Shown here: positions 1 to 64,000 of the stretch, one piece after another
Position numbering within the stretch: position 1 is the stretch's first letter
Layout of the letters: every line of letters starts with the position of its first letter
DNA from: Candidatus Anstonellales archaeon
GTDB lineage: Archaea > Micrarchaeota > Micrarchaeia > Anstonellales > CG1-02-47-40
NCBI GenBank assembly: GCA_038869735.1
Contig: JAWCQO010000005.1
Location: 7,538-71,537, forward strand
Length of the DNA stretch: 64,000 nucleotides
Reading direction: 5' to 3'
Made by a program: the position numbers and the translations under genes
The notes under the pieces: generated by a model
Databases searched by the model: none
What the model saw: the letters and a program-made list of their open reading frames with translations, nothing else
What the model was told of the DNA's origin: nothing

Positions 1-1
1 G

Positions 2-523
2 AAAGTCAAGAAGGGCGAAATGATTACGGGCACCCTGTTTTCGAATTCCTCCCCACTGGGAGGTGCACGAATAGAAATTCTGACTCCGTCTTATGAGAGG
101 ATAGTAAGAACTACGGACTATAAAGGTGAAGTAAGGGTAGTTGCACTAGAAAACGGCATCTATAGGTTCTTTTATCTTGATACGCCGTATCTAGTTTTTG
201 CAGAAGATGAGGATGAGGGGTGGGAACAGCCACAGTCTGAGATAGCGGAACCTTTGCCTCCTAAAGAAGTCGGTAGCTCGGCAGAGATGGAGCAAAAAAA
301 GACAGAGTTCCCCCAGACCATACTTCTTTTTATCGGAGGGTTTATTGTCATAGTCACTTTTCTCATAGTAGCTCTGCTTTATCTTGTAAAAAAAAGGAAA
401 TTGGCATCTTCGAATGTAGGTGGGGGTAGCGAGAAGGCTTCAACGCCGCCCGAAATTGCTACTGGACGGGTTGAGCAAGTTAGAGAGGAACAAAGGCCTC
501 TGCACTCGAAGAAAAAAAAGTAA
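2..523 (+). CDS. C-terminal fragment of a larger surface-anchored protein; the 5' end lies upstream of the window. It has a single TM near the C-terminus followed by a basic cytoplasmic tail.
   Basis: The frame is open from window position 2. A hydrophobic stretch ILLFIGGFIVIVTFLIVALLYLV is followed by KKRK. The ORF ends in an A8 run. Confidence 0.5.
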   Translation, partial: KVKKGEMITGTLFSNSSPLGGARIEILTPSYERIVRTTDYKGEVRVVALENGIYRFFYLDTPYLVFAEDEDEGWEQPQSEIAEPLPPKEVGSSAEMEQKKTEFPQTILLFIGGFIVIVTFLIVALLYLVKKRKLASSNVGGGSEKASTPPEIATGRVEQVREEQRPLHSKKKK

Positions 524-542
524 AAAAGTAGACAAGCTAAAC

Positions 543-872
543 GTGATATGGTTGGGCATACTTGAACTTCTTCTTGGACAAAAAAAGAAAGGGATACCTC
601 TCGTCTGCCAAAACTGTAAGGAGAAGATAGACTCAAGTTTGGAAAGATGTCCGCGCTGTGGCGTGCATCTATCTTCAATGTTTAGAATAAAGTGTCCTCG
701 ATGTGGTGAGCCAAATGAACTTGATGCAAAGAAATGTAAGAAGTGTGGTTATAGCTTTGAAGCACCGCCTTCTCCACCTATTACAAGTGTAAGGTATACG
801 TGTCCTAGATGCGGATATGTGGCAGACTATTATATGCTGTCATGTCCAGCTTGTGGAGTGAGGTTTGTTTAG
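543..872 (+). CDS. Zinc-ribbon protein with four CPxCG-type ribbons. The start is uncertain (GTG 543 or later); the upstream part of ORF 420-872 is probably non-coding.
   Basis: Repeated C-x2-C...C-x2-C pairs: CQNCKEK..CPRCG, CPRCG..CKKCG, CPRCG..CPACG. Confidence 0.45.
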   Translation: MIWLGILELLLGQKKKGIPLVCQNCKEKIDSSLERCPRCGVHLSSMFRIKCPRCGEPNELDAKKCKKCGYSFEAPPSPPITSVRYTCPRCGYVADYYMLSCPACGVRFV

Positions 873-874
873 AG

Positions 875-1072
875 TTATTTCACTATTCGTTCTATTTCTT
901 TTGCAGTCTTTTTAAAGAGTCCTTCGGGGTCTGTGCTGTTTACTTTTCTTATAACATAGCGTGATGGCTGCCCTGCAACAAGAGAGCGACCCTTCTGCTC
1001 CAAAATTTTGGTTTCTTCCATTAGCCTATCAAAAAATTCTGCCTCTTGCATAGGTTTGTTTGCTTTCTGCAT
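875..1072 (-). CDS. Small hypothetical protein (65 aa)
   Basis: ORF only; no family recognised. Confidence 0.35.
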   Translation of the reverse strand: MQKANKPMQEAEFFDRLMEETKILEQKGRSLVAGQPSRYVIRKVNSTDPEGLFKKTAKEIERIVK

Positions 1073-1126
1073 AGATAACGCTTCTTGCGCATGTCTATTT
1101 ATTTATTTGCATGAGAAATTTTTGGT

Positions 1127-1444
1127 ATGCTGCTAAAAATTCATGTTGTAGGAGGAAAGAAGGTTGTTGCTGTCTGCGACTCTGAGCTGGTTGGTAAGAA
1201 ATTTGTTGAGGGCCACATCTCTCTTGATTTGGAACGGTGCCGCTCATTTTACGATGGAGAAAAAATCTCTGATACTCAAAGGATAGTTTTTGCAATAAAG
1301 GAGGCGCAATCTGCAAATCTTGTAGGACACCGTTGCGTTGAAGTCGCAAAAAAAGCAGGATTAATAACTGATGATGATGTGTTTTTTATATCCGGAGTGC
1401 CGCATGTGATTTTGTACAATCTTTCCGTTATTGCCAAAAAATGA
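1127..1444 (+). CDS. DUF424-family archaeal protein
   Basis: Motifs KIHVVGGKKVVAVCDSELVGK ... GEKISD ... NLVGHRCVEVAKKAGLI ... ISGVPH match the DUF424/COG2412 pattern. Confidence 0.7.
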   Translation: MLLKIHVVGGKKVVAVCDSELVGKKFVEGHISLDLERCRSFYDGEKISDTQRIVFAIKEAQSANLVGHRCVEVAKKAGLITDDDVFFISGVPHVILYNLSVIAKK

Positions 1445-1492
1445 GACGAAAAGTTTCAGAAATACAAGAATTGTTAAACATAAAAATTAAAA

Positions 1493-1930
1493 TTGTATCT
1501 AGGGAAACTAATTCTGGGGAGGGGGATGAAACATATTGTTATTGTTGTTGATGACAGACCGGGCGTACTTGCGGACATATCCTATTTGCTTGGAAAGTCA
1601 AAAATCAACATGGAAAATGTGAGTGTTGAAGTAGTAGGTGGAAAGGGGATAATTCATATTTTCTTGAAGGATGACACAAAAGCCCGAAAGATACTTACTA
1701 TAAATGGGTATAATGTGATATCTCCAGAGCACATTGTTCTTAGACTTGAAAACAAGCCGGGAGAATGGGCAAAGGCTGCCGGTCTTTTGAAAAAAGAGAA
1801 GATAAACATCCTAAACGTTCAGCTTCTTACAAAAGGGAGAACTCATCATATTTACTCTTTGATAACTGACAACAACAAGAAAGCGGAAAAGGTACTTTCA
1901 TCTTATCTTTGGCTTGAGGATGTGCCCTGA
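1493..1930 (+). CDS. ACT-domain protein (two ACT-like halves)
   Basis: IVIVVDDRPGVLADISYLLGKSKINMENVSVEV and a second half LRLENKPGEWAKAAGLL..INILNVQL. The true start is probably the Met at about 1526. Confidence 0.6.
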   Translation: MYLGKLILGRGMKHIVIVVDDRPGVLADISYLLGKSKINMENVSVEVVGGKGIIHIFLKDDTKARKILTINGYNVISPEHIVLRLENKPGEWAKAAGLLKKEKINILNVQLLTKGRTHHIYSLITDNNKKAEKVLSSYLWLEDVP

Positions 1931-1954
1931 TGCGTTGGGTTTGACCAATAAAAC

Positions 1955-2992
1955 TTAAATTTCGAGGTAGGCTTTTTTCTCGCCTCTTGCCCTTGCCTCT
2001 TCTATCTTCTTCTCTGCAGAATCAAAATTTTCGTAGATGGCTTTTGCGAATGCAGAATTTTTCGCTATTTCTTTCTCAAGCTTTCGCACTTCTTCTTCTT
2101 GCACTTCGATTCGCCGCGATAACTTTTTTATTTGTTCTTCAAGTTCTTCTTCTTTTTTATCTTTCTCTTGTAAGATTGCAATATAATATTCATCGGCTGC
2201 TTCGGAGAGCGTTTCTGTTTCTCTTCTTTCAAACTTGCCCTCGAGGATAGACAGTTTTGCAGCAGAAAATTGGATAGGTGTGTTTTGTGTATCGAGGTAT
2301 ATTGCGGGATCGTCTTCGGCTCTAATTAAACTGATGTTTTGCAACAGCCTCATAAGTCTGCTTTCATCAATGGTGGATGCATCTTCTCTTTCTTCGATAC
2401 CCGAGCGAGCAAGGACCTCTCGTATATATAAAGTTCCTAGAGGTATCTTTGAAAAATTAGCGATTGCATATTTTTTTTCGACTTCCATTTTTAGTTCTTC
2501 AAGTGTTGGGTTTGGAGAAACGTGAGTTGTCGGTGGGAGGGTGTATTTTCTGCCAGGCAGAAGCTCGCGCTCGTTCCATATTCTCTGCTCAAACGCCCTT
2601 ATTATAGTTTGGTTCTCATCAATTAGTATAAGGTTTCCTTGTCCAAACATTTCCAGAATTAAATGATAGTTTCCTTCCTTTCCAGAAATTGTAAATTCAA
2701 CTATTCGGTCATTTCTGATTTGTTGTATGGACTCCACTTTACGGCCTCGCAACCTTGAACGAAGAAGCATAACTAAGTTTGACGGCTGTGGTGACGTTTT
2801 AGGTATGTACTTTGTCTCATGAAGGCGAAGGCCAAGGGTGCAAACAATATCTGCCTTACCAATTCTAAGGCGGAAAGTCTTGTCACCAGTTTGGTATATG
2901 TTATCAAGGCGACAGCCACATAGATGATGGAGCTCAGAGCATATCCTTGCATACTCCAGATTCTCCATTTGGCGTGCAATCATAAAGAGCAT
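1955..2992 (-). CDS. Hypothetical protein with a C-terminal K/E-rich coiled coil. The N-terminus is weakly NFACT-N-like.
   Basis: N-terminal LDNIYQTGDKTFRLRIGKADIVCTLG. The C-terminus is a heptad-like EEELEEQIKKLSRRIEVQEEEVRKLEKEI stretch. Its start overlaps the infB stop. Confidence 0.4.
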   Translation of the reverse strand: MLFMIARQMENLEYARICSELHHLCGCRLDNIYQTGDKTFRLRIGKADIVCTLGLRLHETKYIPKTSPQPSNLVMLLRSRLRGRKVESIQQIRNDRIVEFTISGKEGNYHLILEMFGQGNLILIDENQTIIRAFEQRIWNERELLPGRKYTLPPTTHVSPNPTLEELKMEVEKKYAIANFSKIPLGTLYIREVLARSGIEEREDASTIDESRLMRLLQNISLIRAEDDPAIYLDTQNTPIQFSAAKLSILEGKFERRETETLSEAADEYYIAILQEKDKKEEELEEQIKKLSRRIEVQEEEVRKLEKEIAKNSAFAKAIYENFDSAEKKIEEARARGEKKAYLEI

Positions 2993-4731
2993 TAGAGATA
3001 TTTTCCTTTTAATATTGATATTATTTCACTTAAGATGGCAGAATCCGAACGAGGTAGAATATCCTTCACCTTCAAGAGCTTATTCTGGGCTTCGTCATTG
3101 AGGTGCGTATAGAGAATATCGCCTTCTCTGATTTCCTTCCCAACTTCAGTTCCATCAACAGATATTGCAACTTGCTCTCCTGCCTCTGCAGAATTCACGT
3201 CTTGTCTATCCTTTTCGATGCCCCCAACTTCGCCAATCCGTCTTCCTGCACTATCCATAAGGACTGCTCGCCTCACAAGCTTTCCTCCGAGTACTTCGAT
3301 ACCGAATATCGCTGGACTACTTTTTCTAAATATATATCCTGGAAGTATTTTCAGCTTTGCAGGATAAATGGCCTCTTGGAGAATTCTTTGGCGCTCCTTT
3401 TGTTTTACTTTTTCAACCCATTTTTTATAATTTTCAACAAGAGAATAAATCACATTGTCCAACATAATTTCAACCCCGGACCCGTCGCTCTCGTCCTTGA
3501 CCCCAAAACCTAAAACAACACCAAGAAGTGGGTCGTAAAATGCTGATGCTTTTGCAAGCATTGCGTCTTTTTTTGTAATGTTGCCAACGCCTGCCTTTTT
3601 TACGGCAATTCCTTCATTTGAGATTATTTTTAAGAGCGCCTCGAGGGAGCCAAGAGTGTCTGCTTTGACTACTATTCCGGCAGAGTCATTCTCGAAAAGT
3701 ATCCTTTTCACTTGGGATGAAATTCTCTCTTGTGCAATTTCTTGCTCTTCTGGAGTATTTGCAACGACAAGAGGAGAACCAGGAATTGCGTCTTCAAGTC
3801 CACTTGCAAATATTTTTATTCCACAGGCTGCTCTAACCTCATTTGGGTATTCATATTTTTCGGCTTGGTTTGTGTGTTGGCTTTTTGGCTTGATTATTGC
3901 CCTCACGCTTGTCTTTGCGCAACCTTGAGTTGTTCCAAATAGAATCGTGTCGTTTTTGCGTAAAATGCCTCTGTAGAGAATAACGTCGATTGTTGTTCCC
4001 AACCCACGTTCCTCTCCGACTTCTAGGATGCTTCCTTCGCCCTTTTCTTCATTACCAATAGAGAGCTCACGCTCCAAGAACTTCTGTGAAAGCCCTGAAA
4101 GAAGGAGAAGTAACTCTAAGATTCCTTCCTCAGTCTTTGAGGATATAGGCACTATTACGACTGTTTTTGTAAAATCGGTGACTCTATCAAAGCGCTCGGA
4201 ATTTATCCCAAACTCAGATATCTGACTGATTATTTTATAAAGCTTCTCATCTAGTTGGGCGATTGTTCGGTCAGTTTGTTCTCGAAGACTATCTGCGATA
4301 CATCTTCCAGCGCGAGGTATCCAGCCATTTAATGTATCCACCTTGGTTGCTGCAACTAAAAAAGGTGTTTTGTATTGTGAGAGTATTTTTATGCTTTCAA
4401 TGGTTTGTGGTTGCACGCCTTCGTTTATATCAACAACAAGTATGGCAATATCCGCAATGCTTCCCCCTCTTTCCCTCAGGTTGGTGAATGCTTCATGGCC
4501 AGGAGTGTCTATAAATAGAAGACCTGGGATTTTGATTTCTATATTCATCCTTTCTAAAGCAGGCCCGCAAATATCTTTTATTGTGGTTATTGAGACCTCG
4601 CTTGCGCCAATATGTTGTGTGATTGCTCCGGCTTCCTTTTTTTGGATGGAAGTCCTTCTTATTGAGTCGAGTAAGCTTGTTTTTCCATGGTCAACATGAC
4701 CAAGAACGCAAACGATTGGTTGTCTTAACAT
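2992..4731 (-). CDS. infB: Translation initiation factor aIF-2 / eIF5B
   Basis: G1 motif VLGHVDHGKTSLLD, G3 DTPGHEAF, NKVD-type G4; the 579-aa length fits archaeal aIF5B. Confidence 0.9.
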   Translation of the reverse strand: MLRQPIVCVLGHVDHGKTSLLDSIRRTSIQKKEAGAITQHIGASEVSITTIKDICGPALERMNIEIKIPGLLFIDTPGHEAFTNLRERGGSIADIAILVVDINEGVQPQTIESIKILSQYKTPFLVAATKVDTLNGWIPRAGRCIADSLREQTDRTIAQLDEKLYKIISQISEFGINSERFDRVTDFTKTVVIVPISSKTEEGILELLLLLSGLSQKFLERELSIGNEEKGEGSILEVGEERGLGTTIDVILYRGILRKNDTILFGTTQGCAKTSVRAIIKPKSQHTNQAEKYEYPNEVRAACGIKIFASGLEDAIPGSPLVVANTPEEQEIAQERISSQVKRILFENDSAGIVVKADTLGSLEALLKIISNEGIAVKKAGVGNITKKDAMLAKASAFYDPLLGVVLGFGVKDESDGSGVEIMLDNVIYSLVENYKKWVEKVKQKERQRILQEAIYPAKLKILPGYIFRKSSPAIFGIEVLGGKLVRRAVLMDSAGRRIGEVGGIEKDRQDVNSAEAGEQVAISVDGTEVGKEIREGDILYTHLNDEAQNKLLKVKDILPRSDSAILSEIISILKGKYL

Positions 4732-5261
4732 TTTGCACCAACGCCTTTGCCTTTGGCTCTGTTTTCTTTCATATAGACTCCTTGGTATCCTTGTTCGGCG
4801 CTTTTCTCAAGTTTTAGAAGGATCAGTTGCACCAATCTTGCATTTTTCTCAAGCCAAATCCCATTTTCATTTGCTACTACAAGAAGAGATTCGCTTCTTC
4901 CCTCATAACCCGGATCCCAAACCGCGCAATGAATAAATGCTCCGCATCTAAGAAGACTTGAACGTGGAAATGCAAGGCCTATGCAACCGGTTGGAATTTT
5001 TATATATTCGTTATATACTATTTTGTAACATCCTTTATTCAGTTTGAGCTTTTCCTTTTTTGAGAAAGCTACTTTCTCTGTTGGAGCAAGGCGTCTGTTT
5101 TTATTCCAAAAGTCAATTACACCTGAGCCCTTAAATTTATACACGTCCCTGAGGCTCAAATCGATGCCTCCAGGCTGAAATTGAATTGCATCTAGATAAT
5201 CACTTGCGATTCCGCTCTTTGAAATTGTCTTTCCGAGGATAACCGCCATCTTTTCACCCAA
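4725..5261 (-). CDS. dcd: dCTP deaminase / dUTPase-superfamily protein
   Basis: GIDLSLRD, IPTGCIGLAFPRSSLLRCG, AVWDPGYEGRSESLLVVAN and LVQLIL fit the Dcd/Dut fold motifs. Confidence 0.75.
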   Translation of the reverse strand: MGEKMAVILGKTISKSGIASDYLDAIQFQPGGIDLSLRDVYKFKGSGVIDFWNKNRRLAPTEKVAFSKKEKLKLNKGCYKIVYNEYIKIPTGCIGLAFPRSSLLRCGAFIHCAVWDPGYEGRSESLLVVANENGIWLEKNARLVQLILLKLEKSAEQGYQGVYMKENRAKGKGVGAKC

Positions 5262-5372
5262 CTTTTCGCCTGAGTTTGTTTTTTGTTGCTACGAAACTTG
5301 CTTCATTTGCAACTTTGCGTTTGAAAAACGTATCTTTGGAAGAATGATTGATTGGTAAAATTCTTTGGATTC

Positions 5373-5855
5373 TTATTTTTTGCTTTCTTCTTGTAGATAG
5401 TCAGCCAAGCCAATTTCCCTTGCCGTTAAGTAGTTGTGTAGCTCGTCCTTTCTGAAGAATTTTTTAATTTCCGTTTCCGCAGTTTTGGGTGAATCAGACG
5501 CGTGGATTATATTGCACTGTATTGATAGCGAGAAATCGCCACGTATGGTTCCGGGTGCAGCGTTTCTTGGGTTTGTCGGCCCGCACATTTCTCTAACCAC
5601 CCTCACGCATTCCTTGCCCTCAAGAACTGCAACGATGACGGGTGCAGATTTCATGAACTTCTTTATGCTTGAAAAAAAGGGTTTGTTTTTCAAGTGCGCA
5701 TAATGCTCATCCAAAAGAGAGTCTTCAAGGCGCATCATTTTCATTGCGATAATCTTTAGTCCTCGTCTCTCAAATCTTCTGATGACTTCTCCAACAAACC
5801 CTCCAATCAGGCAGTCCGGTTTAAGGATGATAAGTGTCTGCTCGTTTTCTTCCAT
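5373..5855 (-). CDS. ndk: Nucleoside diphosphate kinase
   Basis: ERTLIILKPD, RGLKIIAMKMM, NIIHASDS (active-site His region). Confidence 0.9.
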   Translation of the reverse strand: MEENEQTLIILKPDCLIGGFVGEVIRRFERRGLKIIAMKMMRLEDSLLDEHYAHLKNKPFFSSIKKFMKSAPVIVAVLEGKECVRVVREMCGPTNPRNAAPGTIRGDFSLSIQCNIIHASDSPKTAETEIKKFFRKDELHNYLTAREIGLADYLQEESKK

Positions 5856-5877
5856 CTAAACCCCCTAGGTCTTTGAA

Positions 5878-6048
5878 TTATTTCTTTTTCTTCTTTGCAC
5901 GTGTCCATTTTAGTCGTCTTCCAATGCGTCCCATCTGCCAGCTTCTAAATTCTTTTCTGTTCAAAAAATAAAGTACGGTGCCATCTTTTTTTACGTACAT
6001 GAGGCCGGTCCCTTTTGGAATCTCCTTTCCAGAAAAGCTTGAGCGCAT
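5878..6048 (-). CDS. rpl24e: Ribosomal protein L24e (56 aa). This variant lacks the zinc-binding cysteines. It is absent from the ORF track because it is under 60 aa.
   Basis: Manual translation gives MRSSFSGKEIPKGTGLMYVKKDGTVLYFLNRKEFRSWQMGRIGRRLKWTRAKKKKK. It matches the L24e pattern GTG.M.V.KDG..FCS.KC...R.P..L.WT with Cys replaced by Ser/Leu. It sits between S28e and ndk. Confidence 0.7.
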   Translation of the reverse strand: MRSSFSGKEIPKGTGLMYVKKDGTVLYFLNRKEFRSWQMGRIGRRLKWTRAKKKKK

Positions 6049-6053
6049 CTTTT

Positions 6054-6275
6054 CTACCTCGCTTTAATCTCTTTTGCCTCTCGTTCGGTTTCAAGCAGTA
6101 GAATTATGTCTCCTACTTTTACTGGTCCTTTAACGTTTCTCCTAATAACGCGTCCCTTATCTTTTCCAGATAATACTTTACACATGACTTGGTTAACTTC
6201 TCCGTGAATGCCTGTTCGACCGCGTATCTGTACTATTTCTACAGGTATTGGCTCAGAACCTTCAGACATAATCAT
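6054..6275 (-). CDS. rps28e: Ribosomal protein S28e
   Basis: [56 protein letters not shown]. Confidence 0.85.
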
Positions 6276-6308
6276 ACACCACTATTTGTTTGTTTTAGTT
6301 TGTCGGTT

Positions 6309-6815
6309 TCAAGACGGTGCTGCTGGTGAGTCTTCCTTCTTTTTTGGTTTTTTGGGTTTTTTGGGTTTTTTTGCTTCGGCTTGTGGCTGTTCTTCGACCG
6401 GCTTTTGCTCTTCTTTTTTCTCTTCAGACTTCTTTTTTGGAAGTAATGGGTCGAGAGCTTCTCGTATATCTCGGACAATCTCTGAAGACTGACCTTCCTG
6501 TTCAATAGCAACACAGGAGCAGGGTACATCAAGGCCTGCGGCACTGCCAAGCTCCTTCTTTGTCGGAAGATAGCAGTAATAGACTCCTTTCTCTTCGCAG
6601 AGGAGTGGGATGTGAAGGACTATTTCCTCCGGATCTACATCCTCTGCCATGACAACAAGGGATGGATTAGACGCTTCTATGCTTTTTGTAACCTCGTTGA
6701 TTCCCTTTCTAATTCTTCCGCTCTCCTTTGCAACTGAAACGGCTTGTTTTATTTTATCCAAAATGGTTTTTGGGGTTTCAAACTTGACGTAATTTTTTCC
6801 CATACGACCTTTCAC
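6309..6815 (-). CDS. rpl7ae: Ribosomal protein L7Ae (also the C/D and H/ACA RNP K-turn binder) with an about 45-aa Lys/Pro-rich C-terminal tail
   Basis: GINEVTKSIEASNPSLVVMAEDVDPEEIVLHIPLLCEEKGVYYCYLPTKKELGSAAGL. The tail is KKPKKPKKPKKK. The start is probably the Met at MGKNYVKFETP. Confidence 0.85.
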   Translation of the reverse strand: MKGRMGKNYVKFETPKTILDKIKQAVSVAKESGRIRKGINEVTKSIEASNPSLVVMAEDVDPEEIVLHIPLLCEEKGVYYCYLPTKKELGSAAGLDVPCSCVAIEQEGQSSEIVRDIREALDPLLPKKKSEEKKEEQKPVEEQPQAEAKKPKKPKKPKKKEDSPAAPS

Positions 6816-6907
6816 CTCACCGCTGTCTAGATGGCGGCATCATTGGCCTTATTTGTAAGAATAAGTGCCCGGTTTATCTTCTTTTTGTCAGGCCTTCCTT
6901 TAAAAGC

Positions 6908-7291
6908 TTATTTATATATCTTTGCCAGAATTGCGCCTCCGATTGCAGAGAGGATAGGAGATATAATTAGACTTGCAAAAAATATGGCAACCCCACTAAA
7001 AAGCGGGTTGAATCTGAGTCCAAGAGCTGGAAAAAGGAAAAGAGGATAGATTATGCCAGCTAAAAATCCTCCAAGTATGCCAGCAACAAAACCTCCCATG
7101 GCTCCAATAACTGCGCCGTCTTTTGTTGATATTGGTCCACCATATTGAAACCGCAGTGCACTTGAGGATACTGCTCCTCCAATTATGTAAGGAATAAAGC
7201 AACAGACGCTTCCAGCGATTCCGCCGCTAAGTCCGCCTAAAACAACAGAAATGCCTCGTTGTACATTGTCACCGGCTTCAATTATGTGCAT
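6908..7291 (-). CDS. Gly-rich small membrane protein
   Basis: Hydrophobic, Gly-rich segments; no family call. Confidence 0.4.
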   Translation of the reverse strand: MHIIEAGDNVQRGISVVLGGLSGGIAGSVCCFIPYIIGGAVSSSALRFQYGGPISTKDGAVIGAMGGFVAGILGGFLAGIIYPLFLFPALGLRFNPLFSGVAIFFASLIISPILSAIGGAILAKIYK

Positions 7292-7325
7292 AAAAAATCA
7301 ACCTTTGCTAAAGAATCTGGAGATT

Positions 7326-7700
7326 TTATAGATTTATTTTTATAAATTCACCCTCCCCTTTTGCAATCTTGTATGCATCAGCTATTATTGCAACAGCGAA
7401 CCCGACTAATAATAAAAAAACAACAAAAGGAATGCAACATAGAGCCCCAATTCCAAGTAAAGGGGATGCCACACTGACAAGTGAGTAGATAATTGCCCCT
7501 ATAACTAGAGCGAGTAGATAAATTATGTTTAGGACAATTCCACGTTTTATTCTTCTGATATAAATGTGCCCCAGGGCAGGGAACAAACCAAAAAGAAGAA
7601 ACCCAACGATGCCAATAAAAAGTGTAACTGTCGGGTCGTGGGGAGTAGCCCCCCTTTCTGTTGTTTTTGTCTTATTCATCTTAGCATCTTTTGATTTCAA
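7326..7700 (-). CDS. Small membrane protein (3 predicted TM)
   Basis: Hydrophobic segments; no family call. Confidence 0.4.
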   Translation of the reverse strand: MKSKDAKMNKTKTTERGATPHDPTVTLFIGIVGFLLFGLFPALGHIYIRRIKRGIVLNIIYLLALVIGAIIYSLVSVASPLLGIGALCCIPFVVFLLLVGFAVAIIADAYKIAKGEGEFIKINL

Positions 7701-8097
7701 TAGTTATATAAACGTTTTGGGGACCTTTAAGATAAGTTGTTGAGGTTTTGTGGTTTGTAGCTGGAGCGTTTCCGCAAGCTTAGTCTTTTTTTTGATGAGA
7801 CTTTGAGTATAAGATAGTGCAAGATAGTGCATGAGTTCTTGAGGAGGAAATGTTCGGATGCGAAGCGGATGTTGCGAGTTGTTGTTTGACTTTAGCTTGG
7901 ACAGACGTTGGGGGTGTGTTTTGCTCTATGTTTGTTGGGTTGATTTGTTAAGTTATGTTAGATATTTGTCAAGTTCGAATCGTTTTCGGGAGCAGGCTCT
8001 ATGATTTTTTTCTAATATGGTTGAATTTTCTAAGGATTAGACCACATAAGCTATTGATAACGCTTCCAGAATCCGAACATTTAGATGACTGCAATTT

Positions 8098-9624
8098 TTA
8101 CAGGGTTACTCTTCCTTCTTTTATGTTTCGGATTATGGTGCTGTAGACTTCTCCAACTTTTATGCGCTCCTGCTTACCATCGTTTCTGTAACGTATAGTC
8201 ACTGTATCGTCTTTGAGAGTGTCATAATCTATTGTAAGACAATAGGGGATGCCTATCTCATCTGCTCGAGCATATCTACGTCCTATTGAACCGCTCTCAG
8301 TATATATAACGTCCAATCCTTCTGCTCTTAAATTTCCAAGAAGGTCAAGTGCTTTCTCACTAAGGCCGTCTCTCCTCATAAGCGGATAAACTGCGCATGA
8401 GTAAGGAGCAATGACTGGGGGAAAATCAAACCACGCCCAATCTTTTTTGTTTCCTTTTTCTCTGAAGGTGTGTTCGAGTATGCACCAGAATAATCTGTCA
8501 AGCCCCATTGAAGGTTCAACTACATGTGGGATTATCTTCCGTTCGTTTTCCTTTCCTTCTTTTGCTTCGTTTGGATTGTTGTGGTTTACATAAACGCGAA
8601 GATCAACTCCGCTTTTTGAAGAATGAGACGATAGGTCGAAGTCGGTCCGATAGGCATTGCCAATAGTTTCTATGACTCCAAAAGAGGTTTCGATTTCCAG
8701 ATCAAAATTCCCGGCTGAATAATGGGGTGTGTCCTTTTTTCCCATTTTCTTAAAATAAAATTTCTCGTACGGAATGCCAAGAGATGTATAAAATTGCGTT
8801 TGCCTGACCATAAAATATGCCATTATCTCGTTCGGGATTATTCCTTTTCTTACAGCTTCGGCTGCCGACATCTTTTGGATTCTGTCGCTTCCGGCAACCA
8901 TTATTCTTATCTGTTCAGTCTCGACTTGAGAAAATTTCTCTATTGTTGGGCTTCGCGGGTCAAAAAAGTACTCAAGTTCCATCTGTGTAAATTCCCTGAG
9001 GCGCAAGATACCCTTGCGGGGAGAGATTTCGTTTCTGAAACTTTTTCCTATCTGACCGACACAGATTGGAAGCTTTGTTCCATGGTTCCTGAAAATTCTT
9101 GAGAAGTCCAGGAATATTCCCTGGGCGGTTTCTGGTCTGAAGTATCCTGTATTTCCTTCCACTGGACCTATGTTCGTCTTGAACATCAAGTTAAACCAAC
9201 CCTTGCTTTCAAACTCCCCTCCGCAGGCTGGACAGGCGATTCCTTCCTTCTTTAGCAGAGGTAATAGCTCTTCGGGTGAATTCCAGCCTGACGCTTCGAG
9301 CTTCTTTTGATCGAGGAACTCGTCGGCTTTGAATTCGGATGAACAGGCCTTGCATCTGATTAGAGGATCAACAAAATTCTTTGCGTGCCCTGAGGCTTCA
9401 AGCACAACTGAAGGCAATACTGTAGAAGTTTCTATCTCAAAAAAACCCTCGCTTTTTATGAAAAATTTTCTGAAATAGTCCTCTATCTTCTTTTTCATCA
9501 GGCAACCTACAGGTCCGTAGTCATAAAAACCACTGATTGATCCGTAGATTTCGAATGAGGGAATCAAAAAAGAACGTTGGAGCGCTATTTCCATTAGCCG
9601 TTCATACAATTTCTGGTGCTTCAT
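8098..9624 (-). CDS. glyS: Glycyl-tRNA synthetase (archaeal/eukaryotic type)
   Basis: N-terminal FEIYGSISGFYDYGPVGCLMKKKIEDYF; class II motifs; C-terminal anticodon-binding domain. Confidence 0.9.
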   Translation of the reverse strand: MKHQKLYERLMEIALQRSFLIPSFEIYGSISGFYDYGPVGCLMKKKIEDYFRKFFIKSEGFFEIETSTVLPSVVLEASGHAKNFVDPLIRCKACSSEFKADEFLDQKKLEASGWNSPEELLPLLKKEGIACPACGGEFESKGWFNLMFKTNIGPVEGNTGYFRPETAQGIFLDFSRIFRNHGTKLPICVGQIGKSFRNEISPRKGILRLREFTQMELEYFFDPRSPTIEKFSQVETEQIRIMVAGSDRIQKMSAAEAVRKGIIPNEIMAYFMVRQTQFYTSLGIPYEKFYFKKMGKKDTPHYSAGNFDLEIETSFGVIETIGNAYRTDFDLSSHSSKSGVDLRVYVNHNNPNEAKEGKENERKIIPHVVEPSMGLDRLFWCILEHTFREKGNKKDWAWFDFPPVIAPYSCAVYPLMRRDGLSEKALDLLGNLRAEGLDVIYTESGSIGRRYARADEIGIPYCLTIDYDTLKDDTVTIRYRNDGKQERIKVGEVYSTIIRNIKEGRVTL

Positions 9625-9686
9625 CGCAAATTATTAATTGTGTATATATTTTATATCTTGCCTTGCATTAACTTATAGGGCAAATT

Positions 9687-10478
9687 ATGATTGAAAGAGA
9701 GAAATACCTAGAAATGGCACGCATGTCTATGAAGGAGAAGATTTCTTCCCCTGATCTCCTTATTTCCCAAACCGTTGCAACTATAAGCGAACTTGACAGA
9801 TGCATAAATGTTTTGTATGAGAAATTGGCTGAATGGTACGGACTGTATTTTCCAGAGTTAAAGCTGTCAGATATGCGCACATACTGCCAGGTAGTCATTA
9901 AGTTTGACAGAAAAAAGCAAAACGTCGCTTCTATTCTATCTGTTGTTGGTGAGAAGAACGCAGAAGTAGTAGTCTCTAAAGCCAAGACCTCTGCCGGTGC
10001 AGATTTCTCTGATGATGATTTGGAAGAAGTGCGCAAGCTTGCAAGGCACGTTCTTGAGCTTTATGAGTTGCGTGATGAGATTGAAAAGTATCAGGCTTCT
10101 CTTGCAAGGAAATTCTATCCAAACTTATCTTACTTGCTTGAGCCGGCTCTTGCCGCGAAGATGGTATCTCTTGCAGGCTCACTTAGGAAGCTTGCTCTTC
10201 TTCCTGCAAGTACGATTCAGGTTATGGGTGCAACAAAAGCTTTATTTAAGCATCTAAAAACTGGTTCAAAACCACCAAAGCACGGGGTCATCTTTCAGCA
10301 TCCTTCAATATCAGGAGCGCCAAGAAAGCTTCGCGGAAAAATCGCGCGCGCCCTTGCATCAAAGATAGCCATAGCCGCAAGGGCGGATGCATTCACTGGA
10401 GCGCAAATAGGGAAAAAATTAAAGGAGGAGTTTGAAAGGCGAGTTGGTGAGATAAGAGGAGGGAGCAGACGAGAATGA
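9687..10478 (+). CDS. nop5: Nop5 (Nop56/58-like) box C/D snoRNP protein, short form with coiled-coil and Nop domain
   Basis: LAEWYGLYFPEL and the Nop domain MGATKALFKHL..PKHGVIFQHPSI..APRKLRGKIARALASKIAIAARADAF. Confidence 0.75.
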   Translation: MIEREKYLEMARMSMKEKISSPDLLISQTVATISELDRCINVLYEKLAEWYGLYFPELKLSDMRTYCQVVIKFDRKKQNVASILSVVGEKNAEVVVSKAKTSAGADFSDDDLEEVRKLARHVLELYELRDEIEKYQASLARKFYPNLSYLLEPALAAKMVSLAGSLRKLALLPASTIQVMGATKALFKHLKTGSKPPKHGVIFQHPSISGAPRKLRGKIARALASKIAIAARADAFTGAQIGKKLKEEFERRVGEIRGGSRRE

Positions 10479-10702
10479 AATTCCTTGCACTTTCTGATCT
10501 TCATGCAAGCGAAGAGGCGCTTGATCGCCTTGGTGAGATAAGAGGAGGGAGCAGACGAGAATGAAATTCCTTGCACTTTCTGATCTTCATGCAAGCGAAG
10601 AGGCGCTTGATCGCCTTGGTGAGATAAGAGGAGGGAGCAGACGAGAATGAAATTCCTTGCACTTTCTGATCTTCATGCAAGCGAAGAGGCGCTTGATCGC
10701 CT
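10446..10702 (+). repeat. Perfect tandem triplication of an 86-bp unit spanning the nop5 stop and the downstream gene start
   Basis: The unit ggtgagataagaggagggagcagacgagaatgaaattccttgcactttctgatcttcatgcaagcgaagaggcgcttgatcgcctt recurs at 10446, 10532 and 10618. The third copy diverges after nt 85. Confidence 0.9.
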
Positions 10703-11285
10703 CCGCGTAATAATGATGAGAGAAAACGACTATGACTGGATATTCATAGTTGGCGATATTACCACTAATGGCCCTGTTAGCTACGCCGAAGACCTTCTTG
10801 ATATACTGCGAGAAAAAGGGCTTTTTGTACATGGAAATATGGATCCGTTTCCTGTTCAAAAGTTGATCGAGCAGAAAGGTGCATCAGTTCATGGAAAAAA
10901 AATAAATATCGGCGAATGGAACGTTGTTGGGTTGGGCGGCTCGAATCCTACTCCCTTTGGGACTCCTTGTGAATATTCTGAGGAGGCAATAGAAAAGTGT
11001 ATATCTGATTCTAATATGGATGAATATTCTATATTTCTATCTCATCCGCCTCCATTTGGGCTCTTTGACACTGTTGGTGTCGGAGTTCATGTGGGAAGCG
11101 TATCTGTTCGCAAAGCCATAGAAGACAAGAAGCCTATTCTCTGCATATGTGGGCATATACACGAGCATCAGGGAAAAGTTCTTCACAAGGAAACGACGGT
11201 AGTAAAGCTTGGAAGCGGAGAGAAACTAAATGCGGCTGAGATAACAATCAAAGATGAAATTAAAGTCAGTTTTATAAAGATTTAA
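10647..11285 (+). CDS. Calcineurin-like metallophosphoesterase
   Basis: LALSDLH, IFIVGDITTNG, VHGNMD, GHIHE motif set. Confidence 0.75.
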   Translation: MKFLALSDLHASEEALDRLRVIMMRENDYDWIFIVGDITTNGPVSYAEDLLDILREKGLFVHGNMDPFPVQKLIEQKGASVHGKKINIGEWNVVGLGGSNPTPFGTPCEYSEEAIEKCISDSNMDEYSIFLSHPPPFGLFDTVGVGVHVGSVSVRKAIEDKKPILCICGHIHEHQGKVLHKETTVVKLGSGEKLNAAEITIKDEIKVSFIKI

Positions 11286-11693
11286 ATGGGGAGAATACGG
11301 ATTTTTCGGGTTTTGGATGAAGAAGACTTCTGCGATATCTATCCAGTTGTTAAGGCTATTTTTCCTAGCAGCCAAATACGGTTTTCAGACAAGGACGTCT
11401 ATTTCTATGCAAGAGTTAAAAAAGAGGTTGTCGGGTTTTCGCATGTCTTTGATAAGGGCGGTGGCACTTATGTGCTACAGGGGATAGGGGTTCTTCCAAA
11501 ATTCCGCAACAGAGGGATAGGAGGCAAGTTGGCAGATAAAGCCATAAAATTTTGTGAACAGAAAGGAGCACTGCGTATATTGCTAAGAGTAAGATGCACA
11601 AACCCTGCTGTGCTACTCTATTTAAAAAAAGGTTTTTATCTAAAAAAAGAGTCATTCGGTTCATATACGCTTGAAAGACGAAAACCCTCATAA
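11286..11693 (+). CDS. GNAT family N-acetyltransferase
   Basis: Acetyl-CoA motif A: GIGVLPKFRNRGIGGKLADKAI. Confidence 0.7.
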   Translation: MGRIRIFRVLDEEDFCDIYPVVKAIFPSSQIRFSDKDVYFYARVKKEVVGFSHVFDKGGGTYVLQGIGVLPKFRNRGIGGKLADKAIKFCEQKGALRILLRVRCTNPAVLLYLKKGFYLKKESFGSYTLERRKPS

Positions 11694-11736
11694 ACCGATG
11701 CTTGCGAGGGAATAGTGGATTTAAGAAACTTTGAAA

Positions 11737-11809
11737 GGGGCTGTGTGCTAACTTGGTATGCTTCCAGGTTTGGGACCTGGCGGTCTGAGTTCAAATCTCA
11801 GCAGCCCCA
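11737..11809 (+). tRNA. tRNA-Pro (anticodon UGG), intronless. The D-stem is irregular.
   Basis: Acceptor GGGGCUG/CAGCCCC, anticodon arm CCAGG-UUUGGGA-CCUGG, T-arm CUGAG-UUCAAAU-CUCAG. No CCA is encoded. Confidence 0.55.
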
Positions 11810-12114
11810 TTCTAAGAACACCCTTTAGAAGTACTCTTTGCTTTCTTTCTTGTGGTATCTAAGACGAGAAAAGTATTTCGCTTCTTAGTTTGCGCGAATT
11901 TTAGCTGTTGTTTTTTCTTTGTGACGGCTTGGCTTTCGAGTATTAATCGAGTTTAGTCTCATTTGCTTTATAATATTGGGGGTAGTCTTCGTGGCATGTT
12001 GGTTTTTTAAGTTATTTAGCTACTTTTTATTTTAGCCGATTTTTATAAACTCTCCTATATTATAAATATAAAATAGTAGCACTGTGGATGAGGGATAAAT
12101 AGAAACTTTGCGAT

Positions 12115-12256
12115 GGGCTCGTGGCGCAGTGGTAGCGCGCGTGCTTTGCATTTCTGAAAGAGAAATTGATGAGGAACAAAAAAGCACGAGGCCGTGGGTT
12201 CAAAAATGGAAGGGAAAGAGCTTGCTTTCTTCCTTTTGAAATTCCCACCGAGTCCA
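12115..12256 (+). tRNA. tRNA-Ala (UGC) with two introns: canonical 37/38 (about 12151-12182) and T-loop 59/60 (about 12205-12242)
   Basis: Acceptor GGGCUCG/CGAGUCC with a G3:U70 pair, D-arm GCGC-AGUGGUA-GCGC, anticodon stem CGUGC/GCACG with loop UUUGCA[intron]A, T-stem GUGGG/CCCAC interrupted after UUCAAA. Confidence 0.8.
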
Positions 12257-12489
12257 TCTTTAAGCACAACAGCGTGCCCATGTTTGCTCCTGCTCTGCCA
12301 CACAGCTTGATCTTCTTGCGAACTTGCTTTTGCATTACAACTTATTAATCAGAGTCGACTTATGGGCTTTCGTCTGCATTACAACTTATTAATTAGCATT
12401 GACTTATTAGTTAGTCTTGAAGAACTGGTTTTTAGTTTCTCTCAGTTTCTCGCAAAATAGAAAGGGGGACTGCCTGTTTTTTATTTTGA

Positions 12490-13143
12490 TTATCTTGAAT
12501 CTAATTCTTCTTCCATATGGGGTGGCGAGGCAAACTCTACGTGGAGAGGTATTTTTAGTATCTTGGTTGCGATTAGTTTGAGAACTTCAGCTGCAACTAA
12601 TGCGTGCTTGTCCGTACTGGAATTTGTTGATATGACTAAATAGCCGTTGCTTTTCTCCGAGTTTAGATATTTGCCAACGGAGCTATCGTAGAGCACATAT
12701 TGCAGAACATAGAACTTCTTGTTTGGTTTTGAAGTGTAGGCAGAGCTTCCATAAAATGAGAATGCAGGAGCGCCTGGGAGATTTCCTGTTTTTTTCGTGT
12801 GGTCTTGGCTTGCTGAGGAAAGGAAATTTTTTAGGTACTCAATCAGCCACAGCCGGTGGGCTTTGTTATTAAATAAAGTGGTTGAGAGGTCAAAATAGTT
12901 ATATCTGTGAAGGAGAATTGGTGGGGTTTGGATTGTCTGGCGGACAAAGCCGTTATTTTTAAAGTAAGGGAGTGTGTCCAATCTTGTGTAATTTGGACTT
13001 CCCCTATTTTTGATATAAGACAGTGTTTCGTTCTCTATGAGACATTTTGAATTCTGTATATACTTCGTCAAAGGCTTTTTATGTAACGGTTCCTGCTGGT
13101 TTGGAATCTTATCTTGTGTTTTGTTTATATATGCTTTATTCAT
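12490..13143 (-). CDS. Hypothetical protein (217 aa)
   Basis: ORF only, Asn/Lys/Tyr-rich; no family call. Confidence 0.3.
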   Translation of the reverse strand: MNKAYINKTQDKIPNQQEPLHKKPLTKYIQNSKCLIENETLSYIKNRGSPNYTRLDTLPYFKNNGFVRQTIQTPPILLHRYNYFDLSTTLFNNKAHRLWLIEYLKNFLSSASQDHTKKTGNLPGAPAFSFYGSSAYTSKPNKKFYVLQYVLYDSSVGKYLNSEKSNGYLVISTNSSTDKHALVAAEVLKLIATKILKIPLHVEFASPPHMEEELDSR

Positions 13144-13311
13144 ACTTACATCACCTCTGTTACTTTTGTAGAGTTATAGCGGGCTCCTCCTTCTATCCTC
13201 TTCATCAACCGCGACGAAAGTTAGCTTGAAGGGTCGAATTATAGATAAGAGCGTAAATTTGTCTTGCTCTCTGTGTGCCGATTCTCTGAGAATGTGGAAG
13301 ATTTGGAGGAA

Positions 13312-13325
13312 CATTTATAAATAAC
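13312..13325 (+). promoter_or_regulatory. Putative archaeal TATA box (TTTATAAATA) with a purine-rich BRE-like upstream segment, positioned to be the 23S rRNA promoter
   Basis: ggaggaacaTTTATAAATAacttt lies about 100 nt upstream of the first 23S-conserved sequence. Confidence 0.4.
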
Positions 13326-13424
13326 TTTGTATTCAAATATGGCTTACCGATTTTCAGGCTGGCACCTGGCCTGAAACATTAGCATCCCAGACAAGGGATT
13401 GCGATGGAATTATTACTTGCCTTA

Positions 13425-16400
13425 GGGTAAGCAATCGCATTTTTGACGCTAAGGGCGGCGGATGAAGAATGCGAGCGCGTCGTGCGGTTGCGCGAGCGCT
13501 TTATGAGGATGAAGGGAAAACCGTAAGATTCACAAGAGAGTATGGATATGATATGCTGCTTTAGGCTTGGCAGGGGATAGCTTGGCTTGGGCAATATATC
13601 CGCCGTGGCAAGCAGCGAAATGCCCGTGGTAGGCGCAGGCTGCCTGTAATCACGGGGTTGCGGATTTACGCGGGGAATTAAAACATTCTAGTACCCGCAG
13701 GAAAAGAAAAAAATTTGATTTGGCTAGTAAGGGCGACTGAACGCCAAACAGGGCGACCCGAATAGTCCGTCGCGAGGCGGAAAAGATGTGGGACCGCAAA
13801 ATCTCTCTCTGTGGAGAAGAAACCTCTGGAAAGTGGTGCCATAGAGGGTGAAAGCCCCGTATTCGAACCGGAGAGAGACGAGGTAAAAAGAGTAGTGTCC
13901 ATTGGTGATTGGGCACAAATATGGCAGAATCAACTGCCAACCCTAAATATACCCCAAGACCGATAGCGTACAAGTAGCGCGAGCGAAAGCTGAAAAGGAC
14001 CCCGGGAGGGGTGTGAAAAGAGCTTGAAACTGTCAAGCCACAGTTTGATGCGGCCAAAAAGCGGTTTATGTCCTTCAAAGCAACTGCTGGAGACGGCAGA
14101 AGCGAGAAGGAAGTAGCATGGTTGCATCGTCCTTCTATAAGCAAGGGCCAGGGAGTTTTCCTCAACGGCGAGGCGAAAGCCGGAGCGAAAGCGAGTACTA
14201 ACGTGCGACAAGTCGTTGGGGAAAGACCCGAAGCCGATGTGAGCTATACGTGGGCAGGGCGAAGCCGGCCTGACGGCTGGTGAAGGCCCGCAACCAGTAC
14301 TAGTATATTCTGTTTGGGTGACCTGCGTATAGGGGTGATAGTCCAGTCGAACTCGGCAATAGCGGGCTCCTCCTGAAGTATATCTCAGTATAGCGGCGCC
14401 GGAGCATGTCATACAGGGTAGAGCACTGATTAGGAGGAATGGGCCCGAGAGGGCTCGCCTTCTTGTCAAACTCCGAATCTGTATGAAGCGTAGATGGTGC
14501 TAGTAGGCTTCTCTCGGGTAAGCCGAGAGGACTGTACGGGAACAACCGTTACCGCGGTTAAGGCCCCCAAATCTTGGCTAAGTGCAACTTAAAAGAGTCT
14601 CTGCTCAAAAACAGCTGGGAGGTAGGCTTAGAAGCAGCCATCCTTCAAACAACGCGTAATAGCGGACCAGCCGAGAGCGCAGATTCTGAAAATGCTCGGG
14701 GCTATAAGCCAAGTGCCGATACCGCGGAGTGGCGCATTATGTAGATGCGCGCAATCTGGTAAGGAGGCGAACCGGTTGGGCAGAAGCGCGGGCGTAAGCT
14801 CGCGTGGACCGGCTGGTTATGATAATCCTGGTATTAGTAGCAGCATATCCAGGTGAGAATCCTGGACGCCGGAAGCACGCGGGTTCCTTGGCGATGCTCG
14901 TCAGCCAAGGGTAAGGCGATCCTAAGCGTCGCGCTAATCGCAAAGACGCGAAAGGGAAACCGGTTAAGATTCCGGTTCCAGACGGATAGGTGCGGTAACG
15001 CGAGGGTGTCTTTCTGACGCTTTGGGGTAGGCTCAGTGGAGGAGACTCCATTTAAGCAGGATAGTTCTCTGGAGTCTAGTTGTTAGGAGAAGGAGAACAA
15101 ACTGCGAAGGCCACACGGTTGAGCTGACCCCTGGAGCCCGTGAAAAGGAAAGACACAGCGATTCCGTCTGCTCGTACCTAGAACCAGTACAGGTGGTGCT
15201 GGCAGAAAAAGCCAAGGCGTGGCAGGAGAACTCTCGTAAGGGAACTTGGCAAATTAGTGGCGTAACTTCGGGATAAGCCATGCCTGCGGTTCTCTAAAAA
15301 GGAACTGCAGGTCTCAGTGACAAGGGGAGACCGACTGTTTACCAAAAACACAGGTCATCGCTGAGCCGAAAGGCTGAGTACAATGGCCGATGCCTGCTCA
15401 CTACTGGTACGTCAAACTCCGGTCCAACGGAGCGAAGCGCCAGCAAAGAGCGGGGGTAACTCTGACCCTCTTAAGGTAGCGTAATACCTCGCCGCTTAAT
15501 TGGTGGCTTGCATGAAGGGCATAACGAGTCTCCCACTGTCCCTACGAGGGACCTGGTGAACTTACTACTCTGTGAATATGCAGAGGACTTCCAGGGGGAA
15601 ACGAAGACCCCGTGGAGCTTTACTATAGCCTGTTGTTGGAATGCGGTGATGGTCGCGGAGCGTAAATGGGAGCCGTTAAGCCGTACCTTTTGGGGTGCGG
15701 ATAGGCGCCGTTGTAACACCATTCGGCTGTTATTGCATTTCTTACCGGAAGGGACAGCGACAGGTGGATAGTTTGGCTGGGGCGGTACATCCTCGATAAG
15801 GAAACAAGGATGCCCAATGTTCGGCTTAGGTGCGTCAGAAATGCACCGTTAAGGGACAAGGACAAATGCCGGACTGACTGTATCCCTAAAAGCATCGGAT
15901 GCAGAGGCGAAAGCCGGGCCTAACGAACCTTGGTATCCCTTTTGATGAGGGTCCAAGCTGTCAGACAAGCTACCCCGGGGGTAACAGGCTCGTCGCGGGC
16001 GAGAGACGCCTATCTTTAAGTTTTTAAAAAAGAAGGTAGGTGCTCAAATACCCATCGACCCCGCGGTTTGGTACATCGCTGTCGGCCTAGGTCATCCTGG
16101 CGGTGCAGGAGCCGCCAATGGTTGGGTTGTTCATCCATTAAAGACCTACACGAGCTGGGTTCAGAACGTCGCGAGACAGTTCGGTAGTATCTCCTGGGAG
16201 TGCAAATCCGCCTGAGAGGAAGAACCCTTAAGTACGAGAGGAACTTGGGTTCGAAGCCTCTGGTGTACCGGTTGTGAAAAGCAGATGCCGGGCAGCTACG
16301 CTTTATGGGATAAGACCTGAAAGCATCTAAGGTCGAAGCTCATCTCAAAACGAGGCGGTTTGGCGGTCGTAGCAGACGACTTTGATAGGAGGGAGGTGTA

Positions 16401-16460
16401 AGAGCCAAGCGCAAGCGAGGCTTTCAGCCTGCCCCTTACTAAAAGCCAGATGTATATCAT
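13425..16460 (+). rRNA. 23S: 23S (large-subunit) rRNA; ends approximate to +/-50 nt
   Basis: 5'-domain matches include ggcggatgaagaatgcgagcg, gggaattaaaacattctagtacccgcaggaaaagaaa and ctggaaagtggtgccatagagggtgaaagccccgta. The peptidyl-transferase region has ctgggttcagaacgtcgcgagacagttcggt. The sarcin-ricin loop agtacgagaggaac is at about 16223. Confidence 0.85.
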
Positions 16461-16685
16461 ATCCATTCCCTCTTCTGGAGCTTGCGGTTTTCTCAAAATC
16501 CTTAAAAACACTTTTTTCTGAAGTTCTGGTGCTTGAATGTGTTTAGACTGGCTCTTTCTTGCGCTATCTAACTTCTAATCTTTGCTTTCTATAGTTGTTG
16601 CTGCCTATAGGGTAATAATATTGCCACAATATTGAAAACGAAGGATATAGGCTTCCTTGCGCTATCTGCCTCTAATCTTTGCTAT

Positions 16686-19600
16686 CTAAGTTTCCTCCTC
16701 GCATTTTAGCTGTTGATTTGACACAACGTTTGCAAAGACGCATGACTTGGAGATGTCAAGTCCGGGTTTACATGCTGGAACGTCTCTTCCTCTGTTTCCA
16801 TATATGATTGGGGTTACGTCTCTCCCTGCTACTTCCATTTTTGCATAGGTATGGTATACCTTTTCGTCAGGCTGAATCTGCCCGTCGAGATTGCTGTCCT
16901 CTTCGCTTGCTATGCAACACCTCATGGATGGAGGAAGTGACGCAAGATACTCAATGTACAGGAAGGATTCGTCTTGTTCTGTTTCTGGGTTGTTATAAGA
17001 CATATTCTGAATGGAGGGTGGTTCTTTTACCGTGCCGTCAGTATAAGTACACTTAACAAAATCTTGAGATTCGTCCCCATCGTAAGACGGATTTGTACAG
17101 AGTCTCTCGCTGCATACCTCTCTTCTTGCGCATAGAAGTGGGCATTTATAGCCGTAAGGCCAGTCATCTCCTGCTGGAATATCACACATAGAGCCATCTG
17201 CACAAATATTTGAAACGCCGGCTGTCTGCTCTGACTTTGTTCTTCTTTCACATGTGCACTTCTGGCTATCTGCAACCAATCTAACATAAGTCGTTTTTGT
17301 TGATAAGTCAACGGTGAGCCTTGAGGCGTTTTGAATCACGCAAAATGGCTGCTCCTCTGGAGAGAGAGTCTCATTAAAACCATAAGGTTGGAGTTCATTT
17401 CTTGGCTCATGGATTCCTATAATTCCACTGGAGGATAAGTTTGACGAGAGTTTTATTAGCTCCTGAATCAGTCGCGCCCTGTCTATATCTTGCCAGCTGT
17501 CACACTGAGGAGCCTCTGTTGCCCTTTCTCCAAAGTATATGAGGGATGGTAAGTTGAAATCCATAAGAAGCTTTCTTGAAGCGTTTGTCAAGTTTGTTGC
17601 CATCAGGAGCGCTTGCTCTTCCGGGGACAGCGCGCAGAACGACGGATTTCCTCCTGAATAATAAGCCATTTCGGGAATATAGGGCATTATGATTATCAGG
17701 TCAAGCTCTTTTAAAAATTCAGTGTCTATCGTACCTGGCGAGGGCGTGTGCACTACTCTTTTGTAAGTTATCCCGTTAATTGTTTGTACGTTTCCGTCTG
17801 CCTGCTCATTTAGGAGCAAGGCATAAGAAATTGCATTAACGTCTTGCATTGGAATAGCCTCGCCATCTAAAGTCGGTGAAACGCCTCTAAGGGCAGGAAT
17901 TATGACTGCAGTTAGGGCGTGAGGAAACTTGCGTTTGTAGTATATGACTTTGTTTTTTATGTCTTCTATCTTAGAGGTGTTTCGCAGAAGGTACTGTTGT
18001 CCGTTGTTGTTTAGAATTGTAACCTCTGAGAGGTTAATAGTGTGAAGAGCAAGTATTGTTGTTCCTTGGTCCTTTAGGTATTTTGCAAGATTTGCTGGAA
18101 GAAATGTGTCGAATTTGTTTTGTGGTGAGAGTCTACAGGAGTAATAGGAGTAACATTCTGAAGGATTGTGTTGCTCGCACCACCCGTTTGATGCACAGGC
18201 ACTACCGGTCCATTCACATGATGGAGAATCTTCGCATCGAAGCATGGTTTTGTCTTCGCAGTCGCCTATACAGGAAAAAGAAGTTACATTTGCTAAATAC
18301 GGAAGCGTGTTTGGAACAACAAGAATTGGAAGAGTGGAGGCTTTTTGATATTTTTGTATTTTTACATGGAGGTAGTTTGGGTCTGGCAAAAACGAGGGAC
18401 CTTGGGCAGTCATTGTTGGATGGGGTGATTGGTTGGGTTGTTCGTCTTGGACATACACTGTCACACCCTTTGCGTCTGTGTCGTTGTATGACTTAAAGGG
18501 AGAGGGAGGCGCACAGTCATAACAATATCCATTGGAAGCTGTGCATTCCCCATAGCTCTCGCTTTGAGTAAGGCAAACTGGAGTGTTTTGCTCGGTAGGC
18601 GAAATTTGTTGCACTGCACTGGTAGAAAGTGAGCAGGGCTCGCACCCTCCCCAAGAGTAGATGAGAAGTTGGCCTTCGCGCTCTGGGTCGGAAAGACAGT
18701 CTCCAAAAAGGATTTTTCCAGCATCTTGGCCTTCTCCTTGGTGTGGAGTGATAAGCACAAGGGTTTGGGTTCTTGTTGGTTCCCAGAAAAGTTCATGGGG
18801 CCACCAATCTAAACTGCCTCCCTCATGATCAAAGAATTTAAGCTCGAAAATAGTGAATGTGCCGTATCTTATGTGAAAATCAGTTCCAAGCCTCATGTTG
18901 CAGGCGCTAAGAAGTGGTATTCTTTGTTTTATTTCTTGTTCTGTGTAGTGGGAGTTGTACAGGACAGTATAGGCACGAGAAGTTTCATTAGAAGTCGTTG
19001 TTTTGGACATGTCTATCTCTAGCGGGCCTTCGAGTCTGTTGTTCTCGTACCAGTATCTGCAATTATAATGGTTATCGCCTATCTGACCAACTCCTTGTTG
19101 ATTTTCACCACTGCCTACTGAAATTGAGTGACAGATATACAGCGTATCAGACCACCTATCATTAGGGAATAGAGTTCTTTCATCTGGAATTGGTGGAATT
19201 GCTCTTTCAGGCTGTCCTTCGTATGGGCAGAAGTCTTGATTTCCAAGGCCTTGATAACCTCGGGAGTCTCCGTCTCTAGAAAATGAATAAGTATTGCCGT
19301 CAATTGTAGCAGTACAGCGAAAGGTTTGGGAACTGCCGCTGTTAGAAAAGTTGCCTCCTGTGCAAACATAACATGCTGAACCGACCGATGTATCTCGCGG
19401 ATGAATAGTAGCTCTCATAGGAAGTTTTTCGTTAGCAGAAAGAGCGTTTACCTTGCACTTTGTCTTTCCAAAGCTATCGATGTAGCAGCCGCAGTCAACG
19501 GGCGTTCCGTCTTTAAGAATGCATTTGTTGGTTGGGAGTATATTCTTGTTGCAGATGCCAGAGTAGCACTCCCCGTTTGATTGGCAAAGCGCACTTGCGC

Positions 19601-20981
19601 CCGGAATTATGTTTAGGATTTTTGAGTTGCGATTATCACACAGTTCTGGCCCTACCTGCTCTTCGTTGTCAAGCCTGTTGTTGGAATTTTCATCCAAGTA
19701 GCAAACGCAGCCTGGTTCTGGGCAGTAGCCGTTTGCTATTTCAAATTCGTATTGTTCTTTTATTTTGGAGATATAATAATCGGTGTCTATTTTTTTTGTA
19801 GTCTCTGTTGCGTAAAGCGTGCCATTGGGCCTTGAAATATTTAATTTTTCTTCTGTTGTTACATATTGACTTCTTGCTAAGAATGGTAGATATACTCTCT
19901 CATCAGCCTGTCCTGTTGGGAGAGAGCATGAACGCTGTGGGTAGCAATTATCCATGCACGCTCCTTTGCTTGAGTACTGCTTTCCTGTGCTGGCACAAGT
20001 CCACTTTATTCTCTTTACTATGGATATGTTAAACTCCTTTGTCCAGTGGCACTCGCCGCCGTCGCCGTATTTATAGTCCTCGCATGGTGTTCCCCTTAGA
20101 AGCTCATCTATGTTTGAATAACAGTTTGCTGTTATAAGTACACCCGAAGGAGAATTTACGGGGTGGGCTTCGCCCCATTTAGTTGTATACCCGATAAGGT
20201 AGCCTTTGAGTGGCCCTGATGCAAACTGCCGCTCAACGTAATTTAGATATCTGTCTTTTTGGTATTTGTTATAATCACTAAAGCCGCAGAAGACATCTGA
20301 GATGGGAGTATAAAGGCGCGCCTCTTCGAATGTTGAGAAATTGTTTGCGACTCCAAAGCGGAATGTGTTTATGAACGCTGTCGGAGACGACTTAAATTCC
20401 CTATTTGTCTCTTTGTTGAGTGGCTTGAAAGAACAGAAAGTTCCAAACAGCCCCTCCGGAACATCTGTAAAATCAAAAGAAGAAGTAGAGAAGGCGGTTG
20501 GGTTTAGGTCTTGTGGTTGGGGTAGTGCTCGGTCTCGTGCATTAAGGTAGTCAGACAAACTCATAGATATGCGTGGGTTATAGGAGGTCCTGCCGCAAAT
20601 CATTGCCGCGCAGTCTGGCGCTATACAGGGGTCAGATGGAATTTGGCCGCAAACGGGGATTTTGCTGTCTACACCATTGACACAGCCTGGTGGACACCAT
20701 TGAGGATTTCCATTTGCATCTGCTGGACAGATAGAAGGGTCGCAGTAATATGTGCAGTTTAGCCTTTCATTTTCGGGACCTAAATCTGATATGCTTGGGC
20801 ATTCAAGCCTCTGGCTTCCATTGAGGCTTAGAACATCTCTACATTGAAAGCTTGAGGTGTAGTTACCTGAAGCGCAACAAGAAGTGTATGCGGTTTGAGC
20901 AACGCATCCGACAAGAAAAAGGAGAGGGGATATCACTAAAATGAACGAGCCGATTGATGCCGAAACTGAAATCTTTTTCAT
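16686..20981 (-). CDS. Giant (1431 aa) secreted cysteine-rich protein. It is the last gene of the seven-gene surface operon. It has an N-terminal signal peptide and no C-terminal anchor.
   Basis: Start MKKISVSASIGSFILVISPLLFLVGCVAQ. Cys-rich throughout with many N-x-S/T sites. Only 4 nt separate it from the upstream gene. Confidence 0.75.
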   Translation of the reverse strand: MKKISVSASIGSFILVISPLLFLVGCVAQTAYTSCCASGNYTSSFQCRDVLSLNGSQRLECPSISDLGPENERLNCTYYCDPSICPADANGNPQWCPPGCVNGVDSKIPVCGQIPSDPCIAPDCAAMICGRTSYNPRISMSLSDYLNARDRALPQPQDLNPTAFSTSSFDFTDVPEGLFGTFCSFKPLNKETNREFKSSPTAFINTFRFGVANNFSTFEEARLYTPISDVFCGFSDYNKYQKDRYLNYVERQFASGPLKGYLIGYTTKWGEAHPVNSPSGVLITANCYSNIDELLRGTPCEDYKYGDGGECHWTKEFNISIVKRIKWTCASTGKQYSSKGACMDNCYPQRSCSLPTGQADERVYLPFLARSQYVTTEEKLNISRPNGTLYATETTKKIDTDYYISKIKEQYEFEIANGYCPEPGCVCYLDENSNNRLDNEEQVGPELCDNRNSKILNIIPGASALCQSNGECYSGICNKNILPTNKCILKDGTPVDCGCYIDSFGKTKCKVNALSANEKLPMRATIHPRDTSVGSACYVCTGGNFSNSGSSQTFRCTATIDGNTYSFSRDGDSRGYQGLGNQDFCPYEGQPERAIPPIPDERTLFPNDRWSDTLYICHSISVGSGENQQGVGQIGDNHYNCRYWYENNRLEGPLEIDMSKTTTSNETSRAYTVLYNSHYTEQEIKQRIPLLSACNMRLGTDFHIRYGTFTIFELKFFDHEGGSLDWWPHELFWEPTRTQTLVLITPHQGEGQDAGKILFGDCLSDPEREGQLLIYSWGGCEPCSLSTSAVQQISPTEQNTPVCLTQSESYGECTASNGYCYDCAPPSPFKSYNDTDAKGVTVYVQDEQPNQSPHPTMTAQGPSFLPDPNYLHVKIQKYQKASTLPILVVPNTLPYLANVTSFSCIGDCEDKTMLRCEDSPSCEWTGSACASNGWCEQHNPSECYSYYSCRLSPQNKFDTFLPANLAKYLKDQGTTILALHTINLSEVTILNNNGQQYLLRNTSKIEDIKNKVIYYKRKFPHALTAVIIPALRGVSPTLDGEAIPMQDVNAISYALLLNEQADGNVQTINGITYKRVVHTPSPGTIDTEFLKELDLIIIMPYIPEMAYYSGGNPSFCALSPEEQALLMATNLTNASRKLLMDFNLPSLIYFGERATEAPQCDSWQDIDRARLIQELIKLSSNLSSSGIIGIHEPRNELQPYGFNETLSPEEQPFCVIQNASRLTVDLSTKTTYVRLVADSQKCTCERRTKSEQTAGVSNICADGSMCDIPAGDDWPYGYKCPLLCARREVCSERLCTNPSYDGDESQDFVKCTYTDGTVKEPPSIQNMSYNNPETEQDESFLYIEYLASLPPSMRCCIASEEDSNLDGQIQPDEKVYHTYAKMEVAGRDVTPIIYGNRGRDVPACKPGLDISKSCVFANVVSNQQLKCEEET

Positions 20982-20985
20982 GTAC

Positions 20986-22026
20986 TCATATCACCTTTGA
21001 TATAGCTGAAGTAAGTTCTCCTAATTCCCCTCCAAGGAGTGGTGTTATTATGCGCACAAAAATAAGAGTTAGAGCAAAAGCAATAAATGGATAGTACATT
21101 ATACCGATGGTAAGGGTTGCAAGCTCTGATGAGAAGAGTTCAAATGTACTTCTGCTTATGTCAACGTTCTGGGTTATTGTTGAAAGTGTAACTGATGCGC
21201 CAGAAAAACCGGCATAGCATGCATTGAACACCTCTGTTTTTGGAGTGACGTCTATATCGCCGGATCCGTGAGCATATGCTGGATCCATAACGACATAGAA
21301 TGCAGGGAGTATAAAATAAAAGCCCATCGCAACGGCTATAAGAAGGCCTCCGGCCCCTCTTGTAAATTGAAATATTCGAAGGAGGATGCCAAGAGGAAGA
21401 AAAACTGACAGCATATTCTTCTCTATATAATCGAGGAAGATGTATTGCGCGTGTAGATGGATAAGGAGTGGAGTTATTTTTGAGCCAAGAAGATGGGCGC
21501 GCTCAACATCTCCACGCAAGAACCAGTCACCGCAGTAAACCTGAATGCCTACAAAGCTCAAACAAAATGCAGCTTGCTTTTCGGTTTCTTTGTTTTGTTC
21601 AAAAATTCTCTGATACATTTTGTCAAGAAAGTTTATTTTTTCCTGTATTCTGCACTTTGCAAAGGATATTGGGTTTCCGATTATAAGTCCGTTTTGGTCG
21701 ATTGAAAATGTTATCGGCTGTCCTCCACACTCTATTGCGGTATCTTGGCCTATTATTATTGCAATGGTGATAAATGCGGCTAGGTTGACAAGATTTATAA
21801 GCATGACTATGAGGATTGATGATGCAGATGCCTGAAGCATCTCTGAAATGGCCCAGCGCTTTATATTTTCAAGAGATAATGACCTTCCAATGACGTATAC
21901 TATTGTAAAGAAGAAAATGCATAGTGCTACTGCTGAAAGCGCAACGGCATTCCACCCAAGGCCTTCCCAGACGGAGATGAGGCCTGTGGTTGAGCCATAA
22001 GATTGGAGGATGTATGCGGGCTCCAT
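20986..22026 (-). CDS. Paralog P6 (346 aa) of the new 5-TM membrane family; minimal form with about 105-aa extracellular loop
   Basis: Core motif LPLGILLRIFQFTRGAGGLLIAVAMGFYFILP; C-terminal tail LLGGELGELTSAISKVI. Confidence 0.7.
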   Translation of the reverse strand: MEPAYILQSYGSTTGLISVWEGLGWNAVALSAVALCIFFFTIVYVIGRSLSLENIKRWAISEMLQASASSILIVMLINLVNLAAFITIAIIIGQDTAIECGGQPITFSIDQNGLIIGNPISFAKCRIQEKINFLDKMYQRIFEQNKETEKQAAFCLSFVGIQVYCGDWFLRGDVERAHLLGSKITPLLIHLHAQYIFLDYIEKNMLSVFLPLGILLRIFQFTRGAGGLLIAVAMGFYFILPAFYVVMDPAYAHGSGDIDVTPKTEVFNACYAGFSGASVTLSTITQNVDISRSTFELFSSELATLTIGIMYYPFIAFALTLIFVRIITPLLGGELGELTSAISKVI

Positions 22027-23037
22027 TCATATCAACCTCGATAATCTTCCTGCATCAACCTCTTGTCCTAACAATCCTGAAACCTGCGATATAGCCGCAA
22101 CAACAACAATAAGATTGATGGAAGTTATAAAGACTGAACCAAAGAATATTAGAGTTGCATTTTTTATAAGGAAGATAACGTCTGTACCTTCTTGGATTGT
22201 AGAGGAGTAAATCGCTGGAAAGAAAAGGCCCTCCAACATCAAGAGGAACGGAAAGAAGATGTAAAGCGCGACTCCAAGGCCTATCAGGGAACCTCCAAAC
22301 ATGCGCATAAATGGTATGCTGCGAAGTATGATACCCCAAACAAGGCAGAAGATGAGAAAGGAGTTAGTATAATCGGTGCCTACAAGAAGAATGTTATAGA
22401 CGCCTATCTGCGCAAGGATGGTAGCAAGGGATATTAGAGACGAGTTCATAAACAAAGTGAGAACTGCGTTGTGTGCCTGCACTCCGGATTCTGGATTTAA
22501 AGAAACTCCAGAACCCCCAAGGATGCAGAGGGTTTTGCAGTTCCATAGTGTGAGAGTCAATTTCCTTTCATTTAGGCCTATAATTTCGCGTAGATTATAA
22601 AACGTAGAATAGGAGATTGTTTGCATATAGACTAAAAACTTTTTTGCTGCAGTGTAGACGTTGTCTGACTCCTGAAAATCTACATTGGCTTGAGATTCAA
22701 TAGGTATCTGCGGAAGGTTGGTGAGCGTTACTGCGCTTCCTACCTCAATAGAGCAGAAGAGCGTCAAAATTTGGAGTATTAGTGCAATTATAATGGCAGT
22801 GCTGATAAGTTGCATAACTTCATCTTTTGACCAGGCCACTAGCCGAGGATAGCTGAGAAACTCTCCAGCAGCATATGTTATTGCTATCAGTCCTGCAAGT
22901 GCCGCAAATCCCGCGGTTGCGTAAGAGATTGCAGGCGAAAATAGATTTTGTGGCTGCTCACATATCGCTTGTTGGGAAAATGCAAACCCTCCGAGGGCAA
23001 GAACAAAAAATAATAGTGTGTTGTTTGTTCTTATCAT
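22027..23037 (-). CDS. Paralog P5 (about 336 aa). The likely start is at 23037 (MIRTNNTLLFF...), overlapping the P4 stop as ATGA; the longest ORF reaches 23097.
   Basis: Signal-like N-terminus; core motif ILRSIPFMRMFGGSLIGLGVALYIFFP; tail LLGQEVDAGRLSRLI. Confidence 0.7.
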   Translation of the reverse strand: MIRTNNTLLFFVLALGGFAFSQQAICEQPQNLFSPAISYATAGFAALAGLIAITYAAGEFLSYPRLVAWSKDEVMQLISTAIIIALILQILTLFCSIEVGSAVTLTNLPQIPIESQANVDFQESDNVYTAAKKFLVYMQTISYSTFYNLREIIGLNERKLTLTLWNCKTLCILGGSGVSLNPESGVQAHNAVLTLFMNSSLISLATILAQIGVYNILLVGTDYTNSFLIFCLVWGIILRSIPFMRMFGGSLIGLGVALYIFFPFLLMLEGLFFPAIYSSTIQEGTDVIFLIKNATLIFFGSVFITSINLIVVVAAISQVSGLLGQEVDAGRLSRLI

Positions 23038-24317
23038 TGCGACAACCTCACAAGGGTCGATATGTCTATTTGAGAGCCAAACATTGCTGCAAGCCACTGG
23101 ATAAACAGAAGCGTTATTGTTAGGTTCAGCGCAGTCGCAAATATGGAGCGCAGATATACTTGAAAGATGAGTGGTTCAAAGTTGTAAATGCTTTTGTTAT
23201 CGCCTATTTCTGTTTGGCCGATTAATGGTTCGATGAATTTTTCGCGTGTGCTTGCGTAGGAAAAATCAAATGGGTCGCATGTTTGAGTGCGAATCGTATT
23301 TGCAAGATTAGAATTTTGGTTGCTTCTGTAAGCTTGCAAGTACTCATTAGAGTCTAAAATTTCTCCAAAAAGAATTTTTTCTGAAAAAAGGAAAGTAAGC
23401 GGCAGGACAAGGTATAGCCCAGCTGCAAATGCTATTAACGTTCCACCTACTTTTCGCGTGAAGTTGAAAGTGCGAAGGAAGATTCCTATAGGAAGCAGGA
23501 TAGAGAAAGCATAATTCTTTGCAAAGCTCATGATAAGGAAAATTGCCTGAAAATCTGTAACAGCAAGAGACAATGATGTTGTCGCATGGGTGATGGAAGG
23601 GCGCATTGCATTTATGGCGGAACATGTGATTATTGAATACCCAACACCTAATATTGAGCAATAGCCGGATTTTGAGCCTTCTTGTCCCGATTTCTTTGAA
23701 ATTTCAAGATAGTTTGAGAGTAGGTCTTCGTAATTGCTCTTTACATCTTCAAGGGTTGCAAACGCGTAGTCATAAAATGTCCCCTCTACTTCTGCCCCAC
23801 CAGCTAAAGACTTAAATGCTGGGAGGAGAGAGGCGTCTAGATAATAAGCCATGCTAGTAAGAGAAGCTAGAATCAGTGCTGTAAAGATAAGTTGGGTCAG
23901 CTCATCTTTAGTATAGGTTTTTAGTTCAGTTATATTGAAGACGGAGCTACCCATATAAAGTAGCGATATTAATGAAGCGGAGATAAGAAAAGCTATGAGT
24001 ACTAGAGGAAGCCATTGTGACTGGCAACGGCAGTTAGAGCATGAGGCAGTTAAAGGACATCCGCCTCTTAGTTCTACTGCAGAAACTTCGCACTCCTCGC
24101 CTTGGTCAAGAACTCCGTTTCCACAGATTGGAAGCTGAACGTTGACGTTTTCTGCAATACATTCGCCGTTTTGGCAGATATAACCTTCTTGACATGGAGG
24201 GGAGCAGAGTGCAGCGTTTCCTCCTTCTCCAGCGGAGAAAAGAACAGCTGAGGCTAGGATAATGAAAAAGAGCTCAAGTATCAACGCCTTTTGTTGCTTC
24301 ATTTTGCTCCACATCAC
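23034..24317 (-). CDS. Paralog P4 (427 aa). It has a signal peptide, a small Cys-rich N-terminal ectodomain with one CGNGVLDQGEEC repeat, and the 5-TM core.
   Basis: ICGNGVLDQGEECEV. Core FLRTFNFTRKVGGTLIAFAAGLYLVLP. Tail AAMFGSQIDISTLVRLSQ. Confidence 0.7.
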   Translation of the reverse strand: MMWSKMKQQKALILELFFIILASAVLFSAGEGGNAALCSPPCQEGYICQNGECIAENVNVQLPICGNGVLDQGEECEVSAVELRGGCPLTASCSNCRCQSQWLPLVLIAFLISASLISLLYMGSSVFNITELKTYTKDELTQLIFTALILASLTSMAYYLDASLLPAFKSLAGGAEVEGTFYDYAFATLEDVKSNYEDLLSNYLEISKKSGQEGSKSGYCSILGVGYSIITCSAINAMRPSITHATTSLSLAVTDFQAIFLIMSFAKNYAFSILLPIGIFLRTFNFTRKVGGTLIAFAAGLYLVLPLTFLFSEKILFGEILDSNEYLQAYRSNQNSNLANTIRTQTCDPFDFSYASTREKFIEPLIGQTEIGDNKSIYNFEPLIFQVYLRSIFATALNLTITLLFIQWLAAMFGSQIDISTLVRLSQ

Positions 24318-26614
24318 AAAAATCTTGATATTCCCGGAAGTTCTATATCTCCTCCGAATGTTTGGGAAAAAACTCTAATGAATGCTATCAAGACAACTAT
24401 ATTAAAGAGTGGAAGAACGTAAGCAGGAATTGCAAGCACACCTACATTTTTTGTGTCACTCATGGTTGTTTTTGCTCCTGTCTGGCTGGATATAAAGCCT
24501 GCAGGGGTAAAATCGCGTGAAGCGGCGGTTGGGAGATTGCAAACTTCTGCACAATTTGTCCGTATTGGGGGTATTGTGGTGCAGTCATCATCACATTTGA
24601 GGCACGAAGTGCAAAGTGATGGCGGTGAGTCTGTTGTGAAATTGCTTTTGCATTCCTTGTTGCAATATGGTTCAAGGCAACTTGCGGGACAGTTTATGTC
24701 TCCAGCGTCTGCAACTCTGCACCTTTTTGGGCATGCAGAACATGTTCCGTCGGGTTGTGGTTGTATTGAGCCGTAGTTTTGACGAGTTGGAAAGTTTGCA
24801 CAGTTTTGAGAGGGAGAGGGGATCTGAATTCCACAATAAGCTCGACAGGCAACACAGGAAGGGTTGGTCCTACAATGTAATTGGAAGTAGTTGTCAGCGT
24901 CCTCATTGTCTTGGATGTTGGCGATGCGGCATTCGCGCTGGCAGCTTCCGCAAAGGGTAAGGCAGTCAAGTAGTTTTGGGTCTGGAATCCCTATCCTGCA
25001 GTTTGGTTCGTTTTCGCTTCTTCCCATTGGGCAATGTTCTTCTGTACATTCCTCGCATGCTTTCCAGACAGATTCTCCGTTTTCCTGCACTGGAAAGTCT
25101 GATGGCTTTGGAATTCTCCAATAGCCATCGACGGGGTCGTTTGGGTCATCATCTGACTTATCATCCGGATAAAGTGGATTGAAGTAATAAACACGACAAA
25201 AGTCTGGGCATAGTGTGCACTTGCCTTGGCATTCTGGCGACATATAACTGACTGAATTTATTATTGCACATCCAGATATATAGCAGCCATCTTGAGAATC
25301 TTCTATTCTATTTGCTCTGGAGCAAGTATTTTCACCAAATAACTGTTTGATTTCCTCCGGGGGGTCGGGTTTTTCGTCATCAGAAAAACATGTTGTCCTC
25401 TCGCGATAAGGGACATATGCTTGGTTGTCTGAATTCAGCTTACTTTTTCCTCCAACCTTACACTCGTCCGGGCAAGTGGAGCAAACGGCCCGTACATCAA
25501 CGTCCTTAACTATTTGACCTGCGTGTTCAGAGTCTTCTGCTATGAGATCTGATTTGGTGCAAGAAGGATTTTGGATAGGATAGGGAATTTCTCTACATAT
25601 GGAGGGACATGAGAGGATTACGGTTTGGCCAGTTATAGTCTCACCTTCTTGATTTACAACCATTTGATTTGTCAGTTGTCTCTTGCAACTTCCAAGCTCT
25701 TCGCAAGTGTTTATTTTCGGTGGGTTGAAAGTGCATTCTCCAGGACAATAATCTGGAGGTGGGGAGACCATCTGGTCTCCAAACACTGCAACTTTTAGAG
25801 TAAACCAAGAAAAGACGTAGAGCATTGGCCAGACTAAAAGCAGGGATATTCCGATTGCAAGTAAAAGCCCTCCTAATCTGCGCGAAAAGAAAAATGTGCG
25901 GAGGATAACTCCATAAAAAATGAGCACAGATGAAAGAGATGCTGACTGCGGGTTATTTGTTGAAGCCAGATTGGATAGAAAGCTTTTTTGGGTGGCAAGC
26001 GAAGAGTATATCCCTGAGAGAACATCGAAGTTGTATGAATATCTTTCTGTGTACATGGAATAGCCGGCATTTTTTCCTGAATAATAAGCGGCCCAGAGTG
26101 TGTAGTACGTGTTGGTAGACACTCCTTCTCGCTCAGAGGATTTTTTTGCATTTTCAAACGCATCTATGAGATTTGATTTTAGCGTTGAGTTTGTAATTGA
26201 AAGAAGCGAATCTAAGTAGCACAAACCAAGCGAGATTACATACGGCTGATTCTGGATGGGTTGGCAGGCAAATTGGCCTGCTGTTATTGATAGTAGAAAC
26301 GAAGAAAGGAACGAGAAAATAGCGATAAGAGAGATTATTATCAGAGCTGAAGCAAAGACTTGTGAGAGTTCTGTATTTGCCCAGACTTTTATTTCTGGGA
26401 TGTTTAGCCCTATCCCAACAATATATGCAATAGAAACGATGGATAAGGAGATGGCCAGCGCGATTATTGATGCCGATTGCCAATTTCCATTTCCAAGAAA
26501 TTGATTATATGTAAGATCTATGGGGGATAGCTGTAGGAGTGGCTGTGGGTACGAGAAAGTAGAGAATAGCAAAAGAACGAGGAGGATCTGCGTCTTTTTT
26601 AATTTTGTATTCAT
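24314..26614 (-). CDS. Paralog P3 (766 aa). The 5-TM core carries an about 420-aa Cys-rich ectodomain inserted between TM4 and TM5 rather than at the N-terminus.
   Basis: Core VILRTFFFSRRLGGLLLAIGISLLLVWP is followed by a long Cys-rich region. Final TM and tail: FIRVFSQTFGGDIELPGISRFL. Confidence 0.7.
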   Translation of the reverse strand: MNTKLKKTQILLVLLLFSTFSYPQPLLQLSPIDLTYNQFLGNGNWQSASIIALAISLSIVSIAYIVGIGLNIPEIKVWANTELSQVFASALIIISLIAIFSFLSSFLLSITAGQFACQPIQNQPYVISLGLCYLDSLLSITNSTLKSNLIDAFENAKKSSEREGVSTNTYYTLWAAYYSGKNAGYSMYTERYSYNFDVLSGIYSSLATQKSFLSNLASTNNPQSASLSSVLIFYGVILRTFFFSRRLGGLLLAIGISLLLVWPMLYVFSWFTLKVAVFGDQMVSPPPDYCPGECTFNPPKINTCEELGSCKRQLTNQMVVNQEGETITGQTVILSCPSICREIPYPIQNPSCTKSDLIAEDSEHAGQIVKDVDVRAVCSTCPDECKVGGKSKLNSDNQAYVPYRERTTCFSDDEKPDPPEEIKQLFGENTCSRANRIEDSQDGCYISGCAIINSVSYMSPECQGKCTLCPDFCRVYYFNPLYPDDKSDDDPNDPVDGYWRIPKPSDFPVQENGESVWKACEECTEEHCPMGRSENEPNCRIGIPDPKLLDCLTLCGSCQRECRIANIQDNEDADNYFQLHCRTNPSCVACRAYCGIQIPSPSQNCANFPTRQNYGSIQPQPDGTCSACPKRCRVADAGDINCPASCLEPYCNKECKSNFTTDSPPSLCTSCLKCDDDCTTIPPIRTNCAEVCNLPTAASRDFTPAGFISSQTGAKTTMSDTKNVGVLAIPAYVLPLFNIVVLIAFIRVFSQTFGGDIELPGISRFL

Positions 26615-29119
26615 TTACATCCCTATTTCAGAAACCTTACGGATTGCGGATGCAAACCCATGCACTGAGGTTATTATTATAATTATCGCGAGATTCGGAA
26701 GAAAAACGGCTTGTGGGAGAAGCAAGGCGAGCGTTTTAAAGGAAACGTGTGGGTCTGCAGCAATATAAAATGAATCAAGAACTTGGCTTGTTAGAGGATA
26801 TGTGTTTGCGAAGAGGGTATAGATTGCTGGAAATATTAAGTAAAGTGAAAAGCAGAGTGCCATAAGATAGTTTCCTGCGGTCCTGGTTGGTGGAAGGACT
26901 CTTAGAAAAATTGCAAAGGATAGGAAGAGTACTATTATTGGTTGGTTTTCTTGAGGGGTGGAAATGAAAAGAAGCCTAAATAGTTCTAACTGGAGTTTTA
27001 TGCTGACTATCATTGGTATGAGCAGGTCTATCATCACTTCCTGGGATTGTGAATACGCTCTCCTGATTGCGTCTTTTGATTCTCCTTTGCCACCTTTAAA
27101 TGGAATGCCAACAAAGAGATAGTTTGTTGCTTTGAGTTGATTAGTAAGACTACCTTCAGTTAGACGTTGAACTTCTGCCGTTCCGATTCTTTGAAGAGAG
27201 TCAAGGTATTTTGTTGAGTAAACGTACATCGTTGTACCTTCCGGGACATTTAAAAATGAGCCTATGACGGCGTTTGAGTTTTCAAGAAAGTTTGTTGCTA
27301 GAATCAAAACGGCAAAAATAGCTGACCAACCAAGATGCACTGCTTCGTCTCTTAGCAATATGTCAAGATGTACATTGCCTCCGAAATATTTTGAGTACAT
27401 AAATGCAAGGGCTATGAGCAGGACGATTAAAAAAAATGCAGAGTGCACCAGTGCAGCGATGTTGCCTGAGCTAGGGCAGTCCTGTTGACAATAGACAGGT
27501 TCTGCTCCTTCACATCTGCCGTTTCCACATTCAAATGATGTTTGGATGCACCTGCAAGAATAGGGGTCGCAACTAAACTTTTCACTACAGTTGTTTTCTA
27601 TTCCAGGATCGCACTCTTCGCCTTGGTCAAGAACTCCGTTTCCACAAAGCATTTGAGGAGGCTGTTTAGTTATTAAAACCTCCTTGCTTTCTTGCGCTGA
27701 GATTATGCTATCTGAATAGATAATCGACGCTTTAAACACCAGTGTTTTTCCTTCTGAGCAGGACTCATAGAGTGGGCATACTATTGACCTTGTTAGTTGT
27801 TGGTCTGCCTGTACTTGTGTAGAGCCACTTAACAGCACTTCGGATGAAGATTCTGAACGGATTACCCACTCCCACTCAAGACTTTGGGGGCTAACACCTT
27901 CTGGAGACGGAATGGTGATCCGTAATGATGGTGATTGTGACTCTGTGGCGGGGTTTGGCGTAATGTCAGAAAGAATTGGAGGGGGATGTTCTGGCACTAA
28001 TTCATCTATAGTAGCTTCGTCAAATGTTTCATTGGAGGTGTAGCGTTCTCCTTGGCCATAAGAAAGAGTTGCATAAAACCTAAGAGTTGAACGATCAGGG
28101 CAACCGTTATCCAGATTGAAGCAGTAGTAGGTTTGATATGAGTAATTTGTTGTTCCTCTTCTGTAGGCCTGTGTTCCTTGATGAATGGTTACACTCATTC
28201 CGTCCGGTTGCGTTAATTCGAAGCGCCAGTTTATAGTGTTGGGCTCAATGATGTTTTCAGGTATTGTGACGATTCCGTTAAAAACGTCTCGGGGATTCGC
28301 ACGTTTTGGTTTAATTGAAACTGATGGTGGGAGGATAGGTTCATAGTATGCATCGTCAGATTGAGAGTAATCAGTGCAAGCATAAACAGAGCATGCCCTT
28401 ACACGAACATGAACGTTTCTTGGTGATGAGGCTGAGCACCCTGGATAGTCTGAGCATCTAAAAGACATTGCTGATTGGCCCTCCATCCATGGAGTTTCAA
28501 AGTCTGGTCCGTCTCCAAGATAGGCAACCCACTTAAATTGATAGATAAAGTTACTTGCGTCTCCCTGTCCGGCAGTGACAAGTTGACATGAGGAGCGGCC
28601 GGATATTTGGTTGCAATAATTTCTATTTGCGACAGTGGCTGAATCTATTCCTGAAGTGTATCCTCTGCATCGAATGTTCCACGGAGGTCCACTTTCGCCT
28701 TCAAGCCCTTCATCTGGGACACAAGAGTTTGAGTTTACATCCCAGTGACAACCGGCGGGTTGCTCTTGAAGAAAATAAGGAGCGTTATAATCGCTATATT
28801 GGGCACTCAAAGAATTACAATTATTTTGGTTTAGGATACTGCATCTTGCTTGTGAATTTTGAGCTCCCTGAGCAAGCTGGCATAATCTGCTGGCAAAATA
28901 ACTCCCTGCTCGGCAGCCTCCGCTCCAGTCATTGCTTATGCTAACTGTTGTTGAATACGAAGGAATTGAAATTAGTGTGAGCTCTGGTTTTTCTGGAATG
29001 CCGGACACAACATTACCGCCTGCACCCTCGTCATCATCACCGATTATGCAATTTTGTGACATAAGAAATTGAGCAGCAAATACTAGAAAGAGCAGGATGA
29101 AACTATAGGGGCTTTTCAT
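26615..29119 (-). CDS. Paralog P2 (834 aa). It has a signal peptide, an about 520-aa Cys-rich N-terminal ectodomain ending in CGNGVLDQGEECD, and the 5-TM core.
   Basis: LCGNGVLDQGEECDPGIENNC. Core AIFLRVLPPTRTAGNYLMALCFSLYLIFP. Tail SAIRKVSEIGM. Confidence 0.7.
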   Translation of the reverse strand: MKSPYSFILLFLVFAAQFLMSQNCIIGDDDEGAGGNVVSGIPEKPELTLISIPSYSTTVSISNDWSGGCRAGSYFASRLCQLAQGAQNSQARCSILNQNNCNSLSAQYSDYNAPYFLQEQPAGCHWDVNSNSCVPDEGLEGESGPPWNIRCRGYTSGIDSATVANRNYCNQISGRSSCQLVTAGQGDASNFIYQFKWVAYLGDGPDFETPWMEGQSAMSFRCSDYPGCSASSPRNVHVRVRACSVYACTDYSQSDDAYYEPILPPSVSIKPKRANPRDVFNGIVTIPENIIEPNTINWRFELTQPDGMSVTIHQGTQAYRRGTTNYSYQTYYCFNLDNGCPDRSTLRFYATLSYGQGERYTSNETFDEATIDELVPEHPPPILSDITPNPATESQSPSLRITIPSPEGVSPQSLEWEWVIRSESSSEVLLSGSTQVQADQQLTRSIVCPLYESCSEGKTLVFKASIIYSDSIISAQESKEVLITKQPPQMLCGNGVLDQGEECDPGIENNCSEKFSCDPYSCRCIQTSFECGNGRCEGAEPVYCQQDCPSSGNIAALVHSAFFLIVLLIALAFMYSKYFGGNVHLDILLRDEAVHLGWSAIFAVLILATNFLENSNAVIGSFLNVPEGTTMYVYSTKYLDSLQRIGTAEVQRLTEGSLTNQLKATNYLFVGIPFKGGKGESKDAIRRAYSQSQEVMIDLLIPMIVSIKLQLELFRLLFISTPQENQPIIVLFLSFAIFLRVLPPTRTAGNYLMALCFSLYLIFPAIYTLFANTYPLTSQVLDSFYIAADPHVSFKTLALLLPQAVFLPNLAIIIIITSVHGFASAIRKVSEIGM

Positions 29120-31162
29120 TTATATCAACCTATAAAGACCAATTATTCTGGTATCGCCTCCAAGAACTTCTGATGTGCCTTTGGTCATTACGACCGTTAT
29201 AAAAACTGTTAAGAGGATGGATATTAGCGCATTTGTGTAAAAGCCAGATATTAGATGTAGAACTGATTCAAGAGGGGAGTAATAGTCTGAAATGAGCTCT
29301 GATTGAGATATTGCTGCATAGTTATAGAGTGCTGGCCCAAATGGAAGCGGGAATCCCTGCACAATTGCAAGGTAAGTTAGCTTTACTATGTTCGCACATG
29401 AAAAGAAGCCGCCTGCAGTGGCAGGATTTGACAGAAGAATACTACATATGAGCCACTCATAGAAGTCTTCTCCGGGTAAAACGAACAGCGCAAATGTAGA
29501 TGAACACACTAAACTTTGTGCTGGTGGACTACCGGGATCAAAATCAGTTGCATTTTTTATTGAGTTTAGGTCTAAGTTTGTTTGTGTATAGGCCCATGAG
29601 GCAAAAACGATACTGGCAGGAAACCAAAGATATGCTCCAATACACACAGCAATAAGGGTAGTACCTACCCTTCTTGTTAATGGAAATGTTCTTAGGGCAA
29701 ACGCAGCTGGTAGAAGAAGTGTTGGGATTGTTGATGAGAAAAAGTAAAGAAGCATTTTTTGTATTGAAAAGGCATATATTATTTTTGATAAATTATCCAA
29801 AGCTTGGAGGATGCTTGAGGTTAGGATAGATAGTCCAGCTGATGGAGAACGGGATATAAATTTATTTGAGTAAAACGGAATAAGTGGAGTGCTTAATGAA
29901 TAAGAAAAACTTGAAATCTTTGAAATGTAAAAGTTTACTTCAGCCAGATAGTTTATTGAATTTCTCGAATTCTGGATAAAGTAATCAATGTGAGAAATCG
30001 CAGCTGAAGTCATATCTGGAGAACCCGTAATCGCACTTGCAAATGTCTCTATTCCAGCTATAGCAATAATGGTGGCAATTATTAATGCTGCACTTGCAAA
30101 AACCTCTCTAAATTCTGATTTTGACCAAACGTGGAGTTGGATTGAGTTGGTAAATTCTGCAAGCATATAGGCAATGGCTGAAATTACGACGGCTGCAAAA
30201 AGACCTATTAGGATTATTGGTGAAATAGCGATTTGGACTGCATTGCCAAATAGGCGCGGGGCTGAAACGCACTGGCAACTTTCACAAATAAAGGCGTCTG
30301 CACATTGGTTGGTGTATTCACACTGTTCGTTTTCTTCGTCAATTATTCCGTTTCCACAATAAGGTGGGTTTGCTCTAGCCACTTCATTTACTGACACACA
30401 AGAACAGGAGAAGCATCTCTGACCGACTTGGCAGTCTGCATCTGAATCGCACTCTTCGCCTTGGTCAAGAACTCCGTTTCCACAGCTGGATGTGAAAGTA
30501 TAGGGATTGAAATCTCTAATTGATTCACATGTGCAATTTTGAGAGCATGTGTAGCCTGGAGCACAATTGTTTGTGTTTATGTCGCATTCCTCTCCAGCAT
30601 CTAAAAATCCATCACCGCACTGTGGTCCAAAAGCTATCTGTTCGGCTGTTGGGCTGCATTGGTTATTTAGGCAGGAATATCCTGCTTTACAATCAGCATT
30701 TGTTAGGCATGATGTTTTGCATGTGCAAGATTGCGAGCAGACGTATGCGCCACAGTTGAGGTTTTGTTCTTTGTCGCATTCCTCTCCAGCATCTAAAAAT
30801 CCATCACCGCATACTGGAAGGGAAGATACGCACTGGCAACTTAGAGGATCGCAGAGTTGTCCGCTTTTGCAGATTATTTTAGAATCAGCCGGGTCACACT
30901 GTTCCCGTCCCGTAATTTTTCCGTCGCCGCATACTGAGTTATCCTGTACGCACTGGCATCCGGGGTTACAGTAAAAGCCGAATGGGCAATCGCTGTGAAT
31001 TTCGCATTGCTCTTGTGGTTGCTCGACTATTCCGTTTCCGCATATGTGAGCAGGGGGGCTACTTTGAGCAAAGAAAACTCCGCTTGAAAGGAGAAGAGTG
31101 AAAAATAGTATGGCGAATATGGAGCGCTTGTCAAAAATCACAAAGCCAAGCATCATAAACAC
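29120..31162 (-). CDS. Paralog P1 (680 aa), first gene of the operon. It has a signal peptide, six DUF4215-like Cys-rich repeats in the N-terminal ectodomain, and the 5-TM core.
   Basis: Repeats CGNGIVEQPQEQCE, CGDGKITGREQCD, CGDGFLDAGEECD x2, CGNGVLDQGEECD, CGNGIIDEENEQCE. Core FALRTFPLTRRVGTTLIAVCIGAYLWFP. Tail LGGDTRIIGLYRLI. Confidence 0.7.
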   Translation of the reverse strand: MFMMLGFVIFDKRSIFAILFFTLLLSSGVFFAQSSPPAHICGNGIVEQPQEQCEIHSDCPFGFYCNPGCQCVQDNSVCGDGKITGREQCDPADSKIICKSGQLCDPLSCQCVSSLPVCGDGFLDAGEECDKEQNLNCGAYVCSQSCTCKTSCLTNADCKAGYSCLNNQCSPTAEQIAFGPQCGDGFLDAGEECDINTNNCAPGYTCSQNCTCESIRDFNPYTFTSSCGNGVLDQGEECDSDADCQVGQRCFSCSCVSVNEVARANPPYCGNGIIDEENEQCEYTNQCADAFICESCQCVSAPRLFGNAVQIAISPIILIGLFAAVVISAIAYMLAEFTNSIQLHVWSKSEFREVFASAALIIATIIAIAGIETFASAITGSPDMTSAAISHIDYFIQNSRNSINYLAEVNFYISKISSFSYSLSTPLIPFYSNKFISRSPSAGLSILTSSILQALDNLSKIIYAFSIQKMLLYFFSSTIPTLLLPAAFALRTFPLTRRVGTTLIAVCIGAYLWFPASIVFASWAYTQTNLDLNSIKNATDFDPGSPPAQSLVCSSTFALFVLPGEDFYEWLICSILLSNPATAGGFFSCANIVKLTYLAIVQGFPLPFGPALYNYAAISQSELISDYYSPLESVLHLISGFYTNALISILLTVFITVVMTKGTSEVLGGDTRIIGLYRLI

Positions 31163-31192
31163 TAGACATAATTAATTTAAATTGATTTCTAA

Positions 31193-32173
31193 GTGAGAAA
31201 TTTTCTGATGCGGATTGGAGATATTCTAATTGATGGATGGCTCGTTCTTGCCCCTATGGCTGGAAAAACAGATATTGCGTTTAGGCATCTGTGCAAAGAA
31301 TTAGGGGCTTCATTGGTATTTTGTGAATTTGCAAGTGCCGAGGGCATATTGAGAAATGAGGAATACGCTCTTCGAGTGATGAGAACTGAAGAATCAGAGC
31401 GTCCGGTCGGAGTGCAAATATTTGGGGAAGGTGCTAAAAGGATGGGAGAGGCTTGTAGAAAAATAAATGAGCTGAAAGAGCACGGGAGAATCTGCCCTGA
31501 CATTCTTGACATAAATTTTGGATGTCCTGGAAAAAATGTTATGAGGTGTGGTGCTGGAGCTGCCCTTCTTAAAAATAAAGAAGAGATTAAGAGAATACTT
31601 AACGCATGTATTGAAAATTCAAAAATACCAATCAGTGCAAAAATTAGAATAGACGGAGGGGTAGAAAGAACTATTGAAATTGCAAAGGAAATTGAGGATT
31701 GTGGTGCTTTTGCTCTGACCGTTCATGCAAGGACTATCGCTGGTGGAAAGAAAAGAAATTCGGTGCAGTGGGAGGTTATAAAAAGGGTGAAGGAGAGCGT
31801 GAATATTCAAGTTATAGGTAATGGGGGAGTCATTAGCTGGAAAGATGCAATTCGTATGCGCAACTTGACTGGATGCGATGCTGTAATGGTTGCGCGGGGT
31901 GCGTTGTATGATCCATTTATATTTCTGAAAGCTTCATCCGTCAAAATAACGAGCAAAGAAATTGAGAATCCTGAAAGGGTAAAGTATGAGAGGATGAGCG
32001 CTTTGAAAAGATATGTTGAACTTTCACAAAAGTTTGGGATTTTGAACCTGCAAAGTGTCAGGTCGCATGCACTAGATTTTTGCTTTGGGCTTGAGAGAGC
32101 TAGAGAAATGCGTGAGAAGATATCAAAGGCAGGCGATATAGATGATATTGTCAGGGTTTTTGGGGAAATTTAA
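31193..32173 (+). CDS. dus: tRNA-dihydrouridine synthase (Dus family, TIM barrel). The start is probably the ATG at 31208.
   Basis: LAPMAGKTD, NFGCPGKNVMRCGAGAALLKN, and a catalytic-Cys-containing loop. Confidence 0.8.
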   Translation: MRNFLMRIGDILIDGWLVLAPMAGKTDIAFRHLCKELGASLVFCEFASAEGILRNEEYALRVMRTEESERPVGVQIFGEGAKRMGEACRKINELKEHGRICPDILDINFGCPGKNVMRCGAGAALLKNKEEIKRILNACIENSKIPISAKIRIDGGVERTIEIAKEIEDCGAFALTVHARTIAGGKKRNSVQWEVIKRVKESVNIQVIGNGGVISWKDAIRMRNLTGCDAVMVARGALYDPFIFLKASSVKITSKEIENPERVKYERMSALKRYVELSQKFGILNLQSVRSHALDFCFGLERAREMREKISKAGDIDDIVRVFGEI

Positions 32174-32188
32174 GTTATTGCTTTTTGA

Positions 32189-32770
32189 TTATTTTGAAGG
32201 TGGCTTTGAGGCATAGTTTTTTAATACTCTGGTAAGGTGTAACAATGTTTTTCTTACGTCATTTTCGGACTGACAGCCAGTGCAGATTATCTTGCCGTTT
32301 TTAAAAAGAAGGAGAGAGGATTTTGGATTTTTGAATTTTAGGATTGCGCCTGGGAATTGCTCGGGTTCGTATTCTACGTCCTCTACTTCCGCAGCTATTG
32401 AATAAAGGTCAAGGTAAACGCCAAGTGATGCTGAAGCAACGATATTTTCTATCTTGAATTTTGGTTTTGCGTGTGTTTGTGGAGTTGTTTTTGCGTATGG
32501 TTTTAAAAGGTTCATTGTTCTGTTGACTGTTGTTTGGACTTGGGATTCTGACTGACAGCCCGTGCAGATTATCTTGCCGTTTTTAAAAAGAAGGAGAGAG
32601 GATTTTGGTTCTTTTAGCTTCAGGATTGCGCCTGGGAATTGCTCGGGTTCGTATTCTACTCCAGGTATTTTAAATGCTATAGAATAGAGGTCAAGCTCTA
32701 TGTTGAGGTTTGCGCTTGCGACAATGTTTTCTATCTTGAATTTTGGTTTTGGTATTCTTATTCCACTCAT
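32189..32770 (-). CDS. tbp: TATA-box binding protein
   Basis: Two direct repeats KFKIENIVASA.L...LDLYSIA....VEYEPEQFPGAILK...SSLLLFKNGKIICTGCQSE. Confidence 0.85.
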   Translation of the reverse strand: MSGIRIPKPKFKIENIVASANLNIELDLYSIAFKIPGVEYEPEQFPGAILKLKEPKSSLLLFKNGKIICTGCQSESQVQTTVNRTMNLLKPYAKTTPQTHAKPKFKIENIVASASLGVYLDLYSIAAEVEDVEYEPEQFPGAILKFKNPKSSLLLFKNGKIICTGCQSENDVRKTLLHLTRVLKNYASKPPSK

Positions 32771-32922
32771 CTCAACACAACACCTGCTACTTTGAAAACA
32801 TTTTTAAATAGGTATATTTTGGATGACGGCTTTAAAAAGGTATATATATCAATTTATAATGGAGCTATCAATAGCATGACGCCTTTGAGCTATAGGTAGT
32901 GTTGAGTTTAGTGGGTGATTTG

Positions 32923-33201
32923 ATGGCAAAGATGTCAAAAGGGTTGCTTAGAAGGAAAACGCGTGCCCTTGGAAGGTCATCAAAAAGACTCAGCATAAAC
33001 CGTGTTGTCAAGACATATGGGATTGGAGACCGGGTAGTTATAAAAATAAATGCGCGATATGGCGGCGCCCCTAACCCGCGGTTTAATGGTAAGGCAGGAA
33101 TGATTGTAGGGAAAAGGGGTAAAGGATGTGTTGTTAGAATAAAGGATATAGAAAAAGAAAAAGAATTAGTCGTCTTACCTATGCATCTTCAGGCTCGGTA
33201 A
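32923..33201 (+). CDS. rpl21e: Ribosomal protein L21e
   Basis: SKGLLRRKTRAL ... GDRVVIKINA..GAPNPRFNGKAGMIVGKRGKGCVV ... LPMHLQ. Confidence 0.8.
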   Translation: MAKMSKGLLRRKTRALGRSSKRLSINRVVKTYGIGDRVVIKINARYGGAPNPRFNGKAGMIVGKRGKGCVVRIKDIEKEKELVVLPMHLQAR

Positions 33202-33237
33202 GTTAGTTTAGTTAAACTTTGTGTTGGGGGTATTTCT

Positions 33238-33681
33238 GTGATAGGAAAAAACATAAAGTCAAAAACACCACTATGCCTTGCAGAAGTAAAGGAAATTTTG
33301 GATAGTAGAAAGAAAGATGGAGAGTTCGGATTTGAGCAAAAGGCGTCTTATGATTATTGCGAGAAGTTTTGTCACCTTAGTCTAGAGGACGCAAAAGGTC
33401 TTTTGGAAGAACTAGGGAAAGTTGAGAAGCTAAACGAAGAAGCAAGGATAAAGATAGTGGATATATTGCCAGAATATGCGTCTCAAATTCGGCTCATTTG
33501 TCAGAAGGCAAAGGTAGAGTTAAGCGAAAATGAAGTTGAGAAAATATTAAACATTGTAAAAAAGTATTTGGAAGTTGCAGATAAAAGTAGAAAAGTAGAA
33601 AAAGATGAGCAAAAGATTTCTGAATCTGAAAAGGGAGAAGATGAAAAAAAGAAAAAGAGTCAAAAGAAGAAAGGGAAGTGA
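33238..33681 (+). CDS. rpoF: RNA polymerase subunit Rpo4/F with a K/E-rich C-terminal tail
   Basis: MIGKNIKSK..LAEVKEIL..YDYCEKFCHLSLEDAKGLLEEL..IKIVDILPEYASQIRLI resembles M. jannaschii RpoF. It follows L21e, the conserved gene order. Confidence 0.7.
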   Translation: MIGKNIKSKTPLCLAEVKEILDSRKKDGEFGFEQKASYDYCEKFCHLSLEDAKGLLEELGKVEKLNEEARIKIVDILPEYASQIRLICQKAKVELSENEVEKILNIVKKYLEVADKSRKVEKDEQKISESEKGEDEKKKKSQKKKGK

Positions 33682-34278
33682 GTGTTATATTGGTTGTGGT
33701 TGTTGCTTATGGGAGAAATGGAGGAATGGGCTTACGTTCTTGATTTTATGCCGCAGGGGATGGCTGCTTCTCGAGAAGCCGAACCGTTGGCACAGGTTAT
33801 TGGAACAAAGTTTTTCACCTTACTTGAAGTTATTCTGAAGCCGGGAGTTGCGGTTTCTATTGAATCAAAGGTTTATGTGGGGCGAGACAAACGCGTAGAG
33901 GTTGATAGGATAAAAAGAAGAATTGGTGTCCGAGAACTAACAAATACTGCAAAGACAGAGCTGCATCCGGTTTTGAAAAAAATTGTGCAGGAAAGAGAAA
34001 AGGATTTTGTACAGTTCTTTAACAAGTGCGGTCCTATATCAATAAGACTGCACCAACTTGAGCTTCTTCCGGGGGTTGGAAAAAAGCATATGGAGCAGAT
34101 ATTGGAGGAGAGGGAGTTGAGGGGATTTGAGACCTTTGCTGATATAAGAAACAGAGTGACCTTGCTTAGTGACCCATTAAATATAATTGTTACAAGGATC
34201 GCGCGGGAGTTAGAGGGCGTTGAAAAATACTATCTTTTTGTAAAGCCTCCTCTATCGTCAAAGAAAGGATTATATTAA
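33682..34278 (+). CDS. DUF655 (COG1491) HhH-containing RNA-binding protein. The true start is probably MEEWAYVLDF.
   Basis: EEWAYVLDFMPQG ... LELLPGVGKKHMEQILEERE. This is the conserved L21e-RpoF-DUF655 triad. Confidence 0.7.
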   Translation: MLYWLWLLLMGEMEEWAYVLDFMPQGMAASREAEPLAQVIGTKFFTLLEVILKPGVAVSIESKVYVGRDKRVEVDRIKRRIGVRELTNTAKTELHPVLKKIVQEREKDFVQFFNKCGPISIRLHQLELLPGVGKKHMEQILEERELRGFETFADIRNRVTLLSDPLNIIVTRIARELEGVEKYYLFVKPPLSSKKGLY

Positions 34279-34308
34279 AAAGAAAAGGGGATATTTTTTA
34301 GTGTTGGT

Positions 34309-34455
34309 GGGCCCGTAGCGCAACGGATAGCGCGCTTGGCTTCGGTCACAATTGAGCCTGAAAGTGGAAGAAACCAAGAGGTTGCGGGTTCGAATCAGCT
34401 GATGTTAGGACTTTGACATTGCCTAAGCATAACTGTGACAATCCCGTCGGGCCCG
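34309..34455 (+). tRNA. tRNA-Arg (UCG) with two introns: canonical 37/38 (about 34346-34372) and T-loop (about 34396-34442)
   Basis: Acceptor GGGCCCG/CGGGCCC+G, D-arm GCGC-AACGGAUA-GCGC, anticodon stem CUUGG/CCAAG with loop CUUCGG[intron]A, T-stem GCGGG/CCCGU with UUCGAAU interrupted. Confidence 0.75.
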
Positions 34456-34498
34456 TTATTTGGCTTAGGCATCATTTGGTTTAGAAGGTGGGGGGAGG

Positions 34499-35002
34499 AT
34501 GTCGGCAGGCAGAAGGAGGATTAAATCGGTTTGCGCTTTTATCTTTTTCTTTGTTTTGGTTGGGTTATTTTATGGTCTTGAGCTTTTGGTTTCCAATGCC
34601 ACTGTTGGAAAGGACATTTATGTTTTAGTTTATGAGGAAAGAGGCGAGTTGTTTGATGGGGTGGGGAAGGCTCAAACTCCAACGGGCGCTGAAATTTTTT
34701 TTGAATTATATCATGGGCAGGGGAGAATAAATGCTAGTGAGGTTGGTAGGTGGGAGATCTGGGTTGGGGAAGAAAAAAGAGATGTGTTTGTCTTTGACGA
34801 GAAGCCGCGAACGAGGGTGTTTGAGGGGCAAGCCGATTTTTTTCTTCTTTTTTCTTTTTTGCTTGCACTTGTAGTTGTATTTGGGTTTTTAGGTGTCGTT
34901 TTTATTTGTAGAAAGCTTGTTTTGGAAGAAGAGAGAGTGGATTTGATTAGGGAAACGCGAAAGCGAACACTTGGTAGGGAGGAAGCAGGACGTGGCAGAT
35001 AA
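34499..35002 (+). CDS. Hypothetical membrane protein (2 TM)
   Basis: Hydrophobic N-terminal and central segments. Confidence 0.4.
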   Translation: MSAGRRRIKSVCAFIFFFVLVGLFYGLELLVSNATVGKDIYVLVYEERGELFDGVGKAQTPTGAEIFFELYHGQGRINASEVGRWEIWVGEEKRDVFVFDEKPRTRVFEGQADFFLLFSFLLALVVVFGFLGVVFICRKLVLEEERVDLIRETRKRTLGREEAGRGR

Positions 35003-35744
35003 GCGGCTTGGACAGAATTTTCTTTGCAATGAGGATATACTTGAATTTGAAGCTAGTCTTGTTGAGATAAGTGGAAAGAGAGTCATTGAAATTGGCGCAG
35101 GCGATGGAAGACTTTCAAAGAAACTTGTTTTGAAAAACCCAAGCAGGCTTGTACTAATTGAAAAAGATAGGAATCTTGCGCGAGTACTTGAAAGTGAGTT
35201 TAAAAATATGAGTAATGTTTCAATCTTAAACTGTGATGCGCTTGAGGTTGATTTCTCTCGATTTGATGTTGTGTTTGGGAATATACCGTATAGTATAAGC
35301 TCTCCGCTTCTGTTTTTGCTTGCAAGGCAACAAATTAATAGAGCGGTATTATGCTTGCAAAAGGAATTTGCTCTCAGACTTGTGGCAAAGCCAGGAACAA
35401 AGGAATATGGAAGACTGTCGGTAACTGCAGGGCACTGTTTTAACAGCAGAATAATGCGCATTGTTCCTGCCGAAGCGTTTAGACCAAAGCCAAAGGTAGA
35501 TTCAGCAATAGTTATGCTGGAGCGACGAGGAGAGGCGCTTGGAGATGAAGAGTCTGATTTCATCAGGAAGATATTTTCTTATAAAAAACAAAAGGTGAAG
35601 AATGCAATTAAGCATGCATTTCAAACTCTTGGCTCATCGGTTCTTGAGATGCTGCCCCACAAAGACAGAAAGGTTTATACACTCAATATAGAAGAAATAA
35701 GAGATGTGTTCTGGAGCTTGAAAGCTTATGGGAAAACGGATTAA
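34971..35744 (+). CDS. ksgA: 16S rRNA (adenine1518/1519-N6)-dimethyltransferase KsgA/Dim1
   Basis: LGQNFL; the SAM motif VIEIGAGDGRLSKKL; NIPYSISSP. Confidence 0.85.
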   Translation: MVGRKQDVADKRLGQNFLCNEDILEFEASLVEISGKRVIEIGAGDGRLSKKLVLKNPSRLVLIEKDRNLARVLESEFKNMSNVSILNCDALEVDFSRFDVVFGNIPYSISSPLLFLLARQQINRAVLCLQKEFALRLVAKPGTKEYGRLSVTAGHCFNSRIMRIVPAEAFRPKPKVDSAIVMLERRGEALGDEESDFIRKIFSYKKQKVKNAIKHAFQTLGSSVLEMLPHKDRKVYTLNIEEIRDVFWSLKAYGKTD

Positions 35745-36063
35745 GCTGGTGGATATGCACAAGAGGCACAAAAAAAAATTTAGAGGGAGGCTCTCTTCTT
35801 ACGTACTTGTTGTTTTGGGGTCGTTGAGTTTTTTTCTTTGGGCTTATGGGAAAATAGATGTTATAATTCTCTCGGCCGTGTCAGTTGTTTTAATTTTTTT
35901 GGGCTTTATTGTATGCGCCTATATGCATTTCTGGTCAAGGGTTGCTGGGGTTTTGGGGGTTTTGCTGGCGCTTGTTCCTGTAGTGATTGAGAAAATGCCT
36001 TATTGGGAATATGTAGTACTTTTAGGAACTGCTATTGGATGGTGGGTTTGGAAGCACGATTAG
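35728..36063 (+). CDS. Small membrane protein (3 TM)
   Basis: Hydrophobicity only. Confidence 0.4.
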   Translation: MGKRIKLVDMHKRHKKKFRGRLSSYVLVVLGSLSFFLWAYGKIDVIILSAVSVVLIFLGFIVCAYMHFWSRVAGVLGVLLALVPVVIEKMPYWEYVVLLGTAIGWWVWKHD

Positions 36064-36066
36064 ATG

Positions 36067-37146
36067 TTACTTTTTCTTGTTACTTTTTTCCTCTTTTGGA
36101 GTTAGGAGAGACATTATTTCTCTTGATTTTTTCTCAAAATCCTCTCGCAGTTTATCTATTTCGTCTAGTTGTTTTGAGGGGGAGCTGGTAACTTTGGGGT
36201 ATGTAGAAGGTTCTTTTTGTTTGGATACTTTTAGACCCGCAGTGTATCTAGAGGGAATCCCTTTTTCTATTTTGGGTTTGGAAATGCTCGAGCTTTTTTT
36301 AGCAAGTAGGTCTTTTAAAAGGGAAATGCTTTCAAACAGGCTTTTCTTAGATGAACCGAATCTACGAGCATAATTCTCTATTTTTGAAAGTGTGCGCGAG
36401 CTAGATAAATAAGTTGCTGAAATATCGCTATCGGTTTTGGCCGCTTTTACCTTCGCTATTTCTTTTGCAAGCTTTCGTTCATATTCGTCTTCTAGCGATT
36501 TTGCAATTGTAGAGAGCTTTCTTTGCGCCTCTTCCATTTCTTTTTTTCTTGCTTCTTCTGCCTCCTCCTTTAGGCGTTTTATTTCCTCGCTTAGCTTTGC
36601 TTCTTGTTCCGCTTTCAGTTTGTTTATTTCTCTTTTTAATCGTTCTATCTCCTTTTGGGCTTCTGAAAGATGAATTTCTTTTCTTGCAAGCTCTATATCA
36701 CCTAGGAGATCTTCTGGAGTGAGAGGCATGTCGTCGCGTTGTTTTTGGTATTTTTGTTGAGGTTGGAAGGTATCCGTTTCATTAGTCAATTCGATTTGTT
36801 CGGTTTGGTTTGCTTGCATGCTTGGCGTTGGTTTTTCCATTGGTTTTGGCGGAACAGTCAAGTATATCTCGTCAAGTATTATTTTCTTTGGTGAAGGTTC
36901 TTTGATTGGCTTGGTGGAGGTTATTCTTTGACTTACTTCTTGCGTTTTTGGTGCTTTTCCAAGGAGTGATTCAAGAGCATTGACACGTATTAGCAGATTC
37001 TGATAGATAATTGGCTCGGGCTGAAAAAAAGCAAGGGGAACTATCGGCTCGTAGCTTGTCGTTTTCTTTGGCGTTGTTGCTTTCTTCTCCATTTGTGCTA
37101 CCGCTTTGGAGAGTGATGCAAAATCTGTCTGGAATTGTTCTCCCAT
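36067..37146 (-). CDS. Lys/Glu-rich coiled-coil protein (359 aa), hypothetical
   Basis: Long KE-rich heptad stretches: EIERLKREINKLKAEQEAKLSEEIKRLKEEAEEARKKEMEEAQRKL. Confidence 0.5.
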   Translation of the reverse strand: MGEQFQTDFASLSKAVAQMEKKATTPKKTTSYEPIVPLAFFQPEPIIYQNLLIRVNALESLLGKAPKTQEVSQRITSTKPIKEPSPKKIILDEIYLTVPPKPMEKPTPSMQANQTEQIELTNETDTFQPQQKYQKQRDDMPLTPEDLLGDIELARKEIHLSEAQKEIERLKREINKLKAEQEAKLSEEIKRLKEEAEEARKKEMEEAQRKLSTIAKSLEDEYERKLAKEIAKVKAAKTDSDISATYLSSSRTLSKIENYARRFGSSKKSLFESISLLKDLLAKKSSSISKPKIEKGIPSRYTAGLKVSKQKEPSTYPKVTSSPSKQLDEIDKLREDFEKKSREIMSLLTPKEEKSNKKK

Positions 37147-37208
37147 ATAATTGAAGATGTGTAAGAAGAATTAATAAAGATTGAGTGTGATGAGTCAGAG
37201 GTAATAGT

Positions 37209-37694
37209 ATGGGCGAAGGATTATTCTATCCGCGTCAGGTTGTTCTTTTGACGTCCTCCTATCGCGGAAGAAGCAATCTCTCGTGTCTAGATGCAATCCT
37301 TCCAGTTGGCGACGGACCGGATTTTGTGGTTTTTACTCTTACAAAAAACTCATTTACGCTTGAACTTATCGAGAGATCAAAGGAATTTGTAATTGCAATT
37401 GTTGACGCAAGGTTTAAAGATGCAGTACGCCTTGCAGGAAGCGTTTCTGGAAATGTGGTGGATAAAGTCTTAGAGGCAGGGATTGTTACGGAAAGGGGAG
37501 CATATGTAAGTGCTCCCTACATTGTAGGTGCACTTGCAAATATAGAGTGCCGCGCTGTTGGAAGCTTTGAATGTGGAGAGCGCGCCATAATTGTTGGGGA
37601 GGTTCTAAAGATTAACAAGGAGGCGTCTGAGGGGAGGGAAAATTCAAAAAGTCTTTTTATAGATGTGGATGGAAGTTTATTTGAAGTTGGGTGA
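37209..37694 (+). CDS. Flavin-reductase-like (FMN-binding split-barrel) domain protein
   Basis: PRQVVLLTS.Y.GR.N...DAILPV...P..VVFTL ... pattern typical of the flavin-reductase-like family. Confidence 0.55.
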   Translation: MGEGLFYPRQVVLLTSSYRGRSNLSCLDAILPVGDGPDFVVFTLTKNSFTLELIERSKEFVIAIVDARFKDAVRLAGSVSGNVVDKVLEAGIVTERGAYVSAPYIVGALANIECRAVGSFECGERAIIVGEVLKINKEASEGRENSKSLFIDVDGSLFEVG

Positions 37695-38736
37695 AACAAG
37701 AGTGGTACAGGATCTGCAAGAGATAAGTGTGATAAAGCCAAACAAAACTGCCAAAGAAAGGCAGAGAGATGAGGAATGGGTAAGACAACAGATTGGTGAG
37801 GTTGGGATTGATATTTATAAACGAATTGAAGGGAAGCGTAAGTTTGTTGACATCGAACGCGAAGTTTTGCTGACTCAAAATGAGCTTGGCTCAATTCTAG
37901 CAAGCATGCAGGTTGGAGGAGTAATAAGAGCGCTCGATGATATGGGAAAACCTATTGAGCTTAACCGGATTTTTTTAGAGTATCGGCGTGATAGAGAAGT
38001 AGATGCAGGCGAAAAAGAGGAAATTAGAGAAACAAAAAAACGCATTAAAAGCATTTGGGGAGAAAAAGGCATCAGAATTTACGATAGCGTAGAAGGTGAT
38101 TCTGCATTTGAGGATATAGTAAGAAAAAGCGGTATCCCAGCAGATGAAACTAAAAAGATTATTTTTGAGATGGAACGTGAGGGGATAATAAGACTTGAAC
38201 GTAACAGAGAAACCGACACATCTGCAGTTTCTGTGAAGTACATAAGAAATCTTGGTCGAAATGCAATTGCCTATGCTAAATTTTTGTGGAACCCACTATA
38301 TTTTTTAGTAGTTTTTAATGCCATAATGCGGTTTGGGCTTGCGGCGCTGATAGTGTTTAAAATGATAAAAAAAGAGGCAACTGTTCCGGAGATAGCGGCA
38401 GAGGCTGGTATTAGTATAAAGCATGCGTTAAACATCATTGAATTTTTTGAAAAGAAGAAGATTGTGGCCATCCTGAGATTTGGGCGAGAAAAAATAAAAG
38501 AGAAGTATGGAGCAATTGGTGCGGAAATTTTGAAGTGTTTTGGTTCTGATGGAATGTTGATCTATGAGTTGTACAAAAGAGGAAAGACGCCATCTGAAAT
38601 AATAAAGCAGTCCGGGGTTTCTCCAAGCTGCGTTATTGAAATTATTGCATTTATAAATAAGTTATGTAGGATTCCCATTGATGCAGAAAAACTCTTGCGT
38701 TACGAACGATATAGAATTGAAATGGAAAGATCATGA
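37663..38736 (+). CDS. Hypothetical protein with several wHTH-like segments
   Basis: ORF; repeated helix-rich segments such as IAAEAGISIKHALNIIEFFEKKKIVAI. Confidence 0.45.
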   Translation: MWMEVYLKLGETRVVQDLQEISVIKPNKTAKERQRDEEWVRQQIGEVGIDIYKRIEGKRKFVDIEREVLLTQNELGSILASMQVGGVIRALDDMGKPIELNRIFLEYRRDREVDAGEKEEIRETKKRIKSIWGEKGIRIYDSVEGDSAFEDIVRKSGIPADETKKIIFEMEREGIIRLERNRETDTSAVSVKYIRNLGRNAIAYAKFLWNPLYFLVVFNAIMRFGLAALIVFKMIKKEATVPEIAAEAGISIKHALNIIEFFEKKKIVAILRFGREKIKEKYGAIGAEILKCFGSDGMLIYELYKRGKTPSEIIKQSGVSPSCVIEIIAFINKLCRIPIDAEKLLRYERYRIEMERS

Positions 38737-38767
38737 TGTGTTTGTTGGATTTGAGTTTGTTGGTTGC

Positions 38768-39886
38768 TCATTGGCTGGTTTGAGGTTTTTTGAAGTAGAG
38801 AGTTAAGATGTCTCCATCTTGCAGTGTGTGTGAGGGCCCAACCATTTGACCTTCAAAGCGAGCGGATGGGCCCCAAATTCTTGCAAACTGGAGGTCTTCT
38901 AACCGACTTTCCTGTATCCTTTTACATACATCCGCTACTGTTGAACCTGACGGTAGCATGAGGGGATATTGGATGTCTGCCTTGCTGCCTCTTGGCCTGG
39001 TATATACTCGGATTAGATTGAGTTTTTTGTATATCTCACGCTTTAAGAGGTCTATGTTGATGTTCTTTTCAACTGATATTGGGATAAAGTCAAATTGGAG
39101 GCTTGAGAGATAGTCTGGCGGCGCCAGATCAACTTTATTTATTGCTATTAAGCTTGGGATGTAGCACCTATTTCCTACGCAGATGTCGATAAGAGAATCT
39201 TCGTCTGCGTCTTCCCTAAACGTTATATGGGCGTTATGTATTTTGTATTCGTTTAGGATTCCTATTATTGTCTTTGGAGAGAGCTTTGTAAGCCTAAGCG
39301 TTGAGCTTATTTCTAAGCCTCCAGATGTTCTTTTTATTATTGATATCTTAGGTGGTGACTTGTCAAGTCGAATGCCCATTGCTTCAAGCTCATTTTTGAT
39401 TGGCTCGGGGTTCGGTTTAAATATATCAAGAAGGATGAGGATCAGGTCGGCACTCCTTGCCACTCCAATAACCTCTCTGCCTCTGCCTCGTCCTTCATGA
39501 GCACCCTCTAAGATGCCTGGAAGGTCCAGTAACTGTATTTTAGAACCCGCATATTCCATCGTTCCTGGGATGCAGGAGGTTGTAGTAAAGTAATGTGGCG
39601 CCGTCTTACTTGATGCGTTAGTAAGAGCATTTAGAAGGCTTGATTTTCCTACTGATGGCAAGCCTATTATCGCCACCGTTGCGTCGCCGGATTTTCTTAC
39701 AGCAAACCCTGTATCGCTTTTAGCAGATTTTTTTGGCGATGCAAGTTGTCGTTTGATATTCGCAATTTTAGCTTTCAATATACCGATGTGATATTCTGTT
39801 GCTTTGTTTTTCTGAGTGCGTCTGAGTTCTTCTTCAAGTTCCCTCAATTTGTCTGTAAGTCCCATACAGATATTAATATGGTTCAA
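38768..39886 (-). CDS. drg: Developmentally regulated GTP-binding protein (DRG/Rbg1 family) with C-terminal TGS domain
   Basis: AIIGLPSVGKSSLLNALT, HYFTTTSCIPG, IQLLDLPGILEGAHEGRGRG, NKVD. The start is probably MGLTDKLRE. Confidence 0.85.
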   Translation of the reverse strand: MNHINICMGLTDKLRELEEELRRTQKNKATEYHIGILKAKIANIKRQLASPKKSAKSDTGFAVRKSGDATVAIIGLPSVGKSSLLNALTNASSKTAPHYFTTTSCIPGTMEYAGSKIQLLDLPGILEGAHEGRGRGREVIGVARSADLILILLDIFKPNPEPIKNELEAMGIRLDKSPPKISIIKRTSGGLEISSTLRLTKLSPKTIIGILNEYKIHNAHITFREDADEDSLIDICVGNRCYIPSLIAINKVDLAPPDYLSSLQFDFIPISVEKNINIDLLKREIYKKLNLIRVYTRPRGSKADIQYPLMLPSGSTVADVCKRIQESRLEDLQFARIWGPSARFEGQMVGPSHTLQDGDILTLYFKKPQTSQ

Positions 39887-39909
39887 TGAAGATTTTATAG
39901 ATTGGGATT

Positions 39910-40305
39910 ATGGAAGTCGAAAAGGCTCTTGACGTACAGCAGAGAATCGAAAAAATTATTGATGCACTACGGCCAAAGGGGATAAACCAGTTTAGGATAA
40001 TCTGTATGCGGAGCCGGGGTTCAAGTTCAAGAGCCTATGCAAGAATATGGAGCATGCCCAAGATTTGGCAGAAAGCGCTTGACATAGGCACATTTTATGT
40101 TATTGAGGTCTTGAGTGAGAGGTTTGATGGACTGAGTGATGAGGATAAGACAAAGGTATTGATACATGAGCTTATGCACATACCGCAAACGTTTTCAGGT
40201 GCACTCCTTTCTCATGGGCATCGAGGTGGGAGGGGTGATTGGGAACGAGAAGTCGAGATGCTTTATAGGGAATACAGCTCACGCGTAAGATATATGAACA
40301 AATAA
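39910..40305 (+). CDS. Putative zinc metallopeptidase-like protein (HExxH)
   Basis: VLIHELMHIPQTF, a DUF45/SprT-like motif. Confidence 0.45.
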   Translation: MEVEKALDVQQRIEKIIDALRPKGINQFRIICMRSRGSSSRAYARIWSMPKIWQKALDIGTFYVIEVLSERFDGLSDEDKTKVLIHELMHIPQTFSGALLSHGHRGGRGDWEREVEMLYREYSSRVRYMNK

Positions 40306-40418
40306 GAGCTTGCTTTGATGGTGGGGCAAATTGTTAAGAATTGTTAAGAATTGTTTGGAATGTTGTTTGGGCTTCCGATGTTTGTTTAACGTTGTTTGTC
40401 TAAGTCACGATTGAAAAC

Positions 40419-41993
40419 TCAAAAGTCAGCATCAATCTCAAAGAGGGCTACTGGGTGTTCAATTGAAAGATTTTCCAAGACCTGTGGATGAATCTCGCCA
40501 ATCCTGCCGACAGATTTTCCTAATAAATTAATTGTGGCACAGCGGCCCTCAATAAATGTTGTGCCGGCAACTCCTTCTTCTTTCTTTAGGGTGTAGGTTT
40601 TGTTGCTCTCGCGCATCAGTAGCTCAAGCACAGACTTTATCTTTGAGAACGATGCGTTGTGAGACAAAATTGCAACGCATAGTTTCTCTTTTTCTTCTGG
40701 AACTGATACGGTACCAATCTCGTATATTTTTTGAGGCAATCGCTCGTTTTTGCTCTCTGAGAAGACGCGGAGTAATCCTGGGATTAGTGATGGGCGAAAA
40801 GTCGTGAAATCTTCTGTTAGAGGATTCTTTATTTTTACGCCTCTAGCATCTATTCCACAAAGTGACAACTCGTGGGGAGAGGTTAAGAGCCAGCTTTTTA
40901 TTTCAAGAAAACCTGCTCCCACGAGAATAGCGTTTGCTGGATGCTCATCTTTTGAGCTTCCGGTTGTCGATAGCTGGGGAAGTGTTGGAGTGAAGTTGTC
41001 GTATCCGTGAGCTATTGCTATATCTTCGTATATGTCCACTTCGTGCATTATGTCTGCGCGATAAGGTGGGACAAGAACCGCTGAAGGGCCGGCCAGAGAA
41101 TAGCCCATTTTGAGTAGATAGTCTTTAATTTGCGACTCTGTAAACTTTATTCCTAAAAGGCGCTCGCATCTTTTTATTGAAAATTTCTTTATGTGTGGGG
41201 TTAAGTTAGGAGTTAGTTCTTTTCCACATTTTATTTTTTTAATCTTGCCGCCACGGTCAGCTAACATGCAGACCAATATGTTGAGGGTTGCATGCACTGC
41301 ATCTTTTGAGGTGCCTGTTACGTCTATCAGTAAATTTTTTGTGTTTTCACTAACACGCGTAAGCTCTCCGTTTATTATTGGTGGAAAGGATAGGACGTTT
41401 TCGTCTGCGTCAGTAATTAGAGGACATTTTCTTCCTACAAGATGGCGGTATTCGATTCCTTTTGGATGTTCATGAAGAATTTGTTTTGGAGTCATTGGGG
41501 AGTGCATGTCAAGTGGCACAAATGAAACGGCTTCTGGGCTGCATGCAAAATACTTATAGGGTGGTTTGACGGCGTCTGCATTGTGTATTCCAATTGCAAC
41601 TTTTTTTCTTTTTCGTCCAAGTGTCTCGTGGAGCTTCTCCTGTATTTGGATTATTGATTTTATTGAATAGTCGTCAAGACTAACGCCATCCACTCTGGCC
41701 ATTGCAATAAATGGACGCACCCGCCGCACAGAAGTGTCTATTATGAGCTCGCCGGCAAGCCCTTCTTCTGCAACATATGTGTTTGGTGGTTTTCCAAAGT
41801 ATAGATTTAACGCCCGTGATATTCCTTCTGAAGAAAGCATATCTGGTCTGTTTGGAGTTATTTCAAGATGAAGCTCGTCCTTGTCTGCTCTGTTTGTTGG
41901 TACTCCTAGAAGCGGAAGAGTTTGTAGTATATCTTCTTCGGAAAGTCCTGTCTGGTTTTGGATATCTCTAAGTGAGGTAGTTATCTGCGCCAT
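40419..41993 (-). CDS. pheT: Phenylalanyl-tRNA synthetase beta subunit (archaeal form)
   Basis: N-terminal ITPNRPDMLSSEGISRAL; B3/4 and B5 domain-like regions; 524-aa length. Confidence 0.85.
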   Translation of the reverse strand: MAQITTSLRDIQNQTGLSEEDILQTLPLLGVPTNRADKDELHLEITPNRPDMLSSEGISRALNLYFGKPPNTYVAEEGLAGELIIDTSVRRVRPFIAMARVDGVSLDDYSIKSIIQIQEKLHETLGRKRKKVAIGIHNADAVKPPYKYFACSPEAVSFVPLDMHSPMTPKQILHEHPKGIEYRHLVGRKCPLITDADENVLSFPPIINGELTRVSENTKNLLIDVTGTSKDAVHATLNILVCMLADRGGKIKKIKCGKELTPNLTPHIKKFSIKRCERLLGIKFTESQIKDYLLKMGYSLAGPSAVLVPPYRADIMHEVDIYEDIAIAHGYDNFTPTLPQLSTTGSSKDEHPANAILVGAGFLEIKSWLLTSPHELSLCGIDARGVKIKNPLTEDFTTFRPSLIPGLLRVFSESKNERLPQKIYEIGTVSVPEEKEKLCVAILSHNASFSKIKSVLELLMRESNKTYTLKKEEGVAGTTFIEGRCATINLLGKSVGRIGEIHPQVLENLSIEHPVALFEIDADF

Positions 41994-42141
41994 CGTATCA
42001 TATTCTATTTTAAGAGAAGAATTTTAAATGTGGAGTAAATCAAGTAATACTTTTTTTATTTTGGATAGAAGGTTGAGGCGCTCCTTTATAACAATAAAAG
42101 AAAGGTCCTTCTGCTTTGATTTTAAGGTTCTGAAATAGAGT

Positions 42142-42858
42142 TCAGGGATTTTCTGCTTTTGCAATATAACCGCCTTTTAGGAGCCTATCAAGTGCTTGTT
42201 CAACGCGGACTTCGGAGACGCCGTGTGCCTTCGAAAAGGAACTTATACGTATTCTACCACCATGTATCTTTATCCAATCAAAAACCATACATTCAAGCTC
42301 AGTGTCGGATATTCCATCAATTGAATCAAGACGTTTTTTTAGTATTGAATTTGTTTTTTCAAGTTCCATTCTGATTGAGCTTTCCTTTTCCAATAATTGC
42401 GACATTGTCTTGTACTCTTTAGATAGGCGTCTGCATTCTGCTGTCAATTTTTCACATTGGTTGGAGAGGATTTCCTGCTGGGTGTTTGTAAGCTTAAGAA
42501 GATGGTCTATTGGACCTCTGAGGATGGAATGGGCTTGTGAAAGAGGTATATTATAGCAGTTGCAGATGGCGAGTATGTCAAATAAATTAAGTAGCATTGA
42601 GAGGCGACGCGTGAGGTGTCTCTCTGATTCAGTTGTAAATTCAAGTTCAAATCCAGTGGGCATTAAAGAAAGAGTCCAAAAAGCGCGTGGATTGCCAATG
42701 AAGTCTTGTGATTCTACATGGGTTATACTAATAGTATCTGAACTCTTTAATGGGCGAAAGCCGATGGAGGAGAGGTTCTTAATTAGTTCGTCTGCGTTTT
42801 TTGTGCGCTTGCATTTGAGGCTAATTTTTTCTGTTTGTAATTTCAATCTAATCACCAT
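42142..42858 (-). CDS. Hypothetical protein with a C-terminal winged-helix, co-operonic with the VirB4-like ATPase
   Basis: C-terminal HGGRIRISSFSKAHGVSEVRVEQALDRLLKGGYIAKA; it overlaps the ATPase stop. Confidence 0.5.
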   Translation of the reverse strand: MVIRLKLQTEKISLKCKRTKNADELIKNLSSIGFRPLKSSDTISITHVESQDFIGNPRAFWTLSLMPTGFELEFTTESERHLTRRLSMLLNLFDILAICNCYNIPLSQAHSILRGPIDHLLKLTNTQQEILSNQCEKLTAECRRLSKEYKTMSQLLEKESSIRMELEKTNSILKKRLDSIDGISDTELECMVFDWIKIHGGRIRISSFSKAHGVSEVRVEQALDRLLKGGYIAKAENP

Positions 42859-44347
42859 CCAAAGTTAGTGTTGCGAGTTTATCAGCATCGGCTCCGAGAC
42901 GAGAACGCTGAAGGGTAGAAAAGAGGCTTAAAAGTGATGCCTCTGGCGCTCCGAGTTCTCTGAAGAGTGATAGAATCCGTGTTCTTGCAAAACCATATTT
43001 TTCGAGTAAGGAGACGAGTTCCTGTGCAGGAATAGTGTTGCCAGACAGTGAAAACCTTAAAAGGATCTCTGAAACCTGTTCGTCTTGAAGGCCGAATAAG
43101 TGTAGCTTTCGCCTCAGCTCTTCTTTTTCAAATTCGAATTTCATTCCATCACCCCGCAGAGATAGGAGCACGAAAGGCTCTTCACCATCAATTTTTTTTA
43201 TTATAAACGTTGTCGAGCTCGTTGTTTTTTCTTTCCGTATTAGATGAACTGCGGCTGACCCAACGTTGAAGGTTGATATCTGTTTGGCTATTTCATCAGA
43301 ATAAGCTAAGGAGGAGCGGACGTAGTCTTTGTATTCATGAAGAAGAAGACGAAAGATGAAAATTGTTCCTGCATTTGAGAGGATTGTTTTGCTTATATCG
43401 GTTGGATTTTGCGATGCCACTATGAGAGAGAAGCCGTACTTTCTTCCTTCTCTTATCAGAGAAACGGCATCGCTCTTTTCATCTTGAGCTATTTTCCATG
43501 CTTCGTCAAGCACAACAAACAGCCTTATTTTATCTTCTTGAGTTGGTTGGCTGCGCATTAATTCAATTATGAATTGGAGGATAGTGAGGCCGGCTAGGCT
43601 TCTTGATTGCTCTGAGGGTAAGCTATGGAGGTCTACGCATACTAAGCCTGAAGAAGCAAGCTGTAAAATGCTAGTTGTAGATTTTCCAAAAAAGAAGTTC
43701 TGGTTTGGGGAACATAGTTTCTCAAGTCGGTATATGCATTCTTCAATATCGTCCTTTTTCTGTTCACTTTTTGCTTTCTTCAAAAAAAAGTGAAGATGGT
43801 CAAAAACATCTGCAATTGTAGGGACTCTGTTTTTTGAACATTTATATGCCTGGCGAAAAGCTTTCTCAGTTATTCTTTTTTGTGATGGATAGTTGGAAAT
43901 GTCTGTGAGTATTTCAAGCGCATCTATTATCTGGGTTATTCGTTCCTCCTTTTCTCCTATGCAGTCAAGAAGGTTGAGGCTATGCCCTTCCTTAAAGCTT
44001 ATTATTTTTCCACCAACTTCCCGTACCCATGGCACATATTCTCCTGACCAATCAAGAATTAGTGCGTTTGCGCCCCAAACGAGACTTGCCCTTACCAGGA
44101 ATGTCTTTATAAGGTAGCTCTTCCCGCTTCCGGATATACCTAAGATTACTATGTGTGGATTTGCAAGGAGTGCCGGATTCCAGAAAAATGGGGTTGAAAA
44201 AATAGAGGTTCTGCCAACGTAAATTGAATTTGAAGGGTTGTTTGAAAGGAAGGTAATGGGAGGTTCCTCTTCTGAAAAAAAGATCTGTCTACTATCAAAA
44301 TCAGAGGTAAAAAACCTCTCTAAATTGATATTACCCATATTAAGCAA
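42848..44347 (-). CDS. VirB4/TrbE/HerA-like (DUF87/AAA_10) P-loop ATPase
   Basis: Walker A ILGISGSGKSYLIK; Walker B LFVVLDEAWKIA (the DEAW box typical of VirB4); an Arg-finger region. Confidence 0.75.
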   Translation of the reverse strand: MLNMGNINLERFFTSDFDSRQIFFSEEEPPITFLSNNPSNSIYVGRTSIFSTPFFWNPALLANPHIVILGISGSGKSYLIKTFLVRASLVWGANALILDWSGEYVPWVREVGGKIISFKEGHSLNLLDCIGEKEERITQIIDALEILTDISNYPSQKRITEKAFRQAYKCSKNRVPTIADVFDHLHFFLKKAKSEQKKDDIEECIYRLEKLCSPNQNFFFGKSTTSILQLASSGLVCVDLHSLPSEQSRSLAGLTILQFIIELMRSQPTQEDKIRLFVVLDEAWKIAQDEKSDAVSLIREGRKYGFSLIVASQNPTDISKTILSNAGTIFIFRLLLHEYKDYVRSSLAYSDEIAKQISTFNVGSAAVHLIRKEKTTSSTTFIIKKIDGEEPFVLLSLRGDGMKFEFEKEELRRKLHLFGLQDEQVSEILLRFSLSGNTIPAQELVSLLEKYGFARTRILSLFRELGAPEASLLSLFSTLQRSRLGADADKLATLTLDGD

Positions 44348-44348
44348 C

Positions 44349-45125
44349 TCAGGATGTTTCCTCTTTTATTTCGGTAGCTGTTTCTGGGATTGCGTACTCC
44401 CATTCAAAGCACTTTTTCATTTCTTCTCCGCGTAAAATTGAAACCCGCGCAGAGAGCGCGTTTGCGAATATTGCTTTTATTTCGTTTGCTTGTGAACGTG
44501 ATTTGGTTTGAGCTTCTTCGAAGCTATCACCATATGCTGTTGTTGAGACAAACGCTAACGATTGGATTGGCTTCTCTCCATTTGCAAGTTTGTTTATTTG
44601 TGAGGTCCACATCGAAATCTCGCGCTCGAGAACCGCTATTTGGGCGGCATTTTTGTGTTGATCAAGAAGCAGTTGTGACTTCTTATTCTCAGCCAGACTT
44701 CTCCGTGCCTTTAGCTCATCTAAAACTGATGAGAGGTCTGGATTATAGAGAAGTACGGAAAGTTTGCAGGGTGAACGTATTGAAGATATTGCTTTTGCAA
44801 AGCTTGAGCTGTTGGGTTGGGCTGTTGGTTGTACTGGCTCAAGATTAATTGAAAGAAATGTTGTTGCAAGATAGCCGTTTTGTGTTTTCTTGACAAGAAC
44901 GTCTTGACTCGGCGGTATCTGAAATTCGCCTATTCTCTCCTTTAGCCCTAATCCAAGGAATATGGACGGCATTATTGCATAGCCATACTTCCAAAGAAAA
45001 AAGGAAATTGACAATAAGAAGGCGCAGAGAAACGCAAAGAAAGCTGAGCCGACAGAGATAGATAGAAGGAGGGAAATTGCCGAACCAGCGATACAGATTA
45101 GTGCTATGGACCGTGTGCCTATCAA
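44349..45125 (-). CDS. Membrane protein (2 N-terminal TM) encoded immediately upstream of the VirB4-like ATPase
   Basis: N-terminal double TM; coiled-coil-like C-terminus; 1-nt gap to the ATPase. Confidence 0.5.
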   Translation of the reverse strand: MIGTRSIALICIAGSAISLLLSISVGSAFFAFLCAFLLSISFFLWKYGYAIMPSIFLGLGLKERIGEFQIPPSQDVLVKKTQNGYLATTFLSINLEPVQPTAQPNSSSFAKAISSIRSPCKLSVLLYNPDLSSVLDELKARRSLAENKKSQLLLDQHKNAAQIAVLEREISMWTSQINKLANGEKPIQSLAFVSTTAYGDSFEEAQTKSRSQANEIKAIFANALSARVSILRGEEMKKCFEWEYAIPETATEIKEETS

Positions 45126-45149
45126 AAAAAGCCCCGGACAGTTTAATGT

Positions 45150-45770
45150 ATGGATATATTTTTATGGATATTGTGGGTAAGCCTTATTATGTTTCTGTCG
45201 GAAATTGCGGATGTAGCTATAATATTTTTCATTATTATGGATCCCTTTTCATCTGTTCTCCCATTCTTAGCTGTTACTAAGAATGCGGGTGTGAAAGAGA
45301 GAGTGCGTCTTGCGGGTGTTGCAACCATTACTGCAGGCATAGTTCTAGTAACGTTTACACTTATTGGGCCTGAGATGCTTCGGATTTTGGCTGTGAGGGT
45401 TGAGAGTTTTCAAATAGCTGGAGGGCTCTTGCTTTTGTTGATTGGGATTGTGTTCGTCTTTGGCCTCCATTTTGAGGATAATTCAAGAAGAAAGAAGGAG
45501 ATTACGAGTGAGGTATTGCTTATAGGCGTCCCTCTTATATGTGGTCCTGGAACTATGACAACTGCACTTTTATTTTCAGCAAGTCATGGTGTTTTAGTAA
45601 CGCTTATGGGGGGGATTGCTGCATGCATTGTCGTTTATGTCGTCTTAATGGCGGCTAACCCGATAGCGCAGTTAGTAGGCGTGAGGGGATTAGAGATATC
45701 TTCCAGGCTTATAGGGATAATAGTCTCAGCTGTTGGAGTTGAGTACATCCGCCTTGGATTTGGATTTTGA
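45150..45770 (+). CDS. MarC-family (UPF0056) integral membrane protein
   Basis: IMDPFSSVLPFLA ... LIGVPLICGPGTMTTALL. Confidence 0.75.
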   Translation: MDIFLWILWVSLIMFLSEIADVAIIFFIIMDPFSSVLPFLAVTKNAGVKERVRLAGVATITAGIVLVTFTLIGPEMLRILAVRVESFQIAGGLLLLLIGIVFVFGLHFEDNSRRKKEITSEVLLIGVPLICGPGTMTTALLFSASHGVLVTLMGGIAACIVVYVVLMAANPIAQLVGVRGLEISSRLIGIIVSAVGVEYIRLGFGF

Positions 45771-45947
45771 TAGCATTGGTTATTAGTGAGTTTAAACGTT
45801 GATTGTTAGAATTTGAGTGGTTGTTGTTTTGATTGGCGGCGTATTGGTGAATGAAGCTTCTGCAGAAGAATTATAAGTGCTGATGTATGTATCTAAATGG
45901 ATAAATGGCCGGAAACAAGAGATTAAGTATTAGTAGGAGTAGTAGAT

Positions 45948-47132
45948 GTGGGTATATCTAGTATGCTTGTTGGTGTTGTTGGAGCTCCAAATAAAGGAAA
46001 AACCACTTTTTTCTCAGCAGCTACTCTTGTTGATGCAAAAATTGCAGATTACCCATTCACTACCATTGAGCCAAATCGAGGGGTTGCGTATGTGGGTGTT
46101 AGATGTGCCTGTGTAGGTTTGGGAGTAACCTGCAACGCAAGAAACAGTGTTTGCAGAGGTGGTACCCGGCTTGTGCCTATTAGTATGGTTGACGTTGCTG
46201 GGCTCGTGCCTGGTGCACATTCCGGGCGCGGGATGGGGAATAAATTTTTAGACGATTTGAGGCAGGCTGACGCTCTGATTCAAGTTGTTGATGCAACTGG
46301 AAAGACAGATTTAGAAGGAAAACCTGTTGAATGGTCAAACCCCGCAGAAGAAGTCTTGTTCCTCTTAAGGGAAATTGATGCTTGGGTTGCTGGCATAATA
46401 AAAAGAAACTGGGACAAAATAAAGGGAAGAGACATAAAATTTGTTTGCTCTGCACTAAGTGGATTTGGGGTCGGCGAAAGAGAGATTAAGGGAATCGTTG
46501 AGCGGTTAGGTTTAGATGCTGAAAGAATTGCGTGGGGCGATGAGGAGATATTAAAGTTTGCACAAGAAGTCAGGGTAGAGAGTAAGCCTATTGTGGTGGC
46601 TGCCAATAAATGTGATATTCCAGAGGCACGTGAAAACGCCAAAAAGTTGGCTTCGGAACTTAACGGTCTGCGTGGAGTTAGGGGAGTATTCCCTTGTTCT
46701 TCGGCTGTTGAGCTTGCACTAAGAAAAGGAGAAAGGGCAGGGGTGGTAAGCTATGTGCCTGGAATGTTGGGGTTCGAAATACTAAAGGGGGCAACTGGGA
46801 AGCAGAGGGAGACTCTTGAAAAAATTGAAGCTATGGTTAGAGAGAACGGCACAGGTGTACAAAATATTATAGATTATGTTGCAAGACAGGTACTAAGATT
46901 ATTGGTTGTTTATCCTGTTGAGGATGAAAACAGATTTTCGGATTCTGCTGGAAGTGTGCTTCCTGACGCATATCTTGTAAAAGACGGCACAACCGCGCTT
47001 GAGTTTGCTGGAAAGATACATACTGAATTACAGAGCGGATTTCTTGGTGCAATTGATGCAAGGACAAAAAAGAAGGTCGGGAAGGAGTACATCTTAAAGG
47101 ATGGCGACATCATAAAGATAATTGCAAGATAG
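45948..47132 (+). CDS. Obg/DRG-family GTPase with a Cys-containing insertion and a C-terminal TGS-like domain
   Basis: VGVVGAPNKGKTTFF, DYPFTTIEPNRG, VDVAGLVPGAHSGRGMGN, ANKCD, C-terminal KDGDIIKIIAR. Confidence 0.7.
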   Translation: MGISSMLVGVVGAPNKGKTTFFSAATLVDAKIADYPFTTIEPNRGVAYVGVRCACVGLGVTCNARNSVCRGGTRLVPISMVDVAGLVPGAHSGRGMGNKFLDDLRQADALIQVVDATGKTDLEGKPVEWSNPAEEVLFLLREIDAWVAGIIKRNWDKIKGRDIKFVCSALSGFGVGEREIKGIVERLGLDAERIAWGDEEILKFAQEVRVESKPIVVAANKCDIPEARENAKKLASELNGLRGVRGVFPCSSAVELALRKGERAGVVSYVPGMLGFEILKGATGKQRETLEKIEAMVRENGTGVQNIIDYVARQVLRLLVVYPVEDENRFSDSAGSVLPDAYLVKDGTTALEFAGKIHTELQSGFLGAIDARTKKKVGKEYILKDGDIIKIIAR

Positions 47133-47214
47133 GACATGAGGGTTTTAGAATTCTGCTTTTGGTTTGGTTGATTGTTTGTTGTTTGGTTGATTGTTTGTTG
47201 ATAGATTGGATTTT

Positions 47215-48390
47215 TTAGGCGTACTTTTCTATAAACTGTCCAATTTTGGATACTGCTTCTTCTATTATATCGGGAGGAGGGAGAAAGGTTATTCTGAAGT
47301 AGAGACCGTTCAAAATTGGGGAGAAACCGCTACCTGGGATAGCTACAACTCCTGTTTCTTCTAGAAGCGAATACACAAACTTTTTGTCGTTTTTGAATTT
47401 TTTTGTTTTTACTTTGATGAATGCATAAAACGCTGCGTTTGGAGTAGGACACTGAAGGGCTGGTATTTTTGATATTGAGCGGATGAGTGCGTCTCTTCTT
47501 AAAAGAAGTTGTTTTTTGACATCTGCAAGATGGGTTGGAGGTAGGGTAAAGGCAGCTAATGCCCCACGCTGCATCTCCCAATTGACAGATAAACGCTGGT
47601 TGCATAGCTTCATTATTGCAGTCTGGAGGTCTTCTGTACCTTCACCATGAAATGCAAGATATCCAACTCGTGCACCGGGATAGATAAAGTTCTTTGATAG
47701 ACCGTTTCCAGAAATCAGAGGAACGTCATGTGAAATGGAGCGTAGATTAATCATGGGTTGCTCGTTGAGTATTAGCTGGTCGTATATTTCATCTGCAATG
47801 ATTGGGAGTGAGTTTTCACCTGCGATGTTAACTATTTCTTTTAGTAGTGAATGAGGGTAGACTGTGCCTGTAGGGTTGTTGGGATTTATGACTACAATTG
47901 CACGGGTTCTCTTATTTACTCTTTTTCTGATCTCATCTGGAATTGGAAGATAGTTTTCATCGCATGGATAGAAGTTGTCGGTTCCTCCCAAAACCCGTGA
48001 TTTTGTATTATACAGCGGATAGCCTGGAGATGGAAGTAGTATATTGTCTCCTGGGTTTAAGAGTGACTGGAAAAGGAAGTCTATTCCTTCGGAGAGTCCG
48101 TTTGTTATAAAAACTGCTTGTGGGTTCACACCTTCCCTTTTAGCTATTGTTTGGCGAAGTTCAGGATCTCCTTCCGAAGGGCAATAACCAGAGTATTTTG
48201 GTTGGTGTAACGCTTCGATGACTGCGTCGGTTATGTGCTGAGAGGGGCAAAAACCAAACAGATTCGGGTCGCCTATATTGAGCCAAATCATTTTCTTTCC
48301 TTTTTTTTCAACTTCCTTTGCTTTTTGGACGATATCCCGAATTTCATAAGTGATATGTGCTACTCGCGATGCAACTCTGATTTTTTGCAT
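47215..48390 (-). CDS. PLP-dependent aminotransferase, class I/II (Asp/Ala aminotransferase-like)
   Basis: NPNNPTG; the PLP-Lys region GNGLSKNFIYPGARVGYL. Confidence 0.85.
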   Translation of the reverse strand: MQKIRVASRVAHITYEIRDIVQKAKEVEKKGKKMIWLNIGDPNLFGFCPSQHITDAVIEALHQPKYSGYCPSEGDPELRQTIAKREGVNPQAVFITNGLSEGIDFLFQSLLNPGDNILLPSPGYPLYNTKSRVLGGTDNFYPCDENYLPIPDEIRKRVNKRTRAIVVINPNNPTGTVYPHSLLKEIVNIAGENSLPIIADEIYDQLILNEQPMINLRSISHDVPLISGNGLSKNFIYPGARVGYLAFHGEGTEDLQTAIMKLCNQRLSVNWEMQRGALAAFTLPPTHLADVKKQLLLRRDALIRSISKIPALQCPTPNAAFYAFIKVKTKKFKNDKKFVYSLLEETGVVAIPGSGFSPILNGLYFRITFLPPPDIIEEAVSKIGQFIEKYA

Positions 48391-48421
48391 AAGCGAAGGT
48401 AATACGACTATAAGTTATAAA

Positions 48422-50677
48422 ATGTTTCTTTTATTGAATCTGGAAAGGATTAAAAGATTAAATTGTTTTGATGCATGTGTGGAGAGAAAAATTTTGTTTT
48501 GGTTGATGTTGCTGCTTTTTCTTTCTTCGCTGCTTGTTGTTTGGGCCAATATCCAGCATCTTGACTTGAATTTTTTTCAGATCAAACAGCCTCAAGAGAT
48601 ATTTGTAAGCTGGCGGGGTGGGGACTCGTTTAATCTTTCAGCAAATTTTGATGGGGAATGTAGCATATGTGGTATAAGGCGTGAGATTCAGAGTGGAGAT
48701 AACCGGTTGAGTTATGGAGGTTGTGAAAGCCGCATTATAGTTGAATGCGCTGATGAGCAAGGGAGGAATAGTTCTCTGGCTTTTTTGCGTCCTAAAATAG
48801 CTGAGGTTATTAACCTAAATACATGGAGTAAAAGGGAAGATGACGGGGGAGCGGGAGTTATCTTTGTTAGTGGGGCAACAAAAAACAGAGGTGACTTGCA
48901 AGTTAGCTACTTTATTGATGGAATACTAAAAAGAAGATTTTTTGAAAAAAACGTCTCTGGGGAGTTTGTTTTTGGTGAAAAATTTAGATTTGATAGGGGG
49001 GAGCACACCTATCAGATTGACGTCAATGGAGTCGTGGTTGAAGGTGTATTTGATTATGAAGGATTAACGGTTCCTGTGTCTCAAGTAATCATTGTTACCT
49101 GCTCTGTGATTTTGGCTCTTGCAGTTGGGAGAGGGCATCTTGAACGAATTTTTAGTATGTTCTGCTTTCTTGCTATTTTTTTTGCTTTTCATTATGAGGT
49201 AGTGTCGCTTTTTAAAGCCGAATTTTTTGTTCCTGCAATAGCTGATTTTCTTGCTATTTTGTTTGTTAGTAGGAAGTTAAGGTGGAGATTTTGGCTACCG
49301 AAGATTGACGAGAAGGAAGTGCTATGGTTTGTATTAGTTGGTTTGGGGCTTGTTGTCCTATCAAACATTTTTATAGGTTCTTTGGATTTGTGGGGGCCTT
49401 ATTATTATAGGCATGTGCAGGCCGTCATGGATAAAGGGGGGGTGTTTTACTCTGATCTCCTGAGTTATTTGGGAAGACCGTTTACATATCCGCCTGCGTA
49501 TTTTCAGTTTGCGGCTGGTCTTACAAGCGCATTTTTTATATCTGATTTTGAAACTGTGAGACTGTTTGAGCATTTACTTATCGCTTCACTCTATTTTGCT
49601 AGCTTATATATGCTTTTTTTTAAGTATTTAAAGAGGGCTAGAGTACTAGGGGCACTTATTACAATCTCTGAAGTATTTGTGTTAGTTACAGCATCAAATG
49701 TAACGCTACATATTTTTGCATATACACTAATGCATATTGCTGCAATCCTTTCTACCGGACGAGGAAGAATTTTTTTATTTATTCTATTAGGAATATCCGT
49801 TGCGGCCCATCCATCATCAATCGTACTTTTTCCATTTTATGCGCTTGTTGCAAACCAATTTGAATTGAAAAAAAGGTTCGTCCTGAAGCTCATAGCGTGC
49901 ATTTTTGGTGGGTTGTTGGTTTGCTTGCCGTTCTACTCTATAATTTTTTACAAATATGGGTTGCCTTATGAAATCGCTCCTTATGAGTGGGGGTATCTTC
50001 TGACTTGGGGATTTGGAGGTATGGTAAATGATTTTGGGCCTCTCCTCTTCCTTGGATTATCTGGTGCTTTTTTGGTATTGCTTGCGCGGCTTGGCTTCAT
50101 TGAAAGGAGGTTTGATGGTGTGGGATTGCCGAAGCTAATTGTTCCAGCAATTCTTATTTTTGTATTTTTTATATTAGGTATTTTTGTCAGCTTTAGAGCG
50201 AATATGTTGTTTGGTGTGATGTCAGCAGCGTTAGTTTCTTCTATCTTTGAAAGAAGTTTATCGGATAAAAAATTATTTTACCTGTTGTGCCTGTTTTGTG
50301 TTTTTAACTTCATTTTGTTTTTTCTTGTTCAGTCAGGACCGCATGCATGGTGCTATTGGGGTGTTGCAAACGACAACTGCTTATTGCCTATGAAATATTT
50401 AGAAAAGTACACTAAAGGAGAAAGCTCTGTTGTAGCAAATCCTCGATTTGGTCACTTGGAGACATATATAGGCAAAAGAAAGATCCTATCTGATTTATAT
50501 GTGGAATATGCAGATAATGAGAAATATTTGGCTGCAGTTGAAGCTTACAAAACAGGGGTTTTGCCAGAAGAATTTGAGGTTGATTACCTCGTTTTGGATG
50601 TTGTTGAAGGAGCAGAACAGGGAGTAAGTTTAGACAAGATATATGACAATGGATTTGCGAGCATTTGGGAAAAGTAG
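48422..50677 (+). CDS. Large polytopic membrane protein: an about 200-aa extracytoplasmic N-terminal domain followed by at least 12 TM. It may be a GT-C-type glycosyltransferase. The longest ORF starts at 48350.
   Basis: Topology only; no confident motif. Confidence 0.5.
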   Translation: MFLLLNLERIKRLNCFDACVERKILFWLMLLLFLSSLLVVWANIQHLDLNFFQIKQPQEIFVSWRGGDSFNLSANFDGECSICGIRREIQSGDNRLSYGGCESRIIVECADEQGRNSSLAFLRPKIAEVINLNTWSKREDDGGAGVIFVSGATKNRGDLQVSYFIDGILKRRFFEKNVSGEFVFGEKFRFDRGEHTYQIDVNGVVVEGVFDYEGLTVPVSQVIIVTCSVILALAVGRGHLERIFSMFCFLAIFFAFHYEVVSLFKAEFFVPAIADFLAILFVSRKLRWRFWLPKIDEKEVLWFVLVGLGLVVLSNIFIGSLDLWGPYYYRHVQAVMDKGGVFYSDLLSYLGRPFTYPPAYFQFAAGLTSAFFISDFETVRLFEHLLIASLYFASLYMLFFKYLKRARVLGALITISEVFVLVTASNVTLHIFAYTLMHIAAILSTGRGRIFLFILLGISVAAHPSSIVLFPFYALVANQFELKKRFVLKLIACIFGGLLVCLPFYSIIFYKYGLPYEIAPYEWGYLLTWGFGGMVNDFGPLLFLGLSGAFLVLLARLGFIERRFDGVGLPKLIVPAILIFVFFILGIFVSFRANMLFGVMSAALVSSIFERSLSDKKLFYLLCLFCVFNFILFFLVQSGPHAWCYWGVANDNCLLPMKYLEKYTKGESSVVANPRFGHLETYIGKRKILSDLYVEYADNEKYLAAVEAYKTGVLPEEFEVDYLVLDVVEGAEQGVSLDKIYDNGFASIWEK

Positions 50678-50745
50678 TGGTAGGATTACTTGATTAGTCT
50701 TAGTTGTTGATTGATTTTTTGATCATACATATTGCGGGGGGTGAG

Positions 50746-51711
50746 TTAAGCTTTTGTAAGAACGCGAGCTCCATCTTTTTCAATCACTATAGTGACTTCG
50801 GATTGCGAGACGTAAGAGCCCTTTTCGTCTGATAGGATTGGGAATGGCTGAATTGCACTGTTATTCATAAGATCACGGAGTGATGCGTGGAGGATTAGGT
50901 GCGATTGGAATTTACCTGAAATCCAGCGCTGAGCAAATGGAAGAGTAAGATAGTTTTCAATCAAATAAGATAGAAGTTGTTTTGATGTTCGAAGGCGAGT
51001 ATTTGTTAGCTTCATAACTTGGAATATCTCTATTTGGTCCGTATCATGCACTCTTCCGCTTCCTGTAGAAGCAAAAGGTTCTATGGCAAAGAAATCTCCT
51101 TCTTTAAACTCGTAGCCTCCACTGACTGCTATGTTTGGAATTTCTGGTCCTGCGTGGAGGGTGTACGGCTGCAGCATGTGCCCCGTCAAGTTCTCTATAG
51201 GCTTAAATCCAAATGAAGTTATTGTTTTTTGTATTATTTGCCCTATTTCGCCAGTTTTTTTTCCTGGCCTAATAGACGCGATTGCTTCATCGAGCGCTTT
51301 TTCTGAAGCCTCGACGAGTTTGCCGTGTTCTTCTGATAAGTCAACGGTAAATGCGGTATCAGCAATGCAGCCGTTTATATGCACGCCAAGATCTATTTTT
51401 ACTAAGTCCTTCTCCCCGATTAGCAACGTTGAGGACGCTTCGGGTGTCGCATGAGCGGCAATTTCGTTTATGGATATATTAACAGGAAAAGCTGGTTTTG
51501 CTTGAGCATCAAATATCATTTTCTCTAAGCTCTCTGCAATATCAATTGTTGAGGCTCCTGGCATTATTAGTTTTTTTGCATCTTGGCGGATAGAATACGC
51601 TATTTTGTTTGCTTTCTCATAGTGTTTTAGTAGGTCTTCTTCATTTGTCATATCATCTTTATTTGTATTCTTATCTGATTCGTTTGTCTGTGTTTTCGAC
51701 ATAAGGCTCAC
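50746..51711 (-). CDS. map: Methionine aminopeptidase, type 2 (archaeal)
   Basis: IDLGVHINGCIADTAFTV; the pita-bread fold His/Glu/Asp metal ligand pattern. Confidence 0.85.
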   Translation of the reverse strand: MSLMSKTQTNESDKNTNKDDMTNEEDLLKHYEKANKIAYSIRQDAKKLIMPGASTIDIAESLEKMIFDAQAKPAFPVNISINEIAAHATPEASSTLLIGEKDLVKIDLGVHINGCIADTAFTVDLSEEHGKLVEASEKALDEAIASIRPGKKTGEIGQIIQKTITSFGFKPIENLTGHMLQPYTLHAGPEIPNIAVSGGYEFKEGDFFAIEPFASTGSGRVHDTDQIEIFQVMKLTNTRLRTSKQLLSYLIENYLTLPFAQRWISGKFQSHLILHASLRDLMNNSAIQPFPILSDEKGSYVSQSEVTIVIEKDGARVLTKA

Positions 51712-51718
51712 GTATAGT

Positions 51719-52390
51719 TCAAAGCAGCTTTAAAAGGTCCGTTATTTCCTTTATCTCGAAGTCGGACTTACAGTGCTTATTTTTGTTTTTGCCTTTTAAA
51801 ATCCTCACTGAAATCAGGCCAGCCATGTTGGAGTATAGAATATCTGCTACTGGTGAGTCACCAACCATCAGGCAATTTTCTGGGCGGAACCCCAATATTT
51901 TACAAATTCGTTTATAAAAAAGTGGGGATTTGTTTATGCCTAGTTCTTGTGATATAAAAACGTGGTCAAATGAATCTTGTAAAGACAGACGAATTAATTT
52001 GTCCCATTGTTTTTTTGGTATTCCTTCTGTTGCAATACAGAGGATATAGCCGGCTTTTCTAAGTTGTGAGAGAAGTTGTTTTACTCCTCGATATGGCTTT
52101 AAGTTCCTTTTTGAGTCGTGATACGCTCTGATTCCTGAGGCAACTATTTTTGATTTGTCTTTGGCATTCAATTTTTTACACAACAAGTCAAAGTGATTTT
52201 GAGAATTTGAGCCAACCTTAGATATTATTTGATTGAGGAGTTCTTGCGCCTTTTTTTCTGTCGTCGGCAATCCTGCACGGACCATGGCTCTTATTGCAGC
52301 ACGCCGCGCTTTTTTTGAAAAATCGGTTGAGGCAAATAGGGTGTCGTCTATGTCAAATAAGATGGCTCTTACTCTTTTTATGTCAGGCAT
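51719..52390 (-). CDS. HAD-superfamily hydrolase
   Basis: Motif I ILFDIDDTLF; motif III/IV K...GDSPVAD. Confidence 0.7.
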   Translation of the reverse strand: MPDIKRVRAILFDIDDTLFASTDFSKKARRAAIRAMVRAGLPTTEKKAQELLNQIISKVGSNSQNHFDLLCKKLNAKDKSKIVASGIRAYHDSKRNLKPYRGVKQLLSQLRKAGYILCIATEGIPKKQWDKLIRLSLQDSFDHVFISQELGINKSPLFYKRICKILGFRPENCLMVGDSPVADILYSNMAGLISVRILKGKNKNKHCKSDFEIKEITDLLKLL

Positions 52391-52424
52391 GATTTGAGAT
52401 AGGTTGTTTTAGTATAAAAAGAAG

Positions 52425-52514
52425 CGCTCCGACCGGGATTTGAACCCGGGTTACCGGCTTTCTTCACGAAAATTTGAAAGGCCGGCGTCCTTGACCGGGC
52501 TAGACTATCGGAGC
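52425..52514 (-). tRNA. tRNA-Glu (UUC) with a short (about 15 nt) canonical anticodon-loop intron
   Basis: RNA sequence GCUCCGA..GUCU-AGCCCGGUCAA-GGAC..CCGGC-CUUUCA[AUUUUCGUGAAGAAA]A-GCCGG..CCGGG-UUCAAAU-CCCGG-UCGGAGC-G. Confidence 0.7.
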
Positions 52515-52516
52515 TC

Positions 52517-53119
52517 TCAGACTGGGATTACGCTTAAGGATCTAAGAAGCCTTATTATTTGTGAATGTATTTCTTGTTTGTCTTTTGCTCCATCTATCTT
52601 TATCCATTTTTTGGTTAGGAATTTTGAAGTATAAAGTTTTTTGTAGTTTTTTCTTGTCTGTGTGAGGAGATTGAAGTTTGATTCGTGAGTATCGAGGTGA
52701 AGTTTCTGTTTCTTTTTGCGAGATTGGGAGGTGGCGACGTCGACATCAAGGAGGATTATTACATCTGGTGTACAGAAGGGAAAGGACGAGATGATGTTTA
52801 TTGCTTCTTTAAAAGATATTGAGCGTGAGTAGGCTATTGTTGAAGTTATGTATCTGTCTAAAATCACTATGCGGTCTTCTTCTAGTTCTCTATTTATTTT
52901 TTGTTGGTTGAGTAGGATATCCAGCAAGTAAAGAAAGAATACAGTCCTGAGTGGCAACTTTGACTTTCCAGATAGATATGTGTGTATTTTTGAGGCTTTT
53001 TTTGTAGGGTATTTGTGGATTGAAAATTTTATTTTTCTTGATTTTAGAAATGAAGATAGTAATTGGATTTGTGTGGCTTTCCCGCTTCCATCTATACCTT
53101 CAAATATGATGAGGGGCAT
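52517..53119 (-). CDS. tmk: Thymidylate kinase
   Basis: P-loop FEGIDGSGKATQ; DRY motif ILDRYITSTIAYS. Confidence 0.8.
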   Translation of the reverse strand: MPLIIFEGIDGSGKATQIQLLSSFLKSRKIKFSIHKYPTKKASKIHTYLSGKSKLPLRTVFFLYLLDILLNQQKINRELEEDRIVILDRYITSTIAYSRSISFKEAINIISSFPFCTPDVIILLDVDVATSQSRKKKQKLHLDTHESNFNLLTQTRKNYKKLYTSKFLTKKWIKIDGAKDKQEIHSQIIRLLRSLSVIPV

Positions 53120-53166
53120 AGAAATGTTTTTAATTTTGGAAATTTTAAAAGAGGTGGGGTTTAGAA

Positions 53167-54075
53167 GTGAGGCACCTAATTTCTATTCGTGACCTGTCGC
53201 GGAAGCAGGTTGAGAAGTATTTTAGAGAAACGGAGAAAATGGAGCGCGCTCTTGAGAAGGGAAGAGTGAATGTTTTGAGTGGCAAAATTATAGCTACTTT
53301 ATTTTTTGAACCATCGACAAGAACTAAAATTTCGTTTCAGGCTGCAGCAAAACGTCTTGGTGCAGATGTTGTAGATTTTAATCAGGAAACTTCATCACTT
53401 AAAAAAGGAGAGAGTTTTTTAGACACAATACGAATGGTTGATGGATATGTTGATGGGATGATTATTAGACATGAAAGTGATGGTTCGGCAAGGCTTGCAT
53501 CTGAAGTTGCTACCCATCCTGTGATAAATGGGGGGGATGGGGCTAACCAGCACCCGACCCAGACGCTTATTGACCTCTATGCAATAAAGAAGTTTAGTGG
53601 TAGGGTGACCAACCTACATGTAACTCTCTTTGGTGACCTAAAACATGCAAGAGCTATGCGCTCATTTTTATATGGTGTGTCTATGTTTGGGAATGAGGTT
53701 GATCTTTGCTCGCCACCAGGTTTGGGAATGGATGAAAACGTGATATCTGAGATAAAAGAAAGATTTGGAGTCGCGATAAGAGAGGTTAGCCGCCCACAAC
53801 TTTCAAATTGTGATGTCCTCTATGTTTGTAGAATACAGAAAGAGAGATTTTCCGATCCTTATGAGGCGGTTCGGGTTCAACAAGAATTTTCGATTAATAG
53901 ACAGATTTTAAGAGATGCTAAAAAAGACATGGTTATTTTACATCCCCTCCCAAGAATTGAGGAGATATCCAGAGATATTGACTCTGATAAAAGAGCGAGA
54001 TATTTTGAGCAAGCAAAGCTTGGAGTTCCTGTTAGAATGGCTATTTTGGTGGATGTGGTGGGTAGGGGGTATTGA
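53167..54075 (+). CDS. pyrB: Aspartate carbamoyltransferase catalytic subunit
   Basis: STRTKISFQAA, HPTQTLIDL, HPLP. Confidence 0.9.
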   Translation: MRHLISIRDLSRKQVEKYFRETEKMERALEKGRVNVLSGKIIATLFFEPSTRTKISFQAAAKRLGADVVDFNQETSSLKKGESFLDTIRMVDGYVDGMIIRHESDGSARLASEVATHPVINGGDGANQHPTQTLIDLYAIKKFSGRVTNLHVTLFGDLKHARAMRSFLYGVSMFGNEVDLCSPPGLGMDENVISEIKERFGVAIREVSRPQLSNCDVLYVCRIQKERFSDPYEAVRVQQEFSINRQILRDAKKDMVILHPLPRIEEISRDIDSDKRARYFEQAKLGVPVRMAILVDVVGRGY

Positions 54076-54125
54076 AGGGGGGGTATTTTATTTGTGTAAT
54101 TGATGTTGATGTTTGGTGGTAAGGT

Positions 54126-54566
54126 GTGGCGATGTTTGTTGAAAAGATAAAGAATGGGACAGTTATAGACCACGTGCCGGTTGGTTTGGGGCTGCAGATA
54201 ATGAAGATTTTAGGGGTTGACAAGAACTATCCTGCGCGTGTTGCTCTTATTATGAATGTTGCTAGTAAGAAGATGGGTAGAAAAGATGTTTTGAAAGTTG
54301 AGGACAAGTATTTGGATAGATTGAGTTTGGATAGGATCTCGCTTGTTGCTCCTGGAGCCACAATAAATTTAATAAAGGACGGAGATGTTGTTGAAAAGAG
54401 AGCTTGCCGGATGCCAAAGATTGTTGGGGGGATAATGGGGTGCCCAAATCCTAAGTGCATAACAAATTTAGAGAGGGTTATAAATACCTTTTTTGTTGAT
54501 GGTAGCGATGGGAGAGTTAGATGTAAGTATTGTGAACGAGTATTTCTCCCAGATGAATTAATATAA
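54126..54566 (+). CDS. pyrI: Aspartate carbamoyltransferase regulatory subunit
   Basis: GTVIDHVP; a C-terminal Zn domain CPNPKC...CKYCE. Confidence 0.85.
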   Translation: MAMFVEKIKNGTVIDHVPVGLGLQIMKILGVDKNYPARVALIMNVASKKMGRKDVLKVEDKYLDRLSLDRISLVAPGATINLIKDGDVVEKRACRMPKIVGGIMGCPNPKCITNLERVINTFFVDGSDGRVRCKYCERVFLPDELI

Positions 54567-54607
54567 GGTAGGGTGGCGAGTTTTTTTAAACTTGAAGGAG
54601 TAGTTGT

Positions 54608-55033
54608 GTGGTGTTGGATATGGGGATACTTGACATCTTTAAAGGTTTGAGAGGTAAAAAGAGTGACGGTTTGCGGGTTCCATATAAAATAGAGACTCGG
54701 TTTAATCCGCTCCGGCTTTCAGCAAGGAGGGCGTCTTCGGTGGATTTGATTTTGGACATTACTAATATATCTGGCGAAGACGCACTCTGTTCTGTTATCG
54801 TGGCGGTTCCAAAGGGACTTGGAACTGATCCTACTGGACTTCAAAGAAAGAAGGAAGTTAATGTGGGTAAGATAGGAGTAAATGAGAAGAAGACGGTTAC
54901 TGTTACGATTTACGGGACGCCAATGACGGCGGCACAGGAATATATGGTTGGAATTTTGGCGTATGTTCATTTTAGAGATTATAGACATGTTTTGAATTCA
55001 ATGAAAAGGACGATAACTTTGAGGGCAGTATAG
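54608..55033 (+). CDS. Hypothetical protein (141 aa)
   Basis: ORF only. Confidence 0.4.
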   Translation: MVLDMGILDIFKGLRGKKSDGLRVPYKIETRFNPLRLSARRASSVDLILDITNISGEDALCSVIVAVPKGLGTDPTGLQRKKEVNVGKIGVNEKKTVTVTIYGTPMTAAQEYMVGILAYVHFRDYRHVLNSMKRTITLRAV

Positions 55034-55068
55034 AATATTGGTAGTGGGTATAGGCGAGATATAGAAGG

Positions 55069-55395
55069 TTACGCGCTTTTTGCTTCTGTGGGTTCTTTTT
55101 GTTGTTGGATTGGTTGTGTCGGGGGTGGTGTTAGCTTTTCAAACAACGTTTCAAGTGTGTTTGCGATTGCCATGCCCTTACTTGTAAGTAAAACCACTCT
55201 TCGCCTTCCTTCCTTAGTAGTCTCTACCAACCCATCTTTTTGAAATTCAGTTATCAGTGACGAAACATAAACAAAAGTTGTGTTTGTTTGTCTTGCTATT
55301 TTTGATAAATGCCATTTTTGTGTAGTATTTTTTAGGAGTAATAGTATTGAAGAGGGTTTTTTGCGTATTAGTTTTTCAGCGTCCGTTTTAGACAC
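55069..55395 (-). CDS. Winged-helix transcriptional regulator-like protein
   Basis: WHLSKIARQTNTTFVYVSSLITEFQKDGLVE, an HTH-wing pattern. Confidence 0.5.
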   Translation of the reverse strand: MSKTDAEKLIRKKPSSILLLLKNTTQKWHLSKIARQTNTTFVYVSSLITEFQKDGLVETTKEGRRRVVLLTSKGMAIANTLETLFEKLTPPPTQPIQQQKEPTEAKSA

Positions 55396-55425
55396 CTATA
55401 CTGAAGGATTTAAGTTTCTTGAAGG

Positions 55426-55499
55426 CGGGCCCGATGGGATTTGAACCCATGACACGCGGGTTAAGAGCCCGCTGCTCTGCCAACCTGAGCTACAGGCCC
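55426..55499 (-). tRNA. tRNA-Lys (CUU), intronless
   Basis: RNA sequence GGGCCUG-UA-GCUC-AGGUUGGCAG-GAGC-A-GCGGG-CUCUUAA-CCCGC-GUGUC-AUGGG-UUCAAAU-CCCAU-CGGGCCC-G. Confidence 0.8.
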
Positions 55500-55558
55500 G
55501 CTTCTCTTCTTTTTGTTCTTTTTATTTTAGAGAGACAGGATTTATAAAATTTTGATGT

Positions 55559-56137
55559 TTGAGTTTTGAGGTTGGAAGAGCTATGGTAGGTGAAGTCAAC
55601 AAGGAAGGGATCTTTGTTTTTAGGGTTGGGCATCGTGTTGGTAGGGACGAGCGCGCCAGCACCCACCTTTTTTTAGCTGCTCGAGCGCTTGGTGCCACGG
55701 GAGCGTATTATTCTGGCCAAAGGGATTGTGAGTTGGAGAGTAGATTGAAGAGGGTTGTGGGGAGTTGGGGTGGGCATTTCTTTTTAGAATATGTTGGGGA
55801 AGGTTGGAAAATGTTTTTGGATAGGTGGAAGAAAATAGGGGGGACAATCGTTCACTTAACTATGTATGGTGAACGGGTGGGTGATGTTTTAGGAAGTATT
55901 GGTGACCGGCGTCCGTTGTTAATTGTTGTCGGCGGTGCGAAGGTGTCTTATGAGGTTTATGGCAAAGCTGACTTTAATGTTGCCATAGGAAATCAGCCTC
56001 ATTCTGAAATTGCCGCGGTAGCTATATTTTTAGACAGGTATTTAAAGGGTGAGTGGGAGGCGTTTGGTTTTGAGAAGGCAAGGATTAAGATCGTGCCATC
56101 AAAAATGGGAAAAAAGGTAATAGAATGTAAAAAATAG
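55559..56137 (+). CDS. trm56: tRNA (cytidine56-2'-O)-methyltransferase aTrm56-like (SPOUT)
   Basis: FVFRVGHRVGRDERASTHLFLAARALGATGAYYSG resembles the aTrm56 N-terminal signature. Confidence 0.6.
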   Translation: MSFEVGRAMVGEVNKEGIFVFRVGHRVGRDERASTHLFLAARALGATGAYYSGQRDCELESRLKRVVGSWGGHFFLEYVGEGWKMFLDRWKKIGGTIVHLTMYGERVGDVLGSIGDRRPLLIVVGGAKVSYEVYGKADFNVAIGNQPHSEIAAVAIFLDRYLKGEWEAFGFEKARIKIVPSKMGKKVIECKK

Positions 56138-56198
56138 ACATAGATATTTATAATAGTTATTTATAAAGCTTTTTGCTTGTTTAGAAATGGGTGTTTAA

Positions 56199-56858
56199 AT
56201 GAAGAATATTAAAAGGGATAAGCGCCGACGGACCGCTAAGATAAGGGGCAGGGTTCGTGCGGTGAGTAAAAAATTCAAAAGTAATGGTAGGGGAGTGAGT
56301 GTTAAGAGAGTTGGTGGTTTGAAGGTAGTAAGAAATAAAACTAAAAAAGGTTTGAAGAAGGCAAGTACAAAAAAATTGCAAAAAAGTTTGGTTTATAGAA
56401 AAAGAATGGAGCTTCTATCAACCGCTCTTAGTAGGCAAAAAATGATTGAATTGGGTGGTGAGGAGGCAATTAAAGTTATAAGTGCATTTTCGAAAGATAT
56501 GTCCGACGAAGAGCTTGCAAAGAGAGCTGAGGTAAGGATTTGTGATGTTAGAACGGTTTTGAATCGTTTGCATGCTGTTGGTTTAGTTAGTTATGTTAGG
56601 AACCGAGATCAGTCAAGTGGGTGGTATACGTATATATGGAGAATTAATGACGATCTTTTTGAAAGGTTTTCAAATTATATGAATATTGGTGGTGGAGAGG
56701 GGGGAGAACAGACGCAGAATTTTGAAGGAGAATACTACTGCTGCAGGCGTTGTGGTACAGGAAGTTTAATTAATTTTGACGACGCTTTTTCAAAAAAATT
56801 TATCTGTAGTTGTGGTGCTCCGCTTGAGTATTTTAAGCGTGATAGAGATAACTTATAA
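56199..56858 (+). CDS. tfe: Transcription factor E (TFE/TFIIE-alpha homolog). The wHTH plus Zn-ribbon core probably starts at the Met at 56406; the longest ORF adds a 69-aa Lys/Arg-rich N-terminal extension.
   Basis: MELLSTALSRQKMIELGGEEAIKVISAF...EELAKRAEVRICDVRTVLNRLHAVGLVSY. The Zn ribbon is CCRRCG...CSCGAPL. Confidence 0.7.
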   Translation: MKNIKRDKRRRTAKIRGRVRAVSKKFKSNGRGVSVKRVGGLKVVRNKTKKGLKKASTKKLQKSLVYRKRMELLSTALSRQKMIELGGEEAIKVISAFSKDMSDEELAKRAEVRICDVRTVLNRLHAVGLVSYVRNRDQSSGWYTYIWRINDDLFERFSNYMNIGGGEGGEQTQNFEGEYYCCRRCGTGSLINFDDAFSKKFICSCGAPLEYFKRDRDNL

Positions 56859-56862
56859 GTAA

Positions 56863-56969
56863 AGCGGGATGGGGTAGTTTGGAGTGCCCGCTGGGCTCAT
56901 AACCCAGAGATCGGTGGTTCAAAGTTCTGGTTTTTATGGAAACCAGAAATGAAAGTCCACCTCCCGCTA
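56863..56969 (+). tRNA. Initiator tRNA-Met (CAU) with a non-canonical T-loop intron (about 56922-56955)
   Basis: A1:U72 acceptor AGCGGGA/UCCCGCU; three G:C pairs in anticodon stem CUGGG-CUCAUAA-CCCAG; T-stem GGUGG/CCACC split after UUCAAAG by a hairpin-forming insert. Confidence 0.8.
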
Positions 56970-57812
56970 CTTCCACTAATCAAATATACGTGGTTGGTTT
57001 TCTGTTCTCTATTTTAGTCAAATATTATTGATTGGTTCTTAATCAGATATGGTTGGTTCTCTAATTGTTTGGTTTGGTTGTTGTTTGTTAGTCTAGAAAT
57101 TCTGGGTTCTTTTTCTATTTTGTTTTTTGGTTGTAGTCTATTTATAAAGTAAACCTAAACTATTATTAATATTTTATGTAACTATAGTTACATTATGTTA
57201 TTATATTTCTACGATTTGAAAGCAAAAGATTTAAGACTATATAATAACATAAAACGCCGATTTTATTACGAACTATCAACATCAAAACTCACACAAGCCT
57301 TTTTTAGAACAAAATCCGTCTTAGTAGTTCCAGATGAATTAGAAACGTATGCAGATAATTTTTTTAAAAAATATTCAGAATATCTAGAAGTTTACAAAGC
57401 TCGAACACGCCTCATCCTTCAAATAAACTAACTCCGTATTCTCAACTACACATAACATATAAACAACAACATATAAACAACAAGCGCAGTTTCTAATAGA
57501 ATAAACAAAAACAGAAATCACAACCAAACCCAACCAAACACTCAACAAATATCCCAACTCGCCCATCTATTAAAGCTAACAAAAACTATACTCCTTCTTT
57601 AATTATTCCTTCTTTAATTATATTACCTTCTTAAATAAACAAAAAATTAATTATATTACCTTCTTAAATAAACAAAAAAAGCAAAACAATAAATTATAGT
57701 TCAAAGTACTTAGTTAAGTATTCGGCGAGACACTACTAGACACTAATTAATTGGTAGGTGTTAAACAACTAAGTAGGGTTAAAACAATTAGTGGAAGCGT
57801 CCCCCCACACTA

Positions 57813-58073
57813 TTATAAACTAGCACTCCCCCCAGCAGCACTTTTTGATACAACAACCACATCTTCAATAGACCGAACACTTTTAAACAAAACACTTCGA
57901 TCTCTAAGTATTTTTTTTGCTTCTTCTTTTGATACGACATTTAATGGTTCCATAGTAAGACGGACAACTTCTCCTGCCTCTAAATCAATAATAATATCCT
58001 GTACCTTACCAAGAAATCTTCCTCCATCAGTGTAGATATCCATTCCGTATATTGATGAAAGCGCCATGCTCAT
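57813..58073 (-). CDS. PRC-barrel domain protein
   Basis: GMDIYTDGGRFLGKVQDIIIDLEAGEVVRL fits the PRC barrel pattern. Confidence 0.5.
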   Translation of the reverse strand: MSMALSSIYGMDIYTDGGRFLGKVQDIIIDLEAGEVVRLTMEPLNVVSKEEAKKILRDRSVLFKSVRSIEDVVVVSKSAAGGSASL

Positions 58074-58192
58074 GTTAAACCACCCTAATCTCTCTACTCA
58101 ACACCTATTTAAAAACTTATTCCTAAAAATTTTCATCCCATTTGTAGATTCAAAATACAGACTTCAGTTATTGAAGCCAAAGGAGAATAAAA

Positions 58193-58804
58193 ATGAAAGG
58201 GTTTTTTACATTCTTCTTAATCTTTGTTTTTACTTTCTTACTCCTACTTATTTCCACATCACGACCAACCTATCAAACAAACCCATACTTAAAAATAAAC
58301 ACTTTGGCAACAGAGAAAATAGCATTTACCTCTTCCAATATACGTCAAGCATTTGTTAAATACCTTTCAAAAAATATGCTCCCAATCTTACTGGGGAGAG
58401 TATCTCCAGATCCAGAAACGCGCGCAATTTCAGAAGCAAGGCTTCTAACACTTCTCTCCACATTTGAACTTATCGCCGAGAATAATGATCTTCTTAATAT
58501 AGATTTATGGTGTGGAACAACTCCTCATACTGAGCTTAACCAAATAGCCCTAGAATCAACAAAACAACGAAAACCAATTAAATGCCAAAACTGCTACGAC
58601 CTATCCGCACCAATCTGCACTAATTATATCAAAACCGACCTATCATCGAAAACAGCGCAACTTTCCAATTTTCAACAAAATCCACTTATTTTTGGTGGTT
58701 TTGGTTTAACAATCTGTTCTAAAAAAGGAGAAATCTGTAACGTATCTAAAATTCCCCAAGAGCTGGTGATACATCTTGAAAGCGCAGATCTCGATGGAGG
58801 TTGA
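58193..58804 (+). CDS. Pilin-like protein with a short N-terminal signal (MKG then hydrophobic), candidate class III signal peptide
   Basis: MKGFFTFFLIFVFTFLLLLIS. Confidence 0.45.
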   Translation: MKGFFTFFLIFVFTFLLLLISTSRPTYQTNPYLKINTLATEKIAFTSSNIRQAFVKYLSKNMLPILLGRVSPDPETRAISEARLLTLLSTFELIAENNDLLNIDLWCGTTPHTELNQIALESTKQRKPIKCQNCYDLSAPICTNYIKTDLSSKTAQLSNFQQNPLIFGGFGLTICSKKGEICNVSKIPQELVIHLESADLDGG

Positions 58805-59093
58805 GCTCTCTCTTCTCATACTCACAATACTCATACTTTTCTTTATCAACACAGCTACCATTCACATATCCTCCATAATCTTAGCTCAACGGCAGCTCAC
58901 CACTGATTTCATGGTTGAAGACGCAGCAGAATATGTTGGCGCCTTTGCTCTGCTACCAGGAATATCCTATACACGAATCTTACCTCCAATAAAGACAAAC
59001 ATTACTGATATCTGGTTAAACAATTCTAGAACAAAGAGCATAACACCTATATTTAATGGGCGGGTGTTATCTGATGAAAAAGAGCGCGTATAA
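58776..59093 (+). CDS. Type IV pilin-like protein (class III signal peptide)
   Basis: MKA followed by QISMEVELSLLILTILILFF: Gln at +1 and Glu at +5 after a KA cleavage site. Confidence 0.55.
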   Translation: MKAQISMEVELSLLILTILILFFINTATIHISSIILAQRQLTTDFMVEDAAEYVGAFALLPGISYTRILPPIKTNITDIWLNNSRTKSITPIFNGRVLSDEKERV

Positions 59094-59499
59094 CCATAAT
59101 TACCTAGGCTTCATGACGCTAGAGCTATCCATCTCCTTTCTACTTGTGCTGCTGAATTTTATGGCATTCGTTCAATATTGTGATAAAATATTAGCTGTAG
59201 ATAAAGATATTTTGGACGAATACACCAAACTTCGTAAGATCTCTGATCTATCAACATTCTTAGTAAAGAAGGGGCTTGTTGAAGAGCATCCCACCTATTA
59301 CAATACACACATCCTCTCCCCAACAAAACTATCCATAATCGAGCAACTCCAGGAAGATGCGCTAAGCCAACTTAACCTCAACTCAGTAAAAATCTATATC
59401 TCAACAACTCCCCCACCAGAAAACCAACATCGCATCTGCGTAACTCGCATCGTCCTTCTATCAAACAAACCATCAACCCTCATTGTGTGTGGTAATTAG
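59056..59499 (+). CDS. Type IV pilin-like protein (class III signal peptide)
   Basis: ...NYLG followed by FMTLELSISFLLVLLNFMAF: Gly at -1, Phe at +1, Glu at +5. Confidence 0.5.
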   Translation: MGGCYLMKKSAYNHNYLGFMTLELSISFLLVLLNFMAFVQYCDKILAVDKDILDEYTKLRKISDLSTFLVKKGLVEEHPTYYNTHILSPTKLSIIEQLQEDALSQLNLNSVKIYISTTPPPENQHRICVTRIVLLSNKPSTLIVCGN

Positions 59500-59872
59500 T
59501 ATGCTTTCATTCGAAGCCTTATTCTCATACATGACACTCACCTCTATCATCCTCCTATTACTTCTTACTCCCACCCCCCAACCAGACTACTCCCTTCAAT
59601 CATACAATCTACTTTTAGACATAATCACTATACTTGAAAAATCTTCAGCTATTGAAGAAATCATAACGAACGCACCGAATCCCAACGTAAAAAACAAGCT
59701 TGATGAGGTTACTCAACTCAGTGGATTTTGCTTGACAATCGAATCATCATATATTAATGTATCTGGATGCCACAACCCAAGCCCGGAAATCTACTCTGAA
59801 AGCGCCATAATCATAACAAAAGAACAAACACCACTCACAATTCGTTTCTCACTACAAAAAGAAAAATTTTAA
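59483..59872 (+). CDS. Small protein with an N-terminal hydrophobic helix (possible minor pilin)
   Basis: MLSFEALFSYMTLTSIILLLLL. Confidence 0.35.
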   Translation: MCVVISMLSFEALFSYMTLTSIILLLLLTPTPQPDYSLQSYNLLLDIITILEKSSAIEEIITNAPNPNVKNKLDEVTQLSGFCLTIESSYINVSGCHNPSPEIYSESAIIITKEQTPLTIRFSLQKEKF

Positions 59873-60189
59873 ACAAACAAACCAAAACTTACAACATGCA
59901 CATCTCAAAAAGATCTCTTATAACCTACTTCTCAAAACTGGGCATAACCATAATTAAAGACCCCAAAAACCCCTCCATCTTTCTTGTTTACCCACCAGGA
60001 AAGCCTCATGAGGAAGAGACAGCCAAATATCTACTCCTAATCCCTGATAAGGCGTACATTCAATTTACAAAACTCAACTATTTTATAAATATAGCAGGAC
60101 GCCTTCGCAAGGGCCTCCTCATCCCAACTTCTCAAAAACCACCATTCAATTTTGTGTTTGTGCAAAGAATAACCAAGTGGTAATGAAAG

Positions 60190-60714
60190 ATGACCTATTG
60201 TATCAAATGTGGAAGGCTAACTGAGCCTTGGGATTTCGCATACTACGCCCGCGACTTAATGTGTATCCCCTGCTATAAACAATACATCGACTCAGTAAGA
60301 AAGATGCGTTGTGCACTATGTGCCATTCAGATTTTACCCGAAGATGTGGTTTATCTCAAAAAAAGGCCACTATGCAGGCAGTGTTATAGTGAAGAAATTG
60401 AACGCATCACCACAACATCATGTAGGGGGTGTAAACGAATAGTCAAAAAATACGAACCCAGTCACAAACTTCCTCAAGGCGGCATCCTTTGCGACGATTG
60501 TTTCAGGAAAAACGCCATTAAACTTAGAGCAAGAGAATGCTATCGCTGTTTTGCACCTCTTGGGCCAAACAAAAAGATTTTAGGAGACGAAGTTCTTTGC
60601 GGCGCATGCTATCTAGAAAAAGTAGAGTTCAATTCACTTAAAAACAAATTTCTCTCAACAATCCGTGCAATATTATCAACACAAACCCTTCCAGCAGACG
60701 CCGGAACCGATTAA
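60190..60714 (+). CDS. Multi-zinc-ribbon protein (at least 7 CxxC pairs)
   Basis: CIKCG, CIPCY, CALCA, CRQCY, CRGCK, CDDCF, CYRCF, CGACY. Confidence 0.5.
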   Translation: MTYCIKCGRLTEPWDFAYYARDLMCIPCYKQYIDSVRKMRCALCAIQILPEDVVYLKKRPLCRQCYSEEIERITTTSCRGCKRIVKKYEPSHKLPQGGILCDDCFRKNAIKLRARECYRCFAPLGPNKKILGDEVLCGACYLEKVEFNSLKNKFLSTIRAILSTQTLPADAGTD

Positions 60715-60819
60715 AAACAAAGAACTCTTCAACATCAATTAAGGCAAACCTAACCACTCTAATATTCACAAAAACATCAAAGAGTATTCAAAAAATCAAA
60801 GCCATAAGAGAAATCAAAC

Positions 60820-61800
60820 TCATTGGCGCTTAAACATCTTTATAACATAATCCAGAACATCAGAGTTTGCGTACCTTTTACAGACAAAAACTCGTTCTTT
60901 CCCTCTTCTATGGTCTCTCCAAATACAAAATTCAAGAAGAAATTTTTTCAAACTATTCTTATGCTTTTTTTTGAGCTTCTCGTAAGCTTTATTAGCTATT
61001 ATCTCCACCCCCACCCTACACCGTTCCTCATCATAAAGCTCTGGTCGCATCTCATTAGCCAACCACAATGCTTCCTCAGGATGGCTTTCCAGATACCTAA
61101 ACAACATCTCCCTAACAGAAGCTTTAACCACCTTACCTCTACCAACACCAACGGCAACTGCCCATTTTTTATCAACTGCAGGATCAACATCAGAACTGTC
61201 AATAGCCCCCACAACTGCCTCCTCTTTCTTTAAAAGAAGAAGCGTTACAAACAACTCACTATCAACATGCCCAGTACAAAATTTACGAAGAGTGTTAATA
61301 ATCTCAAAACATTTATCTTTCTCACCAACCATAATTAGAGGGCTAATTTCACCCATAATAACCCCCGCGATTTTCTCAACAACCACTCTTTCATTATCCA
61401 TATTACTTACTTTCTCTGTAGACCCGACTCCCTTCTCAAAAAAATCTTTCCAAAGTCCCAATTGCCCAACTTCTACTACCGGTCCGTAATCCCTCCATCC
61501 GGACCGCTCCAGTACCTTCCCTTCTCCTTTTTTTGATACGTTGAGCTCTCCTACTTTCTTAGATACAAGAGATAATGCAGAAAGAAGTCGCTCCCTGCTA
61601 AACTCAGACAAAAATCCTCTCAAAAAGACATCCCCAAGCCTTCCAAGAGCAATCCATTCTAAAAAATTGAACGATTCATCAGCCAAACCAGTTAAACTCG
61701 CCCCACCCCCTTTCTCCAAGTTTGATTTACTAACAACACTTAAAAAATCCACAAATGTCCCACCTATTGTCTTTTTGCATTCTTCATATCTTGGATACAA
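60820..61800 (-). CDS. Hypothetical protein (326 aa)
   Basis: ORF; no family call. Confidence 0.45.
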   Translation of the reverse strand: MYPRYEECKKTIGGTFVDFLSVVSKSNLEKGGGASLTGLADESFNFLEWIALGRLGDVFLRGFLSEFSRERLLSALSLVSKKVGELNVSKKGEGKVLERSGWRDYGPVVEVGQLGLWKDFFEKGVGSTEKVSNMDNERVVVEKIAGVIMGEISPLIMVGEKDKCFEIINTLRKFCTGHVDSELFVTLLLLKKEEAVVGAIDSSDVDPAVDKKWAVAVGVGRGKVVKASVREMLFRYLESHPEEALWLANEMRPELYDEERCRVGVEIIANKAYEKLKKKHKNSLKKFLLEFCIWRDHRRGKERVFVCKRYANSDVLDYVIKMFKRQ

Positions 61801-63152
61801 CTCTCAAGCTCAACTCCTCCCTTCCACATACACCTCCCTTCAACACACCCACATCCACCAAATTTTGAATAGCAAGCATACTCTGGTCGCATCTCACAAG
61901 TTGTTATTGTATCGTTTTTCCCTACCCTTACACACAACTGTCCGGAGCAACCAGCAACAACACAATCCATGTCAACAACACATTCAGGTTTAAAATAATC
62001 GCGACATTCTTGTGCAAGCTTGCTGTCAACAATTCTATCACAATAATCAACCTTCCCGCTTCCAATCGCAACTTGCCCCCAACAATCGTCCTTCATCTCA
62101 GATACAAAATCACATAGCTCGGCTCTTCCACCAGAACTACCAGCCAACGCCACATAACACTTATCTTTTCTATCTTTACTCCTAATCCGCTCACAATACT
62201 TTTCATCATTATTCACTATGCCCCTATCATAGTAGCAGCGGTCTTTTTCCTCATGCCCAACAAATTTTTCACACCCAATATAATTGTCTAATCGCTTGAG
62301 TACGGCTAAAAACATCTCCTCAACTTCTAATTCATCTACTAAAGTTTCGGGAGCTGCAACTTCAATAACTCCCTTAGTAAAGTTCTTTACAACTGATATT
62401 GATGAGCGCTGCTGGCCACCCACTGGCAAATATCTCATCTCATAATAAATCGGAATTCCGTCCCCTCCAAGACACATCACCCAACTAAAATTAGAGAAGT
62501 GGGTAAGCGCAGGACTCGTAGCAGACATACCCAAAATAGCCAAATCCTCAACAGACAGCTTTCTATAATCTATTGCATACTCCAACTTCTTACAGCTACG
62601 CCCTTCATATTCCCTCTCCTCAATTTCATTAGTAAAGTTTAACACTCCCTTCTTTATAAGAAATCCGAGTTTGTCTCTCTCCTTAGCCGCAACTAAATCA
62701 AAAAACTGATTCCTCTGGTTTGAAAGAAAATCAAGTAAAAGATTGCTTGAGTTCGGGCGCGCACATTTCCTTATCTCAGAATAATTTATACATACATATT
62801 CATTCCACCCATCAAAATACACGCTTCTCTTAGATACAGCATCCTCTATCAAAACAAATCTAAGACTTCCATTGCGCATAATTATTTTTTTTTGAGGAAG
62901 TCCAATAGATTGCTCTTCATATTCTATTGTATACTCATCCATCTTTCCTAGTTTATCATACGCATCCAACAACAAGCGAGCCTGAGCAGACATTGCGGTG
63001 CTCCCGCTATCCCCACCCAACCCATCACGCCAACCAAAATATATTGTGAGGAGTACGCCAATCAATACAGCTAACACAAGTAAAAGAATGAGAAAACTAA
63101 ACTTCGGAGTTCCCGTTGTGCCAGATTCCTTCACCACAAAAATCCCCAGCAA
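61764..63152 (-). CDS. N-terminally membrane-anchored extracellular protein with a Cys-rich C-terminal module
   Basis: N-terminal TM FSFLILLLVLAVLIGVLLTIYF. C-terminus ECRDYFKPECVVDMDCVVAGCSGQLC...CGCVEGRC. Confidence 0.5.
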   Translation of the reverse strand: MLGIFVVKESGTTGTPKFSFLILLLVLAVLIGVLLTIYFGWRDGLGGDSGSTAMSAQARLLLDAYDKLGKMDEYTIEYEEQSIGLPQKKIIMRNGSLRFVLIEDAVSKRSVYFDGWNEYVCINYSEIRKCARPNSSNLLLDFLSNQRNQFFDLVAAKERDKLGFLIKKGVLNFTNEIEEREYEGRSCKKLEYAIDYRKLSVEDLAILGMSATSPALTHFSNFSWVMCLGGDGIPIYYEMRYLPVGGQQRSSISVVKNFTKGVIEVAAPETLVDELEVEEMFLAVLKRLDNYIGCEKFVGHEEKDRCYYDRGIVNNDEKYCERIRSKDRKDKCYVALAGSSGGRAELCDFVSEMKDDCWGQVAIGSGKVDYCDRIVDSKLAQECRDYFKPECVVDMDCVVAGCSGQLCVRVGKNDTITTCEMRPEYACYSKFGGCGCVEGRCMWKGGVELESCIQDMKNAKRQ

Positions 63153-63183
63153 AAGTTCCTACTCTATTTTATAACGCCTACAC

Positions 63184-64000
63184 TTAAATCTTTCTCTTCA
63201 CCAGATACTCCGCAAGCCGGATCAGCTTCCTCTTAGCAGGACAATCTCTAATCAAACTAAGTTTTTTATATGCGTCTTCAATCATTCTCGTCTCAACACG
63301 CTTGGCATATTCTATGCTCCTGTATTTTTTCATTATCTTAACAACCCAAGATACGCTTTCTTTGTCCCCCTTACAGGAGTCAAGAATTTCAATCATTTTT
63401 CTTCTTTCTCCAGGGCTCGCCTTATTCAGGGCGTGCAATACCATAAGTGTTCGCTTACCCTCCCTAATGTCACCTCCAATTTCCTTTCCATAAATTTTCT
63501 CAGAACCTGTAATGTTGAGAATATCGTCCTGTATTTGAAATGCCATCCCAATTTTCATCCCAAACTCATAAAGCCCCTCAGTCTGTCCTCCACTCCCACC
63601 ACCAATAATCGATCCAACCTCACAAGAACCAGCTATAAGCGCCCCGGTCTTACCTTTCACCATTTCAAGATAATCATCCTCACCAATATCCCAAATCTTG
63701 TCCCGATGCCACCTAAGCTCTACGGCCTGGCCCTCTAAAACCATAGTAAATGCATGATGAAGCCTTCTTTGCACTTCTAACTGAACCTTCGGCACAACAT
63801 CGAGTTCCAAAACAGCTTTCCACGCCATCATAAAAAGCCCATCACCTGCATTTATGGCTATTGGCAATCCGTGGCTTATGTGAAGACAAGGCTCCCCTCT
63901 CCTCATCTTGGAGTTGTCCTCTATATCATCATGTATGAGTGTGAAGTTATGGAACAATTCAATACAGACTGCTGCAGGGAGAGCATCCTCTCTCTTCCCA
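63184..64000 (-). CDS. idsA: Polyprenyl (geranylgeranyl) diphosphate synthase; the 5' end is beyond the window edge
   Basis: The frame stays open to the window end, reading ALPAAVCIELFHNFTLIHDDIED(x)RRG (first Asp-rich motif) and FQIQDDILN (second motif). Confidence 0.8.
   Translation of the reverse strand, partial: GKREDALPAAVCIELFHNFTLIHDDIEDNSKMRRGEPCLHISHGLPIAINAGDGLFMMAWKAVLELDVVPKVQLEVQRRLHHAFTMVLEGQAVELRWHRDKIWDIGEDDYLEMVKGKTGALIAGSCEVGSIIGGGSGGQTEGLYEFGMKIGMAFQIQDDILNITGSEKIYGKEIGGDIREGKRTLMVLHALNKASPGERRKMIEILDSCKGDKESVSWVVKIMKKYRSIEYAKRVETRMIEDAYKKLSLIRDCPAKRKLIRLAEYLVKRKI

Follow-up and report, generated by a model that had tools for sequence, protein, structure and literature searches.

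Short tandem duplications are a well-known form of variation in prokaryotic genomes, where they expand into repeats and revert readily (preprint 10.64898/2026.02.28.708716). Their units are perfect, head-to-tail and 10-500 bp long, their copy number differs between close genomes, archaea included, and microhomology is absent in 25-30 % of the intraspecies variable duplications (preprint 10.64898/2026.02.28.708716). Another described system that resembles the present locus is the pair of overlapping genes coupled by termination-reinitiation. In Haloferax and E. coli this coupling needs a -4 or -1 overlap and is nearly abolished by a spacer of ~20 nt, and of the upstream gene only a short stretch at the 3' end is required (Huber et al. 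2019, PMC6728339; Huber et al. 2023, PMC10666635). In archaea and bacteria alike, the geometry met most often in coupled genes is the -4 overlap ATGA (PMC6728339, PMC10666635). The array described here lies at the boundary between a nop5-like gene and a metallophosphoesterase (MPE) gene in the 64-kb stretch of DNA that we analysed (the window). It is a member of the short tandem duplication or VNTR-like class and nothing categorically new, and it very probably represents a genuine and recent tandem amplification of an 86-bp segment in a hot-spring population of Anstonellales (Micrarchaeota, DPANN).

Tandem Repeats Finder reports a perfect array at positions 10444-10702 of the window (period 86, 3.0 copies, 100 % matches, 0 indels, score 518), and three in-register copies starting at 10444, 10530 and 10616 were recovered by a repeat search of the window. 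The copies stand head-to-tail without a spacer, and a perfect unit of 86 bp falls within the size range of prokaryotic VNTRs and short tandem duplications given above. The periodic stretch measures 259 nt (3 x 86 + 1) and begins at the TT of the nop5 codon GTT; it spans the last 10 nop5 codons and the stop, the ATGA overlap and the first 19 MPE codons. On the plus strand, copy 1 (10444..10529, 86 bp) holds the nop5 tail, the overlap and the first 18 1/3 MPE codons, copy 2 (10530..10615, 86 bp) has the same sequence, and copy 3 (10616..10702) consists of 86 bp plus the shared T at 10702 and holds the functional MPE start. One unit joins the next at CGCC/TTGG (CGCC/TTGGTGAG), and the array is flanked by cgag/TTGG on the left and CGCC/Tccgcg on the right, so that the shared microhomology amounts to 1 nt (T, 10702). 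Direct reading agrees with both searches, and the perfect 86-bp triplication across the nop5 stop and the phosphoesterase start that the first-pass annotation had reported is thereby borne out; of the span it gave, 10446-10702, the end is correct and the start is 2 nt late, the true start being 10444. No other tandem array in the window comes near this one in strength, the runner-up among the perfect tandems being a duplication of 33 bp x 2. By our own estimate from base composition, with a match probability of ~0.255 per base, 173 consecutive matches at one lag would arise by chance with a probability of ~1e-103, or ~1e-95 after multiplication by ~3e7 position-lag combinations.

Both genes that meet in the array are whole, Nop5 terminating in copy 1 and the phosphoesterase initiating in copy 3. 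The nop5-like gene (9687..10478, plus strand) encodes a protein of 263 aa with a Nop domain only (Pfam PF01798, E=1.8e-60) that ends in GEIRGGSRRE, the last 10 codons and the TGA stop sitting in repeat copy 1. For a Nop5 this is short, the Nop domain at residues 33-253 being the only one. The MPE gene (10647..11285, plus strand) encodes an intact calcineurin-like protein of 212 aa (Pfam Metallophos, E=2e-16), and full-length homologues of 209-213 aa are found throughout Micrarchaeota. A gene for a GNAT acetyltransferase (11286..11693, plus strand) starts right after the MPE stop and is the third gene of a nop5-MPE-GNAT cluster; a tRNA-Pro gene follows just downstream of it, at 11737-11809.

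Two chimeric ORFs of 29 codons each lie on the plus strand between the end of nop5 and the true MPE start. The ATG of the first (10475..10564) overlaps the nop5 stop and its stop overlaps the next ATG, while the second (10561..10650), which is the same as the first, has a stop that overlaps the true MPE start. According to the ORF listing both encode MKFLALSDLHASEEALDRLGEIRGGSRRE, in which residues 1-19 of MPE run on in frame into residues 254-263 of Nop5, and the two 29-aa decoy ORFs previously claimed ahead of the real start at 10647 are thus present as described. Their MPE part contains only the first metal-binding D-x-H motif, and they should not be annotated as genes. The ATGA stop/start overlaps fall at 10475-10478, 10561-10564 and 10647-10650, each of the geometry used in termination-reinitiation. 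A putative Shine-Dalgarno-like GGAGG was read on the plus strand 12 nt upstream of each ATG (10458..10462, 10544-10548 and 10630-10634). A weak TATA-like GATAAG was also seen, by eye only, ~20 nt upstream of each ATG. Since the duplicated piece contains a stop together with a start, the end of nop5 and the start of MPE are both preserved, which would explain why the duplication is tolerated. In this respect the locus departs from other prokaryotic VNTRs: its unit spans a gene boundary, so that no gene is disrupted, and only 2-3 copies have been seen.

A single-copy ancestral sequence is supported by a sister species and three other Micrarchaeota. In the sister species (MPE 77 % identical, five contigs) nop5 is followed by MPE after a 27-nt spacer and there is no repeat, and the three more distant Micrarchaeota (L004, L005 and L006) share the order GlyRS(-)/nop5/MPE with a single start and no tandem repeat. 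Across the relatives the nop5-MPE spacers measure 9-44 nt, with a single junction in each case. GNAT follows MPE in L004, L005 and the sister species, and the L006 contig ends just past MPE. In the DNA alignment the left flank and copy 1 are colinear with the 3' end of nop5 in the relatives, and copy 3 and the right flank are colinear with the 5' end of their MPE; this colinearity at both array ends shows that the array is no more than an in-place amplification of a segment that was once single-copy. The complete identity of the copies suggests that the duplication is recent, and the recent duplication proposed by the first-pass annotation is upheld by this identity, by the single-copy state of the relatives and by a copy number that differs between assemblies.

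The neighbour of nop5 is MPE (followed by GNAT where the contig extends), not fibrillarin, and the nop5-MPE order is kept in four Micrarchaeota relatives; a fibrillarin gene is the expected neighbour of nop5 in archaea. In L005, Nop5 gains a Gly/Arg-rich (GAR-like) N-terminal extension, in frame, when the longest upstream ORF is taken.

Five MAGs at NCBI, all named Candidatus Anstonellales archaeon (Micrarchaeota, DPANN), encode identical Nop5 and phosphoesterase proteins, and among the matches listed the nearest other Nop5 proteins come from Micrarchaeota MAGs at 45-59 % identity. The JAWCPP, JAWCSB and JAWCMN accession series derives from the survey of Qi et al. 2024, in which 152 metagenomes from hot springs at Tengchong were sequenced on Illumina HiSeq 4000; SPAdes --meta was run sample by sample (k = 21, 33, 55, 77, 99, 127), and every bin was then reassembled with SPAdes --careful at these k values (PMC11094006). 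The array is present with 2.0 copies of the 86-bp unit in JAWCPP010000002.1 (97 kb), JAWCSB010000010.1 (30.5 kb) and JAWCMN010000001.1 (149 kb), and the junction CGCC/TTGG is common to these three contigs and the window, that is, to four SPAdes assemblies. In their flanks the sister contigs match the window at an identity of 99.8 % or more, and outside the array JAWCPP differs from it by one synonymous SNP in ~7 kb (8278 A/G, in GlyRS). Since the array is found in sister assemblies too, the repeat is not peculiar to one assembly, though its copy number is. A comparison with related bins, which had been proposed at the outset, therefore recovers the array in three sister contigs, and a single copy in this population, the state that would speak against the triplication, was looked for in the contigs and found in none of them.

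Among the four assemblies compared, out of the five MAGs, only the window has three copies and the other three have one unit fewer; which unit of the window counts as the extra one is an arbitrary choice. The copy number thus differs between near-identical genomes (3.0 vs 2.0) at the level of the assemblies, a 2-copy contig being a lower bound. Such variation between close genomes is also a property of prokaryotic VNTRs (preprint 10.64898/2026.02.28.708716), and other loci vary here as well. Two contigs show further peculiarities: JAWCSB010000010.1 ends at its position 4075 (window 10847), 145 nt downstream of the array and inside the phosphoesterase gene, at a distance from the array that fits no simple k-1 offset, and upstream of the 23S gene the JAWCMN contig carries a small indel, near window 13391. 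The JGI metagenome contigs contained no match to an exact 27-mer taken from the unit.

A witness closer to the reads is provided by Logan contigs, for which each SRA run was assembled independently at k=31. The Logan contig of SRR27730037 ends at window 10473, and those of SRR27730036 and SRR27730035 start at window 10673. Exactly these two positions emerge as breaks from a k=31 de Bruijn simulation of flank + n units + flank with n = 2, 3 and 4, whereas n = 1 gives no branch and a continuous contig. The first 31-mer of the right-hand Logan contigs ends exactly on the first base that separates the exit from the next unit. Full-length Nop5 and MPE proteins have 0 Logan sources, and both neighbouring genes have them; as a positive control, Logan contigs of the sister species cross its single-copy junction unbroken. 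The coincidence of the Logan breaks with the simulated branch points places the unit-to-unit junction in the reads of at least three runs.

These observations bear directly on the idea that the genome is single-copy and that the repeat was invented by the assembly or by chimeric reads. The same junction would then have had to appear in four SPAdes assemblies of separate samples, and the exact k=31 breaks in three raw-read sets that passed through a different pipeline, when a single copy predicts no break at all; we consider the chance of this to be close to nil. The 86-bp repeat is real and no invention of the assembler. The assembly artefact that the first-pass annotation had offered as one option is accordingly rejected for the existence of the repeat, on the strength of the four assemblies and the Logan breaks in three runs, and survives only for the exact copy number. 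Independent support at the read and k-mer level also distinguishes this repeat from the usual mis-assembly of tandem repeats in de Bruijn graphs. More generally, sister assemblies and the exact break points of low-k (Logan) contigs make it possible to check a perfect tandem repeat in a short-read MAG even when the reads are not at hand.

The array is not the only duplication of its kind in this population. A perfect 33-bp x 2 duplication occupies 57614-57679 of the window, downstream of a TFIIE-alpha-like gene, and the same 33-bp sequence is single-copy in JAWCPP and in a 38-kb Logan contig of SRR27730037. Conversely, a 17-bp x 2 duplication (TAGACACTAATTAATTT) is present in JAWCPP and in the Logan contig of SRR27730037, and single in the window (~57736-57752). 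Logan contigs of SRR27730039, SRR27730035 and SRR27730043 stop at 57643, where the 33-bp junction is expected to break a k=31 assembly. Both duplications sit in AT-rich intergenic DNA at ~57.6-57.75 kb. Small perfect tandem duplications are therefore a recurrent and real polymorphism in this population, and they account for about half of the few differences between the assemblies (~13 kb compared), which suggests that an appreciable part of the variation between strains of this DPANN population consists of small non-microhomology tandem duplications. Given the polymorphisms at 33 bp and 17 bp, a genuine difference of two versus three copies at the 86-bp locus would be unsurprising. The SNP at 8278 and the 33-bp duplication occur in all four combinations: A with the duplication in the window, A with the single sequence in SRR27730037, G with the duplication in SRR27730039 and G with the single sequence in JAWCPP. 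This pattern points to strain recombination, to recurrent gain and loss of the duplication, or to a consensus drawn from mixed strains.

The number of copies is harder to settle than the presence of the repeat, as is usual for tandem repeats in de Bruijn graphs: the period of 86 is shorter than a read and the array is longer than one. In a simulation over the k values of the study, every array of at least two copies forms a loop at k <= 77, and with k = 99 and 127 the graph of a 2-copy genome is linear. The 3-copy path at k=127 needs 39 127-mers that are present only in molecules with at least three copies, and the occurrence of a 3-copy contig therefore suggests that such molecules were sequenced in the window's sample. 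This reasoning assumes that no such k-mers are made up by SPAdes out of the intermediate contigs of its lower-k rounds, as its pipeline should ensure.

It is nevertheless conceivable that exactly two copies exist everywhere and that the third copy of the window stems from an extra trip round a graph loop. The 2.0 copies in three of the four assemblies agree with this, as do the length of the array (172-258 nt), which is too long for a 150-nt read to bridge with unique anchors, and the loop that even two copies form at k <= 77. The final k is 127, however, and a 2-copy genome, loop-free at k=99 and 127, cannot supply the 39 k-mers; unlike in common cases of mis-assembly, k here exceeds the period, so that a 2-copy template cannot yield three copies. 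Moreover, a SNP and the alleles of two other tandem duplications, the latter backed by independent Logan break points, set the window genome apart from the 2-copy contigs, which argues for a genotype of its own and against a mere difference in how identical data were resolved. We therefore hold an excess third copy to be improbable.

The reverse error, in which three or more copies exist in all samples and the 2-copy contigs are collapsed without any real polymorphism, seems somewhat less improbable, though still unlikely. Tandem repeats are commonly collapsed by assemblers, and in a graph with at least three copies the paths spelling 2, 3 and 4 copies are all valid, every k-mer of the 2-copy path being present in it. 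As a 2-copy contig can be spelled from such a graph, the difference between two and three could partly reflect the way in which SPAdes traversed the loop. Against a general collapse stand the exact 2.0 copies in three independent assemblies, one of them a 149-kb contig, and the real presence/absence polymorphism that other tandem duplications show between the same samples. The deposited copy number of this locus, whether 2 or 3, is a lower bound only, and a true polymorphism in copy number between samples is the most likely explanation.

How the array arose can be sketched from its ends. An ancestral single-copy junction would have undergone one illegitimate duplication. The unit is not bordered by microhomology arms of 4 nt or more, the shared sequence being 1 nt only, and under the 4-nt working definition of preprint 10.64898/2026.02.28.708716 the locus is unlike microhomology-mediated duplications and falls in the minority 'non-microhomology' class. 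With this single nucleotide, slippage between direct repeats is doubtful as the source of the first duplication, which was probably produced by replication template switch or end joining. Once two 86-bp copies were in place, units may have been added and removed by slipped-strand mispairing or unequal homologous exchange, and a VNTR-like gain and loss of this type would have led to the at least two copies of every sample examined and the at least three of the window's sample. The slipped duplication proposed by the first-pass annotation hence seems apt for the later gain and loss of units and questionable for the initial event. A hairpin-driven origin was considered as well: a stem of 6-7 bp (AAGGCGA/TCGCCTT) brackets the unit, but the DNA fold has z=-0.97 versus shuffles and we treat the stem as a chance feature.

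The geometry of the junction invites comparison with termination-reinitiation pairs (PMC6728339, PMC10666635). Like them, nop5 and MPE are joined by a -4 overlap (ATGA), and each unit repeats this overlap along with the 3' region of the upstream gene that was found sufficient there. The difference is that three ATGA overlaps are chained here through two 29-codon ORFs made by the duplication. As each unit keeps GGAGG and ATGA, the coupling that starts from nop5 termination could be relayed ORF by ORF to MPE, and such a relay would spare the coupling the break expected from a 172-nt untranslated spacer. A neutral effect or a modest reduction would be the expected net outcome for expression, which fits the apparent fixation at two or more copies. 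Coupling at the nop5-MPE junction is itself not conserved, the sister species having a 27-nt spacer. The array is probably an ordinary, near-neutral duplication whose copy number probably varies.

A different view would hold that the tandem short ORFs are a functional arrangement kept by selection, as leader peptides, a contingency locus or a relay, with which the expression of the phosphoesterase (and of GNAT) would be tuned. The retention of an SD-like GGAGG and an ATGA overlap in each unit, the apparent fixation of at least two copies in all population samples seen and a seemingly variable copy number, as in contingency loci, all speak in its favour. Leader-peptide or uORF attenuators of the trpL type likewise have short ORFs immediately upstream of a structural gene. 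The arrangement is, however, absent from the sister species and from the three distant Micrarchaeota with the same operon, neither a decoy ORF nor a repeat being found in L004, L005, L006 or L089-L093. There is no Rfam match, and folding over the ORF gave no stable or alternative RNA structure better than shuffles (MFE z -0.17, +0.19 and +1.04 for RNA, -0.97 for DNA), so that no attenuator-like alternative structure emerges. The peptide simply joins the ends of two genes and shows no codon pattern of a regulatory kind, and the similar perfect duplications in the intergenic DNA of the same genome argue for mutational input, not design. The array thus differs from trpL-type attenuators in lacking conservation, alternative RNA hairpins and a regulatory codon run, its peptides being accidental chimeras. 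We judge a selected function to be very improbable, and the leader-peptide-like regulation suggested by the first-pass annotation finds no support in an element that is absent in relatives, belongs to no Rfam family, folds like its shuffles and varies in copy number. A C/D-box sRNA or other structured RNA within the unit was a further candidate, and was dismissed with Rfam scores of 13-17 bits against gathering thresholds of 48-52 (E 0.87-9.8).

One variant deserves mention for what it would imply. If the units acted as a 'relay ladder', their gain and loss by slippage would be a reversible and heritable dial on the ratio of nop5 to MPE/GNAT expression; ribosomes leaving nop5 would pass one or two 29-codon ORFs and be lost or recruited at each step. 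In that case the junction behind the gene for Nop5, a core C/D-box sRNP protein, would have turned into a contingency locus in an archaeon. We give this idea very little credence, on a par with that of a selected function in general. The reading of the array as a recent and near-neutral duplication makes it mildly interesting only, for its self-preserving stop/start architecture and because duplications of this kind seem to be prevalent in the DPANN population studied. Its biological importance is low, as it is one more recent tandem duplication that leaves both genes whole.

Several other features were found elsewhere in the window. The rRNA genes seem to be unlinked: a complete archaeal 23S rRNA gene lies at 13546-16462, and no 16S or 5S gene was detected in the 64 kb. 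On the minus strand at 52424-52514, ARAGORN predicts a tRNA of 91 nt with an apparent 4-base anticodon 'tcaa' (Rfam tRNA, 56 bits), which probably represents an archaeal tRNA with an intron rather than a suppressor of frameshifts. A 39-nt motif occurs six times within 24087-30811 (~6.7 kb), with two identical copies, one at 95 % and three at 62-64 %, and a 206-nt segment is repeated at 82 % identity, 282 nt apart, in 32264-32751. These 39-nt and 206-nt repeats are probably domain modules in large coding regions, not recent duplications.

Follow-up and report, generated by a model that had tools for sequence, protein, structure and literature searches.

In this study, we describe a tRNA-Ala(UGC) gene of a member of the order Anstonellales (Micrarchaeota, DPANN), represented by a hot-spring-type MAG, that is predicted to be interrupted by two introns. 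We put the probability at about 90% that positions 12115-12256 hold a functional tRNA-Ala(UGC) gene with two protein-spliced bulge-helix-bulge (BHB) introns, one of 32 nt at position 37/38 in the anticodon loop and one of 38 nt at position 59/60 in the T-loop. The two-intron gene is genuine, but its arrangement is already documented for Micrarchaeota. All positions refer to the window, i.e. the whole stretch of 64,000 nucleotides that was analyzed, unless another contig is named (Table 1).

Table 1. Positions of the tRNA-Ala(UGC) gene, its parts and the other RNA features.
Feature	Position	Strand	Basis or content
tRNA-Ala(UGC) gene, two introns	12115-12256	+	sequence read
tRNA-Ala exon 1	12115-12150	+	acceptor 5' strand, D-arm, anticodon stem 5' strand, loop nt 32-37
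tRNA-Ala intron 1, 32 nt, 37/38	12151-12182	+	strict hBHBh'; constraint fold and geometry scan
tRNA-Ala exon 2	12183-12204	+	nt 38, anticodon stem 3' strand, variable loop AGGCC, T-stem GUGGG, T-loop nt 54-59 (UUCAAA)
tRNA-Ala intron 2, 38 nt, T-loop 59/60	12205-12242	+	relaxed on intron side; constraint fold and geometry scan
tRNA-Ala exon 3	12243-12256	+	T-loop nt 60 (U), T-stem CCCAC, acceptor CGAGUCC, A73
tRNA-Pro(UGG), no intron	11737-11809	+	
Archaeal LSU rRNA, complete	13546-16462	+	Rfam
LSU processing stem, 55 nt, 78%-complementary	13500-13554 / 16454-16508		inverted repeat
tRNA-Arg(UCG), two introns	34309-34455	+	sub-threshold Rfam, 25.2 bits (5' part only); sequence; geometry
tRNA-Glu(UUC), 15-nt canonical BHB intron	52424-52514	-	ARAGORN
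Initiator-type tRNA-Met(CAU), 32-nt 59/60 intron at 56924-56955	56863-56969	+	acceptor/D-arm/T-arm scanner; geometry
tRNA-Met(CAU), 71-nt canonical intron	L155 4782-4927	-	precedes SSU

Results

The spliced tRNA-Ala(UGC) is a complete cloverleaf

The exons were assigned by reading the sequence, by in-silico splicing followed by ARAGORN, and by a consensus fold. The acceptor stem is GGGCUCG/CGAGUCC and the D-arm GCGC-AGUGGUA-GCGC. The anticodon stem CGUGC/GCACG encloses UUUGCA, the 32-nt insert and A, with the anticodon UGC at 12147-12149, and the T-stem GUGGG/CCCAC encloses UUCAAA, the 38-nt insert and U. The alanine identity set is complete, consisting of G3 (12117):U70 (12253), A73 (12256) and the NGC-type anticodon UGC, and the conserved tRNA nucleotides U8, A14, G18G19, U33, G53-U54-U55-C56-A57-A58 and C61 are all present. 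CCA is not encoded in the gene, the next bases being TCT.

Excision of 12151-12182 and 12205-12242 leaves a 72-nt product, which ARAGORN called tRNA-Ala(tgc) with a perfect cloverleaf. Moreover, the cloverleaf is the minimum free energy (MFE) structure of the spliced RNA in single-sequence folding (-33.6 kcal/mol, z = -2.4). The unspliced 142-nt RNA already folds into a cloverleaf, in which the anticodon arm and the T arm are lengthened (-51.0 kcal/mol, z = -2.6), and it was called neither by ARAGORN at default settings nor by Rfam at the gathering threshold. A permissive Rfam search recovered only the 5' two-thirds of the gene (12115-12202; 22.4 bits, E = 0.016); the alignment places a 34-nt insertion in the anticodon loop and is wrong at its 3' end. 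The G+C content is 65% in the exons, 28% and 37% in the two introns, and 41.6% in the genome. No second tRNA-Ala gene was seen within the 64-kb window.

The preliminary description had proposed a tRNA-Ala with G3:U70 at this place, and re-reading the sequence gave exactly the same coordinates. The G3:U70 pair was found to be invariant in all five tRNA-Ala sequences that were aligned, and the fold expected after in-silico removal of both introns is backed by ARAGORN, by single-sequence folding and by the consensus fold with intron-less tRNA-Ala genes.

Both exon-intron junctions lie in BHB geometry

The archaeal splicing endonuclease acts on two 3-nt bulges that lie on opposite strands with 4 bp between them, and cuts after the second bulge nucleotide (PMC4090602, PMC3239211). 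For an intron inserted after nt 6 of a 7-nt loop on a 5-bp stem, loop nt 1-4 must pair with intron positions n-5 to n-2, and both inserts show this pairing.

In intron 1, the exon helix h (12140-12144/12184-12188) is followed by a central helix H formed by UUUG (12145-12148) and CAAA (12177-12180), by the bulges CA-U (12149-12151) and AA-A (12181-12183; the hyphen marks the junction), and by an intron-side helix h' (12152-12155/12173-12176). This geometry (h=5, H=4, h'=4) matches the canonical archaeal strict hBHBh' intron at 37/38 throughout (3-4-3, with helices of 5 bp on the exon side and 4 bp on the intron side), with no notable difference.

In intron 2, helix h is the T-stem itself (12194-12198/12244-12248), and the central helix pairs UUCA (12199-12202) with UGAA (12237-12240). 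The 3' bulge AU-U (12241-12243) is stacked on the intact T-stem. Inward of the 5' bulge AA-A (12203-12205) there is one A:U pair and a small internal loop, followed by a 9-bp hairpin (h=5, H=4, h'=1). The BHB motif, which the preliminary description had suggested looking for at both junctions, is strict at 37/38 and relaxed on the 5' (intron) side at 59/60. The two inserts that had been placed after position 37 and after UUCAAA were recovered at these sites with the same lengths, and the separate hairpin noticed in the T-loop insert (GGAAGGGAAAG / CUUUCUUCC, 12208-12233) appears in the MFE fold of the precursor.

Each insert was shuffled, and the recurrence of the observed 4-bp central helix together with the intron-side helix gave P = 0.0013 for intron 1 and P = 0.009 for intron 2, indicating that the geometry of the inserts is beyond chance. 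In the unconstrained MFE structure of the precursor, the 5' splice site of intron 2 is buried in a continuous 7-bp helix, and forcing both BHBs costs 7.5 kcal/mol (-43.5 versus -51.0). Judged by these predicted energies, the cost is a real weakness of a strict reading. Such behaviour is nevertheless typical of relaxed motifs as described in lineages with broad-specificity endonucleases.

Homologous genes keep the exons and the junction geometry

A metagenome scan with a query for a tRNA-Ala(UGC) whose anticodon arm is interrupted by 14-44 nt gave nine matches. Two are true homologues (L137 and L139), and the other seven are chance matches in GC-rich coding DNA. In L137 and L139, as in the window, an archaeal LSU rRNA directly follows the tRNA-Ala gene on the same strand, and both genes were called tRNA-Ala by ARAGORN after splicing. 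The LSU rRNAs are only 70-74% identical to that of the window, and the mature tRNA-Ala is 93-99% identical among the three (94% for L137 and 99% for L139 versus the window), with a compensatory change from U50:A64 to C50:G64 in L137.

The anticodon-loop inserts of L137 and L139 are 21 and 31 nt long and show h5/H4 with h' of at least 2. The T-loop intron of L137 has the same length and position as that of the window (38 nt at 59/60; h5/H4/h'1) and an unrelated sequence. In L139 (Ga0066640_10032376; tRNA-Ala on the minus strand, ~1222-1358), the 34-nt T-loop intron fits a BHB only at 56/57, which leaves the mature loop UUCAAAU; in the geometric model, this placement suggests intron sliding or an independent insertion. 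The central helix is 4/4 in all three genes, and the identity between their T-loop introns (0.47-0.55) equals the shuffled expectation of 0.51. Kept exons, kept junction geometry and drifting intron sequence are what spliced introns should show and what a decaying pseudogene would not.

We also built a consensus fold from the three spliced tRNA-Ala sequences and the intron-less tRNA-Ala(CGC) of a Micrarchaeota MAG (L066) and of a Thermoplasmata MAG (L023). The alignment of these five has zero gaps at both junctions, and 5 pairs are kept via double substitutions. The archaeal intron-less comparators were taken from a scan of the genome collection with the middle exon (GCACGAGGYCGYGGGTTCRAA); the matches listed were bacterial and archaeal tRNA-Thr and tRNA-Ala(CGC) genes sharing the anticodon stem, with no two-intron relatives among them. 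A scan of viral contigs returned phage coding sequence only.

The source genome was placed through a 508-aa class II synthetase (8098-9624), a glycine-tRNA ligase (GlyRS), which is identical in the MAGs GCA_038870215.1, GCA_038849675.1 and GCA_038868935.1. NCBI assigns this protein to a Candidatus Anstonellales archaeon. Beyond these, the closest relatives share 71-73% identity with it, and a large group of Micrarchaeota proteins comes next at 54-60%. The loci around GlyRS homologues at 56-71% identity contain no tRNA-Ala, so the synteny of tRNA-Ala and GlyRS does not extend beyond the species. Six further sequences (L001-L006) belong to the same strain (at least 99.9% identical) and carry no comparative information.

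Introns in other tRNA genes and recurrence of the 59/60 site

Of the six tRNA genes in the 64-kb window, those for Ala, Arg and initiator Met have an intron at 59/60, and the sequences of these three introns are mutually unrelated. The tRNA-Arg gene carries a strict 27-nt intron at 37/38 (34346-34372) and a 47-nt intron at 59/60 (34395-34441) with a central helix of 3/4, and its spliced product was called tRNA-Arg by ARAGORN. The initiator tRNA-Met has A1:U72, three G:C pairs in the anticodon stem and a 4/4 central helix at 59/60. The unspliced gene was missed by ARAGORN and Rfam, permissive mode included. ARAGORN did call tRNA-Met for 56863-56969 after in-silico splicing, but on a product whose junction was shifted by 2 nt (mature loop UUCAAGU). 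The 4-nt anticodon (tcaa) that ARAGORN gives at 52424-52514 is a software artefact, the gene being the tRNA-Glu(UUC) of Table 1. The tRNA-Pro and tRNA-Lys genes of the window are intron-less.

A related contig provides a presence/absence pair for tRNA-Pro. The tRNA-Pro(UGG) of L127 (6938-7051, minus strand) contains a 42-nt 59/60 insert after UUCAAA that is absent from its orthologue in the window. The exons are identical at 69/73 positions, with the insert as the sole gap; GlyRS is 71% identical and the neighbouring genes are the same. The pair delimits a 59/60 intron independently and, at the level of sequence, points to a recent intron gain or loss between these two relatives.

Several side observations were made on these genes. 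The tRNA-Arg 59/60 intron ends in UGACAA-U, as does the L127 tRNA-Pro intron. A tRNA-Pro(UGG) of a more distant member of the Micrarchaeota (L132, 4700-4888, plus strand) has an anticodon-loop intron of ~116 nt with a 23-nt direct repeat (two copies of CTGCTACCTCCTCAAGAGGTAGC). In the D-stem of the window tRNA-Pro, just two Watson-Crick pairs (G11:C24 and C12:G23) stand between U10·U25 and U13·U22, which recalls the tRNA-Pro of ARMAN-2, reportedly a molecule with a single Watson-Crick pair in its D-arm. Genes for aTrm56 (55559-56137), Dus (31193-32173) and a KsgA-type rRNA dimethylase (34971-35744) lie among the tRNA genes, all on the plus strand. Dus is a dihydrouridine synthase, and aTrm56 is the 2'-O-methyltransferase of T-loop C56, acting on the loop that bears the 59/60 introns.

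The tRNA-Ala gene lies next to an unlinked LSU rRNA

The spacer between tRNA-Ala and LSU is 1,289 nt (1.3 kb), and immediately upstream of tRNA-Ala there are protein genes and tRNA-Pro. The SSU rRNA lies ~18 kb from LSU on the opposite strand (L155 2830-4324, minus strand), and the rRNA genes are therefore unlinked. The archaeal 16S-tRNA-Ala-23S spacer contains the same isoacceptor, on the same strand and directly upstream of 23S. Unlike in that operon, the SSU here is distant and inverted, and the spacer from tRNA to LSU is long. From its sequence and position, the gene appears to be the classical spacer tRNA-Ala of the rRNA operon, left beside 23S when the operon broke up.

A scan of the LSU processing stem revealed no strict or canonical BHB in register, only symmetric internal loops. 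A 217-aa ORF between tRNA-Ala and LSU (12490-13143, minus strand) has no Pfam match and is not homologous to the 180-aa ORF found at the same place in L139, so both are probably spurious. The SSU and tRNA-Met of L155 lie ~4.5-6 kb left of the window start, and the intron of this tRNA-Met has GAUGAG and GUGA motifs that are vaguely C/D-box-like.

Two other features of the neighbourhood were noted. Upstream of the tRNA-Ala gene, a perfect tandem repeat of 86 bp x 3 (10444-10702) contains the last part of the Nop5 gene region and the beginning of a metallophosphoesterase gene, both of which are thereby duplicated. Two sister assemblies (L001 and L002) have 2 copies, and the triple repeat would accordingly be an assembly artefact or a very recent duplication. 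Just downstream of LSU, seven consecutive large ORFs (346-1431 aa) occupy 16686-31162 on the minus strand; they gave no significant Pfam match except one weak DUF4215, and their products may be lineage-specific surface proteins.

Homologues of the ARMAN-2 splicing endonuclease

Neither EndA nor RtcB was found in the window or in the ~9 kb beyond its left end. An M. jannaschii EndA sequence was used as bait and matched 1A79 at E = 8e-111. Most of the ARMAN-2 EndA sequence was then recovered from PDB 4FZ2 and used as query. The search yielded 1,415 homologues at E <= 1e-10, which are widespread in Micrarchaeota. Nearly all of the best 120 of these 1,415 are 380-395 aa long (range 368-406) and many are labelled Micrarchaeota; PF01974 is present in all 120, mostly together with PF02778, and none of the 120 carries an Anstonellales label. 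Endonucleases that can cut non-canonical or relaxed BHBs are of the (αβ)2 or ε2 type or a loop-bearing α4. Since no EndA was tied to the source MAG or to Anstonellales, we infer the ε2 identity of the enzyme here from what is known at the level of the phylum.

Discussion

Disrupted tRNA genes have been characterized in ARMAN-2 (Ca. Micrarchaeum acidiphilum, Micrarchaeota), in which 56% of the tRNA genes are disrupted (Fujishima et al. 2011, PMC3239211). Its pre-tRNA-Cys(GCA) is interrupted at 59/60 by an intron of the relaxed hBH type, its pre-tRNA-Pro(GGG) has introns at 53/54 and 59/60, and its three-unit ε2 EndA is of broad specificity and cuts strict as well as relaxed motifs (PMC3239211). 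A mini-helix with the 59/60 hBH has served as a substrate for cleavage, and Mancarchaeum, too, is reported to have ε2 enzymes (PMC5829648). Moreover, 59/60 and 56/57 are both published non-canonical intron sites of archaea (PMC4090602).

The disrupted tRNAs of ARMAN-2 and those described here share the phylum, the 59/60 site, a one-sided relaxed BHB, the occurrence of more than one intron per tRNA and their omission by default tRNA finders. They differ in that the tRNA here is tRNA-Ala(UGC), apparently of the rRNA-spacer type, with introns at 37/38 and 59/60 rather than two in the T-loop, and in that the order here is Anstonellales, from a neutral hot-spring-type MAG, whereas ARMAN-2 belongs to the acid-mine Micrarchaeales. 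Multi-intron tRNAs of Thermoproteales/Crenarchaeota were reportedly described by Sugahara et al. in 2008. These tRNAs are similar in having non-canonical BHB sites, including 56/57 and 59/60 and often combined with 37/38, and a fast intron turnover (PMC4090602). However, they occur in an unrelated superphylum (TACK) with an (αβ)2 heterotetrameric endonuclease, whereas the known enzyme of Micrarchaeota is ε2. The preliminary description had regarded T-loop introns in multi-intron tRNAs as a lineage marker, and this agrees with the Micrarchaeota source of the DNA and with the 59/60 and two-intron tRNAs published for ARMAN-2 (PMC3239211).

The 37/38 site of the anticodon arm and the 59/60 site of the T-arm are geometrically equivalent. 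At each site, the 5-bp stem of the arm is lengthened by a 4-bp helix between loop nt 1-4 and the four intron bases before the last two, and the bulges consist of loop nt 5-6 plus the first intron base on one strand and of loop nt 7 with the two final intron bases on the other. In our model, EndA, here most likely of the three-unit ε2 type with the broad specificity known from ARMAN-2, would cut the tRNA-Ala precursor in both bulges, and an RtcB-type ligase would then join the exons. CCA would be added post-transcriptionally, and AlaRS would recognise G3:U70 and A73.

It seems unlikely that the T-loop intron of the same gene is cut by the same mechanism in another register (e.g. 56/57, 58/59 or 60/61). 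The exact cut position is ambiguous at the sequence level because of the A-run (UUCAAAAA), which together with the 3' UGAAAUU permits the mature loops UUCAAAU, UUCAAUU or UUCAAAA. In addition, the MFE fold gives no clear 5' bulge, and the best BHB of the orthologous L139 intron is the one at 56/57. However, a 4/4 central helix on an intact T-stem (h=5) arises from 59/60 alone, and this register yields UUCAAAU, which is also the T-loop seen in intron-less tRNA-Ala genes and in L139 after splicing. For a cut at 56/57, the window sequence would have to form three G:U pairs and accommodate a U·U mismatch, and the T-loop introns of L137, initiator tRNA-Met and tRNA-Arg all fit 59/60, which remains our preferred position.

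The failure of standard tools to call the gene might be taken to mean that it is a decaying pseudogene, broken by two unrelated insertions that are never removed. This reading is extremely improbable given that the exons show no damage at all and retain the full set of identity elements and tertiary-pair nucleotides, and that they are conserved at 93-99% between genomes whose LSU rRNAs are 70-74% identical, with fully diverged inserts. Furthermore, both inserts fall precisely in BHB geometry, the same architecture occurs in three other tRNAs of the lineage, the initiator tRNA included, and no other tRNA-Ala was seen in the 64-kb window. Another question is whether intron 1 has a second role. 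Introns of tRNA-Trp that contain C/D boxes exist in other archaea (Euryarchaeota), and intron 1 contains CUGA followed 9 nt on by UGAUGA (CUGA-N9-UGAUGA, 12154-12172), a D'/C'-like and K-loop-like arrangement that could bind L7Ae and guide or chaperone modification. It is overlapped by weak snoRNA-family matches with scores of 16 and 13.7 bits and E-values of 3.7-6, and Nop5 and L7Ae genes are present in the window. Nevertheless, these Rfam scores are far below the gathering thresholds (35-55 bits), the terminal C (RUGAUGA) and D (CUGA) boxes and a guide of suitable spacing (10-12 nt) are absent, and the introns of L137 and L139 are simple hairpins that lack the motif. We consider a functional K-loop or half C/D-box very unlikely and have rejected it, as the motif is not conserved and probably arose by chance. 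Thus, we retain the reading of a functional tRNA-Ala(UGC) gene with two BHB introns.

The 59/60 site may be an actively turning-over hotspot of intron insertion in Anstonellales-type Micrarchaeota, with ongoing gain, loss or sliding of BHB introns. The occurrence of 59/60 introns in three out of six tRNA genes, the unrelated sequences of these introns, the presence/absence pair of tRNA-Pro, and the position of the tRNA-Ala T-loop intron at 59/60 in two lineages and at 56/57 in a third would point to such gain, loss or sliding. We regard this proposal as tentative and rather doubtful at present, a hint and not a demonstration. If it is true, the lineage would offer a natural setting in which to study the movement of protein-spliced introns, which is still an open question.

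Taken together, our findings extend what is published for ARMAN-2, namely 59/60 introns and tRNAs with several introns, to another order of Micrarchaeota and to the rRNA-associated tRNA-Ala, whose two-intron architecture endures over deep divergence while the intron sequences are completely replaced. The main value of the finding is practical and concerns tRNAs that are missed in the annotation of DPANN MAGs. At standard thresholds, ARAGORN and Rfam overlook half of the tRNA genes of the window (Ala, Arg and initiator Met) owing to their T-loop introns. Unless intron-aware searches are used, the tRNA complement of DPANN MAGs is therefore probably underestimated, as are quality scores based on tRNA counts.

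Follow-up and report, generated by a model that had tools for sequence, protein, structure and literature searches.

A conserved seven-gene operon for paralogous membrane proteins and a giant cysteine-rich protein in Micrarchaeota, a candidate apparatus for cell-to-cell contact or transport

Few of the proteins with which DPANN archaea attach to a host and draw material from it are known. The locus described here raises the narrower question of what is made by seven tightly packed genes for cysteine-rich membrane and surface proteins. It lies in a 64,000-nt stretch of DNA (the window; contig JAWCQO010000005.1, assembly GCA_038869735.1) from a MAG of Candidatus Anstonellales (Micrarchaeota/Microcaldota), and thus in the DPANN-type archaeal host that a previous sequence-only reading had supposed. 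No published description of the operon was found in the literature. Its features are as follows.

31169..31181 (-): TATA-box-like TTTAAATTAATTA, ~20 nt upstream of the P1 ATG, read from the sequence
29120..31162 (-): P1, 680 aa from GTG, with a likely start at ATG 31156 (678 aa); six Cys-rich units of DUF4215 type (aa 41-282) behind a signal peptide, then the 5-TM core (aa ~306-680)
30446..30484 (-): 39-nt module encoding CGNGVLDQGEEC, in P1
26615..29119 (-): P2, 834 aa; 5-TM core (aa ~551-834) preceded by a signal peptide and a 524-aa ectodomain that contains Cys and one CGNGVLDQGEECD unit
24314..26614 (-): P3, 766 aa
23034..24317 (-): P4, 427 aa, or 422 aa from the NCBI start; core preceded by a signal peptide and a short Cys-rich ectodomain that has one DUF4215-like unit
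22027..23037 (-): P5, core only; 336 aa when read from ATG 23037, which overlaps the P4 stop (ATGA)
20986..22026 (-): P6, 346 aa; core only
16686..20981 (-): P7, 1431 aa

All seven ORFs (680, 834, 766, 427, 356 or, from ATG 23037, 336, 346 and 1431 aa) are intact and occupy 16686-31162 of the minus strand, exactly where the sequence-only reading had placed a coupled seven-gene operon. From P1 to P7, the junctions measure 0, 0, -4 (ATGA), an ATGA overlap when P5 starts at M21, 0 and +4 nt. SD-like GGTGAT/GGTTGAT motifs lie 5-9 nt 5' of P2, P5, P6 and P7, and these motifs and the ATGA overlaps make the seven genes appear translationally coupled. The TTTAAATTAATTA element, located in a 30-nt spacer common to P1 and a divergent dihydrouridine synthase gene, may act as the promoter. 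The operon has housekeeping genes (Dus, TBP, 23S rRNA) as neighbours and does not differ in composition from the protein-coding parts of the window. Pfam and NCBIfam scans and gene inspection found no ATPase, protease or pilin gene within the operon, in agreement with the first description; neither was a small 2-TM gene of the CedA1/CedA2 pilin type found inside or adjoining it, or an ABC ATPase gene adjacent to it.

The cores of P1-P6 are mutually related by BLASTP (E 1e-15 to 1e-4), and an HMM of the family finds exactly six members in the window, which bears out the view of these proteins as polytopic paralogs. Identity between paralog types is about 20%, with E62, L216, R217, R223, G226, L229 and P241 (P6 numbering) invariant in the core alignment. 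Five TM helices per core are predicted by hydropathy and an AF2 model (pLDDT 68.8); the AF2 model of P6, the most conserved of the six, consists of five long helices and a small helix/beta ectodomain. The distribution of cysteines and charges predicts an N-out, C-in topology: nearly all cysteines, and all of those in the Cys-rich segments, fall in predicted outside segments, and lysine and arginine are enriched in predicted inside loops. The most conserved regions are the membrane core and its cytoplasmic face, ahead of the ectodomains. The conserved elements of the predicted cytoplasmic face are a glutamate in the TM1-TM2 turn, an LRxFxFTRGAGG hairpin between TM3 and TM4, and a C-terminal GG[DE]xxE...R[LI] tail. 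The core family comprises about 3,100 representatives at 50% identity and is without a Pfam model; P1-P6 have no Pfam match at E<=1, and the precomputed Pfam entry is '-' for all homologs.

The outward-facing parts are less uniform than was at first proposed, when all six proteins were given a large ectodomain of DUF4215-type units. The CG[ND]G...C[DE] units are found only in P1 (six), P2 (one) and P4 (one), and profile and pattern searches detect none in P3, P5, P6 or P7. P5 and P6 have no large ectodomain at all, and the 430-aa Cys-rich domain of P3 (43 Cys) is not N-terminal but inserted between TM4 and the last TM helix, an arrangement kept in all type-3 orthologs. The resemblance to DUF4215 and the myxococcal cysteine-rich acidic repeat is clearest in the P1 ectodomain, which passes both curated cut-offs (PF13948, 30.1 bits against 27; TIGR02232, myxo_disulf_rpt, 25.3 bits against 20.8), while the single units of P2 and P4 were recognised by pattern and by 95-100% DNA identity. 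The DNA of the CGNGVLDQGEEC module recurs at 27608-27646 in P2 (100% identity) and at 24087-24125 in P4 (95% identity), a sign that the module was recently duplicated, or spread by gene conversion, inside the operon. Such modules are absent from most orthologs and from the family core, and are lineage-specific accessory additions in the sub-lineage to which this operon belongs. Other core-family members bear different adhesin-type ectodomains (CARDB, beta-helix/NosD, DUF11), and the a, b and d orthologs in other loci are without a large added ectodomain. Relative to the closest relative, the ectodomains are 44-54% and the cores 60-65% identical. Cysteine makes up 5-15% of the ectodomains and 5.1% of P7, as against 1.4% in 13 cytosolic proteins of the window.

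P7 is the giant secreted Cys-rich protein that had been recognised as the last gene of the operon, with 73 cysteines, 20 N-glycosylation sequons and a signal peptide terminating in a conserved lipobox-like G-C; it is probably lipid-anchored. It has no recognisable domain, and none of 27 type-7 proteins has a Pfam match. The micrarchaeal S-layer protein is of the PF05123 type and nearly free of sulfur amino acids (bioRxiv 10.1101/2021.04.28.441871). P7 was considered as such a protein and rejected, as it has no Pfam S-layer match and its cysteine content is not low.

A comparison with related archaeal genomes, one of the follow-ups originally suggested, shows the operon to be conserved. The gene order 1-2-3-4-5-6-7 is kept with one-to-one orthology in 37/37 related loci as far as the contigs reach; 35 of these come from different species-level genomes, almost all named Micrarchaeota. 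P1 is the ortholog of gene 'a' in loci L001 and L002, and P7 is the seventh gene in every case. The exceptions are limited to ambiguous typing in L036 and split genes in L003 and L008 (two). A fixed order of such old paralogs (~20% identity) is the pattern expected of non-interchangeable subunits in one complex. At six genes per operon, the ~3,100 representatives correspond to roughly 500 operons, a number that hints at near-universal presence. In these relatives, synteny ties the operon to no motor, pilin or substrate-handling gene.

The family was initially left unplaced, with VirB6 offered as an analogy, and this proved a good lead. When 135 family representatives were scanned against NCBIfam, 29 matched the CedA model (NF041796; best E 8.5e-8) and 21 the CedE model (NF053657; best E 1e-5), matches that are not independent of one another, whereas every other family was matched by at most two of the 135. 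Two independent ortholog sets give weaker results: in one, CedA (3/31) tops the list but is tied with one unrelated family, and in the other CedE leads with 3/86 (3-4/86 for CedA and CedE). Within the window, P4 matches CedA directly (E 4.6e-4, 19.8 bits). Two members align in the same register (P4 228-327 with CedA 103-200; P0010 146-221 with CedA 107-183), over a region spanning a helix, TM3, a loop and TM4. By profile comparison, the P1-P6 family appears to have weak but specific similarity to CedA/CedE. P1-P6 do not match the VirB6/TrbL model PF04610 at E<=1. All scores are far below the curated equivalog cut-offs (330 bits for CedA), and fold searches against the PDB gave no VirB6 match, so homology to CedA/VirB6 is remote and unproven. 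The label of unknown family therefore stands in so far as the core has no Pfam family, but P1-P6 are better described as remote relatives, still unproven, of CedA/VirB6. In archaea, the Ced system for DNA exchange has CedA and CedE as its VirB6-like channel proteins (PMC9905601, PMC11868833). CedA and TedA are described as VirB6-like (PMC9905601); CedE, a paralog of CedA with 5 TM helices, is described as structurally homologous to VirB6 (PMC11868833). All three have been tied to VirB6 by profile or structure comparison (PMC9905601, PMC11868833).

An ATPase of the corresponding type is encoded in the window, in a three-gene module (42142..45125, minus strand) 11.7 kb from the operon.

44349-45125 (-): 258-aa protein with 2 TM helices and a soluble domain
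42848-44347 (-): VirB4/CedB-like ATPase, 499 aa; Walker A GSGKS, Walker B VVLDEA
42142-42858 (-): 238-aa protein with a weak C-terminal wHTH

The ATPase is a P-loop member of the VirB4/CedB/HerA clade with both Walker motifs, and matches CedB (8.8e-25), VirB4 CD1110 (4.3e-21), TraC (2.5e-18) and the Pfam DUF87, AAA_10 and TraG P-loop families. It scores below every equivalog cut-off and is therefore assigned to the clade, not as an ortholog of any named protein. The trio is kept as a unit in L038 and L039 without a P1-P6 family member nearby, and no synteny links it to the operon in relatives; it may nevertheless be a partner of the operon's complex. Neither this module nor the conservation across 37 loci had been remarked upon in the sequence-only reading.

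Tentatively, P1-P7 are read as a hetero-oligomeric envelope channel that derives from a T4SS and has an adhesive exterior rich in disulfides, and the operon as a candidate cell-to-cell contact or transport apparatus. The operon would encode one multi-subunit envelope complex, in which six anciently diverged 5-TM paralogs, putative remote relatives of CedA/CedE and through them of VirB6, would build a hetero-oligomeric channel or platform of the cytoplasmic membrane with a fixed stoichiometry, in the simplest case one copy of each. Their conserved cytoplasmic face may be a gate or the surface on which a cytoplasmic motor docks. The obvious candidate for this motor is the VirB4/CedB-like ATPase module, which is encoded separately. 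The outward parts (the TM2-TM3 loop, the P3 Cys-rich insert, the DUF4215/CARDB/beta-helix additions and the probably lipid-anchored P7) could together form a disulfide-stabilised, glycosylated exterior that crosses the sub-S-layer space and touches the host cell. The putative role in host contact would be contact-dependent macromolecule transfer, with DNA as the default substrate by analogy with Ced and Ted. As the operon is large, keeps its order in 37 loci, is predicted to be surface-exposed and is probably a remote relative of a translocation-channel family, it is a concrete, testable candidate for DPANN host interaction.

It is possible, if rather doubtful, that the complex is instead a structural surface scaffold or adhesin without translocation, which attaches to the host or organises the S-layer and pseudo-periplasm. 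The six membrane proteins would then merely anchor and display variable Cys-rich ectodomains and hold P7. The variable, adhesin-like part is indeed the ectodomains (DUF4215, CARDB, beta-helix), P7 is rich in cysteines and sequons and bears a lipobox, and no motor, pilin or substrate-handling gene is syntenic. However, conservation peaks in the membrane core and cytoplasmic face, P5 and P6 lack a large added ectodomain to display, as do orthologs of a, b and d in other loci, and the similarity to CedA/CedE appears specific. Display alone also poorly explains six distinct anchors in a fixed order.

The operon might also encode a phylum-specific housekeeping machine for envelope biogenesis, functionally unrelated to T4SS (for instance in S-layer assembly or anchoring, membrane or lipid uptake or remodelling, or division), with the CedA similarity reduced to a shared helical hairpin; this is considered unlikely. 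Such a role would fit an operon whose synteny is strictly kept in all the related loci that were recovered (nearly all of them named Micrarchaeota), the near-universal presence suggested by roughly 500 operons, the housekeeping flanks and ordinary composition, and the failure to find a VirB6 structural match. Against it, no known biogenesis family is similar by Pfam or NCBIfam, the micrarchaeal S-layer protein (PF05123, few Cys) differs from P7, which does not match it, and the lineage-specific adhesin-type additions suggest an outward-facing, fast-adapting role.

A more specific form of the channel reading, and an improbable one, is a pseudo-hexameric ring of six VirB6-like subunits, capped by P7, that acts as a phylum-specific, symbiont-side gateway for cytoplasmic exchange with the host. 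In such a ring a T4SS derivative would have been repurposed for inter-species cytoplasmic bridging and not conjugation. It could, for example, be identical with a 21-nm barrel-shaped platform for docking that cryo-ET has shown under the S-layer in the micrarchaeon ARM-1, at the place where host nanotubes enter (PMC11329633).

An ABC-type (FtsX/MacB-like) or other secondary permease array, the alternative offered in the sequence-only reading, would account for the polytopic build of the proteins, their large extracytoplasmic loop and the TR.xG motif that is conserved between two of the helices, but is very improbable, as the window proteins match neither FtsX/MacB nor other transporter families at E<=1 (Pfam, NCBIfam), NCBIfam scans of 252 family sequences give no recurrent match to a transporter family, the operon has no ABC ATPase gene next to it, and the predicted 5 TM helices with N-out/C-in topology differ from FtsX, which is generally described as having 4 TM helices and both termini inside.

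For the preferred reading, that of a T4SS-derived channel, the closest parallels are CedA and CedE, from the Ced system of crenarchaea, and the TedA protein of Thermoproteales. These are likewise polytopic archaeal membrane proteins (5-7 TM) and the only families with recurrent, register-consistent HMM similarity to the P1-P6 family; moreover, CedE, itself a paralog, works alongside CedA, and a CedB/VirB4-like ATPase is encoded in the same genome as the operon. In contrast, Ced and Ted have one or two such paralogs and not six fixed ones, and the operon has no CedA1/CedA2/TedC pilin genes and no adjacent ATPase gene, but does have large Cys-rich ectodomains and a giant, probably lipid-anchored partner. 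Ced and Ted belong to Thermoproteota and the operon, whose function is putative, to Micrarchaeota. If the T4SS link is true, domesticated conjugation machinery of the Ced/Ted type extends beyond Thermoproteota into DPANN.

Among bacterial VirB6/TrbL proteins (R388 TrwI, Agrobacterium tumefaciens VirB6), A. tumefaciens VirB6 has its N-terminus outside, 5 TM helices, a large extracytoplasmic loop after TM2 and its C-terminus inside, a layout that matches the one predicted for P1-P6. Rickettsiales are obligate, genome-reduced symbionts, and their rvhB6 paralogs carry large added hydrophilic domains. These VirB6 paralogs form tandem arrays (PMC2653234). The operon similarly combines several tandem, putatively VirB6-type paralogs with added domains in a symbiont, and, given a true T4SS link, would be the second independent VirB6 paralog expansion in obligate symbionts. 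The origin of the rickettsial array is independent, its added domains are unrelated, and, unlike the operon, it is found in diderm bacteria with a full, scattered T4SS gene set. Another DPANN lineage that joins T4SS-derived parts to giant surface proteins is the nanohaloarchaea, whose giant SPEARE proteins with VirB4/TraG-like ATPase domains have been proposed to act in host interaction (PMC10266531). No sequence relationship between SPEARE and P7 was seen; in SPEARE one giant Ig-repeat protein carries the ATPase as a fusion, without a six-paralog membrane array.

The seven consecutive minus-strand ORFs described in the sequence-only reading are present between 31162 and 16686, and encode proteins of 680, 834, 766, 427, 356, 346 and 1431 aa (P1 to P7, in that order), with P5 shortened to 336 aa if started at the ATG at 23037. 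With this start, the tight packing of the genes is confirmed, the successive junctions being 0 nt, 0 nt, ATGA, ATGA, 0 nt and +4 nt. Shine-Dalgarno-like motifs (GGTGAT or GGTTGAT) are found 5-9 nt upstream of P2, P5, P6 and P7. P1 is separated from a divergent gene for dihydrouridine synthase by 30 nt, and this shared spacer holds a TATA-like TTTAAATTAATTA, some 20 nt before the P1 ATG. None of the seven genes shows a sign of being a pseudogene, as all are intact and agree in length with their orthologs. The operon does not differ notably in base composition from the protein-coding DNA of the window; only the neighboring rRNA gene, which the 3′ end of the operon faces convergently, is more GC-rich:

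13546-16462, plus strand: 23S rRNA gene, complete, archaeal, standing alone

Since neither a 16S nor a 5S gene is found within the 64-kb window, the rRNA genes are unlinked.

The first six proteins had been described as paralogous, and BLASTP comparisons among them support this (alignments across their hydrophobic cores, E 1e-15 to 1e-4). A search of the 64-kb window with an HMM for the family, defined by this shared core, retrieves exactly six genes, P1-P6. Five long TM helices are predicted for the core, both by hydropathy and in the AF2 model built for P6 (pLDDT 68.8, pTM 0.62); TM2 and TM3 are separated by a helix/beta ectodomain, TM4 and TM5 by a variable loop. The residues invariant in the core alignment (E62, L216, R217, R223, G226, L229 and P241 in P6 numbering) sit in the motif LPLGIxLRxFxFTRGAGGLLIA, and the core tail follows the pattern GG[DE]xxE..R[LI]. 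Nearly all cysteines fall in predicted outside segments, every cysteine-rich segment is outside, and the short loops are rich in K and R; together with the signal peptides, these features indicate a predicted topology with the N-terminus outside and the C-terminus inside.

The earlier view that this core is of unknown family stands only in part. No Pfam model matches the core, and all named family members are annotated as hypothetical proteins lacking a Pfam domain. A Pfam and NCBIfam search of P1-P7 yields only DUF4215 in P1 and a weak match in P4 (E 4.6e-4) to CedA. In the crenarchaeal system for DNA exchange, CedA is the VirB6-like channel and CedE its 5-TM paralog, needed for both DNA import and export (PMC9905601, PMC11868833). 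A weak affinity of the VirB6/CedA type emerges when family members are scanned against NCBIfam, the 135 diverse representatives being scanned singly.

Matches of family members to the CedA and CedE models of NCBIfam
135 representatives: CedA 29 (best E 8.5e-8), CedE 21 (best E 1e-5), other families at most 2 members each
31 type-4 orthologs (of P4): CedA 3 (best E 1.4e-4), CedE not listed, one other family at 3, one at 2, the rest at 1
86 type-1, 2, 5 and 6 orthologs (of P1, P2, P5 and P6): CedA 1, CedE 3 (best E 9.8e-4), other families at most 2 members each

At E≤1 and with 18,950 models, an estimated 0.007 or so matches to any one named family would be expected by chance per 135 proteins. 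CedA or CedE also tops both independent ortholog sets, at low rates and with CedA tied with an unrelated family in the type-4 set. The same region of CedA is aligned in two members, residues 228-327 of P4 matching model positions 103-200 and residues 146-221 of a family representative (P0010) matching 107-183, and this region spans the conserved TM3-loop-TM4 hairpin. Among PDB sequences, family profiles built from 6 and 135 sequences gave no valid match. The DnaE matches in that search were rejected, as they are due to one contaminating alignment member; this representative, probably a metagenomic protein that is chimeric or was mis-called, also matches models of DNA polymerase III alpha (E 1e-38).

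As a kind of protein, the core is best classed as a putative remote relative of the VirB6/CedA-type channel proteins. The operon differs from such systems in its six fixed paralogs and giant, probably lipid-anchored protein, in the absence of an adjacent pilin or ATPase, and in its different archaeal lineage. Searches of the literature, including papers on the genomics and cell surfaces of DPANN archaea and Micrarchaeota and on Ced/Ted systems, gave no description of the operon or the family, and the organization of six paralogs with a giant protein of this kind is previously undescribed.

The six paralogs vary in their exteriors. N-terminal cysteine-rich ectodomains are found in P1, P2 and P4; P3 instead has a 430-aa insertion with 43 cysteines in its TM4-TM5 loop, and P5 and P6 consist of the core only. 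DUF4215-type units, attributed to all six in the sequence-only reading, are confined to P1, whose six units score above the Pfam and TIGRFAM cut-offs, and to P2 and P4, with one each. P1 and P2 share a 39-nt stretch coding for CGNGVLDQGEEC at 100% identity, with a copy of 95% identity in P4; this indicates a recent spread of the module through the operon. Because most orthologs of P1, P2 and P4 are just 330-420 aa long, their cysteine-rich N-terminal domains are lineage-specific additions; the long cysteine-rich insertion of type-3 proteins and a giant type-7 protein are kept across the relatives. Longer family members elsewhere carry CARDB, beta-helix/NosD or DUF11 ectodomains. Against the closest relative (locus L040), the cores are 60-65% identical and the ectodomains 44-54%.

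In the type-7 proteins, P7 and its orthologs, the signal peptide closes with a near-invariant, lipobox-like G-C, and about 30 invariant or near-invariant cysteines are shared, as are motifs including TYGWCEPCTxSTLAxQ. N-glycosylation sequons occur at 14 per 1000 residues in P7, compared to 4.2 in the cytosolic proteins of the window. No Pfam domain recurs among 27 type-7 orthologs, and a P7 profile finds no match among PDB sequences. Homolog searches with P7 returned only 4 proteins, and a model of residues 741-1240 from 4 sequences (pLDDT 39) is too low in confidence for use, giving only an alternating beta/alpha pattern. P7 was also considered as the micrarchaeal S-layer protein and ruled out, since that protein is of the PF05123 type and poor in cysteine, whereas P7 is rich in cysteine and does not match it. 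P7 may be an extracellular, disulfide-rich partner of P1-P6, and is probably lipid-anchored.

A Candidatus Anstonellales MAG encodes, on a contig of 149 kb, three hypothetical proteins identical to those of the window: QXN01_00585 (P6), QXN01_00575 (P4) and QXN01_00590 (P7). The Anstonellales are placed in Microcaldota, the phylum previously called Micrarchaeota. For comparison, 35 loci from genomes of different GTDB species and two metagenomic contigs were used, with every ORF typed by its best BLAST hit. Nearly all bear the name Micrarchaeota or Micrarchaeia, the other names being Bilamarchaeum (1), Iainarchaeum-like (1) and unclassified archaea (2). Synteny is preserved: the order 1-2-3-4-5-6-7 is found in every locus as far as the contig reaches, except for ambiguous typing in the divergent L036 and split genes in L003 and L008. 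An exhaustive profile search with the family detected 3,121 cluster representatives at E≤1e-3 (2,504 at E≤1e-10), from which, at six per operon, about 500 operons are estimated.

In most relatives the operon is adjoined by a protein of 1100-1800 aa (U), found next to either gene 1 or gene 7 in 26 loci. U has a signal peptide, a short ectodomain and a single TM helix, and its very long C-terminal region is rich in Gly, Ala, Arg and Glu. In different lineages the operon block appears in inverted orientation while its flanks stay constant, with U to one side and two further genes (h and i) to the other; such an inversion would account for the placement of all three. U and i have no homolog in the window. 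The homolog of h is about 16 kb from the operon end; in many relatives h directly adjoins the operon.

L001 1471-5733, minus strand: U
L002 1418-5572, minus strand: U
Window 420-872, plus strand: h homolog, small Zn-ribbon (DZR) protein, 45-50% identity

A three-gene module is found about 11.7 kb from the operon on the same strand:

42142-45125, minus strand: 2-TM protein with a soluble domain, 258 aa; VirB4/CedB-like ATPase, 499 aa; protein with a weak wHTH, 238 aa

The best models for the ATPase are CedB (8.8e-25) and the VirB4-like CD1110 (4.3e-21), followed by CedD and TraC, and its Walker A and B motifs are intact. The 2-TM protein and ATPase resemble a split VirB3/VirB4 or CedB/CedD arrangement. 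The trio also stays together in two metagenomic contigs (L038 and L039), and no family member lies within 10 kb of it in L039 in a metagenome scan. None of the 35 genome loci has an ortholog of it within 10 kb of the operon, and synteny provides no link between trio and operon. The only ATPase found near an operon, in L017, was rejected as an ortholog, being a HerA with a HAS barrel:

L017 12326-13837, minus strand: HerA-type helicase with HAS-barrel N-terminus, about 4 kb downstream of the operon

Pilin-like small 2-TM ORFs are found neither near the operon nor near the ATPase. The trio would be a natural candidate for the motor of a P1-P7 complex.

Tentatively, we favor the operon as a T4SS-derived envelope translocation complex, a reading we hold to be possible rather than probable. 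Six non-interchangeable VirB6-like subunits would form a membrane channel, the conserved cytoplasmic face of these subunits would gate the channel or dock a motor, and the variable disulfide-rich exterior, with P7, would reach the host. That the same proteins build an adhesion scaffold that translocates nothing is somewhat unlikely, and that they form a housekeeping envelope machine specific to the phylum is rather unlikely. An array of permeases is very improbable. It is also unlikely that the product of the operon is the symbiont-side docking barrel imaged by cryo-ET in the micrarchaeon ARM-1.

Several other features of the window were recorded:

48350-50677, plus strand: 775-aa polytopic membrane protein, N-terminal domain soluble, no Pfam or NCBIfam match
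52424-52514, minus strand: 91-nt tRNA (Rfam 56 bits), given an undetermined four-base anticodon by ARAGORN
56000-58000: AT-rich stretch, GC 0.34, with a GC skew of up to +0.39 turning to about -0.35
61764-63152, minus strand: 462-aa protein with an N-terminal TM anchor, a cysteine-rich C-terminal third and no Pfam match

The tRNA probably contains an intron, and the flip in GC skew could mark a replication origin or terminus, or a mere switch of gene strand. The 462-aa protein may be another disulfide-rich surface protein.

Follow-up and report, generated by a model that had tools for sequence, protein, structure and literature searches.

Organization of the locus

The window (the whole 64-kb stretch of DNA analysed) comes from a tiny, symbiotic member of the Micrarchaeota and carries on its minus strand a cluster of genes, G1 to G7, of which the last is the subject of this analysis. 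The open reading frame previously marked at 16686–20981 was confirmed from the ORF list and its translation: G7 starts with ATG, ends with a stop codon at 16686–16688 and encodes a candidate Cys-rich lipoprotein of 1431 aa with a mass of 156 kDa. The stop codon of G6 is found 4 nt ahead of the G7 start codon, and a Shine-Dalgarno-like motif, GGTGA, overlaps the 3' end of that gene. The NCBI protein QXN01_00590, from a Candidatus Anstonellales MAG, differs from G7 at two residues, T557A and H678Y.

Ahead of G7 on the same strand are six membrane protein genes identified by BLASTP as paralogs of one another: G6 (20986–22026), a 346-aa core-only member of this 5-TM family, G5 (22027–23097), G4 (23034–24317), G3 (24314–26614), G2 (26615–29119) and G1 (29120–31162). 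Signal peptides and Cys-rich ectodomains are present in G1–G4, and G1 matches DUF4215 and a cysteine-rich acidic repeat. On the other side, a convergent 23S rRNA gene lies 223 bp past G7, and the flanks of the cluster are housekeeping genes, among them TBP, Dus and rRNA genes. A tblastn search of 72,556 plasmids returned no match to G6 or G7; on this result and the housekeeping flanks, a mobile-element origin of the cluster was rejected.

The family founded by G7 comprises about 131 clusters at 50% identity and carries no annotation in any source name retrieved. Apart from two labels, which are probably binning or naming artefacts, all organism-named members are Micrarchaeota. The order G1–G6 followed by G7 was collinear in 34 of 34 related loci, with mostly overlapping junctions (mostly −4 to +5 nt), upholding the earlier proposal that G7 is linked to the six membrane paralogs. 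In these loci, G1–G6 are each represented by a separate orthologue, always in the same order, and wherever a locus extends that far the G6 orthologue is the gene immediately upstream of G7. Because each of the six is kept as its own orthologue, G1–G6 may form a hetero-oligomer with defined positions.

The description of G7 as the operon end holds for this genome; in most relatives one more giant gene follows it. The product of this gene, G8, is a further giant secreted protein that is Cys-poor, has no Pfam match and was not found anywhere in the 64-kb window. Searching with the G7 profile (hmmsearch) recovered no G8, and G8 was rejected as a G7 paralog.

Signal peptide, lipobox and composition of G7

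G7 begins with a positively charged n-region, MKK, followed by ISVSASIGSFILVISPLLFLVG. This N-terminus holds the only hydrophobic segment of the protein (residues 3–34), with no further TM-like stretch. Hydropathy and conservation define a signal peptide at aa 1–25 (20904–20981, minus strand) that ends in a lipobox, L23-V24-G25-C26, matching the pattern [L/V/I][A/S/T/V/I][G/A/S]C used here for the end of the h-region. Of 108 full-length relatives, 96 have an x-x-G-C motif at the end of the h-region; among 109 relatives, conservation is at least 90% at both G25 and C26. At its C-terminus, …VSNQQLKCEEET, the protein is hydrophilic and thus lacks a PGF-CTERM or sortase-type tail; with no hydrophobic segment at this end, G7 was rejected as an archaeosortase substrate. 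The sequence-only reading had described an N-terminal signal peptide with no other TM segment and no such tail, in agreement with these results, but had named no anchor for G7 and had overlooked the family-wide lipobox. Because the lipobox is kept in 96 of 108 relatives, an N-terminal lipid anchor is predicted, and G7 is most likely a lipoprotein held by this lipid rather than a free or distal protein. The lipobox would place at least its N-terminus at the membrane.

Known archaeal lipoproteins are mostly substrate-binding proteins. The G7 family resembles the AliA/AliB-dependent lipobox lipoproteins characterised in Haloferax volcanii in its Sec-type signal peptide, lipobox and conserved Cys, but is set apart by its size (1431 aa), by an extremely high proportion of Cys and by an invariant CC doublet located about nine residues past the lipobox Cys. 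DPANN archaea have been predicted to be rich in lipoproteins, and AliA has been reported to be present in them, with gaps (PMC12462473).

G7 contains 73 Cys residues, or 5.1%. The family averages 4.3%, whereas the value for 19 housekeeping proteins with Pfam annotation from the window is 1.6%. The protein is thus very Cys-rich, as had been noted. It contains zero CxxCH motifs and only three CxxC motifs, and a heme-binding or redox role was rejected on these counts. An apparent abundance of N-glycosylation sequons was borne out only in part: the 20 observed in G7 exceed the 13.2 ± 3.3 of shuffled sequences (P about 0.03), but the ratio of observed to expected sequons across the whole family is just 1.17. 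BLASTP found no core of the six upstream paralogs in G7, again as proposed earlier, and a repeat-protein reading was rejected since internal repeats are absent. No Pfam or NCBIfam family matched G7 and no domain from either was found in 35 relatives; PDB sequence searches with G7 alone and with the full-length family profile gave no match.

Membrane paralogs and comparison with Ced and VirB6 systems

The G6 core has about five hydrophobic segments, within the range of about 5–7 TM helices of polytopic VirB6/CedA proteins. Charged residues near or in the membrane are conserved across the paralog family, with E62 and R217 invariant and R223 at least 90% conserved. Similarity to CedA/CedE was weak but recurrent in the central TM region, in G4 and in other members of the family, with scores of 17–20 bits for CedA against a cut-off of 330 and 19 bits for CedE against a cut-off of 400. 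Only 11 of 86 paralog-family members had CedA/CedE matches at E below 0.01, the TrbL/VirB6 family was absent from the Pfam matches of all 86, and the paralog-family profile found no VirB6 chain among PDB sequences.

The same window encodes a CedB/VirB4-like ATPase (42848–44347, minus strand) that is possibly associated with the cluster. Its best NCBIfam match is CedB (8.8e-25), ahead of the VirB4, CedD, TraC and HerA models, with DUF87/AAA_10/TraG matches in Pfam. The gene before it (44349–45125, minus strand) encodes a protein of 258 aa that has two TM helices at its N-terminus. The ATPase lies 12 kb from the cluster, outside the operon, and a synteny link to the cluster failed as no homologue was found in the 34 related loci.

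In the Ced/Ted DNA import systems of Crenarchaeota, CedA/CedE form a VirB6-like channel, CedB/CedD are VirB4-like ATPases and CedA1 is a pilin. The approximately five TM segments of G1–G6, their faint CedA/CedE similarity and the nearby CedB-like ATPase recall this arrangement. The cluster differs in having six fixed-order paralogs instead of one or two, no recognised pilin-like gene or ATPase inside the operon and scores far under the family cut-offs. Nothing resembling G7 is among the Ced/Ted components as described (PMC11868833).

As in the rvh type IV secretion system of Rickettsiales, G1–G6 comprise several tandem paralogs that are VirB6-like by weak similarity. The rvh system, found in obligate host-dependent organisms, has tandem VirB6 paralogs with large extra-membrane extensions; it is bacterial, adjoins virB3/virB4 and has no known counterpart of the candidate lipoprotein G7.

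The large, Cys-rich and glycosylatable ectodomains, and the phylum-wide conservation of the cluster among housekeeping genes, could also suit an envelope structure without transport, in which G1–G6 anchor or assemble a cell-wall or S-layer-associated sheath built of G7, with or without G8. The Micrarchaeota envelope consists of an S-layer over a pseudoperiplasm of 20–25 nm, which a 156-kDa protein could span (10.1101/2021.04.28.441871). G7 shares with the micrarchaeal S-layer protein SLP_Mh (Micr_00292, PF05123) its phylum, large size, secretion and presumed glycosylation, but differs in being Cys-rich, in its lipobox and in having neither PF05123 nor any other S-layer domain. As Pfam detected no S-layer domain in G7 or 35 relatives, G7 was rejected as an S-layer protein. 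The absence of a Pfam match in G8, and of internal repeats or lattice-type domains in G7, likewise argues against a sheath. Moreover, six separately kept paralogs with invariant E62 and R217 are more suggestive of a channel or enzyme core than of passive anchors, making a purely structural role doubtful.

Conserved modules and a predicted TIM barrel

The G7 family was found to combine a conserved scaffold with hypervariable insertions. The following modules all lie on the minus strand. Family conservation defines an N-terminal Cys-rich module at aa 27–135 (20577–20903), which includes the conserved CC35-36; C35, C36, C47, C61, C76, C111, C119, C124 and C129 are at least 90% conserved. The best-conserved domain of the family, with the motif NxFRFGxG…FPxSD…DRYxNY, follows at aa 176–250 (20232–20456); R208, D229, R244 and Y248 form an invariant patch here. 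At aa 451–510 (19452–19631) is a conserved cysteine-knot-like motif, C466-x5-C472-x-S-G-x-C477 … C499, in which C466, C472 and C477 are invariant. A further conserved module at aa 690–800 (18582–18914) contains G778-x-C780-E-P-C783, with G778 and C780 invariant and C694, C762 and C783 at least 90% conserved. The model of the N-terminal half, including the best-conserved domain, had a pLDDT of 54.

For aa about 860–1240 (17262–18404), a glycosidase-like TIM-barrel (beta/alpha) fold was predicted with moderate confidence, with a Cys-rich insertion at aa about 899–950 after strand 1. It is followed by a C-terminal Cys-rich domain at aa 1241–1431 (16689–17261), delimited by model and conservation and ending in the hydrophilic terminus. 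This domain was modelled mostly with confidence (pLDDT blocks mostly 80–93), and its conserved Cys residues are C1244, C1260, C1266, C1295, C1311, C1355/1356, C1404, C1414 and C1427. A Foldseek search of the C-half model against the PDB returned nothing at an E value of 0.001 or below.

The barrel was compared with the clan GH-A (beta/alpha)8 hydrolases (GH53, GH10, GH26 and GH5), to which its identity is 7–12%. At the ends of strands 4 and 7, clan GH-A enzymes carry an acid/base Glu (Asn-Glu) and a nucleophile Glu, respectively, whereas no conserved Glu was found at either position in 109 G7-family sequences. Instead, strand 4 ends in D/N-[YFW] across the family, with P-Y in the window's G7, and strand 7 has K/R. 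The barrel also differs from clan GH-A in having no Pfam or PDB sequence match and in being embedded in a far larger protein. Most G7-family barrels have, in addition, a Cys-rich insertion and a strand 3 CxxC, the latter motif being lost in the window's G7, in which barrel residues conserved elsewhere are also replaced (N898, K1011, F1019, A1022, P1100 and L1144); consensus-like members keep D898, C1019, C1022, D1100 and K1144.

The predicted fold raises the alternative that G7 is catalytically active as a membrane-anchored glycoside hydrolase, harvesting or remodelling glycans of the host or of the organism itself, with the paralogs importing the products. This is improbable given the missing strand 4 Asn-Glu and strand 7 Glu, the replacement of D898, D1100 and K1144 in the window's G7 and the absence of CAZy-type Pfam families from all 35 members. 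Glycoside hydrolase profiles of Pfam and NCBIfam likewise gave no match in G7 itself. In addition, only about a quarter of the protein belongs to the barrel, and the best-conserved part lies elsewhere. It had been argued that a known enzymatic domain would suggest an unrelated function; a glycosidase-like barrel with an unconserved catalytic pair does not amount to one. As the pair is unconserved, a binding or structural role of G7 is possible. Catalytically inactive glycosidase-like TIM-barrel lectins exist, such as the GH18-type chi-lectins.

A lectin-like use of the barrel would also suit the original proposal of a distal adhesin, in which G7 is held by the membrane paralogs and binds the host surface directly. 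Strict synteny with G1–G6 and hypervariable insertions on a conserved scaffold are consistent with such a role. However, the conserved lipobox would tie the N-terminus of G7 to the organism's own membrane, and no Ig, PKD, beta-helix or lectin-family domain was detected in 35 family members. Since G8 is a second giant secreted protein that follows G7 in most Micrarchaeota, it is the better candidate for the distal or outermost part. An adhesive, distal G7 is therefore unlikely.

Proposed role of G7

With a probability of roughly one half, we consider G7 to be the ectodomain subunit, anchored by a lipid and stabilised by disulfides, of an envelope complex that is specific to Micrarchaeota and may be a conduit of the Ced/VirB6 type. 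G7 would be exported by Sec, then probably cleaved and lipid-modified at Cys26, so that its N-terminus is tethered on the outside of the cytoplasmic membrane. Its 156-kDa multi-domain ectodomain, presumably with disulfides, would project from this point into the space beneath or through the S-layer. G7 would be a fixed subunit and membrane-proximal scaffold of a complex whose membrane part is built from the six distinct 5-TM paralogs. Because these are distantly CedA/CedE (VirB6)-like, the complex would most likely serve uptake or exchange with a host, either as a conduit across the envelope or as a docking platform. The barrel, without the canonical catalytic pair, could serve as a glycan-binding or non-canonical glycan-processing module.

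The constant position of G7 after six channel-like genes may thus mark an undescribed cell-envelope machine for host contact or exchange. A more speculative extension, which we regard as a long shot, is a Micrarchaeota-wide trans-envelope machine of G1–G7 (and G8) in which the six VirB6/CedA-derived paralogs form a pseudo-symmetric ring capped by the lipid-anchored G7 and, in loci that have it, extended by G8, and which docks host-derived connections or imports host DNA, lipids or macromolecules.

Micrarchaeota and other DPANN archaea do not make many of their building blocks and take them from a host. To our knowledge, hardly any symbiont-side molecules of the DPANN–host interface have been described. 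The present analysis defines a phylum-wide, strictly syntenic cluster without annotation in any source name retrieved. Its membrane subunits faintly resemble DNA-import channels, and the largest of its conserved products is probably a lipoprotein that contains a predicted glycosidase-like domain. These are candidate genes to seek in the cultivated Micrarchaeota Ca. Micrarchaeum harzensis, Ca. Mancarchaeum and Microcaldus ARM-1. Among predicted archaeal lipoprotein families, that of G7 would be the largest by a wide margin and would offer a test case for lipoprotein biogenesis in archaea beyond the haloarchaea. If the proposed machine is real, archaea would have an equivalent, distinct in architecture, of the multi-VirB6 type IV systems that obligate symbionts among the bacteria possess.

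G7 gene and predicted anchor

The G7 ORF was recovered exactly as first described, opening with ATG and encoding 1431 aa at 16686..20981 (-). Its cysteine richness was likewise borne out, with 73 cysteines (5.1 %) against an average of 1.6 % in 19 Pfam-annotated housekeeping proteins from the same window. Mature G7 has a mass of about 156 kDa and a pI of 4.9, and neither heme motifs nor internal repeats were found in it. The N-x-S/T sequons, previously called many, number 20, compared with 13.2 +/- 3.3 in shuffles of the mature sequence (P about 0.03); with this value and an observed/expected ratio of 1.17 across the G7 family, the enrichment is marginal.

Hydropathy analysis placed a single hydrophobic segment at residues 3-34 and indicated a hydrophilic C-terminus, which therefore has no PGF-CTERM or sortase-type tail. 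The earlier claim that a C-terminal anchor is absent stands, but a lipobox at the end of the signal peptide, L23-V24-G25-C26, had been missed. The motif x-x-G-C, most commonly LSGC, LAGC or LFGC, closes a hydrophobic stretch in 96 of 108 full-length relatives, and in 101 of the 108 there is a CC doublet, usually 9 residues further along; G25, C26, C35 and C36 were each at least 90 % conserved in the 109-sequence G7 alignment. Lipobox lipoproteins are predicted to be prevalent in DPANN, and AliA (arCOG02177), a candidate lipidation enzyme, is predicted to occur there as well (PMC12462473). Read most economically, these sequence features make G7 a highly probable lipoprotein with a lipid anchor at its N-terminus; the lipidation is inferred. 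The sequence-only reading had cast G7 as the probable distal or adhesive component carried by the membrane paralogs, and a distal adhesin is a rival to the reading favoured here; an anchored N-terminus would instead lie at the membrane.

Conserved gene order

Six paralogous membrane proteins are encoded upstream of G7 on the same strand (-), namely G1 (29120-31162), G2 (26615-29119), G3 (24314-26614), G4 (23034-24317), G5 (22027-23097) and G6 (20986-22026); neighbouring genes are 0 to 4 nt apart or overlap slightly. BLASTP confirmed that G1-G6 have in common a multi-TM core that G7 lacks. Thirty-four related loci were compiled, three via exact homologues and 31 from a genome scan. In all 34 the genes present were collinear as G1-G2-G3-G4-G5-G6-G7, the set being complete in 15; the best match of each paralog was its own orthologue, and junctions clustered at -4 to +5 nt. 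That the six paralogs have stayed distinct as orthologous lineages, in fixed order across the phylum, argues for a putative hetero-oligomer with defined positions, and the overlapping junctions argue for probable co-translation with G7. This gene neighbourhood is the strongest evidence, and we put the probability that G7 is a stable partner of G1-G6 at about 0.8.

Directly after G7 in most related loci (L005-L034, e.g. L010:13583-18043 and L008:13621-17361) lies G8, a further giant secreted protein of 1000-2100 aa that is unrelated to G7, usually cysteine-poor (mostly <1.3 % Cys) and without Pfam matches. About 250 aa at its N-terminus form a conserved domain, and the protein often ends in a very basic tail. 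G8 is absent from the 64-kb window, and the closest relative of the window G7 (P0002) has a divergent secreted protein in its position. The reported location of G7 at the operon end is therefore correct for the window genome but peculiar to it.

Distribution and conservation of the G7 family

Exhaustive searching of 1.84 billion representatives with HMMER returned 131 G7-related clusters, almost all of 1200-1700 aa. The members with an organism name were from Micrarchaeota/Micrarchaeia in every case but one, and all are annotated as 'hypothetical protein'. The exception is an 11-kb contig assigned to Methanosarcinales; a homologue of the neighbouring G6 lies on it too, and the binning is probably wrong. 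Scanning one genome per GTDB species for a pattern gave 31 loci, all from Micrarchaeota except one labelled 'ainarchaeum'. No meaningful Pfam family was detected in 35 scanned relatives (two chance-level singletons), and a full-length family profile matched no PDB sequence. In a distant relative (L003:4092-4547 and 4558-9840), the signal peptide and N-terminal cysteine-rich module of G7 form a separate 151-aa ORF before a 1760-aa main ORF, which reflects either a real division of the gene or an error (a frameshift or a fault of assembly).

Conservation extends over the whole length of the family as islands between lineage-specific insertions (7921 alignment columns for 109 sequences, with occupancy <0.3 in several segments). 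Cysteine accounts for 35 of the 111 columns conserved at >=70 %; the invariant non-Cys residues are R208, G210, P226, D229, Y248 and G778, most of them within a 75-residue signature domain at aa 176-250 (NxFRFGxG…FPxSD…DRYxNY). The window G7 retains 90 of the 111 positions. Both it and P0002 have jointly lost the pairs C1019+C1022 and C1247+C1257 (window 17841-17924 and 17211-17243), which are otherwise 81-97 % conserved. Such paired loss is expected if the conserved cysteines work in pairs, as putative disulfides or shared sites, and is also consistent with relaxed barrel constraint in a lineage without canonical G8.

A probable glycosidase-like barrel

Residues 690-1431 were modelled with AlphaFold2 from a 50-sequence alignment, giving a usable model (pLDDT 67, pTM 0.59, long stretches >80) with alternating helix-strand units at residues about 868-1236. 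Foldseek returned weak TIM-barrel matches only, none at E <=0.001; on the model, G7 probably carries a TIM-barrel fold. A known enzymatic domain had been named beforehand as a sign of unrelated function, and an active glycosidase is a rival reading of G7. The family alignment, however, has neither a conserved Asn-Glu ending strand 4 nor a strand-7 Glu, the clan GH-A catalytic pair. Conserved polar positions of the barrel are D after strand 1, R1011, D1094, D1100 and K1144, and the window G7 has replaced four of these (N898, K1011, P1100 and L1144). The domain is thus probably glycosidase-like in fold and does not qualify as an active enzyme of clan GH-A. The modelled barrel may bind glycans, serve a structural purpose or act as a catalyst of non-canonical type. 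In a further rival reading, G7 as a whole would be no more than a structural part of the envelope or of a sheath.

Membrane paralogs and possible Ced-like genes

From an 86-sequence alignment, the core of the short paralogs was defined as a stretch of about 330 aa that contains five hydrophobic segments, invariant E62, R217, G226 and P241 (G6 numbering), P211 and R223 conserved at >=90 %, and a conserved loop FLPxGxxLRxxPxTRGxG joining TM3 and TM4. Pfam and PDB profile searches with these paralogs gave no match. At E <0.01, six of the 86 paralogs matched CedA and five CedE in NCBIfam, always over the central TM region; chance would give about one match over all 18,950 models, and only three unrelated singletons were seen. 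CedA and CedE are VirB6-like membrane components of a crenarchaeal DNA-import system (PMC11868833). As scores of 17-20 bits are far under the curated cut-offs, the apparent likeness is a lead, not membership.

An ATPase 12 kb from the cluster has CedB as best NCBIfam match (8.8e-25), ahead of the VirB4, CedD, TraC and HerA models. With the preceding 258-aa protein, which has two N-terminal TM helices, it occupies 42848-45125 (-) and may form a split CedB/VirB4-like unit; an unannotated 238-aa protein comes after it. In none of the other 34 loci did the sequence within 10 kb of the cluster contain this ATPase, so its link to the cluster is unproven.

Genomic setting

The window DNA is archaeal, and a deposited hypothetical protein from a Candidatus Anstonellales MAG is identical to G7 except at two residues; Anstonellales is placed in class Micrarchaeia, phylum Microcaldota (former Micrarchaeota), DPANN kingdom. 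The cluster is flanked by housekeeping genes (among them dihydrouridine synthase, TBP, an RNA polymerase Rpb4-like subunit, KsgA, aIF2 and tRNA synthetases) and had no match among 72,556 plasmids. A mobile-element origin was therefore rejected, and the cluster is assigned to the chromosomal core.

A complete archaeal 23S rRNA gene (13546..16462, +) is convergent with G7, 223 bp from its stop codon, and stands alone, no 16S or 5S being detected anywhere in the 64-kb window. The short spacer between them holds two copies of a ~38-nt element (…CTT[T/C]CTTGCGCTATCT…TCTAATCTTTGCT[T/A]TCTA) at 16554-16591 and 16652-16688, spaced 97-98 nt apart, the second overlapping the stop codon. A 91-nt tRNA-like gene at 52424-52514 (-) scored 56 bits against Rfam tRNA and was left unassigned by ARAGORN, which gives its anticodon as the four bases 'tcaa'; the gene may be that of a tRNA with an intron. 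At about 56000-58000 GC content falls to 0.34 and GC skew turns from strongly positive to strongly negative, with a cumulative maximum near 58 kb, which could mark a point where strand bias switches or where replication begins or ends. Sizeable ORFs unmatched in Pfam lie at 48350-50677 (+, 775 aa), 37663-38736 (+, 357 aa) and 36067-37146 (-, 359 aa), the last with only a weak TolA-like low-complexity match.

A proposed Micrarchaeota-specific envelope complex

No description of the cluster or G7 family was found in the literature searched on Micrarchaeota S-layers, cultivation and genomics, DPANN cryo-ET, the Ced system and archaeal lipoproteins. The Micrarchaeum S-layer protein, which carries PF05123, is a different protein. 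In the reading favoured here, an envelope complex specific to Micrarchaeota would have G7 as its ectodomain subunit, anchored by lipid and stabilised by disulfides, and a hetero-oligomer of six CedA/VirB6-like paralogs as its membrane part. G7 would contribute a membrane-proximal scaffold and a glycan-recognising barrel. Such a complex would most likely serve uptake or exchange with the host, either as a conduit or as a platform for docking; the conduit function taken singly is a tentative proposal. Its parts are of known kinds (lipobox, TIM barrel and VirB6-like membrane proteins), and what is new is their combination, in which six fixed paralogs would be joined by a 1400-aa cysteine-rich lipoprotein and usually by a second giant protein.
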